Assembly: GCA_016748015.1 (NCBI GenBank)
Contig: JAAOMT010000302.1
Coordinates: 434,001-498,000 of the forward strand
Reading direction: 5' to 3'
Origin: Geosiphon pyriformis uo1
Lineage: Eukaryota > Fungi > Glomeromycota
Length of the DNA stretch: 64,000 nucleotides
This document shows, piece by piece, positions 1-64,000 of the stretch (the first letter of the stretch is position 1; each line of letters starts with the position of its first letter). A model generated the notes under the pieces. That model was not told the origin of the DNA, did no database searches, and saw only the letters and a list, made by a program, of their open reading frames with translations. The position numbers and the translations under genes were made by a program.

Positions 1-870
1 GTTTACATAAATACATACATATATACATAGATACAACTTTGTACTCCCATCTCCGCCTCTTCTTTTCACTTTTTCCTTTCCCCCTCATTTATCATATACT
101 TTCTTTCCCCCATATTCTTTTTTTATTTTATTTTTTACCTCGATACGCTTATTATGGGATGATGCCGAAATTTTGAATTTGAAGATCAAATAAAGACATT
201 TTTGGCTGGTTGTGAATATTTTCCATTTAGCGATTAATTTCGGAAAAAAAGTTTCTTTCTTGTTTATATTTGATCAATGCCATCCGCATGAATCAAGGCA
301 ATACAAATGGTCCACTGCTAACTTATTTTAAATAAAATATCACTTTGGTTTTAATCGCTAAATCCTGGGTAATGAATCAGTTGGCTAAATAGAGAGATCA
401 CAATCCTGAAGAGTTAAAAAAGTTAAAAAACCTTCACTCTACTCTTTCATCAATGTTATTATGTCACCGTTTTTTAACAACATCCTCATGTTATTTATAG
501 ATTCTAAAAAAGAAAATTATAATAGCCTGTTGGTCATTCAATCAACAAACATCCGGCCCTTATACGAACAAATTCGGCCAATGATTAAAAACTTCCCGAT
601 GTCAAATTCACGGTAACACGGACCTTGTTACATATGTGGCATATCAATCACCACTTTTTTTTTAAAATACAGATTTTTAACTCAAAAAAACCTTTTGAAA
701 TAGCCAGGGCCTATTTCAGGAATTCCACCTCCCTGTTTTTTAACCTGTCTTTTTATTAGGTTTTAGTATAAACTTTCCTCCCGATAAAAAGATGTCAAAA
801 GATGTCGGTTCGTACTATATTCATGATGAAATATGATGAGTCTCGAAGTCAGTAACCCGAGCTCTATTAC

Positions 871-878
871 TCACGTGA
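871..878. promoter_or_regulatory. Palindromic E-box TCACGTGA upstream of pac2
   Basis: Exact 8-bp palindrome about 1.6 kb upstream of the ATG. Function is unproven. Confidence 0.25.
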
Positions 879-1551
879 TAAATAATTCAGGAAATCTATT
901 CATAATATCGGGTCTCGATTAAGCAGGAGAATCAAGTAACTTTCATGAAATTATTTGCTTCACCGAAATTAAATAATTCCCCGGTCAATCATTTTACTTC
1001 TACCGCAATGTCTCGAGTTTTTTTTCCGAACTCAAATAGGTCCACTCGATCCCAACGGTCAGCTTTGTACCACTCTTTGCAAATAATCACCCCTGATACA
1101 CAAAAAGTACAACGGATTCATAATCATCACATTTAATATTCAGTTTATGATCTCATTAACTTATTTTAAAGATAAAGTTTGTATACCTTGTAACCCGGAC
1201 GATAATAATTTGGGCTAAGAATCATTATTAAAATGACTTCAAGATCTCGTACCTTAAAAATTTTTAACTCTGTTTCGTATACGCCACTATAAATATTTAC
1301 GCATCAAATATAAAGCATTATTATACCTCTTATTTAGTAAATTGGTCACAAAAGCTTAAAATTATTTTTGAAAAAGAAAAAGGGTAAATAAATGTTTGTT
1401 TCATTCTATTTTTCTTTTATTCTAATTTCCCACTATATTTAGTTCCCATTTTTCCCATAATATAAATAAAATATGATATAATATAGAATAATATAATAAA
1501 ATATGATATAATAAAATAAAATATAATGTAATATAAAATAACATAAAAATA

Positions 1552-1590
<39 letters not shown>
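1552..1590. repeat. (AAT)13 microsatellite
   Basis: Direct reading. Confidence 0.95.
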
Positions 1591-1596
<6 letters not shown>

Positions 1597-2434
1597 TAAA
1601 TAGGGAATCCCCTTACAAAGTCCCACATATTCTGTGAACGACCAGACCCCAAATTTTCTCATTGCCAGAACAGATAGAAAGGAGTTTTTATTAATTATAG
1701 TGATTAAACTCTGTGTGCTTGTGTTGTGTGTCCTGTGTTCTTTTCTTTGCGTTCGATTTTTTCCCACACCCTTTTCTCACTTTCACCTTTTTCTCATCTC
1801 TCTCTCTCTCCTCTCCCATCCATTTGGTGTTCTGTTTTCGATTCTTCTGGTCATTGACTGATCATAAGAGAGTTTTTTTTTTCCAATTATATTACTACTA
1901 AAAATACATTAACACTTAGACAAAAACAACTCACCACAATACGAGAGATATAAAACTTTTTTAGACGAAACTTGGTGAACTTTTTTTTTCAAGTTTTCAA
2001 AAGAATAACAACTTTCCATACTACCTTGACTATAAGAACCAAACAACCAACCAAACAACATAGAGACCCAATACTTTTACCATAGAGTTCAAAATTTTAA
2101 CTTTTTGAAACCTTTTTTTTTAGATACTTATTACATATATAGATTAAATATCATACTAGGGTTTCAAGATTTAATCATAACCAAACGTTCAACTAAAAAC
2201 TGGACAAAATACCTCAAGAAATTTTCAAATAAAAATTTTTTTATCGTCCTTTCAAAAAAAATAGAGTTTCAACATCTGTCAATGAGATTTACCGTTACCT
2301 CTCGATTAGTAGTAGGAACACTAGAAACTCTACCTTTTTACTTTCTCCCCGGGATCTTAATCATAAATCACGGTTATTAAGGCTTACCCTACTATTAGAT
2401 ATATTATTCCTTCCAATATTACTACTATTATTAT

Positions 2435-2463
2435 TACTACTACTACTACTACTACTACTACTA
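2435..2463. repeat. (TAC)n microsatellite just upstream of the pac2 ATG
   Basis: Direct reading. Confidence 0.9.
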
Positions 2464-2502
2464 TACCGCCAGCACTACTATTATTGTAATAATTTTATTC
2501 AA

Positions 2503-3819
2503 ATGGAAACATATTTCGGCTACGTAAAGGCCCCTCAGGACGCAATCATGCTCTTTGAAGCTTGTCGAGTCAATTACCTAAATAGGATTCAACGTCGTCT
2601 CTCTGATAAGGAACGTTCAGCTATTAGGTCTGGCTCGGTGTTTGTATGGGATGAACGTGAAGCAGGAATGAGGAGGTGGACAGATGGGAAAAGTTGGTCA
2701 GCGAGCCGCGTTAGTGGTAGCTTTCTCACTTACAGAGAACTAGAGTCAAAAAGAAAAACAAATTCCCGTGGAAGTAATAACCCAAACGATTTATCAAGTG
2801 AAGATACAGACTCCAGTGAGTCATACAGTTCTAATAGTAGGAAATTGGTCAATGCTACAGAACAATGTCGCTATAAACATGGAGGTCTTGTAAAGCAATC
2901 ATTTAGTATTACAACCACCAATCATCAAAAACTTCATTTGATTTGTTATTACACTAAAGCTGACGTAATTAGTGAAAAATTACAAATTCCAAGTCAAGAT
3001 GAGAAACTCAAATTAATCCCGATACCTAAAGGAATGTATCCAGAAACTCAGAATATAGATTACGCTTCTCCAAATAACGGTCATCATAATCATTCTCAGC
3101 AACAGCAACATCATCATCATCACCATCATCATCATCACAACCATGGAAATCATACCCCTTTCGGTTCAAATGAAAATCGCATTGAAAGATCTTTATCCCC
3201 AAATCCTTATGGTTGGCAATTACCACAACCGCATTCAAATGGTAGTCTTCCACCACCTTCCTCACTCCATCATCATCATCTTCGTAACAATTCTCAGCAT
3301 CATTCTGTTCATCAACATCGACATTCTGGTACAGATTTAATGCAAATAGATACACCACATTCTGCATGTTCAACACCATCCATTTCATCATCACCCTCTA
3401 CAACTGAAGAAGATTTTGGGGATCATTTTCGTCGACAAACTTTTGGTCTTGGGACAAATTCAAATCTATCTAGTCAATCATTGCCTCTTTACCCACCTGC
3501 CAATTATATTCAACCATCTTCATCATCAATATCAAACTCTTCATCATCACCATCATCTTTATCATCATTAGAAAGCACAAATATCAATTATTCTGGATCA
3601 GCGCCTATAAACATTCCAAATTCATCAAGATTTACTTTCCCAGCCCCTCCACAATTACAATTTCCATCTTCATATCCACCACCATCTTCACAACAACAAC
3701 AACAACAACAACAACAAAGTGTTCATCAACTCTTACCACAAGATATCCCTTGGGAAAAAATAAGAAATAGTGAAGACCAAAGACAACTCAATGCGATCTA
3801 CACTACTCTGAAACTTTAG
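2503..3819 (+). CDS. pac2: WOPR (Gti1/Pac2 family) transcription factor, Pac2 subfamily; 438 aa, single ORF
   Basis: The N-terminus METYFGYVKAPQDAIMLFEACR...RRLSDKERSAIRSGSVFVWDEREAGMRRWTDGKSWSASRVSGSFLTYRE is WOPRa with the Pac2-type SWSASR. GLVKQSFSITTTNHQKLHLICYY is WOPRb. A His/Gln/Ser/Pro low-complexity tail follows, ending in EDQRQLNAI. Confidence 0.95.
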   Translation: METYFGYVKAPQDAIMLFEACRVNYLNRIQRRLSDKERSAIRSGSVFVWDEREAGMRRWTDGKSWSASRVSGSFLTYRELESKRKTNSRGSNNPNDLSSEDTDSSESYSSNSRKLVNATEQCRYKHGGLVKQSFSITTTNHQKLHLICYYTKADVISEKLQIPSQDEKLKLIPIPKGMYPETQNIDYASPNNGHHNHSQQQQHHHHHHHHHHNHGNHTPFGSNENRIERSLSPNPYGWQLPQPHSNGSLPPPSSLHHHHLRNNSQHHSVHQHRHSGTDLMQIDTPHSACSTPSISSSPSTTEEDFGDHFRRQTFGLGTNSNLSSQSLPLYPPANYIQPSSSSISNSSSSPSSLSSLESTNINYSGSAPINIPNSSRFTFPAPPQLQFPSSYPPPSSQQQQQQQQQSVHQLLPQDIPWEKIRNSEDQRQLNAIYTTLKL

Positions 3820-4867
3820 AATGATTCATCAAGAAAATTTTTCTCTTCTTTTTTTTGATTAAAATCGTTTCTAATATCGAACATTTTTTTTTACAAATAG
3901 TATAGACTACAACAAAATTAATCATTAGAAAGGGAGTGATAATATATATTCACTACTAAGTGAATTTTTTTGGTGTGTGAAGGAGAAAGTGTAGGGAAAA
4001 AGTTATCTAATGGTGTGTGTGATGATTACTTGTAAGGTAATGAGGAAATTAATCATTCTGTCTTGGGGATATTAAAACAAAATATGTATTCGGGCGGGTT
4101 CCCTTTGATCTTTACAGTCTTCTTCTATTCACCAGCGCTTTTTCTTTACTCATAAGGGCATCATTCTACAATTCTTGTCATTACGTGATTTCCTTAGATA
4201 ATTTCAAAAGTATTGTTGTTAGGTGCTCATTCTTCTTTCCTATAAACCTTATTTTGTCAATTCTATTCATCATTATCATCCCAGTCTTCAATACGTTTAC
4301 GTTGTTATTATCTTATTTGGCTCTGTTTATAAATTTATATTGTACAGATTTAAAGTATTTCATATTAGTATAACCCATTATAGACTTTACATTTTGTCCT
4401 TGCTGATTACAGTTTGTCTCATCAAACACTTCAAACCTTTTTCCTCTTATAGAATATCAAATTTCATTAATCTCACGCTATTGTGGATTATCTTTCAAAG
4501 TTTCCTTTCCTAGCATATATACATACATAAAAATTACATAGTTTATTAGAACATTCGGCTAGAATTTCTTTCCCTTGTGATAAAATCCACCCTTACCCTT
4601 TTTTCCATTGGTCAATTATCAACTATTTGTTTTGTAATCGATTTGTCTTCAAGAAGATTGCTCCTTTGTCATCAACTATTTTTGCTATAATAAATAATCA
4701 TTGGCCATCGAACAAGGTTTTTTTATTCACCAGATATAAATTTGAAATCATTATTTACAATTGTTTGTTGATATATGTAACCGGGTAAAATGACTGACGA
4801 AAAAATTTCCCATATTTATACCGATTCATCAGGAAATTAGGACCGAAAAGGATTGTCTGTGTATGTA

Positions 4868-4892
4868 TGTGTGTGTGTGTGTGTGTGTGTGT
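4868..4892. repeat. (TG)n microsatellite
   Basis: Direct reading. Confidence 0.9.
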
Positions 4893-7257
4893 TGACATGT
4901 CAAAAAATAAAGCCAAATGTGTAAAGAAAGGCCAAAAAACTCTATTTGACAAAGTGTTTGAGAATTTTCATTTGATCTTGAAAAATCTTTTGAATCAAAA
5001 ATTCAAATGTTATGTCAACAAAGAGGGAAAAACAAAAATTCGTAGCCTCGATCTTTTGGGAATACTTGGGATAGGATCTTTAAGCGAAAAATTCTAAAAA
5101 TTGTCCGAAATATTAAAAGGCTTACATGAGCCTACCGATCTCGCAAAACTAGTCGAGGGAACCTGTTTCGTAATGCATATACGTCAAAATCGTGACAATA
5201 AATCTCCATTTTTGTTATCTCACCTTTTACTCTTCCCTTTTTCCCCCGAAATGCAACCAATACCGCTGCCATCACCACTTCCGCTAACAGGAAAGGTTAC
5301 TTCTCTGCCGCCAAGCAAAAAGAGGCTCTCGGGTGATAAAAGTGGTACCTCTCTCGATTTCTAACCTACGACTTTTCAGCGATATCGCCTCAATTGTCAG
5401 CTTCGAACGACCGGGACTTAGGGCCCTATTGGAACGGGCAAGTCGCCGAGTCGTCTCAGAAGTTGAAATTACCCATCGCGATCGTCCTGCCCCTTTGCCT
5501 TCGGTCTCCACCGATCCATCTCCATTCTCCAAAACTCGTGGTTCTGTTCGACGATAAAACCTCCGACGACCATGAACTTTCCCATCAAACGCTATCTTCA
5601 CCTACAGAATGTAAGTACGGCGAGCAGTTGAATACACAAGAGAGCGTCAGACGGAAAACCAGAACAACGGCGGTATGCAACAAGCAACTACGCTTGCGAG
5701 AAACTCAATCCCTTATTGCTGATCAAGATGTATGCCAACCACCTTCATTGAAGTGATGGATGGGCTTGGGGAGATTGTCTTTAATACCGTAGTGGGTTTG
5801 CAAAAAAAGTGTTTTGATGTGTTAAAGAGGAAAAAAATGTCTTCTTTTTAGGTATCTGGGGCGAAAGAAAGTTTTGTAAAGCTCTTACGAGGTTGCTCCT
5901 GCAGAGTGAAATCTACAGAAAAAAGTTCGTGTTCTTCACTCACGAGTTTGACACGATCGTCATCGTAAGGCGAGGAAAATTACGCGAAAGACTATCCGGA
6001 AATGCTTTGCTGGGCACATCACCGTTTCCATAACGTCTGATCGCCAAGGCCGAGGAGTTAGGAGTTATCATCCAAAATGAACTTAAACATCTAAGATTCG
6101 TGCCAGATGTGATCACATAAAAAGCATCGGAGGGTCCAATGCCGGATGTAAAGGACAGAAATGAAAATGGCGCACAGTGGATCATTCTCCACGCATTGCT
6201 TGAACCTCTCTTAAGGGTCATGCAGGAAATAATAGCAGTATTGATGTTTATCCAATTATAGGAATTTTGTTAATCTCATTAACTAAATTTGTATATATGT
6301 AATTTTTAACACATATATTGTACTTGTTAGTCTTTTATTGTTTGCAAATTTTGTTTATATATTTTATTTTGTAACGTATTATGAGTAATTTATGATTTAT
6401 ATGCTTTTTTAATATCAGCATTAATTATTTTAATTTTTATTAAAGTTAAATTTTATAATTAAAAATGAAATTGGTTTTATATAACAACAATTTGTAATAT
6501 TTTTGATAATTCTTAATATTATAAAGTAATTTGATAATATTTTTTTTTTATAAGTGTAATCAAACTACTACTTATTACACAATTATAAAGATTTTAAAAT
6601 AAGTGTAATTCATGTTTTTTTTTATATAACTAGTTATTTGGACCAATCAAGTTTACATTACATGTTAAAAATACTGAAAACATTAACTGATTTACAAAAA
6701 ATATTAATATTAATATTATATAATAATTAAAAAATAAAAAAATTTATAAACAATTTGTTAATTAAAATAATTTATTTATTAAATTAGTTTTTAATAATAG
6801 TTTTTTTTATAATAAAATTAAAAGTATATATAAAAATATAATCAAAATTTTTTTTAAATTACAACAAATATAATTTACACTAAAATAATGGACCTTCATG
6901 GTCCAGTTCCCAAATGGTTCAATCTTTCTGTTGTATTTTTTGAGGCTTCTCATTTTTCTCTATTGGTGTCAGCTGGTGCTGGCCCTCTGGACATTTGTGG
7001 TTTTAATAATTTTGTGTCTATCTATGATTGCCTTTCTCAGGTTGGCACTAATAGCTTGTTTGTATACATGGATGGTTCATTGAAGAATTTGGATATGGTT
7101 GGTTGTAGAGCCAGAGCTGCTGCCTTTTTTGAGGACATTAATTTGGGTTTGGGTATTGGTGTTTATGGCTTATTGTTGTCCACTTTGACAGAGCTGCAGG
7201 CTATAGCATTGGCTCTGAAGTGCATGCCTGCAGCTCATTCTGTTCATCTGTTTTTGG

Positions 7258-8325
7258 TGTTACCCGAGTAGAAAAACTGATCCAAAGTTATGAAGAAATG
7301 TAAAATAACACAGAATAGCGCAATAATATTGGATAATGCATTATAACATAGGATAACGTGTTATAACACAGGATAACACAGAATAGTGCACAATAACATA
7401 GGATAATGTGTTATAATACAGAATAACACAGAATAACATGTAATAATGTTAGATAATGTGTTATAACATAGAATAACTAGCAATAACATAGAAAAACGAA
7501 GCAATAACAGAAATAACAAAGCAATAGCTAGTGATAGTGAGACAATTGAAAGCAATTCTATAAAACCAAAAGAATGTATAAAAGCAAGTAGTTGTAAAAG
7601 TTAGAAAAGACAGACAGACAGATAAATATGAATCTTTAGACAAGAATCAAATATCCATACTCTTTCATCATTTATTATCCTCCCTATTTCATTTTCTGAA
7701 ATAAACCAATTATTAAAGAAATCAAAGTCATGAATTCATGTTCCCAAACTTCGTAGAATTTACGTGAATTAATCCTTGTCTCATATCTTTGTTTTAGGAC
7801 AGATGCTTTTAGCATAACCACCTCGAATGATCAATGATTTGGACCAATTGCTCTTGATCACAGTGATTGATGATACTAATTTATCTTTTCTTTCTTTTCT
7901 TTTCTTTTCTTTTTCTTTTCTTTTTCTTTTTTAATTTTTTGTGGAGCGGCAACATAATAAAATCAACTGTCTGGGAATAGACTTTGTAATAGCCTGGTAA
8001 AAGAGAGAAGCTTCTCCTAAATTTTGGATATTAACGTTATCTTGTTAGCTTACCAGAAGAGCAAAAAGACAATGCCAGATCCTAACGACTGCGCTTATTA
8101 GCTCAGAAAAAAAAGCTCATATTTACAGAAAATATTGTAATCGACAAAAGACAAACTCTGTGCCTTATAACAAAAGAACTCAATGGGTAAATTCACATCC
8201 AGGAATAGACCTTCAGAGACTGATAATCAAGACTAAGCCAACAGAATTATGCGGAAGATATATTATCAATAATTGAGAGCACCAAACATTACCATTTCCC
8301 ATACCCACCAAGTTTACCTGTAACA
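7258..8325 (+). repeat. 5' LTR of element B
   Basis: TGTTACC start, GTAACA end, direct repeat of 36372-37463, TATAAAA at 7577. Confidence 0.93.
7303..7527. repeat. Degenerate ~10-bp tandem array (ATAACRYRGR / ATAACRYGTT) in family B U3; second copy at ~36410-36640
   Basis: ATAAC/ATAAT recurs about every 10 nt. Confidence 0.8.
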
Positions 8326-8327
8326 TT

Positions 8328-8344
8328 TGGTGCTTCCTGTGAGG
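8328..8344 (+). other. Primer-binding site of element B (TGGTGCTTCCTGTGAGG)
   Basis: TGG 2 nt after the LTR end. Complementary to a tRNA 3' end ...CCUCACAGGAAGCACCA; tRNA identity not resolved. Confidence 0.8.
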
Positions 8345-9139
8345 TTATAAATTTACAGAGACAGAGCACCCCAGAAATACACAAAAGTGGTGACTATTAG
8401 AACAATAGGAAAGGACCACTCCTTGTACGGAAAAGCACTATTTCAGTACTTTTGAAAAGATTTAGGAATACCAGCAGAAATTACTATTGCAGAAAATGAC
8501 TTTTGCAACTATATCACCACAAAAATCAACTGCTTGTTAGGCCACACAACAGACACAAGAAGACTTGGAAAACAAATCCATCAAAGCTTACTAAGATACT
8601 TAACAACTACCACTACTCAAGTGATTGCTGAAACCCTATGCATAGTCAATATGGACATTAAACACTATGTAACAAAATGATTCTCTCAAGTACAACAACC
8701 AGTAGAATCCGATCTGGAGGAATATGAGTATGGATCCAATAATCCCACAACTGCCCAAGACAAATCCATGGTCAACAAGAAACCAAGGATCTTCTCCCCA
8801 ATAACTCCATCATACCATCAGACATCCCAAAGTAGAATTGTATTCAACCCACCTCTGGAAACCCAGTTGGAAACACCACAAACTTCTGGAAACTCACATC
8901 TTTGGAATCAACAAAGTTAGAACAAATCACTGAGAGAATACAAATTGCTGTTTGGAAATCTTACTCCAGCAGCCAGTCAACCAGAAGGAAACACATCAAC
9001 TTGAAAACAGCCACCAGCACAAAACCCAACAGAATTAGCATCTCTCCTGATGGAAGGAACAGCTATCCTACAACCTATTGGTTCAAGTGACAAAGAGAAA
9101 CAACCAGCATTAGCACCCAGAGAACACTCAAATACGTAG

Positions 9140-10104
9140 TGTTACCAACCAAAACTTGAGATATTAATTAACATAATATTACCCTTATAATTTCTACCAT
9201 TAAATTAGCATATATTATCATTCAAATTATCACTTATTATTTAATCAAATTATCGAATATTATCAATCAATTAATAATCCAATTTGTACTATAAAAATTA
9301 GGATGATCAAATTACACAATACCCCAAACAATTTAATATTCAAGAGTTTGCTAAAATTTGTAGAAATTCGCTGAAATAATTGATAGTTCACCAAAATATT
9401 CAATAGTTCATAGAAATAACTTGTAAGTTTGCCGAAATGTACCTTTAGTTCATTGAAATCATAGTAAAGAAAATAATTCAAGTTCACAGACTAGTACTAC
9501 AACAAGTTGTATAAAAGAAGAGCTTTTCTCTTTGAGAAAATATATTCTTACCTTTAGATATCTTAATTTGAATCAATTCAATACACAAAAACGAAATAAA
9601 TATCAAATAATTCAAAAATCAACTTCTTAATTATTGCACTTGAAAATTCCCAAAACCCAACTAACATTTTGAAATTGATTAGCTACCAATTTCAGTAAAC
9701 TGTTAGTGACTTCAGATTTGGATAGAAAACATTCCCTTGACAGAATTCTATTTCTTTTACATTTCTTTTATTTTTTTTTCTTTTCTTATTACAATCATTA
9801 GGGTAGCCTACAGACAAAATTTCTGTAGAAGAGTTGACTTTCACAGCAAAGTAACTACACATTTTTAGTAAGCTTCTAGGCAAGCAATTCCTGAGAAAGA
9901 GTTGATGTTTACTACAACATAACTACATAAAGTAACTGGCAAGGAATTGGCCATTCCACTCATAAGCCCAGCAGTTTAAATTATAGGAGATAATTTGAAG
10001 ATAAATTCAGTTACTGGAGGTTCAACCACATTCAGAAAACGTGAATTTACAACAAACAGATATTAATAACTATTAAGAAAAGAGACCAAAAACCTCTGGT
10101 AACA
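9140..10104 (+). repeat. 5' LTR of A1
   Basis: TGTTACC...GGTAACA terminal inverted repeat; TATAAAA at 9510. Confidence 0.93.
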
Positions 10105-10150
10105 TTTGGTGCTCTTTTATGGAAATAACACAGCAACAACAAAATTCAAA

Positions 10151-13100
10151 GTGGCAACCATACCAGACACAGCAACTCTAGAGTATTATCAGTCAATTTA
10201 CACCCATTGCAAGCAAAAATTCAACATTCCAGACGGAATTGAAATTGTCAAGAGAACACTTTACTTATATATTAAAAACCGTATCAACAATTATTTTCTT
10301 AGAAATTACAACATTTCAGAAGTTAGAAGCAATCTCTACAATAATTTAGTGCACTATTCACGATTAGGAACTAAAAACCTTAACAGTAAAACACTTGTCA
10401 CCTACTTCCAAGAACTCAATTATAACATTATCAAGTATTGCGAAGAAAAATATTCAGTGTAGTCCAAATACTTTTTTGACTTTGAATCAGAAACAGAAAC
10501 AAGCAACAAAGGCAAACAAAAAGCAAAACAACACTCAAAAACCACTTCAAACACTCCAATACTGACAAAGACAACTGCCAAACACTTGCAAACACCTGAA
10601 CAAAGAACCAGTGTCAAATTACCACTCTCAATTACACCATTTCCAGCTTGACTTGCTTAACCACAAACACTAAAGCTTACCACTTATTTGGTTTTCAAGA
10701 ATAGAAGATTTTCAGTCACCCAAAAGCCCTATTCAACAACAGAAACCAATATTAACTAGCACAAACCTTATTGACTACTTAGCAGAAAATCGAAGTGAAG
10801 AGACCAAATCAGAACAAGAAACAGAAGACTCAGAAAACAAAAAAGAAATAGCCTCTACATATATCGCAAAAATTCCTGAGTTCACAGAAGAAGACAGCAA
10901 AACCAGTCCTCAAAAATGGCTTGACAAAGTCTCAAAAGCAGAAGATGCAAATGGTTGGAATACTGCCAGAATGTTAAAAGCAATTCCATACTTCTTACAA
11001 GGGATGGCTGGTAAATGGTTTGAAAACTTGGAAGCCCCACCAGAATACTGGGAAGCATTTAAAACTGCTTTTCTAGAACAGTTCACTGACAATAACACTT
11101 CCATTATCCTTCAAAATCAGTTCCGAAATATCAAGCAAGAACCAAGTAAATCAGTTATGACTTATTTTGGGAAATTCAACAAACTGCTTAGAAAGATTTG
11201 CCAATTGGAAACCAATGAATACTACTCCAATGCACAAATTTTGGATCAATTCATTGCTGGACTAAAAGACAAACTTATCAAGAAAGTTTGCCTACATGCA
11301 CCAGAAAATTTAGCCACTGCTATTCAACAGGCAAAAAACTATGAAATGGCCATGAAAAAAGCCAACCATACCAAACTTGTTAACCTGGCTATTGGAGAAA
11401 CCAGCTCAGCAGCTGAAAAAAAGATTGATCAATTAACCAAGAAAGTTGAAAACTACTTTATTAACCAACAGCAACAACAGCAGCTGCAGCAATCACAACA
11501 ACCACAAAGATACTAACTCCTACAATGACACAATCAAAACAACTTTGGACCATCATCCAACAACCAAATCCAAAATTGTCATTATTGTGGAATTCCAGAA
11601 CACTGGAAATGCGATTGTAGAAAATTTCAATAAGACCAACAACAGAGGAATAATTAACGTTATTTCCAATCACAACAATCATATTATCTACTATCATCAG
11701 CTCAATATTTACTAAGGCTACAATATTCAAACCACTATTATTAACCTGCTCCACAACCAATCCAACAACAGTATCAACAATTATCCACACCACAATATCA
11801 AGTGCCAACCAGAAGATTGATTCAATATAATCAATTTACACCACAAAACCGTTTTTCAACAAACAACAACAGATTAAATTCCAACAACTAATTAACCACT
11901 CAAAATTCGAATCAACATAGACCCATACACTATCACACTCAATTCAGTTATTTTACAATACCAGAGGAATCAAATTTTCAGCAAACTGCACTTTTTGAAG
12001 GTAAAGCTGCAGTACCAAGGCAAAATCCTTCTAATAATACTATCCCACCAGCCAGAATTGCCTGAAATGCCAATCTTTCAGACATCTTTCCATTCGAATT
12101 TGAAGCCAATGAATCACCATTTCTACTTAGCAATGTAGCAGTTAACAAACAAAAAGCTATTACAGCAATGTATACTAAAACTGAAGTAGAAGAAAAACCA
12201 ATTCACTTAATATTAGACAGTGGATTTGCTGGAAGTATTATTACCTACCAATTAATACAACAGCTTCAATGAACTGTTGACAAACCAGCTCAAACTGTCA
12301 TCATTATGGCAGATGGTATGAAGAAGACACCAGTAAGAGAAATTGATAATTTTTCATTCACCATTGATGGAATCACTATTTTAGTTAAAGTCCTAGTCAT
12401 GGATGTATCCCAATACCAAGCTTTCGTCAGAAATGATTGACTTCTCAAGGCCAATGCAAATTTAGATTGGGAAATTCAGGAATTAAAAATCTTATATCAA
12501 GGACAACACACCATAGTATCTGCTATGTGTAGAACTTTTAACAAATGATCAAAAAAAACCCCAGTACTTGAATTTGAAAAAGAGAAAAAAATGCCACTCA
12601 CTGAAACCTACATGGCTCTTGGATCAACATCCAATTGGGCTGAGGAAACAGAACAAAAAATCTTTGAAGAATCAAGAAAATAGAAGAAAGTTAGATATTC
12701 TACACCAGAACCATGAAAACAATCACCCTACATTTCACTTAAATGCAGAAATTGTAACAAAAAACTTCCATCAATGGAAGTCTACATTTTACCTGAAGAA
12801 AAATATGAAAATCATACTTGTTATTACTGCAAGACTTGCCACAGAGAACGATGGGGCCATCTAATAAAAAGAAGTGGAAAATAGGACAACACCCCTTGTT
12901 TGACTTGTGGAGATATGCTACTAGAAAAATACAATTGGATTAATATAGCAATGAAAGGAGGAGTCTGCGATCCAACCTGCCAATATGCTTTATCAATTTC
13001 AAAAAAAGTCAAAAGAAGAACACTTTTTGATGCAGCATACAACAGTGCTTTCAACAAACTTTATTACTACCCCTATGATGCTGAGATGATTTTTGACCTA

Positions 13101-16100
13101 GCAATGGCATTAGTTAATGGAGCTACCAAAGAAGATGTCCATCAAATGAAAGAAGCAGAATACATTGAATACACTATAGAATTAACTGGATTTGATTACG
13201 AAGATGAAGTAGAAGTCTACCACCAAATTGCAAGTTACATCTATCCAACCCAAGAAGCTCAAATTCAATGATTAGAGCAAATAAACATTAGGCTATGTGA
13301 AGAATGCATTATGCCTTGTGATGAACAGTGATGTTCTGAATGCTATGTCCTTAGCATCCCACTACCAATTAAAGATGACCAGCACGAAATCGAATTTGGA
13401 ATACAGGATGAAGAAGTCCCAGTAACCCTTATTTATCTCACTAAAAACCAACCTGTCATAACACTCAAATACTTCAACAATAAAAAACAAAGAATCAAGT
13501 CTAAGAAAGCCCATGAAATTGATGCTGGATATGATTTAAGATATCCAGAAAAAGATACCCTCATTCTTCAACCAAAATCTCTTACAAGAATTAATCTAAA
13601 AATTGCTCTTGAAATTCCACCAGGAACAATGGTACAAATCGCCTCCCGATCCTTCCTAGCAAGCAAAAAAATCAACATAAGAGGAGGAATTATTGATGCT
13701 GGATACACTGGAGATATTACAGTAATGCTTCAAAATAAAACTAACAAATTATTTAAGATTGAATATGCTGAAAAGATTGCCCAAACTATTTATTTGCCCT
13801 TAATTAACATTTCAGATTTGCAATTAGTCAATTAAAGAGAACAATTAGGGAAAAACAAGAGAGGAACCCAAGATTTTGGTTCAACTGAACAATTCATGGT
13901 TCCAGTTAATATAGCTCTCAATACACAGAACAAATCTTACCAGATTCTCAGACTTCCACAACTAATTACTATTTCACCCTTTGGAGAACATCACGAAATT
14001 TATACCTGTGGAAAACCCACTACTACTCAACAAATCTTTGAAGCCAATGAACAAATTTGCATGAAACATGACATCTCAATCCCAAACATTTATCTTTCAA
14101 AAAGAATAAAGAAAGTCTGAGTTACTTTTTACAACCCTAATCATCACCTCATCATTTTACTAAATAATTTGGAAATCAGAATTATTCACAGTAATATCTT
14201 TCAACAAGAATTATCCCAAACAGTTTTTAACTTTTTGGAAATTATTGGATATTCTCTCCCCAGAATAAACCCAAAACCCAGTTCTGAAAACTATCACATT
14301 GTTGTTGAAAAATTATCTCGAATCAACATAGGACAACTAGAGCCCCAACAACAGAACCAGCTTAAGGAGTTAATTACAGAACATGCAGACATATTCACCG
14401 AAAACAATAATGATTTAAGAAGAACTGATTTGGTCTAACATTAAATCTACACAGGAGATATCAAACCTAGGCGACAACAAGCATACTGAGTTGCCCCAGA
14501 AAGCCACCAATTTATTCAAGAAGAAGTTTAAAGAATGCTCAACAATAGGCTCATTCAACCATCAATGAGCCCATGGGCTTCACCAGTAGTACTTGTTAAA
14601 AAGAAAAACAGAAAAATCTGATTTTGTGTTGATTATTGACAACTGAACAATGTTACAATTGGAGATGCCTACCCCCTTTCCTGAATCAATGATATGTTAG
14701 ATGCACTTGGAAAATCCAAATACTTTTCAACATTGGATTTAGAAAGTAGATACTGACAAGTTGCCATAAATCCCAAAGACTGTCCCAAAACAGCATTTAT
14801 CATGCAAGGAGAAAACTACGAATTCAATATAATGCTCTTTGGATTATGTAATACACCAGCAACATTCCAAAGACTCATGAATGTTGTATATGCTAGACTT
14901 CTTTGGAAATCAGTAGTTGTCTATCTTGATGACACTGACATTTATTCTCCATCTTTCGAACTTCATCTAATTCACCTATGAGAAGTTTTTTAACAATTAC
15001 GAAAAGCAGGATTAAAATTAAACATTGAAAAATGTCATTTTGGAAAAACAAGCTTGGCCTTTTTTGGTCACATAGTTAGTGAAGAAGAAGTCAAACCAGA
15101 CCCAAGAAAAATCAGTACTGTTAAGAATTTCAAAGTTCCACAAAATACCACAGAACTAAGAGAATTTGTTGAATTAGCTTTTTATTATCAGAAATTTATC
15201 AAAAGATTTTTGGAAATAGCAAAACCCCTCAACCAGCTCAACACTAAAAACACTGAATACAAATAGATGAAAGAACACCAAAACACCTTCAAAATACTTA
15301 AAGAAAAGCTCACCACAGCTCCAATTCTTGCCTACTCAGACTTTAGCAACTGATTCTGATTAGCCACAGATGTCTCTTATACTGCCTTTGGTGCCATCTT
15401 ATCACAGTTAAATGACAATGGCAATAAACGAGTAATTGCTTATGCAAGTAGAACATTAAAACCAGCAGAGAAAAACTACCCAGCAACAGAATTAAAGACC
15501 GCAGCAGTAATATGGGCCTTATACTACTTTGATCTTTATCTCAAACCTAAGGAATTCGATATTATTACTGATAATATTGGACTCAAATGGTTACAAAACA
15601 AAAACACAAAGTTGAATGCAAAACAAACCAGATGGACAGGATTTTTAGCAAACTATTAATATATAGTACATTACAAACCAGGAAAACTCCACACCAATGT
15701 TGACTGTCTCTTCAGAATAAGACAAGATTAGAAAACACAAATTAACACTCAACTTAACCAACCTAACAACCAACAAACAATGAATTCAAAAGACTATAAC
15801 AATCTTAAACAATATTTGAAAACATTAATAATCTCAACAGATTGGTCTTCAGATGAAAACCATCGATTACAACAACAAGCCAGACAATATTTCCTACACA
15901 ACAACATTATTTATCATTAAAATTTCAAAAATCCAGACAAATCACTCAGATTAATACAAAAACATGAAAAAGAGACTATATTATATAACATGCACTCAGA
16001 TCCTTCATCAGCACACTTTGGAAAAGACAGCACCACCCAAAGAACACTAGAATACTATTTTTGGTCCTGAATGAGAAAAGACATACATCAATATGTTAAA

Positions 16101-17165
16101 TCTTGTGATAGTTGTCAAAGAAAAGAAGGAACATGCCTTACTGAATCTTTAAATCCAATCAAAGTTGGACAACTTTTTGACCAAGTTGGTATCAATTTAA
16201 TTGGACCACTACCTATCATCATGCAAGAAAACTAATACATAGCAGTAGCAATAGATTAGCTTACCAAATGGCCTGAAGTCAGAGCTATTCAATGAGCAGA
16301 TACAAAATCAGTAGCAAATTTTATCTACAAAGACATTATTTGTAGACATAGATGTCCAATTGAACTTTTATCCGAGCAGGGAACACATTTTGTGAACAAC
16401 CTGATACAAAAAATTTGTGAATAATTTAATGTTAAAAGACCTTTATCTTCACCCTACCATCCACAGACAAATAAATTAGTGAAATTTTTCAACAGAACAT
16501 TGTGTAAATCATTAGCCAAAGTCTCAACAGATTTTGAACAAGAATAAGATATCTTTATTCCATCAGTGTTACTAGCATATAGAACACTAAAACAAGATAC
16601 AATGAAACACACACCATTTGATCTTACTTATAAAAGAACAGCAAAACTACCAATTGAATTCACAGTGAAAACATATCCAGTACAACCAATCACAGAAGGA
16701 AACTTACAAAAAACACTTCAGTGAAGAGCTTATACTCTTCTTAGTACTTTAAAAGAAAAAAGATGTATAGCAGCCACCCACATTGAAAATTCACAAGCCC
16801 AACAAAAAGAAAGACATGACAACAAACTGCCACTAGTTACAAACGAATTTAAAGTTGGAAATAAAGTTCTTTTACACCGAATTAAGGCTAAAAAACAATG
16901 GAGTAGAAAATTTGAACATAAATGGGATGGACCATTCTTTGTTCACGAAATCTTAGAAAATGGATCATACAAGTTAAGACTTAATGGGAAAATACTAGCA
17001 AAAGTTGCACATGGAGATTGATTGAAACATTATTACTCCAGAACACATCCTGAACCATTAATTCTACAAATTAGTACATATTCTTCTTTAGTTAATCCCA
17101 AAGATATTTCCCGAATCTTGAAACCAATAGTTGTCATTGAACAACATCCCAACTTGAACACTTAA
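10151..17165 (+). pseudogene. A1 gag-pol: N-extension, Gag, CCHC 11577-11618, PR (LDSG ~12213), Cys-rich domain ~12740-13345, dUTPase ~13460-13890, RT, RH, IN
   Basis: ORF fragments 10971, 12900, 13629 (IASRSFLA...GIIDAGYTG...EKIAQ) and 15054; VYLDD at ~14920; HHCC and DDE integrase motifs; many CGA->TGA and CAA->TAA stops. Confidence 0.9.
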
Positions 17166-17282
17166 TCACTATAGGTTCTTTTATAAAAATTTGGAAACAA
17201 TCCTACAAAAAATAACATAAAAATCTACATACCCAAAAATAATTTTACTTAGAAAAACTGTTAGTTCTTAAAAATCAGTATA

Positions 17283-17990
17283 ATGACTATTCCACAAAAC
17301 ATTTAACAATTATCTCAGAAACTAATGTTAACTTTAAAAACAATACCTGAATTATCTATAACTATTACAGGAAAACATATTAATTATACTTAAACAGAAA
17401 TAGTCACAACTTTATCTCCAAAATCACGAAAATATCACCCTTATAAAAAGAACACTAGAAGTTATTCTGGAATTCACCTACCAGAATTTTTGAAGCTTGC
17501 TTTGAGAGAAAATTTGTTGCTTCCACCTATTGACATTCTACCAAATGCCACAATTTAACAAAAACTTTGACAGTGTCTTAATGAAGAAAACAGTGAATAC
17601 CCTCCAATCTATAGATATTTTCACATTGGAAAAACACTGCATGAACAAAAACTGGAACTCACAACAGCCAACCTCACAAAAAAAGCCATTCAGAAACAAT
17701 TCTACAACGAATTTAAGACAATGACTGGACCGACAAACAGTTACTACAAACTTAAAGCAGCTCTTAGACTTTATGACCTATTTCACACCTGTGAAAATGT
17801 CCTACAAAACCCAATTTTACAACCACTGAAGATCCAATACATTGGAAAGTTTACAGAACTGAAATTTCAATAATTTTCAGACCAAATTTCTTCAGTAATT
17901 TTGGATTACTATTTGAAATGTGCAGACAGTACTTGGATTTTGACGGAGCTCAGTCTTGAGGAGGAGATTATGTTATCAACCAAAACTTGA
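17283..17990 (+). pseudogene. A1 ORF3, unknown accessory protein (236 codons) running through the PPT into the 3' LTR
   Basis: ATG at 17283 and TGA at 17988-17990 are in the same frame; homologous to ORF3 of A2, A4 and A5. Confidence 0.8.
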
Positions 17991-18936
17991 GATATTAATT
18001 AACATAATATTACTCTTATAATTTCTACCATTAAATTAGCATATATTATCATTCAAATTATCACTTATTATTTAATCAAATTATCGAATATTATCAATCA
18101 ATTAATAACCCAATTTGTACTATAAAAATTAGGATGATTAAATTACACAATATTCCGAACAATTTAATATTCAAGAGTTCACCAAAATTTGTAGAAATTT
18201 GCCGAAATAATTGATAGTTCACCAAAATATTCAATAATTTATAGAAATAACTTATAAGTTCACTGAAATATACCTTTAGTTCGTTGAAATCATAGTAAAA
18301 AAAATAGTTCAAGTTTACAGATTAGTACTACAACAAGTTGTATAAAAAAAGAGCTTCTCTCTTCGAGAAAATATATTCTTACCTTTAGATATCTTAATTT
18401 GAATCAATTCAATACACAAAAACGAAATAAATATCAAATAATTCAAAAATCAACTTTTTAATTATTGCACCTGAAAATTCCCAAAACCCAACTAATATTT
18501 TGAAATTGATTAGCTACCAATTTCAATAAACTGTTAGTGATTCCAGGTTTGGATAGAAAACGTTCTCTTGACAGAATTCTATTTCTTTTACATTTTTTTT
18601 ATTTTTCTTTTTTTTTCTTATTACAATCATTAGGGTAGCTTACAGACAAGATTCCTGTAGAAGAGTTGACTTTCACAGCAAAGTAACTACACATTTTTAG
18701 TGAGCTTCCAGGCAAGCAATTCCTGGGAAAGAGTTGATGTTTACTACAATGTAACTACATAAAGTAATTGGCAAGGAATTGGCCATTCTACTCATAAGCC
18801 CAGCAGTTCAAATTATAGGAAATAATTTGAAGATAAATTCAGTTATTGGAGGTTCAACCACATCCAGAAAACGTGAATTTACAGTAAACAGACATCAACA
18901 ACCATTAAGAAAAGAGACCAAAAACCTTTGATAACA
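17971..18936 (+). repeat. 3' LTR of A1
   Basis: Direct repeat of 9140-10104. Confidence 0.93.
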
Positions 18937-21900
18937 GTGGACACCAATTCCCTTAAATGTAACCAGTAATACCTTACCCATTAACTGGATCATAGCTTAC
19001 TGGGATATCACTAAATTGGAAAAATTTTCTGGTAAAGAAGATAATGCATATTCTTGGATTGTGGATGCTGAGAAAGCAATTACTGCTAATGGTTGGAATG
19101 ACAACTGCATAATTCAGGCACTGCCATTTTTTCTGACCGGAACCACCAATTTGTGGTACCAAAGCCTTGCAAAGAAGCCTACCTTCTTTACAGAGTTTAA
19201 ACTTACATTTCTGCAATACTTCTGTGACCCTAATACACTCATCCGATTGCAAAATTAATTTAGTATAATAAAACAAAATGACCATGAAGCAATAACTACT
19301 TATTTCGAAAGATTCAATTAGGTCTTTCGACAAATTCTAGCCATCAAGCAGAATTATTATACCACTGCACAAGTTCTCAATCAATTCATCAAAGGACTAA
19401 GGAGCAGCCTCCTAAGATCCATATGACCTTGCCATCCAGCAAACCTACAAGAAGCAGTCATTCTTGCTCGTGATTTTGAGTCGGCTGAGCAAGAAGCAAA
19501 TTATACTCAAGCCATTAATTTAGCCATCAATAGAACCTCTAATGTTGATGCAAAGATAACCCAATTAAGTGAAAAATTAACTCAGAAAATTGAGGGATTC
19601 TTAGCTGGAAGCACAGGAACTTATCAACCACCACAACGGAGAGAAAATAACAACAACAGCAGATACCCACAGCAACAGAACCGTCAGCAATAGCAACAAC
19701 CTTGGAGATCCAATCCCCACAACTGTTACTACTGCCAGAAATCTGGATACATTGTCTGTGATTGCAGAAAGAAGATAATAGACCAAAATCAAAGGAACCA
19801 AAAACAGCAACTCAGATATCAGTAAAGCATGGTACCCTAATATTCCATACCTCAGAATCAACTGCCCCAATATGCACAACAAGTCTTGTACACTCAACCA
19901 CCACCCCAGAATTATTATCAACCACTACCAATAACACAAGCAATTCCTTACTATCAAACTTCCCCTTACAGCTCATCCAAACTTCAAGCCATAGACTATA
20001 ATCAGAGATGGAAGAATCCCAATAACAATCAGGTACAAACCAACAGTAGACTGTCTCAATCAATTTTTCGTGGTCCTGCCCAATCTTGACCAACACCAAC
20101 TGGATACCCAAATCAAGCTTCCTATCTTGGTCTTATGGAAGACCAGAGTTTTGACAAATCTACACCTGTGGAAAAGGGAGATGTAAAATAAATCTCCCAA
20201 CCTTCCAAACAAACAAAAAGCAATATCTCACCAGCCACTATTACCAAAGACACCATCCTAGCTGCCATATTTCCTTTCGACATTGATAATTTGAACACTT
20301 ATAGCCTTTTTAGTGAAGTAGTCATCAATCAGAATAAACCAATAATGGCCCTATACACCAATGCCAAAGTCGGAGGAATAGATATTAAATTAATTCTGAA
20401 TAGTAGATCAGCCGGTAGCATAATTACAAAGCAGTTCATGGACCAACTAGGTCACTGAGTAGACTGTACTGCTACTGTCTGAATTATCACAGTGGATGAA
20501 AACACAAAAACCCCAATAGGAGAAATTGACAACTTCCCCTTCAAAATTAATAGAATTCAGATTCCTACCAAAGTACTTGTTATGGAAACTACTCAATATC
20601 AAGCTTTAGTGGGAAACAATTGGTTGTCAAAAGCCAATGCTACTCTCGACTAGAACACCTAAAAACTTCAACTTATGTTCAACGGACAGCATGCCCAAGT
20701 CCCAGCTATGTGCGGACACTTTAAAACCCAACATACCAAGGAACTCCTTATTAAATTCGAAAACACATCACTGCCACCAATCATTGAGACCTATCAGGTT
20801 TCATGGGCAGATGATTATCGAACTGAACTACTCCCACCACCAACCTGGGAAAAAAAAGGAAAAGGCAGAGCTGAAAAAGAGCCCCAATTGTCATTGATAG
20901 GATACGTAACTTTGGACCAAAGAAATCTATTTTACCAACCTCCAAGACTAATATGTGTTGATTGTGGAAAGAAGCTATCCACTATGGGCACATGTATCAG
21001 AGACAATGAAGAATGGCCCACCACTACCAAATACTACTGCAGACTTTGTTTACTGAAAAGATTTGGATGACCAAAATGACAAGGCAAGTGAGACAACATG
21101 CTATGCCTCACATGTGGCAAGATCTTGTCTGATGAAAGACTTTGGAATGATGTGCCTGGTAGAGGAGAAACATGCAATGAGGCTTGTTAATACATCATAT
21201 TAATCAATAATTGGATACGAAAGGGAACCTCCATTGAGAATGCTTGGAAATGAGCACTCAACAGGTTGGATGGTTATCCACATGATAACCACAAAATCTG
21301 GAGAATGGCAAGCACCAAAGCCAAAGATGCCACACCCAAAGAGATATGAGAAATCAAGAATAATCTCTGAATGCCCAAATATAATAGACCTGACTACTCT
21401 GTGGATGATTTTTTATGGATGATCCAGATGCATTTCAGAACTGATATCAAGAATTGGCCCCAACTTGAGAAGAACAAGAGCAAAGATTAGCCAATTTGAA
21501 TACCAAACTGTGCGATTACTGTTTGATCCCCTGTCACTTCCAGTACTGCGACAAATGTGATCTCATGTTTAATCCACCTCCAAGAATACTGTTTCCAATC
21601 ACCAAACTACCTGAGCCTGAAGAAGAAGAGATATTGATCACCAAGGACATGTCATTTCAAGATCCAACTGAGGATACTGAAACAGAACAGTATCTCACGT
21701 ATCCCAACCTATCCAAAGAACTAGAGCTAAAATGGTACAGTAACAATGAGAAAGGAATCTGCCCCAAAAGAACGCATAACACTGATGCTGGTTTCGACCT
21801 ATAATATCCTGGACAATCACCCATCATTATAACTCCACATTCCCTTGTAAAAATAGATCTTAAGATAGTGGTAGAAATTCTTATTAGTACAATGGTACAA

Positions 21901-24900
21901 GTTGCCTCTTGATCTAGTCTAGCCAAGAAAAAAATTGACATAAAAAGAGGAATCATCGATGCTGGTTACATGGGGAACATCATCATGATGCTACAGAACA
22001 ATTTGAACAGACCCTACAAAATAGAATCACAAGAAAAGATTGCTCAAGCTATCTTCCTACCCCTAATCAAAATACCCCAATTGATCCCAGTAACAACCCG
22101 AGAAGAATTAGGCCTCACTGCCTGAGGAATCAACAGGTTTGGATCAAGTGGAAAAGGAAATGTACCAGTTAATTTCACAGAAGAAGACAGTGACCAGGTA
22201 GAATTTATCTACACTAACACCATCATCTCTATTCCCTTATACTGACAATACATCCTCAAGGTGAATTGAAAGATCCAAGATCAAGCCCTGTTATTTGAAA
22301 CCAGTCCCAAAATCTGTTTCTTAACTAATGTTGCTAATCTATACCTACTGGCCAAAACCCATAAACACTTCAAAATCCCCATCCACAACCCAACAGAAGA
22401 TGTCATTGAAATCTCCAAAAGAACCCTTATTGGTTCCATATCTGCAGATATTCAAAATCTTGAAAAACTCCAGTCCATTTCAGACTTTGCACAATTATTC
22501 TTATTCTGCGACATTACCTTACAAGTATAGAATTTGCCAAAAAAAAGTTACTTGTTTACACCAAAAGAGATCAATAAATTGAATTTAGGAAACTTAAGTA
22601 CCCTGTAACAAATGCAACTCAAAGTCCTTCTGAATTAGCATGCCAATGTTTTTGCCAGTGAAAATGAATTTGAACACACTGACATCGTAAAGCATCAGAT
22701 TGATATGGGAGACACTTAACTGATTAAACAACAAGCTTACCGCATATCCCTATCTGGTAATAACCTAATTAAGCAAAAAGTGCAACAGATGCTTAATAAC
22801 GGCCTAATCAAAGAATTGTTAAGCCTTTGGTCTTCTCCAGTAGTCCTGGTTACCAAGAAAAATGGAAAGATACAATTCTGCATGGATTACCAAAAATTAA
22901 ATAGCATTACACAAGGAGATAGTTATCCCACTCCCCTTATTCAAGAAATTCTGGACAATCTAGAAAAAAAGAAATGGTTCTTATTATTAGATCTAGCAAG
23001 TAGTTATTGGCAAGTTGAAATAAACCCCAAAGACAAAAGAAAAACAGTGTTTATCACTTGAGATGGAAACTTCAAGTTTAACATAATGCCTTTTGGACTT
23101 TGTAATGCTCCTGCCACATTTCAACACCTGATGGATGTAGTATACAAAGGAATCCTTTGGAAATCAGTAGTAGTCTACTTAGATAACACAAATGTGTTCT
23201 CCGAAACATTTGATGATCATTTGCTCCATCTGCAACAAGTCTTTGAATGCCTTTGTAGTGCCAGATTGAAACTCAATTCCGAGAAGTACTTCTTTGGAAA
23301 AACTGAGTTAAAGTTCTTAGGACATATAATTGGCAAAAATGGAGTTAAACCTGATTCAAATAAAGTACAAAAAGTCAAGAATTTTCTAGCCCCAATCAAC
23401 CTTAGAGAATTACAAGGATTTTTAGGATTGGCAGGATATTATTGTCAATTTGTCAAAGATTTCTCGAATATTGCAAAACCACTCCATCAATTGTTGTCCA
23501 AATATGTATCATACTTATAAAAGGAAGATCAACAAAAAGCATTCGACTATTTCAAGCAGCAATTGATTACATCCTCAATCCTGATCTATTCAGATTTTAC
23601 TAAATGGTTCATTGTCACTACGGATGCCTTGAAAAATGCTTTAGAAGCAGTATTATTCCAGATAGAACCAGACAATAGAAAACATCCAGTTGTCTATGCC
23701 AGTTGCAGCACAAGCCCAGCGAAAAAAAATTACAGCACAACAGATTTGGAATGCCTTGCCATTTATTGGGTCATACAGACTTGGAAACATTACCTTAGTC
23801 AACCATTTGACCTATAAACCAATCACAAAGGACTTATTTGGTTACTCAATAATCCATAATTAGAAGAAAAATATGTGAGATGGAGTACTTATCTGTAACA
23901 ATTCCCACTCAAAGTCCATTACAAGAAAGGATTCAAGAACACCAATGTTAACAGTTTGTTGAGGATACCACAAACCTAATCCCAGACCCATGGACACACT
24001 CACTTATTAACAACTACATTAGTATCTATCAACACTACATTTCAAGGAGATATTATCTTAACAGGAACAAAGTATCATAAGAAAACAAGCCCAAAATTAT
24101 TTTATTCAAGACAATCAACTATATTGACGAGAATGCTAAAACCACCCCACTCCACAATGACTAATCAAGAACAGTGAAAGAGAAACTATACTATATAGTA
24201 TGTACTCAGATCTGATGTCAGGACACTTTAACAAAGATGCTATCCTCAAAAAAACACTAAATTTATACTATTGGCCAACAATATACAAAGACATTTTTGA
24301 ATACATGCTCAATTATAACACATGCCAGTAAAAAGGAGGAGCAAGATCAACAGAACCACTTCAATCTATTCCAGTTGAAAATCTATTTGATAGAATTGGG
24401 ATCGATTTGGTTGGTCTTCTCTCAATTATATCTAAAGGAAATTGGTATATCACTGTAGCCATTGATTATCTTACAAAATGGCCAAAAGCCAAAGCAATTC
24501 AAGTAGCCGATGCCAAAACAGTAGCTAAGTTCGTACATTAAGACCTAATTTGCTGACATAGATGTCCAAAAGAATTGTTATCCAATCAAGGAACACATTT
24601 TGTTAATAATACATTAACAAAATTAAGCCAATGGTTTGGTATAAAACATCCTTTATCATTACCATACCACCCACAAACTAATAGACTGGTAAAACAGTTT
24701 AACTGAATACTGTGTAAAGCACTAGCAAAAATAAGTCAAGAAAACAAACAAGAATGGGACCTATTCATACCTTTAGTACTCTTTGCATACTGAACATTAA
24801 AGCAAAATATAACACACTTCACACCATTCGAACTAGTCTATGGAAAAAAAGCTATGTTATCTATTAAATGAGAAATATTGTTCTACCCAACAGAAAAAAT

Positions 24901-26586
24901 TACTGAAGAGAATTTTAAAGCTACTTTGTACCACAGAACATACTAGCTAATAGAAATATTAAAAAACAATCAAAGAACAGCAGCTGATAATATTAGTAAT
25001 GCTCAAAAACAACAAAAGAAAAGACATAACAATTGCCTATCTGAACAACCAATGGAATTCAAGATTGGAGACCAGGTACTGTTACATTGTACAAAAGCTA
25101 AGAAACAGTGAAGTAGAAAGTTTGACCCAAAGTGGGATGGTCCATTCCACATATACAAAGCTTTAGGAAATGGAGCTTACAAACTACGATTGAAAGACAA
25201 AATTTTAAAGAAAGTAATGCATGGAAATTAGTTAAAAATTTAACATGCAAAACAGGAATTATTGTCATCAGTACCTCAACTAGGAACACAAATTTCATTA
25301 ATCAGACCAGAAGATATACCACAAGATCTGGAACCAATCATTATCATTGAAACATAGACAACATGCAGCAAATTAAATTGGGGAATTTAAATATATATAG
25401 CATCTGAAAAACAGCAAAAAATGATAGAAATTTCAACATGGATCTTTCAGATCAAATTTTAAAATTATCTAAACAATTATTTGAAACAATTCAAAAATTG
25501 ACATCTCAAATAGAAATAACAATTAATAAAAAAAAGATATAGTACAAAAATAAGAGCAGGAGAGGGGAGAACAAGAGTTCAATTAGAACTAAACGTTCCC
25601 TCTCCTAACCACCACCCAAAAAGCAATGTTGGAGGAAAAATTGCCTTTGGGCGGTGTTACCAAAGGTTTTTGGTCTCTTTTCTTAAATGTTGTCGATACT
25701 TGTTTGCTGTGAATTCACGTTTTCTGGATGTGGTTGAACCTCCAGTAACTGAATTTATCTTCAAATTATCTCCTATAATTTGAATTACTGGGCTTATAAG
25801 TGGAATGGCCAATTCCATGCCAGTTACTTTATGTAGTTATATTGTAGTAAACGTTAACTCTTTCCCAGGAATTGCTTGTCTGGAAGCTCACTAAAATGTA
25901 TAGTTACTTTGCTGTAAAAGTCAACTCTTCTACAGAAATTTTGTCTGTAGGCTACTCTAATGATTATAGTAAGAAAATAAAAGAAAAAAAAATAAAAAGA
26001 TGTAAAAGAAATAAAATTCTGTCAAGAAAAACGTTTTCAATCCAGGTCTGGAGTTACTAACAGATTATTGAAATTGGTAGCTAATCAATTTCAAAACTTT
26101 AGTTGGGTTTTGAGGATTTTCTAAATGCAATAATTAAAGAATTTGGTTTTTCAAATTATTTGATATTTATTTCTTTTTGTGTATATAGGAATGGTTCTAA
26201 GTAATAAATCTAAAGTAAGATACATTTTCTCGAAGAGAAAAGCTCTTCTTTTTATACAACTTGTTGTAACACTATTCTATGAACTTGAACTTTGCTATTT
26301 TCTACAATTTTGCTGAACTAAAGATACATTTCGGTGAACTACAAGTTATTTCTGCGAACTATTAGATATTTCGGTGAACTATCAATTATTTTGGCAAATT
26401 TTTATAAATTTTGGCAAACTTTTGAATGTTACATAGTTCGGGGTATTGCATGATTGATCATCGCAATTAGGTTACATTTGTGTTGTGTACAATTTGGGTT
26501 ATTAATTAAATGATAATTTCGGACATTTTTGCTAATGTAATAAGTGATAATTTGAAATGATAATATATGCTAATTAATGATAGGAA

Positions 26587-27324
26587 TTATAATATAGTTT
26601 CATGCTCAATAATATCTCTAATTTTGTCTGGTAACATAGCCTCCTCCTCAAGACTGAGCTCCATCGAAGTCCAAGTACTGTTTGTTATTTCCAGATAATA
26701 ATCCAAAATTATTGAAAAAATTTGGTCTGAAAATTGTTGAAATTTCAGTTCTGTGAGCTTTCCAATGTATTGAATCTTCAAAGGTTGAAAAATTGGGTTT
26801 TGTAGTACGTTTTCACAGATGTAGAATAGGTCATAAAGTCTAAGAGCAGCTCTGAGCCTGTAGCAACTGTTTGTTGATTCAGCTGTTGTCTTGAATTTGT
26901 TGTGAAGTTGTTTTTGAATAGCTTTTTTTGTGAGGTTTGCTGTTGTAAGTTCCAGTTTTCATTCATAGAGTGTTTTTTCAATGTGAAAATATCTATAGAT
27001 TGGAGGATATTCAGTGTTTTCCTTATTGAGACACAGTTGAAGTCTTTGTTGAATTGTAGCATTTGGTGGAATACTAATCAGAGTGAGCATTAGATTTTCT
27101 CTTAAAGCAAGCTTTAAAAGTTCTGGCAGGTGAATTCCAGTATAACTTCTTGTGTTCTTTTTATACAGGTGATATTTTCGTGAATTTGGGGCTAAATTTG
27201 TAACTATTTCTGTTTGGGTATAATTAATGTGGTTTTCAGTAACAGTAATGGATAATTCGGGTATTGTTTTTAAAGCTAACATTAGTTTTTGGGATAATTG
27301 TTGAATGTTTTGAGGAATAGTCAT
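26587..27324 (-). pseudogene. A2 ORF3 accessory protein
   Basis: ORF fragments 26959-27333 and 26587-26781 are in the same frame: MTIPQNIQQLSQKLMLALKT...YRYFHI...IQYIGKLTELKFQQFSDQI...ELSLEEE. Confidence 0.8.
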
Positions 27325-27445
27325 TATAAGCAATTTGAAATAAAAGAAAATTATTTTTGGTGTATGGGTTTTTATGTTATTTTTGTTTTGTTTTTGTGAG
27401 ATTGTTTCTAAATTATAAGAAGATAACTATAATAATTAATTTAAA

Positions 27446-30400
27446 TTAAGTGTTCAAGTTGGGAGGCTGTTCAATGACAACTATTGGTTCTAAATTTCGG
27501 GGAATGTCTTCAGGATTGATTTAAGGGAAATGTGTACCAATTTGTGGAATTAATGATTCAGGATTGTTTCTGGAATTATAGTGTTTCAAACGATCTCCAT
27601 GTGCAACTTTTGCTAGAATTTTGTCATCAAGTCTTAGTTTGTATGATCCATTGCCTAAAACTTCATGGATAAAGAATGGTCCATCCCATTTATTTTCAAA
27701 TTTCTCACTCCATTGTTTTTCAGCTTTAGTTCTGTGTAAGAGAACTTTGTTTCCAATTTTAAATTTATTGGTGATTGGAGGCAATTTGTTATCATGCCAT
27801 TCTTTTTGTCAAGCTTGGGAGTTTTCAATATGGGTGGCTGCTATTTATTGTTTTCCTTCCAACATACTAAGCAGAGTGTAGGCTCTTTGTTGAAGTGTTT
27901 CTTGAAAATTGTTTTTATTGATTGGTTGTGCTGGGTATGTTTCCACTGTAAACTTAATTGGTAGCATTGCTGTCCTTCCATAAGTTAAATCAAATGGTGT
28001 GTGTTTTGTGGTATCTTGTTTTAGTGTTCTATATGCTAGTAACACTGATGGAATAAAGATATCCCATTCTTGCTCAAAATTGGTTGAGACTTTGGCTAAT
28101 AACTCACACAATGTTCTGTTAAAACATTCCACAAATCTGTTTGTTTGTGGATGGTAGGGTGAAGACAGAGGTCTTTTGACATTGAATCGTTTGCAAATTT
28201 CTTGTATTAGGTTGTTCACAAAATGTGTTCTCTGGTCGGATAAAAGTTCAATTGGACATCTGTGTCTACAAATAATGTCTTTGTAGATGAAATTTGCTAC
28301 TGATTTTGCATCTGCTTGTTGAATGGCTCTGGCTTCGGACCATTTAGTAAAATAGGCTACAGCTACTGCAATATAACAGTTTCCTTGAGTAGTGATAGAT
28401 AATGGTCCGACTAAATCGATACCAACTCGGTCAAAAGGTTGTCCAACTTTGATTGGATTTAATGGTTCAGTAGGGCATGTTCTTTCTTTTCTTTGACAAC
28501 TATCACAAGATTCGACATATTCATGAATGTCTTTCCTTATTTGAGACCAAAAGTAATATTCTAGTGTTCTTTGAGTGGTGCTATCTTTTCCAAAGTGTGC
28601 TGATGAAGGATCTGAGTGCATGTTGTATAATATGGTCTCTTTTTTCTGTTCTTGTATTAGTCTGAGTGGTTTGTTTGGGTTTTTGAAATTTCGATGATAA
28701 ATAATATTGTTGTGTAGAAAATATTGTTTGGCCTTGTTGTTGTAGTTGATGTTTTTTATCTGGAGACCAATCTGTTGGAATTGTTAATGTTTCCAAATAT
28801 TGTTTGAGATTGTTGTAGTTTTCTGAATTCATTGTTTGTTGGCTCTTTTGGTTGGTTAAGTTGAGTGTTGGTTTTTGTTTTCTAATCTTGTCTCATTCTG
28901 AAGAGACAGTCAACATTGGTGTGGAGTTTTCCTGGTTTGTGATATACTATGTATCGATAATTTGCTAGAAATCCTGTTCATCGGGTTTGTTTTGCATTCT
29001 GCTGAGTATTTTTGTTCTGAAGCCATTTGAGTCCAATATTATCAGTGATAATATCAAATTTTTTAGGCCTGAGATAAAGATTGAAGTGATGTAGGGCCCA
29101 AATTACGGCTGCTGTTTCTAGTTCTGTGGCAGGGTAGTTTTTCTCAGCTGGTTTTAATGTTCTGCTAGCATAAGCAATTACTCATTCATTTCCATTGTCA
29201 TCTAGTTGTGATAAGATGGCACCAAAAACAGTATATGAAGCATCTGTAGCTAGTCAAAATCAGTTGCTAAAATCCGAGTAGGCAAGGATTGGGGCTGTTG
29301 TCAGTTTTTCCTTGAGAATTTCAAAAGCTTTTTGGTGTTCGGTAGTCCATTTGTATTCCACGTTTTTGGTGGTGAGCTGGTTGAGGGGTTTTGCAATTTC
29401 CAAGAATCCTTTGATAAACTTCCGATAGTAGGATGCTAATCTTATGAATCCTCTTAGTTTTGTAGTATTTCGTGGAACTTTGAAGTTCTTAACAGCACTG
29501 ATTTTTTCTGAATCTGGTTTGACTTCTTCTTCACTAACTATGTGACCAAGAAAGGCCAAACTTGTTTTTCCAAAATGGCATTTTTCAATGTTTAGTTTTA
29601 ATTCTGCTTTACGTAATCATTGAAAAACTTCTTGCAAGTGAATTAAATGAAGTCCGAAAGATGGGGAATAAACATCAGTGTCATTAAGATAGACAACTAC
29701 TGATTTCCAAAGGAGTCCAGCATATACAACATCTATGAGTCTTTGGAATGTTGCTGGTGCATTGCATAATCTAAAGGGCATTACATTGAATTCATAGTTT
29801 TCCCCTTGTATTGTGAATGCTGTTTTGGGGTGGTCTTTGGGATCCATGGCAACTTGTCAGTATTTGCTTTCTAGGTCTAATGTTGAAAAGTATTTAGATT
29901 TTCCAAGGGCATTTAACATGTTATCAATTCGCGGAAGAAGGTAAGCATCCCCAATGGTGACACTGTTGAGTTGTCGATAATCAACACAAAATTGTATCTT
30001 TTCATTCTTCTTTTTAACTAGGACCACTGATAAGGCCCATGGACTCATTGATGATTGGATAAACCCATTGTTAAGCATCCGTTGTACTTCTTCTCGGATA
30101 AATTGGTGGCTTTCTGGAGCAACTTAATATGCTTGTTGTCTTCTTGGTTTGGCATCTCCTGTATAAATTTGGTGTTGGACCAAATCGGTTCTTCCTAAGT
30201 TATTGTTGTTTTCAGCGAAGATATCAGCAAATTCTGCAATTAGTTCTTTGAGCTGGGTCTGTTGTTGTGGTTCAAGTTGTCCCATGTTGATTCGAGATAA
30301 TTTTTTCATGACAACATGGTAGTTTTCGGAGCTGGGGTTTGGATTGATTTTTGGTAGTGAATGTCCAATAATTTCAGAAAAATTGGGGACTGTTTGGGGT

Positions 30401-33400
30401 AATTCTTGTTGAAATATGTTATTGTGAATGATTCCAATTTCTAAGTTATTTAATAAAACTATGGGATAATTGTTGGGATTGTAAAAAGTAACTCAGACTT
30501 TCTTTGTTCCTTCTGGAATATAAATGTTTGGGATCAAGATATTATGTTTCAAGCAGATTTGTTCATTTGATTCAAAAATTTGTTGTGTGATTGTTGGCTT
30601 TTCACAAATGTAAATTTCAGGGTGTTCTCTAAAGGGTGAAATGGTAATTGGTTGTGGAAGTTGTAAAATCTGGTGAGATTCTTTCTGTTCATTGAAAGCT
30701 ATGTTTACTGGAACTGTGAAACATCCAGTTGAACCAAAACCTTGTGTTCCTCTTTCGCTTTTTCCCAACTGTTCTCTTTGATTAACTAATTGTAAATCTG
30801 AAATATTGATTAAGGGTAGATAGATAGCTTGAGCAATTTTTTCAGCATATCTAATTTTGAAAGGTTTATCAGTTTTATTTTGTAATATAACTGTGATGTC
30901 TCCTGTGTATCCAGCATCAATGATTCCTTCTCTAACATTGATTCCTTTGCTTGCCAAAAATAATTGAGAAGCAATTTGAACCATTGCTCCTAGTGGAATT
31001 TTAAGAGCAATTTTGAGGTTGATTTTTGTGAGAGATTTGGGTTTGAGAGTAAGAGTATCTTTTTCTGGATATCTTAGATCATATCCAGCATCGATTTTGT
31101 GGGCTTTTTTTGGTTTTATTCCTTGTCCATTGTTGTTGAAATATTTGAGTTGTAAAGCAGGCTGATTTTTGATGAGATAGATGGGTGTTGTCTCAATTTT
31201 TTCTGTTGCTTCAAGTTCTCCGAATTCAATTTCGTATTCATCATTTTTGCTGGGCAAGGGAATGCTAAGAGCATAGCATTCAAGACACCACTGTTTATCA
31301 CAAGGCATAATACATTCTTCACATAGTCTAATGTTCATTTGCTCTAATTGTTGAATTTGAGCTTTTTGGGTTGGGTAGGTGTGACTTGCAATTTGGTGGT
31401 AGACTTCTACTTCGTCTTCATAATCAAATCCAGCTAATTCCATGGTGTATTCAATGTATTCTGCTTCCTTCATTTGGCGAACATCTTCTTTGGTAGCTTC
31501 ATTAATTAATGCCATTGCTAGGTTGAAAATCATTTTGGCATCATGAAGGTAGTGATAAAGTTTGTTGAGAGCACTGTTGTATGCTGCATTAAAGGGTGTT
31601 CCTCTTTTTACTTTTTCTGAAATTGATAAAACATATTGGCAGGTCTGATCGCAAACTCCTCCTCTCATGGCTACATCAATCCAATTGCATTCTTCTGGTA
31701 GCATATCTCCACAAGTCAAACAAGAGGTGTTGTCCCATTTTCCACTTCTTTTTATTAGATGGCCCCATTGTTCTCTGTGGCAAAGCCTTGCAGTAATAAC
31801 AAGTATGATTTTCATATTCTTCTTTGGGTGAAATGCAGGCTCTCATTGATGATAATTTCTTGTGGCAGTCCTTATATTTAAGGGGAATATAGGGGCGTTG
31901 TTTTTTTGGTTCGGGTTTTGAGTAAGGTATATTCTATCCAGAGGTTTCGGGTTCAAAGTGTGGGGTAAAATGTTCTTGTTCTGTTTCATTGGCCCAGTTG
32001 GACGTTGATCCAAGAGCTATGAATGTTTCAATGAGGGGTTTTTCCTCTTCTGGTTCGAATTCAAAAGCCAGGGCTTTTTCAGAGTGTTTGTTGAATGTAT
32101 CACAAATGGCAGGTACTCAGGCGTGTTGTCCTTGGTAGGAAATTGTTAACTCTTGTGTTTTCCAATTCAGATTAGCATTGGCTTTTTGAAGCCAATCTTT
32201 TCCAATGAGAGTTTGGTATTGGGGTGCGTCCATTACAAGAACTTTAACTGAAATGGTAATTCTATCAAGAGTGAACAGAAAATTGTCAATTTCTCTTACT
32301 GGGGTTTTTTTCATGCTATCGGCAGTAACAATTACTGTTTGAGCTGGTTGGTCAATATTTTTTTTCAACTGTTGCATTAACTGGTAGGTGATAATGCTTC
32401 CGGCGGATCCACTGTCTAGGATTAAGTGAATTGTCTTTCCTTCGACTTCGGCTTTAGTGTACATGGTCGTGATTGCTTTTTGTTCATTGGCGGCTGTATT
32501 GTTAAGCAGAAATGATGACTCATTTGCTTCAAACTCAAAAGGAAATATATCTGAAAAGTTAGCATTTTCAGCGATTTTGGCTGGTGGAATTGTGGTAGGA
32601 GTATAGGAAGGATTTTGTTGTTGTGCTGCAGCTCTACCTTTCGAGAGTGCAGTATGGTGAAAATTCTGTTCTTCCGGCATTGTTAAATAACTGGGTTGAG
32701 TGTGGTAGTGGTTGGGTCTTGGTTAAGTGGTATTTCGGAGAACCAATTGGTTGTTCGAACTGATTCTATTGTTGTTTGCTTGGTATCGGTTTTGTGGTGT
32801 GAATTGATTTTGTGTAAGCAGTCTTTGAGCAGGTACTTGATAATATTGTGTGAGCGGTTATTGGTATTGCTGTGGGATTGGCTGTGGGGCAGGCTAATAA
32901 TAGTTATTTTGGTATTGGGATCTTGGTGGATAGTAAGCTGGTGGTGACAATTGATAATAAGATTGCTGTGGTGGAGGGTAATGTTGATTACTCCTATTTT
33001 GTTTGTCTCATTGTAGCTTTCTGCAATCTCTTTTCCAGTGGCCAGAAATTCCACAGTAATGGCAATTTTGAGGCTGGTTATTGGAAAGTGGTGCAAAGTT
33101 ATTTTGATTTCATCTTTGGGGTGGTTGATATCTTTGGAGTTGCTGTTGTTGTTGATTGGTGAAATAGTTTTCAACCTTCTTTGTGAGTTGGTCAATTTTT
33201 TCCTCAGCTGCTGAGCTGGTTTCTCCAATTGCCAAATTTACAAGTTTTGTGCAGTTGGCCTCTTCCATGGCCATTTCGTATCTTTTCGCATGCTGTATGG
33301 CAGAGTTTAAATCTTCTGGCGCATGTAGGCAAACATTTTTAATTAGTTTATCTTTTAGACCAGCAATAAATTGATCCAAGATTTGAGCATCAGAATAATA

Positions 33401-34492
33401 ATCATTTGTCTCAAGTTGGCGAATTCGTCTGAGAAGTTTGTTGAATTTCCCAATATAAGTCATAATGGATTCGGAGGGTTCTTGTTTGATATTTCGAAAA
33501 CGATTGTGAAGAGTGATGGAGGTGTTATTGTTGGTGAACTGTTCAAGGAAGGCTGCTTTGAAAGCATTCCAATCATTGAATGGGGTGGCCAAGTTTTCAA
33601 ACCATTCTTCTGCTGTTCCTTTGAGAAAGTAAGAAATTGTTCTTAATATTCTGGCAGCATTCCATCCATTTGCATCTCCAGCTTTAGTAACTTGGTCGAG
33701 CCATTCTTGGGGACTGGTCTCAATATCTTCTTTATTAAATTCAAGGATTTTTGCGATGTATGTTGTCATTTTGTCTTCTTCCTTTTCACTGTCTATTGAT
33801 TCTTCTTTAGTTATTTCAGAGTTGTTTTCTTTATTTGCTGCTGTCTCAGAGTGTTTACTTTGATTTTCAGCTAGAAAATCAAGGAGATTGGAACTAGTTT
33901 GAAGAAGTTCTTGTTGTCTGGTGGGACTTCTGAGTGATGTAAAATCTTTTGGTCTTGCAAATCAATTTAAGGGTGAATTAGGTGTTTGTGCTTGTGCAAG
34001 TGAAGCTGGAAAAGGTGTGATAGTAAGTGGAAGTTTTGAACTGGTTCCTTGTTTAGGTGTTTGTAAATGTTTGAATGATATTTTGGGAGTATTGGGTGTT
34101 ATATGAACAGGTCGGTTATCTCTTTGTCTTTTGTTGCTACTGGTTTCAGGTTCAGATTCAAGTTCAAAGACAAATTGTGTGTTTGCAGGATATTTTTCTT
34201 CACAGAATCAAATGATATTATAATCAAGTTTTTCAAAATAAGTAGTGCAAGCTTCAGCACTAATGTTTTCTGATTCAGTGTTGGAATAGTGTAGTATGTT
34301 CTTAAGAAGATCTCTTTTAATTGTTGTAATATTATAGTTTCCAAAGAGGTAGTCGTTGATTCGATTTTCGATGTATTGAAAAAGTGTTTTCTTGAAAGCT
34401 ATGATTCTGTCACGTATTTCAAATCGTTGTTTGCAGTGTGTGTAAATCAGTTGATAGTACTCTAAGGTTGTGATGTCTGAGGCAGTCGCCAC
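27446..34492 (-). pseudogene. A2 gag-pol
   Basis: Gag 33110-33769, PR LILDSGSAGS (32117-32680), Cys-rich domain plus dUTPase (30493-31815), RT 29617-30078, RT-RH connection 29260-29559, IN HHCC/DDE 27845-28621, GPF module 27521-27784. Confidence 0.92.
30724..31155 (-). other. dut: dUTPase domain of A2 pol (best-preserved copy)
   Basis: Four of the five trimeric dUTPase motifs are clear (DAGYDL, GIIDAGYTG, EKIAQ, RGTQGFGSTG). Motif II reads IASQLFLA here and IASRSFLA in A1. Confidence 0.9.
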
Positions 34493-36371
34493 TTTGAATT
34501 TGTTGTTGCTGTGTTATTTCCGTGGGAGAGCACCAAATGTTACCAGAGGTTTTTGGTCTCTTTTCTTAAATGTTGTCGATGCTTGTTTGCTGTGAATTCA
34601 CGTTTTCTGGATGTGGTTGAACCTCCAGTAACTGAATTTATCTTCAAATTATCTCCTATAATTTGAATTACTGGGCTTATAAGTGGAATGACCAATTCCG
34701 TACCAGTTACTTTATGTAGTTATGTTGTAGTAAACATTAATTTTTTCCCAGGAATTGCTTGTCTGGAAGCTCACTAAAATGTATAGTTACTTTGCTGTAA
34801 AAGTCAACTCTTCTACAGAAATCTTGTCTGTAGGCTACTCTAATAATTATAGTAAAAAAATAAAATAAAAAAAAATAAAAAGATGTAAAAGAAATAAAAT
34901 TCTGTCAAGGAAAACGTTTTCAATCCAGGCCTGGAGTCACTAACAGATTATTGAAATTGGTAGCTAATCAATTTCAAAACTTTAGTTGGGTTTTGAGGAT
35001 TTTCTAAATGCAATAATTAAAGAATTTGGTTTTTCAAATTATTTGATATTTATTTCTTTTTGTGTATGTAGGAATGGTTCTAAGTAATAAATCTAAAGTA
35101 AGATACATTTTCTCGAAGAGAGAAGCTTTTCTTTTTATACAACTTGTCGTAACACTATTCTATGAACTTGAACTTTGCTATTTTCTACAATTTCGCTGAA
35201 CTAAAGATACATTTTGGCAAACTACAAGTTATTTCTGTAAACTATTAGATATTTCGGTGAACTATCAATTATTTCGGCAAATTTCTATAAATTTCAGCAA
35301 ACTTTTGAATGTTACATAGTTCGGGGTATTGCATGATTGATCATCACAATTAGGTTACATTTGTGTTGTGTACAATTTGGGTTATTAATTAAATGATAAT
35401 TTCAGACATTTTTGCTAATGTAATAAGNNNNNNNNNNNNNNNNNNNNNNNNNNNNNNNNNNNNNNNNNNNCTATTCTATGAACTTGAACTTTGCTATTTT
35501 CTACAATTTCGCTGAACTAAAGATACATTTTGGCAAACTACAAGTTATTTCTGTAAACTATTAGATATTTCGGTGAACTATCAATTATTTCGGCAAATTT
35601 CTATAAATTTCAGCAAACTTTTGAATGTTACATAGTTCGGGGTATTGCATGATTGATCATCACAATTAGGTTACATTTGTGTTGTGTACAATTTGGGTTA
35701 TTAATTAAATGATAATTTCAGACATTTTTGCTAATGTAATAAGTGATAATTTGAAACAATAATATATGCTAATTAATGATAAGAATTATAATATAGTTTC
35801 ATGCTCAATGATATCTCTAATTTCATTTGGTAACAGCAGAAGGTGAAAAAAAAAGAGGCAAAAAACGAGAAAAAGGTTACAAAAAAAGATACTTGGTTCC
35901 TGAGCTCGAAGAAATAAAAGAAGCTTTAGCTCATAAGACTGAACTCTCCAAAACAGGGAAGTGGACACTTGACAATGCCCAGGAATGGAAAGAAAAACTT
36001 CCTCCAGCTTATTGGTTCTACAAAATTGGAGAACAGCTTGACTTAAAAACACCATACGAAGACCTCAGCCAGAAAACATTCAACAAAGAAGCAATACAAC
36101 AAGTAGAAAAATTCATAGGGAAAAACAACCTGACCCTATATTACAAAGTAGCATACCAACTATACACTACCTTCCAATATTGCCCAAACGTACTACTGAA
36201 CGGATCTATAAAAACCATAATGATTAACAACATAGGATAAATAACCAATCAACAGTTCAAAGACTTATAAAAGACAATACTCGAGACAACAATCAAACAT
36301 TACATGAATGAAGCCACAATAACAGATACATATGGTTTTGCAGGAGCTCAATTTTAAAAAGAGAGAAATAA

Positions 36372-37463
36372 TGTTACCCAAGTAGAAAAACTGATCCAAA
36401 ATTATAAAGAAACATAACATAACACAGAATAGTATAATAACATTAGATAACACGTTATAATATAGGATAACATGTTATAATGCAGGATAACATAGAATAG
36501 TGCACAATAATATAAGATAACATGTTATAATGTAGGATAACACAGAATAAAATGTAATAACATCAGATAATGTGTTATAACATAGGATAACTAGCAATAA
36601 CATAGAAAAACAAAGCAATAACAGAAATAACAAAGCAATAGCTAGTAATAGTGAGACAATTGAAAGCAATTCTGTAAAACCAAAAGAATGTATAAAAGCA
36701 AGTAGTTGTAAAAGTTAGAAAAGACAGACAGACAGATAAATATGAATCTCTAGACAAGAATCAAATATCCATACCCCTTCATCATTTATTATCCTCCCTA
36801 TTTTATCTTCTGAAATAAATCAATTATTAAAGAAATCAGAGTCACAAATTCATGTTCCCAAACTTTGTGGAATTTATGTAAATTAACTCTTGTCTTATAC
36901 CTTTGTTTTAGGACAGATGCTCTTAGCATAACTGCCTTGAATGATCAACGATTTGGACCAATCACTCTTGATCACAGTGATTGATGATACTAATTTATCT
37001 TTTCTTTCTTTTTTTTTTTTTTTTTCTTTTCTTTTTTTTTTTTTTTTTTTTTCCTTTTCTTTTTCTTTCTTAATTTTTTGTGGAGCAGCAACATAGTAAA
37101 ATCAACTGTTTGGAAATAGACTTTGTGATAGCCTGGTAAAAGAGGGAAGCTTCCCCTAAGTTTTGGATATTAACATTATCTTGTTAGCTTACCAGAAGGG
37201 TAAAAAAACAATGCCAGACCCTAACAACTGCACTTATTAGCTCGGAGAAGAAAGCTTATCTTTATAAGAAGTTGCAATCAGCAAGAACCAAAACTTTGTG
37301 CCTTATAATAAAAGAACTCAATGGGTAAATTTATATCCAGAAATAGACCTTCAGAGATTAATAATCAAGACTAAGCCAACAAAATTACGTGGAAGATGTA
37401 TCATCAATAATTAAGAGCACCAAACATTACCATTTCCCATACCCACCAAGTTTACCCATAACA
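36372..37463 (+). repeat. 3' LTR of element B
   Basis: Direct repeat of 7258-8325. Confidence 0.93.
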
Positions 37464-37760
37464 TCGGATAGTCAGATGGCTTTGAATGCTTGCAGGTCAG
37501 AGTCTAATCTAGTGTGTCCTGATTTTTGCAATCAGTGTTGGGTCGAGCATTGGCATATTAAGAATGTTACTTAGAGTAAGAATTTGAAAGTTAAATGGCA
37601 TAAGGTTAAGAACCACTCTGGTATTTTGGGGAATGATTGTGCTGATAGCATCACTAATGCTGCATTTTTCTCTGGTTGGTATCTTCCTCCTTGTGTTAGT
37701 GAACATTTTTTGTTGGCAGATGGTGGTGTTGTTTCTGGTAATTCTAGGCACTTTATCCGT

Positions 37761-39000
37761 TGTTACCGGAGGTTTTTGGTCTCTTTTCTTGAAGGTTGTG
37801 GTGTTGTTTTGCTGTTTTATTCACGACTAGAGGAAGTAGTTGAACCTTCGATAACTGAATTTATCTTCAAATTATCTCCTATAATTTGAACCGCTGGGCT
37901 TATAAGTGGAATGGCCAATTCTGTGCCAGTTACTTTATGTAGTTACGTTGTAGTAAACGTCAACTCTTTCCCAGGAATTGCTCGTCTGGAAGCTCACTAA
38001 AAATGTGTAGTTACTTTGCTGTGAAAGTCAACTCTTCTACAGGAATCTCGTCTGTAGGCTACCCAAATGATTATGATAAGAAAAGAAAGAGAAAAATAAA
38101 AGAAACGTAAAGAAATAGAATTTTGTCAAGGAAACGTNNNNNNNNNNNNNNNNNNNNNNNNNNNNNNNNNNNNNNNNNNNNNNNNNNNNNNNNNNNNNNN
38201 NNNNNNNNNNNNNNNNNNNNNNNNNNNNNNNNNNNNNNNNNNNNNNNNNNNNNNNNNNNNNNNNNNNNNNNNNNNNNNNNNNNNNNNNNNNNNNNNNNNN
38301 NNNNNNNNNNNNNNNNNNNNNNNNNNNNNNNNNNNNNNNNNNNNNNNNNNNNNNNNNNNNNNNNNNNNNNNNNNNNNNNNNNNNNNNNNNNNNNNNNNNN
38401 NNNNNNNNNNNNNNNNNNNNNNNNNNNNNNNNNNNNNNNNNNNNNNNNNNNNNNNNNNNNNNNNNNNNNNNNNNNNNNNNNNNNNNNNNNNNNNNNNNNN
38501 NNNNNNNNNNNNNNNNNNNNNNNNNNNNNNNNNNNNNNNNNNNNNNNNNNNNNNNNNNNNNNNNNNNNNNNNNNNNNNNNNNNNNNNNNNNNNNNNNNNN
38601 NNNNNNNNNNNNNNNNNNNNNNNNNNNNNNNNNNNNNNNNNNNNNNNNNNNNNNNNNNNNNNNNNNNNNNNNNNNNNNNNNNNNNNNNNNNNNNNNNNNN
38701 NNNNNNNNNNNNNNNNNNNNNNNNNNNNNNNNNNNNNNNNNNNNNNNNGAACTATGAATTATTTCGGCCAATTTTCATTAATTTCGGCGAATTTTGGCTA
38801 TGTTATATGGTTCAGGGTATTGTGTAAATTGATCATCTCAATTTCTATGGTCCAAATCGGGTTATTGATTAAATGATGATAATTGCTAATTTGATTAAAT
38901 AATAAGTGAAATTCGAAACGATAATAATATATGCTAATTAATGATAGGAATTATAAAGGAAATTTCATGCTAATTAATAGCTAAAATTCTACTGGTAACA
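37761..39000 (-). mobile_element. Family A solo LTR (A3) inserted in LINE-1; contains an N gap
   Basis: TGTTACCGG...GGTAACA with a perfect TSD CCGT (37757-37760 / 39001-39004). The gap could hide a collapsed internal region. Confidence 0.8.
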
Positions 39001-39994
39001 CCGTGATGTTTTTTGTGTTATTTATCATGCATGTTGGGAGGTCAGTTCTGGTTCTGGATTTCTAGATAATGGTCTGTGTTCAGATGTCAATTGGCTTTGT
39101 TCTTCCAGAGTTTGGCACCCTGATTTGCATATGGCCACTGGTTTCACCAGCAGGCTTATTGCTGACATTCAAACTTATCTCATGAAGGCTTTGCACTGTT
39201 ATTGGAGGTTTTCGGTCTCTTTTCTTAAATGTTGGTAATGTTGATTTGCTGTGAATTCACATTTTCAGGAAGTAGTTAAACCTCCAATAACTGAATTTAT
39301 CTTCAAATTATCTCCTATAATTTGAACTGCTGGGCTTATAAGTCGAATGGCCAATTCCTTGCCAGTTACTTTATGTAGTTATGTTGTAGTAAACATTAAT
39401 TTTTTCCTAGGAATTGCTCGTCTGAAAGCTCACTAAAAATGTGTAGTTACTTTGCTGTAAAAGTCAACTCTTCTACAGGAATCTTGTCTGTAGGCTACCC
39501 TAATGATTATAGTAAGAAAAATAAAAGAAAATAAAAGAAATGTAAAAGAAATAGAATTTTTGTCAAAAGAAACGTTTTCTATCCAGGCCTGGAGTCACTA
39601 ACAGTTTACTGAAATTGGTAGCTAATCAATTTCGAAATGTTAGTTGGTTTTTGNNNNNNNNNNNNNNNNNNNNNNNNNNNNNNNNNNNNNNNNNNNNNNN
39701 NNNNNNNNNNNNNNNNNNNNNNNNNNNNNNNNNNNNNNNNNNNNNNNNNNNNNNNNNNNNNNNNNNNNNNNNNNNNNNNNNNNNNNNNNNNNNNNNNNNN
39801 NNNNNNNNNNNNNNNNNNNNNNNNNNNNNNNNNNNNNNNNNNNNNNNNNNNNNNNNTTCTGTTATACTAATTAGATTATTTTAATTGAATCATAATATGT
39901 GATAATTGATTAAATAATAAATGATAATTTGAAATGATATTAATATACTAATAAATTATAGGAATTATAAGGGTAATTTCATGCTAATTAATAG

Positions 39995-40702
39995 CTAAAA
40001 TTCTATTGGTAACATAATCTTCTCCTCAAGACTGAGCTCTGTCAAAGTCCAAGCACTATCTGTAATATTGAGATAGTGATCTAAAATGATTGAAGTAATC
40101 TGGTCTGAAAATTGTTGAAATTTCAGTTCTGTGAGTTTGCCAATGTATTGGACTTTCATTGATTGCAGTATTGGATTTTGTAAAATATTTTCACAAGTAT
40201 TAAACAAATCATAGAGTTTAAAAGCTGCTCTAAGTTTGTAGTGAGTGTTTGTTGGTCCAGTTGCTGTTTTGAATTCATTATAGATTTGTTTTTGTATAAC
40301 TTCAGAAGTGAGATTTGTTGCTTCAAGTTCTAGTTTTCGTTCATAAAGTGTTTTTCCAATTTGAAAGTATTTATAGATAGAAGTGTGTTCATTGTTCTGT
40401 TCATTAAGAAGTAATAGTAGTTTTTGTTACATTGTAGTATTTGGTGGAATGTTAATAGGGGCAATTAGCAGATTTTCTTCTAGTGCCTGCTTCAAAAGTC
40501 TTGGTAATCTATTTTCACAGTGACTTCTTGTTTCTCTTCTATAAGGGTGATAGTTCTGTAAATGATTTGCTACTGGGGCTGTGGTTTTTTTCTGAATGTA
40601 TTTAATTTGACTTCCATTAATCATTATAGATAAGTCAAGGAGTGTTTTCAAGGCTAACATTAATTTTTGGGATATTTGTAAAATATTTCGGGGAATAATC
40701 AT
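39995..40702 (-). pseudogene. A4 ORF3 accessory protein (236 codons)
   Basis: ORF fragments 40427-40702 and 39995-40207 are in the same frame. Confidence 0.8.
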
Positions 40703-40845
40703 GATAAAATTGACTAATTATGAAAAGAGAGAATAAAGAAAATTATTTTTTGGATATGGAGTTTTTATTTGTTTTTGGGTTTGGGTGTTTTGTAATTATT
40801 TACTATTTTTGTCTTTGTGTTTTTAGTAGAGAATTATTGTAAAAT

Positions 40846-43800
40846 TTAAGTGTTCAAGTTTGGTTGTTGTTCTATTATAATTATTGGTTCTAAATTTCGG
40901 GGAATATTTTCCAGATTAATTAAAGGGGAATGTGTACCAATTTGTGGAATTAATGGTTTAGGATTGTTTCTGGAATGATAGTGTTTTAGTCTGTTTCCAT
41001 GTGCAACTTTTGCTAATATTTTGTTATCAAGTCTTAACTTATATGATCCATTGCCTAGAATTTCGTGAATATAAAATGGTCCATCCCATTTGTTTTCAAA
41101 TTTCCCACTCCATTGTTTTTCAGCCTTAGTTCTGTATAAGAGAACTTTATTTCCAACTTTAAATTCGTTGGTAATAGATGGTAATTTGTTGTCATGTCTT
41201 TCTTTTTGTTGAGCTTGGGAATATTCAATATAAGCTGCTGCTATTTTTCTTTTTCCTTCTAGTGTATTAAAAAGAGTGTAGGCTCTTCTTTGGAGTGTCT
41301 CTTGAAAGTTTTCTTCATTGATTGGTTGCACTGGGTATGTTTCTACTGTGAAATTAATTGGTAATGTTGCTGTCCTTCCATAAGTAAGATCAAATGGTGT
41401 GTGTTTCATAGTATTTTGTTTTAGTGTTCTGTATGCTAGTAATACTGATGGAATAAAGATATCCCATTCCTGTTCAAAGTCTGTTGAGACTTTGGCTAAA
41501 GATTCACAAAATGTTCTGTTAAAACGCTCTACAAGTCCATTTGTTTGAGGGTAATAAGGTGATGATAGAGGTCTTTTGACATTGAACTGTTCACAAATTT
41601 CTTGTATCAAGTTGTTTACAAAATGTGTTCCTTGATCAGATAAGAGTTCAAATGGGCATCTATGTTTACAGATAATGTCTTCATAGATGAATTTTGCTAC
41701 TGATTTTGCATCTGTTCTTTGGATGGCTCTAGCTTCAGACCATTTGATAAGATAATCCACTGCAACTGCAATATAATGATTTCCTTGGATTGTAATAGGT
41801 AATGGTCTGACTAAATCAATTCCAACTCTGTCAAAAGGTTGTCCAACTTTAATTGGATTTAAAGGTTCTGTGGGGCGAGTTCCTTTTCTTCTTTGGCAGT
41901 TATCACAAGATTCTACATATTGTCAAATGTCTTTTTGTATGTGAGGCCAAAAATAATGTTCAAAGGTTCTTTGAATTGTTCCCTCTTTTCCCAAGTATGC
42001 TGAAAACGGATCTGTGTGCATGTTGTATAAAATTGTTTCTTTTTCATTTTCTTGTACTAATCTGAGTGACTGGTTTGGTTTTCTGTAATTTTTATAATAA
42101 ATTTTGTTCTGGTGTATGAAATATTGTTTTAATTGGTGTTGTAAGTGGTGTTTTTCACTTAGAAACCAGTTTTCTGGCATGGTAAGGATCTCCAAATAAT
42201 TTTTAAGATTGCTGTAGTTTCTGGAGTCTATTCTTGTTTGGTTATTTTGTTGGTAAGTTGGTAAGTTGTGGTGGAATTGTTGTTGGTATTAATCTTGTCT
42301 TATTCTTGAGAGGCTATCAACATTGGTATGTAGTTTTCCTGGTTTGTGGTGTACAATATATCTGTAGTCTGCTAGGAAGTCATTTCATCGAGACTGTTTG
42401 GCACTTTGTTCAGTTTTTTTTTTATTGAGCCATTTGAGGCCAATGTTGTCCATTATTATGTCAAATTCTTTTCCATTTTTCAGATATTGTTGAAAATGTT
42501 TAAGAGCCCAAATAACTGCAGCAGCTTCTAATTCAGTTGAGCCATATTTGAGTTCTGTTGGCTTGAGTGTTCTGCTGGCATAGGCAATAACTTGTTCTTG
42601 GCTATTTTCATCTAATTGTGATAAGATGACACCAAATGCTATGTGTGAGGCATCAGTGGCTAATTGGAATCGTTTGTTGAAGTCTGGGTAAGCAAGAACT
42701 GGGGCTGTTGTCAATTTTGTTTTGAAAATTTTAAAAGCTTTTTGTTGTTCTTCAGTCCATTTATATGGTACATTTTTGTTGGTAAGATAATTGAGTGGTT
42801 TGGCAATTTCTGAGAATTCTTTTATGAATTTTCGATAGTAAGAGGCTAATCCCACAAATCCTCTTAGTTCTGTAGTATTTCTGGAGGTTTAAAAGTTTTT
42901 GACAGCATTGATTGTTCCTGGATTTGGTTTGATTCCATCTTTACTAACTATGTGTCCAAAAAAGATCAAACTTGTTTTTCCAAAGTGACATTTCTCAATA
43001 TTTAACTTTAATCTTGCTTTCCATAATCGTTGAAAAACTTCTCGCAGGTGAATGAGATGGGCTTCAAAGTTTGGTGAGTATACATCAGTATTATCAAGAT
43101 AAACAACTACTGATTGCCACAAGAGCCCTTTATAGACAACATCCATGAATCGCTGAAATGTTGCTGGTGCATTGCAGAGTCCAAAAGGCATAACATTAAA
43201 CTCATAATTTCCTCCTTGAGTGGTGAATGCTGTTTTGGGTCTATCTTTTGGGTCCATTTCGACTTGCCAGTATCCACTTTCCAGGTCTAAAGTTGAAAAG
43301 AACTTGGCTTTTCCCAGAGCATTTAGCATGTCATCAATTTTTGGAAGAGGGTAGGCATCTCTAATTGTAACACTATTCAGTTGTCTATAATCAACACAGA
43401 ATCTAATTTTTCCGTTTTTCTTTTTAACCAAAACTATTGGTGAGACCCAAGGATTTCTTGATGGTTAAATCAATCCGTTATTGAGCATTCTTTGAACCTC
43501 TTCTCTGATAAATTGGTGGCTGGCAGGTGGCACTTGATAAGCTTGTTGACGTTTTGGTAGAGCATCTTCTGTATGGATCTGATGTTGAACAATATCCATT
43601 TTTCCCAAGTCATTGTTGTTTTTTGCAAATATATCTGCAAATTCAGCTATCAATTGTTTCAATTGTCTTTGTTGTTGAGGTTCTAAGGGACCCATATTGA
43701 TTCGAGAGAGTTTTTCTTCTAACAAGTGGTAGTTTTCAGTAGTGGGAATGATATTTGGATTTGAGAATAGAGTGTGCTTTATAATTTCGATAAAATTAGA

Positions 43801-46453
43801 GACAATTTGAGGGTTTTCATCTTGAAAGATATTGCTGTGTATGATTCCAATTTCTAATTTGTTTAATAAAACAAGATGTGTATAAGAGACAGGCATAGCA
43901 TTCTAAACACCATTGGTCATCACAAGGCATAACACATTCTTCACATAATTGAATGTTCATTTGCTCTAATTGTTGAATTTGAGCTTCTTTGGTCGGATAT
44001 GTGTGGCTTGCAATTTGGTGGTAGGTTTCTACTTCATCTTCATAATCAAATCCAGCTAATTCCATGGTGTACTCAATATATTTAGCTTCTTTCATTTGGC
44101 GGACATCTTCTTGAGTGGCTCCATTAATTAATGCTATTGTTAGGTCAAAAATCATTTCAGCATCATGAGGGTAGTGGTAAAGTTTATTGAGAGTACTGTT
44201 GTATGCTGCATCAAATGGTGTCCCTCTTCTGACTTTTTTCGAAATTGATAGAGCATATTGACAGGTTTGATCACATACTTCTCTTCTTATTGCTACATCA
44301 ATCCAATTGCATTCTTCTGGTAGTATTTCTCCACATGTAAGGCAAGGTGTGTTGTCTCATTTTTCACTTCTTTTTGGAGATCCAAATCATTCTCTATGGC
44401 ATGCTTTGCAAAAGTAACAGGTACAAGTTTCATATTTCTCTTCTGGAGAAATACATGTTCCCATTGATGAAAGTTTTTTGTTGCAATCTTTGCATTTGAG
44501 TAGAATATAGAGTGGTTGTTTCTGTGGTTCTGGTGTAGAATATCTAACTTTCTTCCATCTCCTTGATTCTTCAAAAATCTCTTGTTCGGTTTCTTCAGCC
44601 CAATTGAATGTTGATCCAAAAGCCATGTAGGTTTCAGTAAGTGGCATTTCTTTCTCCTCTTCAAATTCAAATACTGGAGCTTTTTCTGATTGTTTGTTAA
44701 AGGTACCACAGGTTGCAGGTACTATGGTATATTGTCCTTGGTATGAGATTTTAAGTTCTTGAGTTTCTTAGTTCAGGTTTGCATTGGCCTTAAGAAGCCA
44801 ATCATTTCCAACTAAAGCTTGGTATTGAGGTGCATCCATAACAAGAACTTTAACTGGAATGGTGATTCCATCAATTGAAAAAGGAAAATCATCAATTTCT
44901 CCTACTGGAGTCTTCTTCATACTATCAGCTGTGACAATAACTGTTTGAGCTGGTCTGTCTACATTTTGTTTGAGTTGTTGCATCAGCTGGTAAGTGATGA
45001 TACTTCCAGCTGATCCACTATCTAAGATTAAGCGAATAGGTTTTCCTTCCACTGTAGCTTCTGTGTACATGACAGTAATTGCTTTCTGTTCATTGACTGC
45101 TGTATTACTAAGCAGAAATGGTGATTTATTTGCCTCAAATTCAAATGAAAATATATCTGACAGATTAGCATTTTGGGTAATTTGAACTAGGGAAATGGTG
45201 TGGTTAGAAGAGTTTGATCTTGGTGCTGCAATTTCACCTTTAGAAAGTGCAGTTTGTTGAAAATTCGATTCCTCTGGTATTGTAAGATAACTGGGTTGAA
45301 TGTGATAGTGATTGGGTCTTTGCTGGCCCAAATTTCGGGGAACCAATTGGTTATTTAGATTGATTCTGTTGTGGTTATTCTGCAATTGATTTTGGGGTGT
45401 GGATTGGTTATGTTGAACCAATCTTCTTGCTGGTACTTGATATTGTTGAGTGGGTGGTGTCTGATATGGCTGAATTGGTAAAGGTTGCTGATATTGTTGC
45501 TGCATTGATTGTGGAACTGGTGGATAATAACTATTTTGATTTTGTGGTCTTGGTGAATAATAAGTTGGTGGTGGAGATTGGTAATAGGATTGTTGTGATG
45601 AAGAGTAATGTTGATTACTCCTGTTTTGTTGGTCTCTTTGTAATTTCCTACAATCTCGTTTCCAGTGTCCTGGAATTCCACAATAATGACAATTNNNNNN
45701 NNNNNNNNNNNNNNNNNNNNNNNNNNNNNNNNNNNNNNNNNNNNNNNNNNNNNNNNNNNNNNNNNNNNNNNNNNNNNNNNNNNNNNNNNNNNNNNNNNNN
45801 NNNNNNNNNNNNNNNNNNNNNNNNNNNNNNNNNNNNNNNNNNNNNNNNNNNNNNNNNNNNNNNNNNNNNNNNNNNNNNNNNNNNNNNNNNNNNNNNNNNN
45901 NNNNTCTGGAGAAACGGCTAAGTGGTGAACTTGGTGTTTGTGGTTGAACAAGTGAAATTGGAAATGGTGTAATAGAAAGTGGTAATTTGATACTGGTTCC
46001 TTGTTCAGGTGTTTGCAAGTGTTTGGCAGTTATCTTTTGTAATGTTGGAGTGTTTGGAGTGGTTCTTGAGTATTGCTTCAATCTTTGTTTGTCTTTATTG
46101 CTTGTTTCTGTCTCTGATTCAAAGTCAAAAGAGTATTTAGACTGTACTGGGTATTTTTCTTCACAATACTTAATAATATTAAAATTAAGTTCTTGGAAGT
46201 AGGTAGCAAGTGTTTCACTGTTCAGATCTTCTGTTCCCAAATGTGAATAATGCTCTAAATTATTGTAGAGGTTGCTTCTAACTTCTGAAATGTTGTAGTT
46301 TTCAAAAAGATAATTGTTGATACAGTTTTCAATGTATTAGTATACTGATTTCTTTACAATTTCAATTCCGTTTGGAATGTTGAATCTTTGCTTGCAGTGG
46401 GTGTAAATTGACTGGTAATACTCTAAAGTTGCTGTGTTTGGTGTGGTCGCCAC
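40846..46453 (-). pseudogene. A4 gag-pol (dUTPase segment lost at an adapter junction)
   Basis: CHYCGIPGHWKRDC, LILDSGSAGS, RT 42889-43431, RH 42385-42855, IN 40846-41760. Confidence 0.9.
43874..43892. other. Nextera/Tn5 mosaic-end adapter (sequencing artefact)
   Basis: Exact AGATGTGTATAAGAGACAG; translates as PVSYTHL in ORF 43465-43896. Confidence 0.97.
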
Positions 46454-49400
46454 TTTGAATTTGTTGTTGCTGTGTTATTTCCGTGGAAGAGCACCAAATG
46501 TTACCAGAGGTTTTCGGTTTCTTTTCTTAAATGTTGGTAATGTTGATTTGCTGTGAATTCACGTTTTCAGGAAGTAGTTGAACCTCCAATAACTGAATTT
46601 ATCTTCAAATTATCTCCTATAATTTGAACTGCTGGGCTTATAAGTGGAATGGCCAATTCCTTGCCAGTTACTTTATGTAGTTATGTTGTAGTAAACGTCA
46701 ACTCTTTCCCAGGAATTGCTCATCTGGAAGCTCACTAAAAATGTGTAGTTACTTTGCTGTAAAAGTTAACTCTTCTACAGGAATCTTGTCTGTAGGCTAC
46801 CCTAATGATTATAGTAAGAAAAATAAAAGAAAATAAAAGAAATGTAAAAGAAATAGAATTTTTNNNNNNNNNNNNNNNNNNNNNNNNNNNNNNNNNNNNN
46901 NNNNNNNNNNNNNNNNNNNNNNNNNNNNNNNNNNNNNNNNNNNNNNNNNNNNNNNNNNNNNNNNNNNNNNNNNNNNNNNNNNNNNNNNNNNNNNNNNNNN
47001 NNNNNNNNNNNNNNNNNNNNNNNNNNNNNNNNNNNNNNNNNNNNNNNNNNNNNNNNNNNNNNNNNNNNNNNNNNNNNNNNNNNNNNNNNNNNNNNNNNNN
47101 NNNNNNNNNNNNNNNNNNNNNNNNNNNNNNNNNNNNNNNNNNNNNNNNNNNNNNNNNNNNNNNNNNNNNNNNNNNNNNNNNNNNNNNNNNNNNNNNNNNN
47201 NNNNNNNNNNNNNNNNNNNNNNNNNNNNNNNNNNNNNNNNNNNNNNNNNNNNNNNNNNNNNNNNNNNNNNNNNNNNNNNNNNNNNNNNNNNNNNNNNNNN
47301 NNNNNNNNNNNNNNNNNNNNNNNNNNNNNNNNNNNNNNNNNNNNNNNNNNNNNNNNNNNNNNNNNNNNNNNNNNNNNNNNNNNNNNNNNNNNNNNNNNNN
47401 NNNNNNNNNNNNNNNNNNNNNNNNNNNNNCAGTTACTTTATGTAGTTATGTTGTAGTAAACGTCAACTCTTTCCCAGGAATTGCTCATCTGGAAGCTCAC
47501 TAAAAATGTGTAGTTACTTTGCTGTAAAAGTTAACTCTTCTACAGGAATCTTGTCTGTAGGCTACCCTAATGATTATAGTAAGAAAAATAAAAGAAAATA
47601 AAAGAAATGTAAAAGAAATAGAATTTTTGCCAAGAGAAACATTTTCTATCTAAGCCTAGAGTCACTAACAGTTTACTGAAATTGGTAGCTAATCAATTTC
47701 GAAATGTTAGTTGGTTTTTGGAAATTTTCCAAGGGCAATAATTAAAGAATTTGGTTTTTCAAATTATTTGGTATTTATTTCTTTTTGTGTGTGTAGAAAT
47801 GGTTTTAAGTAATAAATCTAAAGTAAGATATATTTTCCAGAAGAGAAAAGCTCTTCTTTTATACAACTTGTTGTAGTACTAGTTTATGAACTTGCACTTT
47901 TTTTCTCTTTTTCCAAATTCCAGCAAACTAAAGATATATTTTGATGAACTACAAGTTATTTTGCTGAACTATTGATTAATTTGGGTGAACTATTCATAAT
48001 TTTGGCGAATTTCTGTAAATTTCGGCAAATTTTTGAATGTTACAAAGTTCAGGGTATTGTGTAATTTGATCACCTTACTTTCTGTTATACTAATTAGATT
48101 ATTTTAATTGAATCATGATATGTGATAATTGATTAAATAATAAATGATAATTTGAAATGATATTAATATACTAATGAATTATAGGAATTATAAGGGTAAT
48201 TTCATGCTAATTAATAGCTAAAATTCTACTGGTAACAGCACCATCAGCTTCCCATGGCTGTCTGAAAGCACATATACAATAAATGTTACCCTAGTGTTCT
48301 ATGTCTATATTGTGATAAGGTAGAGATGCCTGATTATGTGTTTTCTTGTGTGGTTGATGATTCAGCTTACCATCAGGTCTTGGAATCTTGTATGTCTTCT
48401 TGAAAAATGCTTTCTGGTCTCTTTCTTCCTTTTTTGGGTGTGTTGCAGATGCTGTCAACCTGTGCTTTGGATTTCCCGGTTTTATCAGCTCTTTACAAGG
48501 GTTTTGTTTTCAATGATTGGCTTCGGAAGGCTATTTCCGTCTTCCATAATCCCAAAATTGCTGGTGTTAAAATTGTTGATTTTGTGCATTCTATTTGTCT
48601 TGCTTTCAGGAATGATGTTTGGTTGGTCTGTGCTAAGCATTGCGTATTTATGAAAAAGAATGGCTTGATCTCAGTAGATGGCTTGATCTCCATCTCGGTT
48701 TCTGGTTTGGCTTCGGGGTTCTCAGCTGGTGTGATTAAATTGCTTGGTATTGCTGAAGCTTTTGGTGTCTGTTTTGGCTTTCACAAGTCTTGTTTATTTT
48801 TTTTAGGTATTAATGACCTGGTTTCTGTTAATATAAGTGCATAGTGTTGTCTTGACTGGTTTGAGTGGCTGGTCACATATAGAAAACACATAATTTATGC
48901 TTAGTTTAAATTATTTCTTTGATGTATAGTTCTAAGTAGTGTTTGGACCTCACTCATTAAATAAATAAAATAAAAAAAACTAAAATAATTAAAATTATAA
49001 AGTTTTTTTTTATAATAATAAATAGTTTTTTATATAAAGTCTTTATAAAATATTTATAAAAATTAACAATATTATAACTTGATAACCAGTTTTTAAATAT
49101 TTATTAAAATATTATATAAAACAAATTTTACCAAATTAAATTCTTTATAAAATAAATTTAACAGTATATTTAGTTTTTTAATTAACAAAACTTATTAAAT
49201 TAAATAAGTTTTTTATAAAACAATAAATATTTTTAAAAACTATTTTGTTATTTGTTAAAAATTTTTTTTTTAATATTAATAAACAGTAAAAATTTTAAGT
49301 TTATAATATTATTTACAAATATGTAAATTTGTTTATTGTTTATAATATTAGAATAATTTTACTTTGATTTATTTAACAAATAAACTTTTATTTTTAATAA

Positions 49401-49579
49401 TATTATTAATATATAATTTTTTAATTTAATAATAATTGTAAAAATTATATTTAATTATATATAATTCTAATATATATATTTTTTTAATAATATTTAACTT
49501 TTAAGTTAATAATAACTTTATTAAATATTAATATATATTTAAATATTAAAGCTAAAAAAATATTCTTTGTCTTAATTTT

Positions 49580-51593
49580 ATGATCATGATCAAAGCAAAT
49601 AGTAAAAAAGCTGTACCTAATATTTTTTTAAGATATCTAATAAAATTTCAACCAGAAGAGCTCTCTATTGTAGAAACAATTAGACAAAACGTTTTAGAAG
49701 TCTTTCCTTTACCTCTTCTAAGAGCCCAAGAATTTTTAATAACAGACCAATTAACAAGCTAGTTTTTTCTTCTATAACTTTAACACTAAATGCTGCTAAC
49801 ATCTTTTCTTTAAAAAAAATGGTCAAAAAAACCAAAAGTTCAGAAAAATGGGAGCAGTTGCTTGTCTTTGCTATTGTTACACCAAATCTCTTTGTAATTT
49901 CAAATAAAATTTCTGTTGTATCATTTGGCATGTCATTCAAGATAGGCTAAGATCAACTACTGGCTGTGTTGTCAAATGTGGTGTCTTTTGATAAATCATT
50001 ATTGGTTTTAGAAGCAAATCAACTATCTTTTGTTGGGTTATCTGTTCATAAAAACTGGGCCAACCAAATAAAAATTGAATTATTTTCTCCTCTGGTTTTT
50101 GGTGCTGCTGCTAATAGTGTTTGAGAAACTATTACTAGTTGTTAAAAATTTACTGAGTAAATAGTCTCTACTTTAGTGTCTGGTGCTACTTTCAAGATCA
50201 AATTGGCTCATATTAAGACTGTTTTTCAGTCTATACATGGTTTTTTGGGTGTGAAATCTGTTTTAAAAAACAATGTAAAGCTCTTCTGTATGGAGTTTGC
50301 TTCTTAAAGTTCTCTAAATGCTGCATTTCTGGTTGAGTTTACAAGCTCTATTCATCTTGCTACTCTTAAAGTTGCCAAGTCTTTGGTGGTTTTTGAGTCT
50401 GGCTCTTTTTCTGCTGCTGTTGTATTACATAACATGCTTTTGAGTGTGTTTGCTACCAATATTAAGTCAGCTTTTGGTGTTTTTGGTGAAGTTTCTTATG
50501 TTGTGCTGAAGTCTGCTGTTGTTTGACAATATGTGGTTGTTTATTTTAAAGAATTGGATGCTGCTGCTTCTGCTTTTACTTACTGGTCAATTTTGGTGGG
50601 CAAAGATAGTGTTTGGATTTTTTTTTTGTCAATCAAAATGAAACAATTTTGTCTTGTGATCAGTTCAAGACCAAGTTGGTTAACCTTCCTTCTGGCTGTA
50701 CTGTTTTTGAGATTAATAATATGATTTTCCAGATTGATGGCTGGACTTGTTTTATTTCTTTTTTACCTGATTCTGGTCATTGTTCTCAGTTTGCTCTGGT
50801 TACATTTGATTTCCAAGTTGATTTAAACTCTATGGTTGTTAAGATTAGTATCTTAAGGAAGTATTGTATTTGGTAAAAAACCTCTGGTTGTTAATGTTGC
50901 TTTAAGTGTCAAGAAGTGGGCTATTTGGCTGTAAACTACAAAGTTTTTCTATCTTCCTCTCTCAAGACTTCCAAAATGTTTAAAACATATTTTGTAAGCA
51001 ATGTTTTTTATGCAAAAACTTCTGTTTTTTTGAATTTTTTTGAGTTTCCTCTCTTAACAGCTTTTATTTTTTTTTTCATGGTTGTTGGTAATTCTTTGGT
51101 GTCTTTTTAGTTGGCTTTTTTGAAGTCTAATTTGGTCAAGCTTTTTGCTTTGGTTAAGTCTATTATTAAACCAATTGGTTCTTTGGTCAAATTGTTCAAA
51201 CAATTTATTAATGAGAATTTGGTTTTAAGTAGTAAATTGGTCTTAAAATTAATAAAATTTTGGTGCATATGGGTTCTTTTAGTAAGATTATTGGTAAGTT
51301 GAAAAGAAAGGTAATTTTTTTAAGAAAAAAGTACTGCATAGAAGATATTAATATATTTGGTAATTTAGAGCACTCAGTTAATATAGATGATAAGGTGTTT
51401 TCTAACTTGATGTTCCTTTGAGAACATGAATCTATTAATGTTAAAGCTAATGTCTTGAAGACAGCTGAATAACTGGTTGTATTGATTTCTTGTAGTGTTA
51501 TTTTGTTTTTTGTTATTTAAAAGATGTCATTTTTGGGTAAGTTTTTTTCTAATGCATTAATGTAGTATAGCCTAAACTGGCTCAAGTAGCTGG
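49580..51593 (+). mobile_element. LINE-2: decayed non-LTR element, ORF1 (Gag-like) region, truncated by A5 just after the ORF1 stop
   Basis: T/G-rich coding-like sequence resembling LINE-1 in composition. Degenerate zinc knuckle CFKCQEVG(H>Y)LAVN(C>Y) at 50898-50939. Boundaries are approximate. Confidence 0.6.
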
Positions 51594-52562
51594 TATTACT
51601 GGAGATTTTTGGTCTCTTTTTTTGAATGTTATTACTGTTTGTTTGCTGCTAATTTCACGTTTTCTGGAAGCAATTGAACCTCCAATAACTAAATTTATCT
51701 TTAAATTATCTCTTATAATTTGAACTACTGGACTTATAAGTAAAATAACCAATTCCGTGTTAGTTATTTTGTGTAGTTACATTATATTAAACATCAACTT
51801 TTTTTCAGAAATTGCTCATCTGAAAGCTTACTAAAAATATGTAGTTATTTTGCTGTGAAAGTTAACTCTTCTAAAGGAATTTTATCTGTAGACTACCCTA
51901 ATAATTATAATAAAAAAATAAAATAAAAAAATAAAAAAAATGTAAAAAAAATGGAATTTTAACAAAGGAAACGTTTTTTATCTAGGCCTGAAGTCACTAA
52001 CAAATTACTAAAATTGATAGCTAATCAATTTCAAAATGTTAGTTGTGTTGAGAAAATTTCAAGTGTAATAATCAAAGTATTTGGTTTTTCGAATATTTAA
52101 TTTTTATTTGATATGTGTAAAAAGTAATTTGTTCTAATTAAGATATCTAAAGTAAGATACTATAATAAGATACTATAAGAAGATACTATGAAAAAATACA
52201 TTTTCTTAAAGAAAAAAGCTCTTCTTTTATACAATTTGTTATAGTACTAGTCTTTGAACTTACACTTTTCTCTTTGCTACAATTTTAGTAAACTAAAAAT
52301 ACATTTCAGCAAACTACAAGTTATTTCACTAAACTATTAATTATTTCGGCCAATTTTTATTAATTTCGGCGAATTTTGATTATATTAAATGGTTTAGAGT
52401 ATTGTGTAATTTGATTATCTTAATTTTTATAATATAAATCAGATTATTAATTGAGTAATGATATTTGATAATTTGATTAAATAATAAGTGATAATCGAAA
52501 TAATAATAATATATGTTAATTAATAATAGGAATTATAAGGGTAATTTTATGCTAATTAATAG

Positions 52563-53270
52563 CTAAAATTCTACTGGTAACATAATTTTCTCTTCAAGAC
52601 TGAACTCTGTCAAAGTCCAAGTACTATTTGTGATATTAAGATAGTGGTCCAAAATAATTGAAGTGATTTGGTCTGAAAATTGTTGAAATTTCAGTTTTGT
52701 GAGCTTTCCAATGTATTGAATCTTTATTGGATAAAGTATTGGATTTTGTAGGATGTTTTTACAAATGTTAAATAAATCATAGAGTTTAAATGCTGTTCTA
52801 AGTTTGTAGTGAGTGTAAATTGGTCCAGCTGCTGTCTTGAATTCCTTGTGAATTTGTTTTTGTATAGCTTCAAGAGTAATATTTGTTGCTTCAAGTTTCA
52901 GTTTTCGTTTATAAAGTGTTTTTTCAATATGAAAATATCTATAAATAAAGATATGTTGATTGTTCTGTTTATTAAAAAATAGTAGAAGTTTTTGTTAGCT
53001 TGTAACATTTAGTGGAATGTTCATAAGGGCAAATAAAAAGTTTTTTTTTAGTGCTTGTTTCAAAAGTTCTAATAATTGATTTTCAGAGTAATCTCTTGTT
53101 TTTTTTCTATAAGAATAATAATTCTGAGAATTATTTACTACTGGTGTTGTGGTTTCTTTTTAAGTGTAATTAATTTGACTTTTATTAATTGTTATGAATA
53201 AGTCAAGAAGTGTTTTTAAAGCTAACATTAATTTTTGGGATATTTGTTAAATATTTCGAGGAATAATTAT
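52563..53270 (-). pseudogene. A5 ORF3 accessory protein (236 codons, start mutated to ATA)
   Basis: Colinear with A4 ORF3. Confidence 0.7.
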
Positions 53271-53434
53271 GATAAAATGACTAATTAATAAGTAAAATTT
53301 TGAAAAAGAATAAAAAAAATTATTTTTTGAATATAGAGTTTTATTTGTTTTTGGGTTTGAATGTTTCTTGTAATTATTTACTATTTTTGTTTTATGTCTT
53401 CTGTATTTTAAAGAAGTGATTGTAAAATGTTAAA

Positions 53435-56400
53435 TTAATTATTCAAGTTTAGTTGTTGTTTTATTATAACTATTGATTCTAAATTTTGGGGAATATCTTT
53501 AAAATTAACTAAAGAGGAATGTGTACCAATTTGTGAAATTAATGGTTCAAGATTGTTTCTGGAATGATAGTGTTTCAATTGATCTCCATGTGCAACTTTT
53601 GCTAGTACTTTGTCATTAAGTCTTAACTTATATAATCTATTGCCTAAAATTTTGTGAATATAAAATGATCCATTTCATTTATGTTTAAATTTTTCACTTT
53701 ATTGTTTTTCAGCCTTAGTTTTGTATAAGAAAACTTTATTTTCAACTTTAAATTTATTGGTAATTGGTGGCAGTTTGTTGTCATGTCTTTTTTTTTGTAG
53801 GGCTTAGAAGTATTCAATATAAGTGGCTGCTATGTGTCTTTTTTCTTTCAATGTACTAAGGAGAGTGTAAGCTCTTTTTTGGAGCATTTTTTGAAAGTTT
53901 TCTTTATTGATTGGTTGCACTGAGTATGTTTTTACTGTAAAATTAATTGGTAATGTTGCTGTTTTTCCATAAGTAAAATTAAATGGTGTGTGTTTCATAG
54001 TATCTTGTTTTAGTGTTCTGTATGCTAGTAACATTGATGGAATAAAGATATCTTATTCCTGCTTAAAATCTGTTAAGACTTTGGCTAAAGATTTACACAA
54101 TATTCTGTTGAAATGTTCTACAAATCCATTTGTTTAAGAGTGATAAAGTAATAATAGAGGTCTTTTAACATTAGATTGTTCACAAATTTTTTGTATCAAG
54201 TTGTTCACAAAATGTGTTCCTTGATTAGATAAAAGTTCAATTGGGCATCTATGTCTACAAATAATGTCTTTATAGATGAAATTTGCTACTGATTTTGCAT
54301 TTGCTCTTTGGATAGCTCTAGCTTTAGGCCATTTGGTCAGATAATCTACTGCAACTGTCATATAATGATTTTCTTGGGTTGTAATAAATAATGATTCGAC
54401 TAAATCAATTCCAAATCTGTCAAAAGATTGTTCAATTTTGATTGGATTTAAAGATTCTGTGGAACAAGTTCTTTCTCTTCTTTGACAATTGTCACAAAAT
54501 TCTACATATTATCAAATGTCTTTTTGCATATAAGACCAAAAATAATGTTCAAAAGTTTTTTGAATTGTTCCATTTCTTTCCAAGTATGCTGAAGAAGAAT
54601 CTGTGTATATGTTGTATAGAATTGTTTCTTTTTTATTTTCTTGTATTAATCTAAGTGATTGATTTGGGTTTCTGTAATTTTTATAATAAATTTTGTTGTG
54701 GTGTATGAAATATTGTTTTAATTGGTATTGTAATCAATGTTTTTTACTTAGAGACCAATTTTCTGACATAGTAAGAGTCTCTAAATAGTTTTTGATGTTG
54801 TTGTAATTTTTGGGATCCATTGTTGTTTGGTTAGTTTTGTTAATAAGTTGGTAGTTGTGGTGGGGTTGTTGTTGGTATTAATCTTGTCTTATTCTTGACA
54901 GACTATTAATATTAATGTGTAGTTTTTTTGGTTTGTAATGTACAATATACTTGTAGTCTGCTAGAAAGTTGTTCTATTGAGACTGTTTGGCACTTTGTTC
55001 AGTTTTCTTTTTATTGAGTCATTTAAGGCTAATATTGTCAATTATAATGTCAAATTTTTTTCCATTCTTTAGGTATTGTTAAAAGTGTTTAAGAGTCCAA
55101 ATGACTGCAGCAGCTTTTAATTCAGTTGAGCCATATTTGAGTTCTGTTGGTTTAAGTGTTTTATTAACATAGACAATAACTTGTTTCTGGCCATTTTTAT
55201 TTAATTGTGATAAGATGGCACCAAATGCTATGTGTAAAGCATCAGTGGTTAGTTGAAATTGTTTGTTAAAGTTTGAATAAGCAAGGACTGGAGCTGTAAT
55301 TAGCTTTGTTTTGAGAGTTTTAAAAGCTTTCTGTTGTTCTTTAATCCATTAATATAACATGTTTTTGTTGATAAGATAATTGAGTGATTTGGCAATTTCT
55401 GAGAATCCTTTTATGAATTTCTGATAATAAGAGGCTAATCTTACAAATTCTCATAGCTCTGTGGTATTTTTGGAAGTTTGAAAGTTTTTGACAGCACTAA
55501 TTGTTCCAGAATTGGGTTTGACTCTACCTTTGCTAACAATATGTCCAAAAAAAATTAAACTTGTTTTTCCAAAGTGACACTTTTTAATGTTCAATTTTAA
55601 TCTTGCTTTCTATAATCGTCAAAAAATTTTTTACAGGTGGATAAGATGAGCTTTAAAACTTAGTGAGTACATATTAGTGTTATCAAGATAGACAACTACT
55701 GATTGTCATAAAAATTCTTTATATACAACATCCATAAGTCACTGAAATGTTGTTGGTATATTGCAAAGTCCAAAAAGCATAACATTGAATTTATAGTTTT
55801 TTTTTGGATAGTAAATGTTGTTTTGGGTCGATCTTTTGGGTCTATTTCGACTTGTCAATATCCACTTTCTAAGTCTAAAGTTGAAAAAAACTTGGCTTTT
55901 CTTAAAGAATCTAGCATGTTATCAATTCTTGAAAGAGAGTAAACATTTCTAATTGTCATGCTATTGAGTTGACAATAATTTACACAGAATCTGATTTTTC
56001 TGTTTTTTTTTAACATGAACCACTGATGAGACCCAAGGACTTCTTGATGACTGAATCAATCTATTACTGAGCATTTTTTGGACTTTTTTCCTAATGAATT
56101 GGTGACTGACTGGTAGTACTTGATAAGCTTGTTGATGTTTTGGTGGAGCATCTCCTGTGTGAATCTGGTGTTAAACAATATCAGATTTTCCAAGGTTATT
56201 GTTGTTTTTTGCAAATATGTCAGCAAATTCAGTTATTAACTGTTTTAATTGTCTTTGTTGCTGATGTTCTAAAAAATCTATGTTGATTTAAAAGAGTTTT
56301 ACTTCCATAAGGTGGTAGTTTTCAGTAATAGGGATAATGTTTGGATTTGGAAGTAGAGTATGTCTTACAATTTTGATGAAATTAAAAACAATTTAAGGGT

Positions 56401-59400
56401 TTTCATTTTGGAAGATATTGCTGTATATGATTCCAATCTCTAATTTATTTAATAAGACAATAAAGTAATTATTGAGGTTGTAGAATATAACTCAAAAATT
56501 TTTCATTTCTTTGGAAATATAAACGTTTGGAAGTAAGATTTCATGTTTTAAACAGATTTGTTTATTGAATTCAAAGATTTGTTGAATAGTAGTGGATTTT
56601 GAGCAAGTGTAATTTTCATAATGTTCTCTAAAAAATAAAATAGTAATTGGTTGAAGAAGTTAAAGAATCTGGTAAGATTTATTTTGTGTATTAAGAACTA
56701 TGTTTACTGGAATTGTAAATCATTCAGTTGAACCAAAATCTTGAGTTTTTTTTTTCACTTTTTTCCAATTGTTTTTTGTTGTTAACTGATTGTAAACTCG
56801 AAATGTTGATTAAGAGTAGGTAAATTGTTTGGGCAATTTTTTCAGCATGTTCAATCCTAAATGGTTTGTTTGTTTTATTCTGTAACATAATAGTAATGTC
56901 TCCAGTATATCTTGCATCTATGATTTCTTCTCTGACATTAATTTTTTTGCTTGCCAATGATAATTGAAAAGCAATTTATACCATTGCTTCTGGTGGTATT
57001 TTAAGAGCAATTCTGAGGTTGATTTTGGTTGAAGAACCAAAGTGTCTTTGTTAGAATATCTTAAGTCATATCCTGCATCAATTTCGTAGGCTTTTTCTGG
57101 TTTTATTCCTTTTTCATTGTTGTTAAAGTATTTAAGCTGTATAGCAGACTGGTTTTCAGTAAGATAGATTAAGGTTGTTGCAATTTTTTTTTCTGGCTTA
57201 TGTTCTCCAAACTCAATTTCCTCCTGGTCATCTTTGCTAAACAAGAGAATGCTCAGGGCATAGTATTCTGGACACTATTTGTCATCACAAAGCATAATGT
57301 ATTCTTTACACAATTGAATGTTTATCTGCTCTAATCATTGAATTTGAGCTATTTGGGTCGGATATGTGTGACTTGTAATCTGGTGATATGTTTCTACTTT
57401 ATCTTTATAGTTAAATTCAGCTAATTCTATTGTGTATTCAATGTACTTAGCTTTTTTTATTTGGTGGACATTTTCTTGTATGATTTCATTAATTAAAGCT
57501 ATTATTAAGTTAAAGATTATTTTAGCATCATAAGAGTAGTGGTAAAGTTTGTTGAGAGCATTATTGTATGCTGTATTAAAAGGTGTTTCTCTTCTGACTT
57601 TTTCCAAGATTGATAGAACATATTAGCAGATTTGATTACATATTCCTCCTTCTCTTATTGCAACATTAATTCAGTTGTATTTTTCTGATAGCATATCTCC
57701 ACATATAAGACAAGGAGTATTGTTCTATTTTTCACTTTTTTTGGGGTATCCAAATCGTTTTCTATGGCATGTTTTGCAAAAGTAGCAGGTGCAAGTTTCA
57801 TATTCCTCTTCTGAAAAAATACATGCTCTCATGGATAAAAGTTTTTTCTTGTAATCTTTACATTTAAGTGGGATGTAAGGTGGTTGTTTTCGTGATTCTG
57901 GTGTAGAATATCTAACTATATTCAATTTTCTGGTTTTTTCAAAAATTTTTTGTTCTGTTTCTTTAGCCCAATTAAATGGTAATTCAAGAGCCATAAAAGT
58001 TTTAGTAATTGATAGTTCTTTCTTTTCTTTAAATTCGAATACTGGGACTTTTTCAGATTTCTTATTAAAAGTACCACAGATGACAAGTACTCTGGTGTAT
58101 TGTTCTTGGTATGAAATCTTCAATTTCTGGGTTTTCCAGTCTAAATTTGCATTGGCCTTAAGAAGCCAATTATTTCCAACAAGAGCTTAGTATTGTGGTG
58201 TATTCATGACTAAAACTTTGATTGAAATAGTGATTTCATTAATGGTGAATGGAAAATTGTTAATTTCTCCTACTGGTGTCTTTTTTATATTATCTGCTGT
58301 AACAATAACTGTCTGGACAGATCTGTCAACAGTTTGTTAAAGTTGTTGCATTAATTGGTAGGTAATAATACTTCTAGCTAATCTACTGTCTAGAATTAAC
58401 TGAATGGGTTTTCTTTCTACTTTGGCTTTAGTATATATAGCTGTGATTGTTTTTTGTTCATTAACTGCTGTATTGCTAAGCAAAAATGGTGATTCATTGG
58501 CTTTAAATTCGAATAAGAGTATATCTGAAAGGTTGGCATTTTGGGCAATTTGAGCTGGTGGAATAGTATTATTGAAAGGATTTAATCTTGGTGCTGCAAC
58601 TTTATCTTCAGAAAGTACAGTTTGTTGAAAATCCGATTCTTTAGGTATTGTGAGATAACTGGATTGAGTGTGGTAGTAATTGGGTCTTTGTTAACCAGAA
58701 TTTCGGAGAACTAACTGGTTGTTTGGGTTGATTCTGCTGTTGTTTGTTAAAAAACGGTTTTGTAATGTAAATTGGTTGTGTTGAACCAATTTTTAGACTG
58801 GTACTTGATATTGTTATGTAGGTGGTTGTTAATACTATTGGATTGGTAGAGATTGTTAATATTGTTGCTATGGAGTAGATTAATAGTAATTGGTTTGCTG
58901 TTGGAGTCTTGAAAAATAGTAGACTGGTGATAAAGGCTGATAATGAGATTGCTATGTTGAAGAATAACGTTAATTACTCCTGTTTTGCTGGTTTCTTTGT
59001 AGCTTTCTGCAATTTCATTTCCAATGTCCTGAAATTTCACAATAATAACAACTTTGGTTTTGACTGTTTGATGAAATAGTTTTCAATTTTTCTTGTAAGT
59101 TGGTTAATTTTCTCTTCAGCTGCTAAGCTGGTTTCTCTAATAGCAAGATTTACAAGTTTAATATGATTTGCTTTTTCTATTGCCAATTCATAGTTCTTTG
59201 TATGTTTAATAGCTGTTGCTAAGTCTTCTGAAACATGTGGGTGAACTTTTTTGATTAATTTGTCTTTTAATCCTGTTATAAACTGATCCAAAATCTGGGC
59301 ATTGGAATAGTATTCATTGGTTTCTAATTGTCAAATTTGTCAAAAAAGTTTGTTGAATCTCCCAAGATAAGTCATAACAGTTTTAGATGTTTCTTGTTTG

Positions 59401-60401
59401 ATATTGTGAAAGCAATTTCAGAGAGTAATAGAGGTGTTGTTGTCAGTAAATTGTTGCAAGAAAGCATCTTTGAATGCTTGCCAGTTTCCAAAGAATTCTT
59501 CTAAATTTTCAAACCATTCTCCTGTAGTTCCTTGAAGGAAGTATGAAATTGCTTTAAGTATTCTTGCTATATTCCATCCATTTGCATCTCCTGCTTTCTG
59601 AACTTTGTCAAGCCATTCTTGAGGGCTAATATTATTATCTTTATTCATAAATTCTGAGATTTTTGCAATATAAGCAGTTGCTATTTCTTTTTTGTTTTCT
59701 GTGATTTTTTCTTGTTTTGATTCAATTTCTTCACTTTTCAAGTTCTCTGAATAATTACTTTTGTTTTCTTGTAAGTAATCAATAATATTGGTGCTGGTTG
59801 ATATTAGTTCCTGCTGTTAAGTAGGACTTTTAAGTGACTAAAAATCTTCTGGTCTGGAGAAATGGATAAGTGGTGAATTTGGTGTTTGTGGTTGAGCAAG
59901 TGAAATTGAAAATGATGTGACTGAGAGTGGAAGTCTGGTGCTGGTTCCTTGTTCTGGAGTTTGCAAATGTTTGGCAGTTATTTTTGGTGTCTTTGGAGTG
60001 TTTGGGATGGTGCTTGAGTATTTTTTTAGTTTTTGTTTGTCTTTGTTGCTTGTTTCTGTTTCTGATTCAAAGTCAATAAAGTATTTAGACTGTACTAGAT
60101 ATTTTTTTTCACAATACTGGATAATGTTGAAATTAAGTTTTTGGAAGTAGGTACCAAGTGTTTTACTATTAAGGTCTTCAGTTCTCAATTGTGAATAATA
60201 CACTAAATTATTGTAGAAGTTGCTTCTAACTTCTAAAATGTTGTAATTTTCAAGAAGTTAATTGTTGATGTGGTTTTCAATATACTGGTAAAGTGTTTTC
60301 TTAACAATTTCAATTCAGTTTGAAATGTTGAATCTCTGCTTGCAATGAGTGTAAATTGACTGGTAATATTCTAGAGTTGCTGTATTTGGTGTGGTTGCTA
60401 C
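53435..60401 (-). pseudogene. A5 gag-pol, including dUTPase ~56724-57140
   Basis: Fragments DAGYDL (56918-57244), IIDARYTGD...EKIAQ (56724-56957), Cys-rich domain (57335-58123), Gag (59037-59741). Confidence 0.88.
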
Positions 60402-61419
60402 TTTGAAGTTGTTATTATTGTGTTATTTTTATAGAAGAGCACCAAATGTTACCAGAGATTTTTGGTCTCTTTTCTTGAATGTTGTTAATGTTTGTCTGTT
60501 GCTAATTTCACGTTTTCTGAAAGCAGTTGAATCTCTAATAATTGAATTTATCTTCAAATTATCTTCTATAATTTGAACTTGTTGGGCTTATAAATAGAAT
60601 AACCAATTCCATGCCAGTTATTTTGTGTAGTTATGTTGTAGTAAATGTTAACTCTTTCCCAAAAATTGCTCATCTGGAAGCTTACTAAAATTGCATAGTT
60701 ACTTTGCTGTAAAAGTCAACTCTTTTACAAAAATTTTGTCTGTAAGCTACCTTAATAATTATGATAAGAAAGTAAAAAGAAAAATAAAAGAAATGTAAAA
60801 GAAATAGAATTTTGTCAAGGAAAACGTTTTCTATCTAGGTTTGAAGTCACTAACAAATTACTGAAATTAGTAGCTAATCAATTTCAAAATTTTAGTTGTG
60901 TTGAAAGAATTTCAAGTGTAATAATCAAAAAATTTGGGTTTTGAATATTTAATTTTTATTTGAAATGTGTAAAAGATGATTTGTTCCAATTAAGATATCT
61001 AAAGTAGGATACTATGATAAGATACTATAAGAAGATACATTTTCTTGAAAAAAAAAGCTTTTTTTTTATACAACTTGTTATAGTACTAGTCTTTGAACTT
61101 GCACTTTTTTCTTTGCTACAATTTTGGTGAACTAAAGATACATTTCAGCAAACTACAAGTTATTTCACTAAACTATTGATTATTTCGGCCAATTTTCATT
61201 AATTTCGGCGAATTTTGACTATATTAAATGGTTTAAGATATTGTGTAATTTGATTATCTTAATTTTTATAGTACAAATCGGATTATTGATTGAGTAATAA
61301 TATTTGATAATTTGATTAATTAATAAGTGATAATCAAAATGATAATAATATGCTAATTAATAATAAGAATTATAAGGATAATTTCATGCTAATTAATAGC
61401 TAAAATTCTATTGGTAACA

Positions 61420-64000
61420 TTGAATAGGTTTTTTTTCAACTTTAGCTTTTGTATACATTGCTGTAATTGCTTTTTGTTTATTGACTGCTATATTGCTAAG
61501 CAAAAAAGGTAATTTATTTGCTTCAAATTCAAATGGAAATATATTTGAGAGGTTGCCATTTTGAGCAATTTGGGCTGGAGGAATAGTATTGTTGGAAGAG
61601 TTTGATCTTGGTACTGTAATTTCATCTTTAAAAAGTGCAATTTGTTGAAAATTTGATTCTTTAGGCATTGTAAGATAACTGGGTTGAGTGTAGTAGTGAT
61701 TAGGTCTTTGCTGACCAGAATTTATGAGAACCAATTGGTTGTTTGGATCGATTCTGTTGTTATTATTCTGAAATTGATTTTGAGATGTGAATTAATTATG
61801 TTGAACCAATTTTTGGACTGGTACTTAATATTGTTGTATAAGTGGTTGATATTGTTAAATTGGTAGAGGTTGTTAATATTGTTGTTATAAAACAGATTGA
61901 TAATAATTGGTTTGCTGTTAGAATCTTGAGGAATAGTAAACTGGTAGTGGAAGCTGATAATGAGATTGCTGTGTTGAAAAGTAATATTGATTACTCCTAT
62001 TTTGTTGGTTTCTTTGTAGCTTTTTGCAATCTCATTTCCAATGGTCTGGAATTCCACAATAGTGACAACTTTGGTTTTGGTTGTTTGTTGATGATGAGTA
62101 GTTGTTTTGGTTTTATTGCTGTGATAACTGATATCTTTGTGATTGTTGCTATTGTTGTTGGTTGGTAAAATAGTTTTCAACCTTTCTTATAAGTTGGTTA
62201 ATTTTTTCTTCAGCTGCTGAGCTGGTTTCTTTAATAGCAAGATTTACAAGTTTGGTATAGTTTGCTTCTTTTATTGCTGTTTCATAGTTCTTTATATGTC
62301 TAATGGCTGTTGCTAAGTCTTCTGAGACATGTGAGTAAACTTTCTTGATTAACTTGTCTTTTAATTTCTGCTATAAACTAATCCAAAATCTGGGCATTGA
62401 AATAGTATTCATTGGTTTCTAATTGTCAAATTTGTCATAAAAGTTTGTTGAATCTCCCAAGATAGGTTATGATAGTTTTAAATGTTTCTTGTTTAATATT
62501 GTGAAAGCAATTGTGGAGAGTAATAGAGGTGTTGTTGTTGGTAAATTGTTATAAGAAAGCATTTTTAAATGCTTGTCAGTTTTTAAATAGTTCTTCTAAG
62601 TTTTCAAACTATTCTTCTGCAGTTCTTTGAAGAAAGTATGAGATTGCTTTGAACATTCTTGTTGTATTCTATCTATTTACATCTCCTGCTTTTTGAACTT
62701 TGTCAAGTTATTTTTAAGGACTGTTATTATTATCTTTACCAGTAAATTCTGGAATTTTTGCAATATAAACAGTTGCCATTTTTTCTTTGTTTTTTGTAGT
62801 TTCTTCTTGTTCTGATTCAATTTCTTTACTTTCTAAGTTCTTTGACTGATTTCTTTCGTTTTTTTGCAAGTAATTAATGATATTAGTACTGGTTGATATT
62901 AGTTCCTGCTATTAAGTAGAACTTTTAAATGACTGAAAATCTTCTGGTCTGGAGAAACGAATAAGTAGTAAACTTAGTGTTTGTGGTTGAGCAAGTGAAA
63001 TTGAAAATAGTATAATAGAAAGTGGTAATTTAACATTGGTTCTTTGTTCAGGTGTTTGCAAGTATTTGGCAGTTGTCTTTGGTATTATTGGAGTGTTTGG
63101 AGTGGTTCTTGAGTATTGTTTCACTTTTTGTTTGTCTTTGTTGCTTGTTTTGGTTTCTAATTCAAAGTCAATAGAGTATTTAGAATGTACTGAGTATTTT
63201 TCTTCACAATACTAAATAATGCTAAAGTTAAGTTCTTGGAAGTAAGTGACAAGTGTTTCATTGTTAAGGTCTTCAGTTCTCAATTGTAAATAGTGCAATA
63301 AATTATTGTAGAGATTGTTTCTAACTTCTGAAATGTTGTAGTTTCCAAAAAGATAATTGTTAATGCAGTTTTCAATGTATTGGTATACTGATTTCTTGAC
63401 AACTTCAATTCCGTCTGGGATATTGAATCTTTGTTTGTAGTGGGTGTAAATTAACTGATAATACTCTAGAGTTGTTGTGTCTAGTGTGGTCATTACTTTA
63501 AAGTTGTTATTGCTGTGTTATTTCTGTGAGAGAGCACCAAATGTTACTGGAGATTTTTGGTTTTTTTTCTTGAATGTTGTTAATGTTGATTTGCTGTGAA
63601 TTCATATTTTCAAGAAGTAGTTGGACCTCCAATAACTGAATTTAGCTTCAAATTATCTTTTATAATTTGAACTACTGGGCTTATAAGTAAAATAGCCAAT
63701 TTCATGTCAGTTATTTTGTATAGTTACATTGTATTAAACATCAACTCTTTTCCAGAAATTGTTTGTCTAGAAGCTTACTAAAATTGTGTAGTTACTTTGC
63801 TGTGAAAATCAACTCTTCTATAGAAATCTTGTCTGTAGGCTACCCTAATGATTATAATAAGAAAAATAAAAATAAAAATAAAAAAAATGAAATTCTAACA
63901 AAAGAAACGTTTTCTATTTAGGCCTGGAGTTACTAACAAATTACTGAAATTAGTAGTTAATCAATTTCAAAATATTAGTTGTGTTGAGAGATTTCAAGTG
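61420..64000 (-). mobile_element. Family A copy A6: 5' LTR (63542 to window end), PBS, N-extension, Gag and start of protease; cut by the A5 5' LTR
   Basis: PBS (GAGAGCACCA on +) at ~63530-63539. Gag ATG at 62779. The sequence stops at KVEKKPI, just before the protease LDSG. Confidence 0.85.

What the first reader, a model, noticed from the sequence alone, without database searches (positions are those of the whole stretch)
26587..27324. Conserved non-Env accessory ORF3 after integrase in two divergent Gypsy families
Seen: every full copy has a separate ORF of about 235 codons starting roughly 80-170 nt after the IN stop (A1 17283-17990, A2, A4 39995-40702, A5 52563-53270, B 25438-36357). In family A it reads through the PPT and stops inside U3. 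Families A and B have dissimilar LTRs, yet their ORF3s align at the N-terminus (MIIPRNILQISQKLMLALK vs MDLSDQILKLSKQLFETIQK). They also align in a C-terminal helical block (YRYFHIGKTL...AALRLYDLF.TCENVLQN...IQYIGKLTELKFQQF vs YWFYKIGEQL...VAYQLYTTFQYCPNVLLN...INNIG.ITNQQFKDL). B has a very basic stretch, KKRGKKREKGYKKRY. There is no signal peptide or TM segment, so this is not Env. Established: canonical fungal Ty3/Gypsy elements encode only gag-pol, whereas 3' ORFs overlapping U3 are typical of complex retroviruses (nef, foamy bel, MMTV sag). Inference: an element-encoded regulator, such as a transactivator, RNA-binding factor or anti-silencing protein.
Basis: partly seen in the sequence, partly recalled or inferred. 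Interest (0 to 1): 0.85.

Follow-up and report, generated by a model that had tools for sequence, protein, structure and literature searches.

The report
Fungal retrotransposon's unnamed third gene
Several jumping-gene families of a soil fungus, and relatives in environmental DNA, carry a real, selection-kept extra gene that matches no known protein family and likely encodes a nuclear switch for the element's own promoter, though binding is untested.

Summary
The ORF is real. It lies 80-164 nt behind integrase in four family-A copies and one family-B copy of nested dUTPase-bearing Ty3/Gypsy elements, most likely of Geosiphon pyriformis. No window copy is intact; intact versions exist in the database. 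It is under purifying selection (dN/dS 0.23-0.31; transversions at 0-fold sites 0.12-0.28 of the 4-fold rate). A and B are homologous (profile E 9e-9). New here: two more lineages from metagenomes (24-37% identical), one with the same layout from pol through the polypurine tract into U3. No TM segment, Pfam family or significant fold match. A PY-type nuclear-import motif sits at one position in all lineages, and each family's U3 has its own short repeat array before the TATA box. Best reading (about 45%): a nuclear protein that binds its own array to keep the LTR active, like VANC. Binding, expression and a helix-turn-helix are not shown. Extra 3' ORFs are a known kind, also in fungi; this family is unnamed. 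The scan noted similar ORF3s in other genomes (e1-9804276, e1-9576172); homology was not testable.

The parts
26587..27324 (-). ORF3 of element A2, 245 codons, one internal TGA at codon 122
   Evidence: 91% identical to an intact G. pyriformis record P0002
27202..27324 (-). N-terminal module (about residues 1-41), predicted helix plus two strands, low confidence
   Evidence: model (pLDDT under 50 here); HHalign A plus metagenome vs B E 3.5e-5
27157..27177 (-). PY-NLS-like motif in a predicted disordered linker (KYHLYKK in this copy; KYHPYKK in A1)
   Evidence: PY in 63 of 101 family-A records covering it, the rest mostly LY/SY/FY
26689..27087 (-). Conserved all-helical core domain (about residues 80-212), fold unassigned
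   Evidence: (mean pLDDT 77.5, pTM 0.70 for the homologous domain)
26637..26652 (-). Polypurine tract, read in frame by ORF3 as the acidic LEEE tail
25655..26636 (-). 3' LTR of A2 (982 bp, TG...CA)
26274..26419 (-). U3 array of family-A repeats (about 11-bp motif every 20-21 bp) just upstream of a TATA-like box at about 26257; candidate ORF3 binding sites
   Evidence: TRF period 20 at 26328-26391
27325..27454 (-). A/T-rich non-coding spacer between the integrase stop and the ORF3 ATG; no ATG and no YAG within 85 nt of the start
27455..33961 (-). gag-PR-dUTPase-RT-RH-IN of A2 (decayed); no chromodomain hit among the frames scanned
34538..35835 (-). 5' LTR of A2, assembled in two overlapping pieces around an N gap
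17283..17990 (+). ORF3 of element A1 (9140-18936), 5 internal stops
39995..40702 (-). ORF3 of element A4 (second subfamily), 1 internal stop
52563..53270 (-). ORF3 of element A5, 3 internal stops, start codon ATA
25438..25654 (+). 5' part of family-B ORF3, cut by the A2 insertion
   Evidence: intact database copy P0123
35836..36357 (+). 3' part of family-B ORF3, ending before the polypurine tract
36372..37463 (+). 3' LTR of B with a 10-bp-unit U3 array (about 36415-36640); its 5' LTR is 7258-8325

Best explanation
ORF3 is a genuine third gene of a dUTPase-bearing Ty3/Gypsy lineage, kept by purifying selection in at least four divergent families, and it likely encodes a nuclear protein that would bind the short repeat array in its own family's LTR to keep the promoter active. 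Shown: position, selection, homology across families, no TM segment, and an array before the TATA box that differs between families. Inferred: import through a PY-type signal in the disordered linker; DNA binding by the helical core (a predicted helix-Gly-turn-helix with R/K/N residues at about 133-167); action as a transactivator or as a family-specific anti-methylation factor like VANC; expression from a separate short transcript that starts in or near the spacer rather than from a spliced one.
For: Selection: dN/dS 0.23-0.31 in 6 of 6 pairs, integrase 0.17-0.54. Transversion ratio 0-fold/4-fold 0.12-0.28, p<=0.011 in 6 of 6 pairs, which removes the C-to-T decay bias. All six stop positions sit where another copy has a C-containing codon. 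Spread: 193 of 419 candidates and 43 of 146, every listed one from G. pyriformis; P0186, P0189/P0191 and P0192 come from metagenomes. L001 has RT-RH-IN, spacer, intact ORF3, polypurine tract and LTR in the same order, and L002 has the IN tail upstream. PY lies at the homologous spot in 63 of 101 family-A records (63 of their 64 PY dipeptides), 5 of 5 metagenomic sequences and 2 of 9 family-B records, where the others are mostly one C-to-T step away; consensus R/H/K-X2-5-PY and the yeast Hrp1 signal RNNGYHPY from PMC2408616. Arrays: the best U3 motif beat all 30 shuffles in 5 of 6 A LTRs and 2 of 2 B LTRs, with no cross-family match in U3. In L001 the U3 motif also occurs twice, 21 bp apart, about 180-200 nt upstream of the ORF3 ATG (5 hits, 0.35 expected, 0 of 200 shuffles). 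Decay between LTR pairs is almost all transitions (60 of 60 in A1, 31 of 32 in A2), as expected under cytosine methylation. VANC precedent: PMC6719617.
Against: No DNA-binding fold is established. Foldseek found nothing at E<=0.001. Spo0J (Z 4.4, rmsd 4.8, 96 aligned), KorB (Z 3.7, rmsd 4.7, 97) and ParB (Z 3.5, rmsd 9.1, 119) appear for the full-length model but not in the top 50 for the better domain model, and all Z values lie below the tool's noise level. HHalign against 5 ParB-HTH sequences gave E 0.65, no better than shuffles; against 10 DUF1016_N sequences E 0.033 in one post-hoc test. Repeat arrays in U3 are common in LTRs and can serve host factors (general knowledge). The L001 motif was picked by eye, and the automatic test did not flag that LTR (4 copies against a shuffle maximum of 5); A5's 3' LTR only tied its shuffles. 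Family A has only single weak motif copies near ORF3, inside coding sequence, and B has none clearly. Metagenomic ORF3s are acidic overall (pI 5.2-5.9). Only 55 of 101 A records meet the full PY consensus, and the motif is short. The acidic tail is a by-product of the polypurine tract and is missing in B.
Confidence: 0.45

Rival explanations
1. ORF3 is a Rev/CERV-like nuclear RNA-binding factor that would export or stabilise the unspliced genomic RNA.
For: The PY-type motif is typical of RNA-binding cargoes (PMC2408616). Both A and B LTRs hold a long pyrimidine tract downstream of the TATA box, followed by AG in A, which could be an intron end. Precedent: CERV of Cer1 (PMC10309623, abstract).
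Against: No RNA-binding family or fold hit. No conserved arginine-rich motif once decay is allowed for. The pyrimidine tract may be a 3'-end signal. It does not explain the motif pair upstream of ORF3 in L001.
Confidence: 0.2
2. ORF3 is a particle or integration cofactor (nuclear entry of the pre-integration complex, or chromatin tethering in place of a chromodomain).
For: No chromodomain hit on these integrases; import motif present; A1 and A2 both inserted into element B, in a dense nest.
Against: It is a separate ORF, not fused to IN, at 80-316 nt from the IN stop. Nesting alone is expected in a TE-rich genome. No reader domain found.
Confidence: 0.15
3. ORF3 acts on the host rather than on its element (general suppressor of silencing, drive or addiction factor, or a captured enzyme).
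For: It evolves much faster than IN between families (21-37% against 49-61% identity), as conflict proteins do. AM fungi methylate TEs and target Gypsy elements with small RNAs (bioRxiv 10.1101/2021.03.30.436303, passages).
Against: No homologue was recognised outside such elements among 1.84 billion representatives (31 hits; context checked only for L001 and L002). Invariant columns are mostly hydrophobic, with no catalytic-looking set.
Confidence: 0.15
4. It is an Env remnant or an unselected frame carried along by the element.
For: It occupies the env position, and no copy in the window is intact.
Against: No hydrophobic segment; selection similar to integrase; frame kept across families whose LTRs are unrelated.
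Confidence: 0.03

Closest known systems
Sense additional ORFs between pol and the 3' LTR (aORF-3S; Athila, Bagy2; PMC7264820, parts 1-2 of 3 read)
   Same: Same place and strand; present in all full copies of the family; conserved.
   Different: Those described are Env-like, often with TM segments and spliced messages. This one is soluble, has no conserved acceptor before the ATG, and is fungal.
Non-Env ORF3s of bdelloid rotifer LTR elements (PMC5408684, passages)
   Same: dUTPase-bearing Gypsy-type elements with a separate non-Env ORF3.
   Different: Those are recognisable captured enzymes (GDSL, DEDDy) or TM/coiled-coil proteins; this one matches no family.
VANC21/VANC6 of Arabidopsis VANDAL transposons (PMC6719617, passages)
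   Same: Works-like model: a family-specific accessory protein paired with short tandem motifs in its own element, in a methylating host.
   Different: VANDAL is a plant DNA transposon. No sequence link was found, and demethylation or binding is untested here.
CERV of C. elegans Cer1 (PMC10309623, abstract only)
   Same: Nuclear accessory protein of a Ty3/Gypsy element with no known relatives.
   Different: CERV comes from a spliced mRNA and exports genomic RNA; no homology was tested or seen.
Fungal Gypsy elements with extra ORFs: Boty (PMC7264820), an 'add. ORF' in PMC2864245 (figure legend); CfT-1 env-like ORF3 (recalled, not found)
   Same: Fungal host, extra ORF of unknown function.
   Different: Boty's ORF is antisense; sequences of these ORFs were not available to compare.
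Foamy virus Tas/Bel1 and other retroviral 3' transactivators (recalled)
   Same: 3' sense ORF next to U3; Tas binds the LTR and an internal promoter, which the L001 motif pair would parallel.
   Different: No env gene here and no sequence or fold match; the overlap with U3 is a few codons and absent in B.

Membership tests
Ty3/Gypsy LTR retrotransposon (host element) | TG...CA LTRs, PBS, polypurine tract, target-site duplication | tested here: met
   (4-bp duplications, each with one mismatch)
Ty3/Gypsy LTR retrotransposon (host element) | gag, then PR-RT-RH-IN order | tested here: met
   dUTPase lies between PR and RT in A1, A2, A5 and B
Sense additional ORF between pol and 3' LTR (aORF-3S) | Separate sense ORF after IN in most copies, conserved like other element genes | tested here: met
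Sense additional ORF between pol and 3' LTR (aORF-3S) | Own transcript (spliced or subgenomic) | not testable with these tools
   no run could be laid on the stretch; no conserved acceptor near the ATG
Env / Env-like | Transmembrane anchor and signal peptide | tested here: not met
   maximum 19-residue hydropathy 0.44-1.33 in 11 of 11 proteins; no dedicated predictor was available
ParB/KorB-type helix-turn-helix | Structural match to the HTH domain | tested here: inconclusive
   Z 3.5-4.4 for model 1, not in the top 50 for model 2
ParB/KorB-type helix-turn-helix | Profile match | tested here: inconclusive
   no Pfam hit; HHalign E 0.65 with a 5-row profile, too thin to exclude
DUF1016_N (YhcG N-terminal domain) | Profile match above cut-off | tested here: not met
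   12.9 bits against a cut-off of 32.8, 1 of 15 members; HHalign probability 1.6%, E 0.033
PY-NLS cargo | R/H/K-X2-5-PY in a disordered, basic segment | tested here: inconclusive
   motif at one conserved site, linker pLDDT under 50; import not tested
VANC-like anti-silencing factor | Short tandem motif specific to the cognate family | tested here: met
VANC-like anti-silencing factor | Protein binds the motif and lowers methylation of its own family | not testable with these tools
   needs bench work

The most novel reading that the evidence does not exclude
A new protein family, possibly with a new helical fold, that gives fungal Ty3/Gypsy elements a self-encoded, sequence-specific LTR activator or anti-methylation factor, with protein and U3 array diverging together in each family; it could help explain the LTR expansion in Geosiphon.
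Probability: 0.3. Interest if true: 0.85.

Novelty: new variant of a known kind. Interest (0 to 1): 0.55.

Why it matters
Gag and Pol are thought to suffice for LTR retrotransposition, and most extra 3' ORFs have no known role. Here an unnamed gene was kept across families whose LTRs share no similarity, in a fungal lineage reported to have undergone a striking LTR expansion (PMC11952901, passage). The family-specific U3 arrays give a direct cross-over test (protein A or B against array A or B). The gene also inflates the host's annotation: well over a hundred G. pyriformis 'hypothetical proteins' are copies of it.

Tried and rejected
No whole genome is held, so genome-wide copy counts and dN/dS could not be done; selection rests on four window copies. 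No RNA holder was listed. Pfam, PHROGs and NCBIfam gave nothing near a cut-off: best were phrog_23683 (unknown function, 8 of 15 members, best E 4e-4) and FtsQ (15.9 bits against 366). PDB sequences: 0 hits at E<=10. Foldseek PDB and BFVD: none at E<=0.001. VIA best Z 5.0 and 5.2; TetR C-terminal domains at Z 3.6-5.2 were taken as generic helix packing. Viral contigs: no relatives. Plasmids: no match. Prokaryotic genome contigs were not scanned. The ESM Atlas gave no answer, and no complex was predicted. The first ParB comparison held two wrong rows of six (one wrong strand, one unrelated HTH) and was redone with five; its YhcG-ParB control was also not significant, so the test is weak. dN/dS on subfamily-diagnostic codons alone was 0.30 with a wide interval (0.13-0.69), the N-terminal part's interval included 1, and the +1 control frame gave 0.36-0.58, so the transversion test carries the claim. 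Subfamily-diagnostic changes were not skewed to third positions over the whole ORF (26/19/28, p 0.4). Trees of 6-7 rows were poorly resolved; only the order of identities is used. A spliced message via an acceptor just before the ATG was rejected as a shared mechanism (last YAG at -86 in A2, -264 in L001).

Full report
Setting. The window is 31% GC with a Gti1/Pac2 host gene at 2233-3819 and a nest of LTR elements. Element B spans 7258-37463; A1 (9140-18936, +) and A2 (25655-35835, -) are inserted into it with 4-bp target duplications; A4 and A5 follow. A1, A2, A5 and B show gag, protease, dUTPase, RT-RH and integrase in Ty3/Gypsy order; A4's dUTPase was not hit. All 120 listed of 193 hits for the A ORF and all 43 hits for the B ORF are Geosiphon pyriformis hypothetical proteins, one 100% identical to the window over 47% of the query. 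The window is therefore most likely from that fungus.

The observation. The frame at 26587-27324 (-) has 245 codons with one TGA at codon 122. None is intact in the window, but intact records of 235-245 aa exist for both A subfamilies and one of 244 aa for B. In A the frame crosses the polypurine tract and ends 20-50 nt inside the LTR; in B it ends before the tract. A and B are homologous in the core and, more weakly, in the first 41 residues, while their LTRs are unrelated (K2P 0.88).

Selection. Pairwise dN/dS is 0.23-0.31 for ORF3 and 0.17-0.54 for integrase. Decay after insertion is almost purely transitions (60 of 60 differences between A1's LTRs), which can inflate dS, so I compared transversions at 0-fold and 4-fold sites: ratio 0.12-0.28, p<=0.011 in all six pairs, against 0.13-0.24 for integrase and 0.04-0.16 for RT-RH. 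The pairs are not independent. The N-terminal part passes in five of six pairs and the core in five of six at p<0.05. There is no indel in 688 nt, whereas the spacer has 27-55 gap columns per pair.

Relatives elsewhere. A search of 1.84 billion representatives gave 31 hits, two of them distant and full-length (P0186, P0189; 30-31%), both unnamed metagenomic proteins. A profile of these added P0192. Their DNA shows the same setting. L001 has RT-RH (58% to A2), integrase (57-59%), a 316-nt spacer, an intact ORF3 (31%), the polypurine tract and an LTR; L002 has the integrase tail, a longer spacer and a decayed ORF3 start. The metagenomic profile also matches family B (HHalign 98%, E 1.6e-13). So at least four families share the gene. 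Between families ORF3 is 21-37% identical where integrase is 49-61%, with B the most distant in both, which fits inheritance with the element. The hosts of L001 and L002 are unknown.

What the protein looks like. AlphaFold2 gives a low-confidence N-terminal helix-strand-strand module, a disordered linker, a confident helical core (about 80-212) and a disordered tail; the core folded alone reaches pLDDT 77.5 and pTM 0.70. No family, solved sequence or fold matches significantly. ParB-type HTH domains and the Raf1 N-terminal domain are among the rows covering the whole core, at Z 3.5-4.5; only Raf1 recurs. One member hits DUF1016_N at E 0.12. Direct profile tests were not significant. These are leads only. 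The linker carries PY after a basic or His residue at the same place in all lineages, matching the R/H/K-X2-5-PY import consensus (PMC2408616: abstract and passages). There is no hydrophobic segment.

The LTRs. Each family has its own repeat array directly before a TATA-like box: an 11-bp motif every 20-21 bp in A, a 10-bp unit in B, and a 7-10-bp motif three times in L001, with no cross-family match in U3. The shuffle test passed in 7 of 9 LTRs; A5's 3' LTR tied and L001 failed it. L001's motif recurs twice, 21 bp apart, about 190 nt before the ORF3 start and nowhere in its 2.1 kb of pol (motif chosen by eye). The two A subfamilies share one motif, and their cores are more alike than their N-terminal halves (77% against 56% for one pair).

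Mechanism. I commit to a nuclear, sequence-specific binder of the element's own array that keeps the LTR, and perhaps an internal ORF3 promoter, active, by recruiting transcription or by countering methylation (0.45). Shown: gene, selection, spread, arrays, motif. Inferred: import, binding, effect, transcript. Rivals: RNA export factor (0.2), particle or integration cofactor (0.15), host-directed factor (0.15), Env remnant or neutral frame (0.03).

Literature. Ten searches were run. None surfaced a description of this ORF, but most subscription papers, including the Geosiphon genome papers, are not in the searched library, and no supplements were read; element annotations in supplements could mention it. 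Seen: PMC7264820 parts 1-2 of 3; passages of PMC11952901, PMC5408684, PMC3248453 (also abstract), PMC8778642, PMC2864245, PMC6719617, PMC2408616 and bioRxiv 10.1101/2021.03.30.436303; abstract of PMC10309623. Foamy virus Tas, nef, sag and CfT-1 are recalled. Extra 3' ORFs are a known kind, including in fungi, so the finding is a new, unnamed family within that kind. The scan's earlier notes e1-9804276 and e1-9576172 describe similar ORF3s in other genomes; sequence look-ups found no look-alike, so whether they are the same family is open.

Verdict. Real and selected; novel as a protein family; function testable but unproven. Interest 0.55.

Noticed in passing
window 8290-8335 and the equivalent A junctions (10085-10115, 34528-34560): The end of U5 carries the complement of the primer-binding site just behind the LTR (perfect over 9-10 nt in B, with one bulge in A), so a hairpin would cover the PBS; the primer tRNA was not identified.
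   Followed up: no
window LTRs, for example 9745-9800 and 7880-7940: Both A and B LTRs hold a long pyrimidine tract downstream of the TATA box, ending in TAG in A; it may be an intron end in the leader or a 3'-end signal.
   Followed up: no
window 35428-35470, 38138-38748, 39654-39856, 45695-45904, 46864-47429: Four of the five N gaps fall inside LTRs; at 34538-35835 and 46499-48237 the pieces on both sides overlap in LTR coordinates, so these LTRs look over-long through assembly.
   Followed up: partly
window 30703-31137, 13476-13910, 21739-22173, 56702-57124: A dUTPase domain lies between protease and RT in both families, preceded by a long unassigned stretch of Pol.
   Followed up: partly
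window 2233-3819 (+): Host Gti1/Pac2 (WOPR) transcription-factor gene about 3.4 kb upstream of the nest, with higher CpG o/e (0.68) than the elements (0.22-0.37).
   Followed up: no
protein records: Many annotated G. pyriformis proteins are gene-caller splices of decayed copies that join integrase SH3 or other pieces to ORF3, some in the wrong frame.
   Followed up: partly
window 48238-51593: The stretch between A4 and A5 has no hit to the A2 Gag-Pol or ORF3 queries, though it holds short ORFs at 48324-48844 and an AT-rich tract.
   Followed up: no
L002:110-860: The spacer between integrase and ORF3 is about 730 nt here, much longer than in the other families, and its ORF3 start codon reads ATA.
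   Followed up: no

Follow-up and report, generated by a model that had tools for sequence, protein, structure and literature searches.

A candidate GUG start codon for a long Gag, about 240 codons upstream of the capsid AUG, in Ty3/Gypsy retrotransposons of Geosiphon pyriformis

Where translation of Gag begins when its reading frame continues for 241 codons upstream of the capsid ATG is the question raised by a retrotransposon copy, A2, in the genome of Geosiphon pyriformis uo1. The DNA analysed (GenBank accession number JAAOMT010000302.1; positions 434001 to 498000) is referred to as the window, and coordinates are counted from the first of its 64000 nucleotides (Table 1). The window is a nest of decayed LTR elements of the Ty3/Gypsy type, in which Pfam searches identified Ty3-type capsid, protease, dUTPase, reverse transcriptase (RT), RNase H and integrase domains. 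The elements of the two families found here, A and B, are Ty3/Gypsy LTR retrotransposons, with LTRs that have TG...CA ends, a primer-binding site, a polypurine tract and, along the strand, PF19259, PF03732, PF13650, PF00078, PF17919 and PF00665 (Ty3-type capsid, then PR-RT-RNH-IN). LTR sequence is reported to make up 41.2% of the G. pyriformis genome (PMC11952901).

The original prediction placed the start of the extension at a GTG codon in the context AAA-GTG-G, and this sequence was confirmed in copies A1, A2 and A4 and in element B; in A5 and A6 the codon reads GTA. The in-frame stop claimed to lie a few codons further upstream is a TAA in all five A copies of the window but is replaced by Q or H in 24 of 93 family-A gene models. 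Above the TAA, the frame is next closed by a TGA, 36 codons from the GTG, and no in-frame ATG lies between this TGA and the GTG in the A copies of the window. In copies that carry the TAA, no other near-cognate codon lies in frame between it and the GTG. A 1 nt insertion between a CAG and the GTG, as had been noted for A1, also occurs in seven contigs and seven gene models; frame-changing indels are thus tolerated directly above the GTG. No stable hairpin was found downstream of the GUG.

Homologues of the A2 extension were sought, and all 120 matches listed (of 276) were G. pyriformis gene models sharing no more than 89% identity with it; for the B extension, 25 of 25 were. These models represent more copies from one species rather than independent taxa, and one of them, P0135, may be copy A1 itself. 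All support for the GUG reading is drawn from G. pyriformis. With a profile, 123 matches were obtained among 1.84 billion representatives, adding two families, C and D; when 20 of these matches were looked up, 19 were G. pyriformis models and one was a weak match. A 24-residue metagenome match looked unrelated, and a search of viral contigs revealed no relative.

For comparison of the boundary, 185 of 249 stored proteins were assigned to families by N-terminal motifs in which the start residue was left free and the next residue was A, V or T. The start residue is V in most members of each family (100/132 in A, 18/20 in B, 17/23 in C and 9/10 in D), with M in 16, 0, 5 and 1 models, respectively. 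K precedes this V in 134 of 144 cases (A 93/100, B 18/18, C 14/17, D 9/9). The residues further above K-V differ between families (FK, IK, PK and TK), and similarity between families begins at K-V, from where the extensions of A and B align, as predicted, with 15–25% identity over the N-terminal domain. AAA-GTG-G was read in DNA for A and B, C and D being known from proteins; however, as V is replaced by M more frequently than by I, GTG is implied in C and D also. At the other end of the extension, the capsid starts with M in most models of A (105/117), B (14/14) and C (8/10) and in one of three in D, the remainder having I. The gene finder had reached the extension via many unrelated upstream exons, as would be expected where no ATG can be used. 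Gene finders that are unable to start such ORFs would thus invent upstream exons, which fits the reported overlap of 61% of G. pyriformis gene models with transposons (PMC11952901).

The direction of decay bears on how V and M at the boundary are read. Differences within LTR pairs are nearly all transitions (60/60, 31/32 and 100/110). When A2 was compared with contigs, 33 of 40 differences have A or T in the window where most of the depth has G or C, the 40 being the best supported of 179 and the contigs coming from one DNA run, possibly that from which the window itself derives. At both stops in the A2 extension, most of the contig depth has CGA. Under decay from G to A and C to T, changes from GTG to ATG or GTA, from ATG to ATA and from ACG to ATG are expected, and a change from ATG to GTG is not. 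The minority of Met at the V position therefore fits decay of GTG.

Coding constraint was examined with a simple dN/dS method, which had been proposed as a check on the extension. Over codons 1–110, A2 differs from the other four A copies at 49–56 of ~64 synonymous sites with dN of 0.30–0.34, that is, synonymous sites are saturated, and the same codons read in the two shifted frames gave ratios of 0.41–1.16. The ratios elsewhere were 0.24–0.39 for the linker, 0.12 for the capsid and 0.12–0.22 for RT-RNase H. As a non-coding LTR control gave 0.21–0.74 by the same method, overlapping the linker, only the domain is clearly set apart from non-coding sequence. The N-terminal domain of the extension is under purifying selection. 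Indels between A subfamilies measure 9, 24, 9 and 3 nt, and the A1 extension has a single private insertion of 1 nt.

A helical domain of ~110 aa had been proposed, and AlphaFold2, run on the A4 copy with 103 sequences, predicts a helical domain for the first ~105 residues (mean pLDDT 87). The Ser/Thr/Pro linker said to follow it was also found (~130 aa), and is in addition acidic, with S/T-P motifs and a patch of basic residues. Sequence searches of Pfam and PDB gave no match for the domain. Foldseek gave no match (best E 2.5 in PDB and 0.97 in BFVD), and with VIA the best match, a designed protein (Z 7.2, rmsd 3.2, 98 aligned), was within the helical-bundle background, though this absence of a fold match does not amount to a new fold. 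No MA structure was among the fold matches listed. The retroviral matrix protein (MA) has a size of ~100 residues. Like the predicted domain, MA is helical and located N-terminal to the capsid (position, PMC6525542). Unlike MA, the domain here has no Gly at position 2 and would be substoichiometric.

The original prediction of no ATG over ~770 nt in A2 (33770–34537) was borne out, with none in 768 nt where ~9 are expected; there is no sense ATG from 34736 to 33770, and the first, at 33769, begins MTTYIAKI. Counts from the primer-binding site to the capsid were compared with the mean of 1000 dinucleotide shuffles, though the copies are related and the tests are therefore not independent. Depletion was found in A2 (0 against 9.4), A4 (0 against 6.1) and A5 (0 against 6.8; p≤0.001 in each), A1 (1 against 6.1; p 0.004) and A6 (3 against 7.1; p 0.03), but the B count was not significantly low (9 against 13.4; p 0.08). 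ATG is the most depleted trinucleotide in the A2, A4 and A5 leaders. No depletion was seen in the controls, namely the capsid regions of four A copies, five pol regions and two 3′ regions; the B capsid region is itself low in ATG (9 against 15.4; p 0.014). The leader holds the longest ATG-free run of the element in A1 (797 nt), A2 (968 nt) and A5 (964 nt), and runs on the opposite strand do not exceed 327 nt. The ATG claimed for the capsid start is present there in A2 and A6 but not in A1, A5 and B, in which ATA is found.

The gene models give a similar picture for family A, in which Met accounts for 6 of 26015 extension residues and 239 of 16549 downstream, although these counts are biased low as models that start at an internal Met escape the motif match. 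In family B models, Met makes up 0.64% of the extension and 0.43% of the downstream sequence. All five Met columns in the B extension are T or V in most rows. The D extension has an internal Met column in three of three aligned rows.

An out-of-frame ATG arises mostly where an N, D, H or Y codon is followed by a codon starting with G. The A2 extension has one such junction in 241 codons, against 11 in the 220 codons of the capsid. A shuffle of synonymous codons alone was not significant (0 against 1.1 ATG), because with just one junction it has little to act on. The observed to expected ratio of [NDHY][VADEG] pairs is 0.35 in A and 0.33 in C (median shuffle p 0.013), and 0.94 and 0.97 in the respective capsids; the values in B (0.49) and D (0.54) are not significant and are similar to those in their own capsids. 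Families A and C therefore avoid amino-acid pairs that would spell an out-of-frame ATG. At the pairs that survive, a G-to-A change affects the second residue at 0.30–0.46 against 0.11–0.19 elsewhere in the four families (2–6 columns per family), and no such excess is seen in the A capsid control (0.146 against 0.147). The excess points to CpG-forming NAC-G at the surviving pairs rather than NAT-G. The absence of AUG between the two starts thus holds in A and C and is weaker in B and D.

The LTRs were searched for promoter motifs. The A LTR has TATAAAA ~602 nt and AATAAA ~514 nt before its end, and both families share a TTATAA closer to the end (144 nt in A, 161 nt in B). From either TATA candidate the A leader has no ancestral ATG; the B leader lacks one from the proximal candidate only, as six ATGs further up are common to the two B LTRs. 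Among 11 A-type LTR pieces, all eight ATG columns in the last 560 nt are polymorphic, seven with ACG or decay products and one with GTG; further upstream in A LTRs, ATA is the usual alternative at the four ATG columns shared most widely. A stop-free frame of 58 codons without an ancestral ATG ends at the LTR end (34542–34715, minus strand), and removal of a 35 nt GT-AG stretch over the primer-binding site would join it in frame to the extension, a joint made in several gene models. Over its last ~440 nt (34538–34980) the A LTR is 83–94% identical between subfamilies that are near synonymous saturation, which suggests either recent exchange or an RNA or DNA element under strong constraint; a search of this LTR end against Rfam gave no match, and no Rfam family or tRNA of note was found. 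A long T-rich tract is also present in A and B LTRs, 320–450 nt before the LTR end (34845–34890; 7900–7950).

Splicing could supply the start of the long form in two ways. An upstream exon with an AUG might join a CAG acceptor above the GTG, unspliced RNA being scanned to the capsid AUG. In A, a CAG is found 15 nt above the GTG and in B the GTG is preceded by TTTACAG, the gene finder used such joints in 62 of 93 models, and an ATG-free extension would be expected if the long form stemmed from spliced RNA. In B, an ATG is found in both LTRs 144 nt before the end, followed by the donor-like GGTAAAT, and its frame would join via the acceptor; however, this ATG lies just 17 nt after the proximal TATA candidate. 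In A, since all ATG columns over the last 560 nt are polymorphic, there is no conserved AUG to donate, and the insertion between CAG and GTG, in A1, seven contigs and seven models, would break the spliced frame. Similarity between the families begins at K-V and not at the acceptor, and the upstream exons of the models are many and unrelated, so splicing of this kind appears unlikely. Alternatively, AAAG-TG could itself be an AAG acceptor, an exon ending in A building an AUG with TG-GCG. Its AG falls exactly at the conserved boundary, and donor-like AAA-GTAACT sequences are present ~255 and 172 nt before the end of nearly all A LTRs, although these are upstream of the proximal TATA candidate. 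Splice acceptors are preferably YAG and rarely AAG, and four families would need the rare form (K being AAR) while skipping a nearby CAG, at a site in an A-rich stretch that has no pyrimidine tract; this route is judged highly unlikely.

The GTG might instead be simply a conserved valine, the extension being translated from another non-AUG codon, by reinitiation, or by frameshift or readthrough from a short LTR frame. The 58-codon frame does reach the LTR end, some copies have an ACG in good context and 24 of 93 family-A models have no stop at the TAA position, but 4 of 10 LTRs have AAG in place of that ACG, GTG comes first among the in-frame near-cognate codons after the stop in TAA-bearing copies, and A and B do not share one frame relative to the primer-binding site. 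Such a source is thus quite improbable. That the start was originally an ATG, or the leader dead and the pattern a product of decay, is very unlikely and largely refuted. All copies are decayed, M is found here in 16 of 132 family-A models and G-to-A decay removes ATGs; however, ATG decays to ATA (I at 12 of 117 family-A capsid starts) rather than to GTG, most models in each of four families have V, downstream ATG is undepleted under the same decay, and the domain shows coding constraint.

Leaky scanning with dual initiation is, we infer, the best-supported reading, and one unspliced RNA probably gives both a long Gag started at the GUG and a capsid Gag started at the AUG. This part of the original prediction is partly supported, by the constraint on the domain, the K-V boundary in four families and the avoidance of amino-acid pairs. 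With a conserved GTG in strong context at the start and a conserved Met at the end, leaky scanning with two products is the simplest arrangement. A fraction of scanning ribosomes would start at the GUG and the remainder would scan ~720 nt more to the capsid AUG, which would account for the purging of ATG in all three frames, as a coding region would not need to avoid out-of-frame ATG if it were not scanned. In mammalian cells GUG initiation is reported to be raised ~5-fold by G at +4 (PMC5778536), and GUG is described as the sole start of eIF4G2 (PMC5666671, PMC9082881). Given the precedents of rice tungro bacilliform virus (RTBV) and of GUG initiation, the long Gag would be the minor form. 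It is predicted to co-assemble into the particle, and as the N-terminus of the Ty3 capsid is reported to run outward (PMC6525542), the ~105-residue helical domain would hang outside the capsid shell on its flexible ~130-residue linker, at the place of the retroviral matrix. Our guess is that it is most likely a targeting or host-interaction module.

The likeness to glyco-Gag of murine leukaemia virus (MLV) that had been proposed holds for how translation starts (gPr80, PMC3042739) but not for the product. In MLV, an enveloped gammaretrovirus, the glyco-Gag extension starts at CUG and has 88 aa with a signal peptide leading to ER glycosylation; here the candidate start is GUG and there is no hydrophobic segment, nor any sequence or fold match. 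A membrane segment corresponds to a hydropathy threshold of ~1.6. The highest 19-residue hydropathy is 0.33–1.02 in six of six extensions from four families, and neither a signal nor a transmembrane segment was found. The host is a fungus, and no env-like gene was detected. The predicted long Gag is not a glyco-Gag.

Other systems resemble this one in part. PEG10, a mammalian gene derived from Ty3/Gypsy, makes its Gag-like protein from two starts, an AUG and, further upstream in the same frame, a non-AUG codon, as reported from mutagenesis, but there a CUG is the main start, the extension is 34 aa and the gene is a domesticated host gene (PMC2800197), whereas here GUG would precede ~240 aa with a predicted folded domain in mobile fungal elements. 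On the pregenomic RNA of RTBV and badnaviruses (Caulimoviridae), a weak non-AUG first start, AUU in RTBV, is described as used at ~10%, ahead of ~900 nt with no internal AUG (PMC5902531), though these viruses express separate ORFs after ribosome shunting and not one in-frame Gag extension. Fungal cpc-1 is reported to have conserved near-cognate start codons, flanked by A at -3 and by G at +4, and extensions of 120–180 aa under purifying selection (PMC5487733) but, unlike Gag, is a host transcription factor under uORF control. Gag isoforms arising by start choice and leaky scanning are described for the LTR retrotransposon Ty1 (p22/p18, PMC5408680); these are truncated restriction factors from two AUGs on an internally initiated RNA in a Ty1/Copia element. 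No report of a non-AUG Gag start in a fungal or other mobile Ty3/Gypsy element was found in searches of mainly open-access literature.

If dual initiation is correct, start-codon choice would join frameshifting and splicing in setting the make-up of LTR-retrotransposon particles, these elements would be a mobile counterpart to glyco-Gag and PEG10, and the extension would reveal an uncharacterised Gag domain. Purging of ATG through amino-acid pairs could serve as a signature for such extensions in other elements. The wider picture is held tentatively: a whole Ty3/Gypsy lineage overrunning a Glomeromycotina genome may make two particle proteins from one RNA by way of a GUG 240 codons above the AUG, with a minor, outward, matrix-like domain of no known family, the amino acids of which have been shaped by selection for scanning in several families.

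Table 1. Features of the Gag extensions and of the A2 leader (window coordinates)
Feature	Coordinates	Strand	Basis
Candidate GUG start of long Gag in copy A2, AAA-GTG-GCG	34490..34492	-	Sequence; K-V start in four families
Predicted N-terminal helical domain of extension, ~105–111 aa; decay stop TGA at 34210	34160..34492	-	AlphaFold2, synonymous saturation
Ser/Thr/Pro-rich and acidic linker, ~130 aa, basic patch; decay stop TGA at 33964	33770..34159	-	
First ATG, start of capsid domain, MTTYIAKI	33767..33769	-	Sequence; Met common in models
Gag capsid region, Retrotrans_gag PF03732 and Ty3_capsid PF19259	33110..33769	-	Pfam
ATG-free stretch, longest of the element (968 nt between ATGs)	33770..34736	-	Sequence
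In-frame TAA, eight codons above GTG	34514..34516	-	Sequence
Primer-binding-site-like TGG motif directly after LTR end	34520..34535	-	Motif
A2 5′ LTR, crossed by N gap	34538..35835	-	Sequence
Proximal TATA candidate, TTATAA, 144 nt from LTR end	34677..34681	-	Motif only
Distal TATA candidate, TATAAAA, then AATAAA at 35054–35049	35133..35139	-	Motif only
A1 extension: GTG; ATA at capsid start; one 1 nt insertion	10151..10847	+	
A4 extension: GTG; cut by N gap	45920..46453	-	
A5 extension: GTA; capsid start ATA; 964 nt without ATG	59700..60401	-	
A6 extension: GTA; three ATGs; capsid ATG at 62779	62780..63496	-	
Family-B extension: GTG; interrupted by A1 insertion, resumes at 18937	8387..9139	+	

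Element B (7258–37464) holds both A1 (9140–18936, same strand) and A2 (25655–35835, opposite strand), and a matching pair of target-site duplications was not evident next to A1, A2 or B. The dUTPase is located between protease and RT in both families (A2 30493–31842; B 21250–22800), as reported for some fungal gypsy elements (PMC2864245), and copy A4 is missing ~800 nt at this site. Within the A2 LTR, 273 nt at 100% identity flank the N gap (35155–35743), a scaffolding duplication. A decayed remnant of another repeat (50068–50843) matches the N-terminal part of gene model P0125, with no Pfam match in the single frame tested, and a fungal host gene with a Gti1/Pac2 domain is present at 2233–3819.
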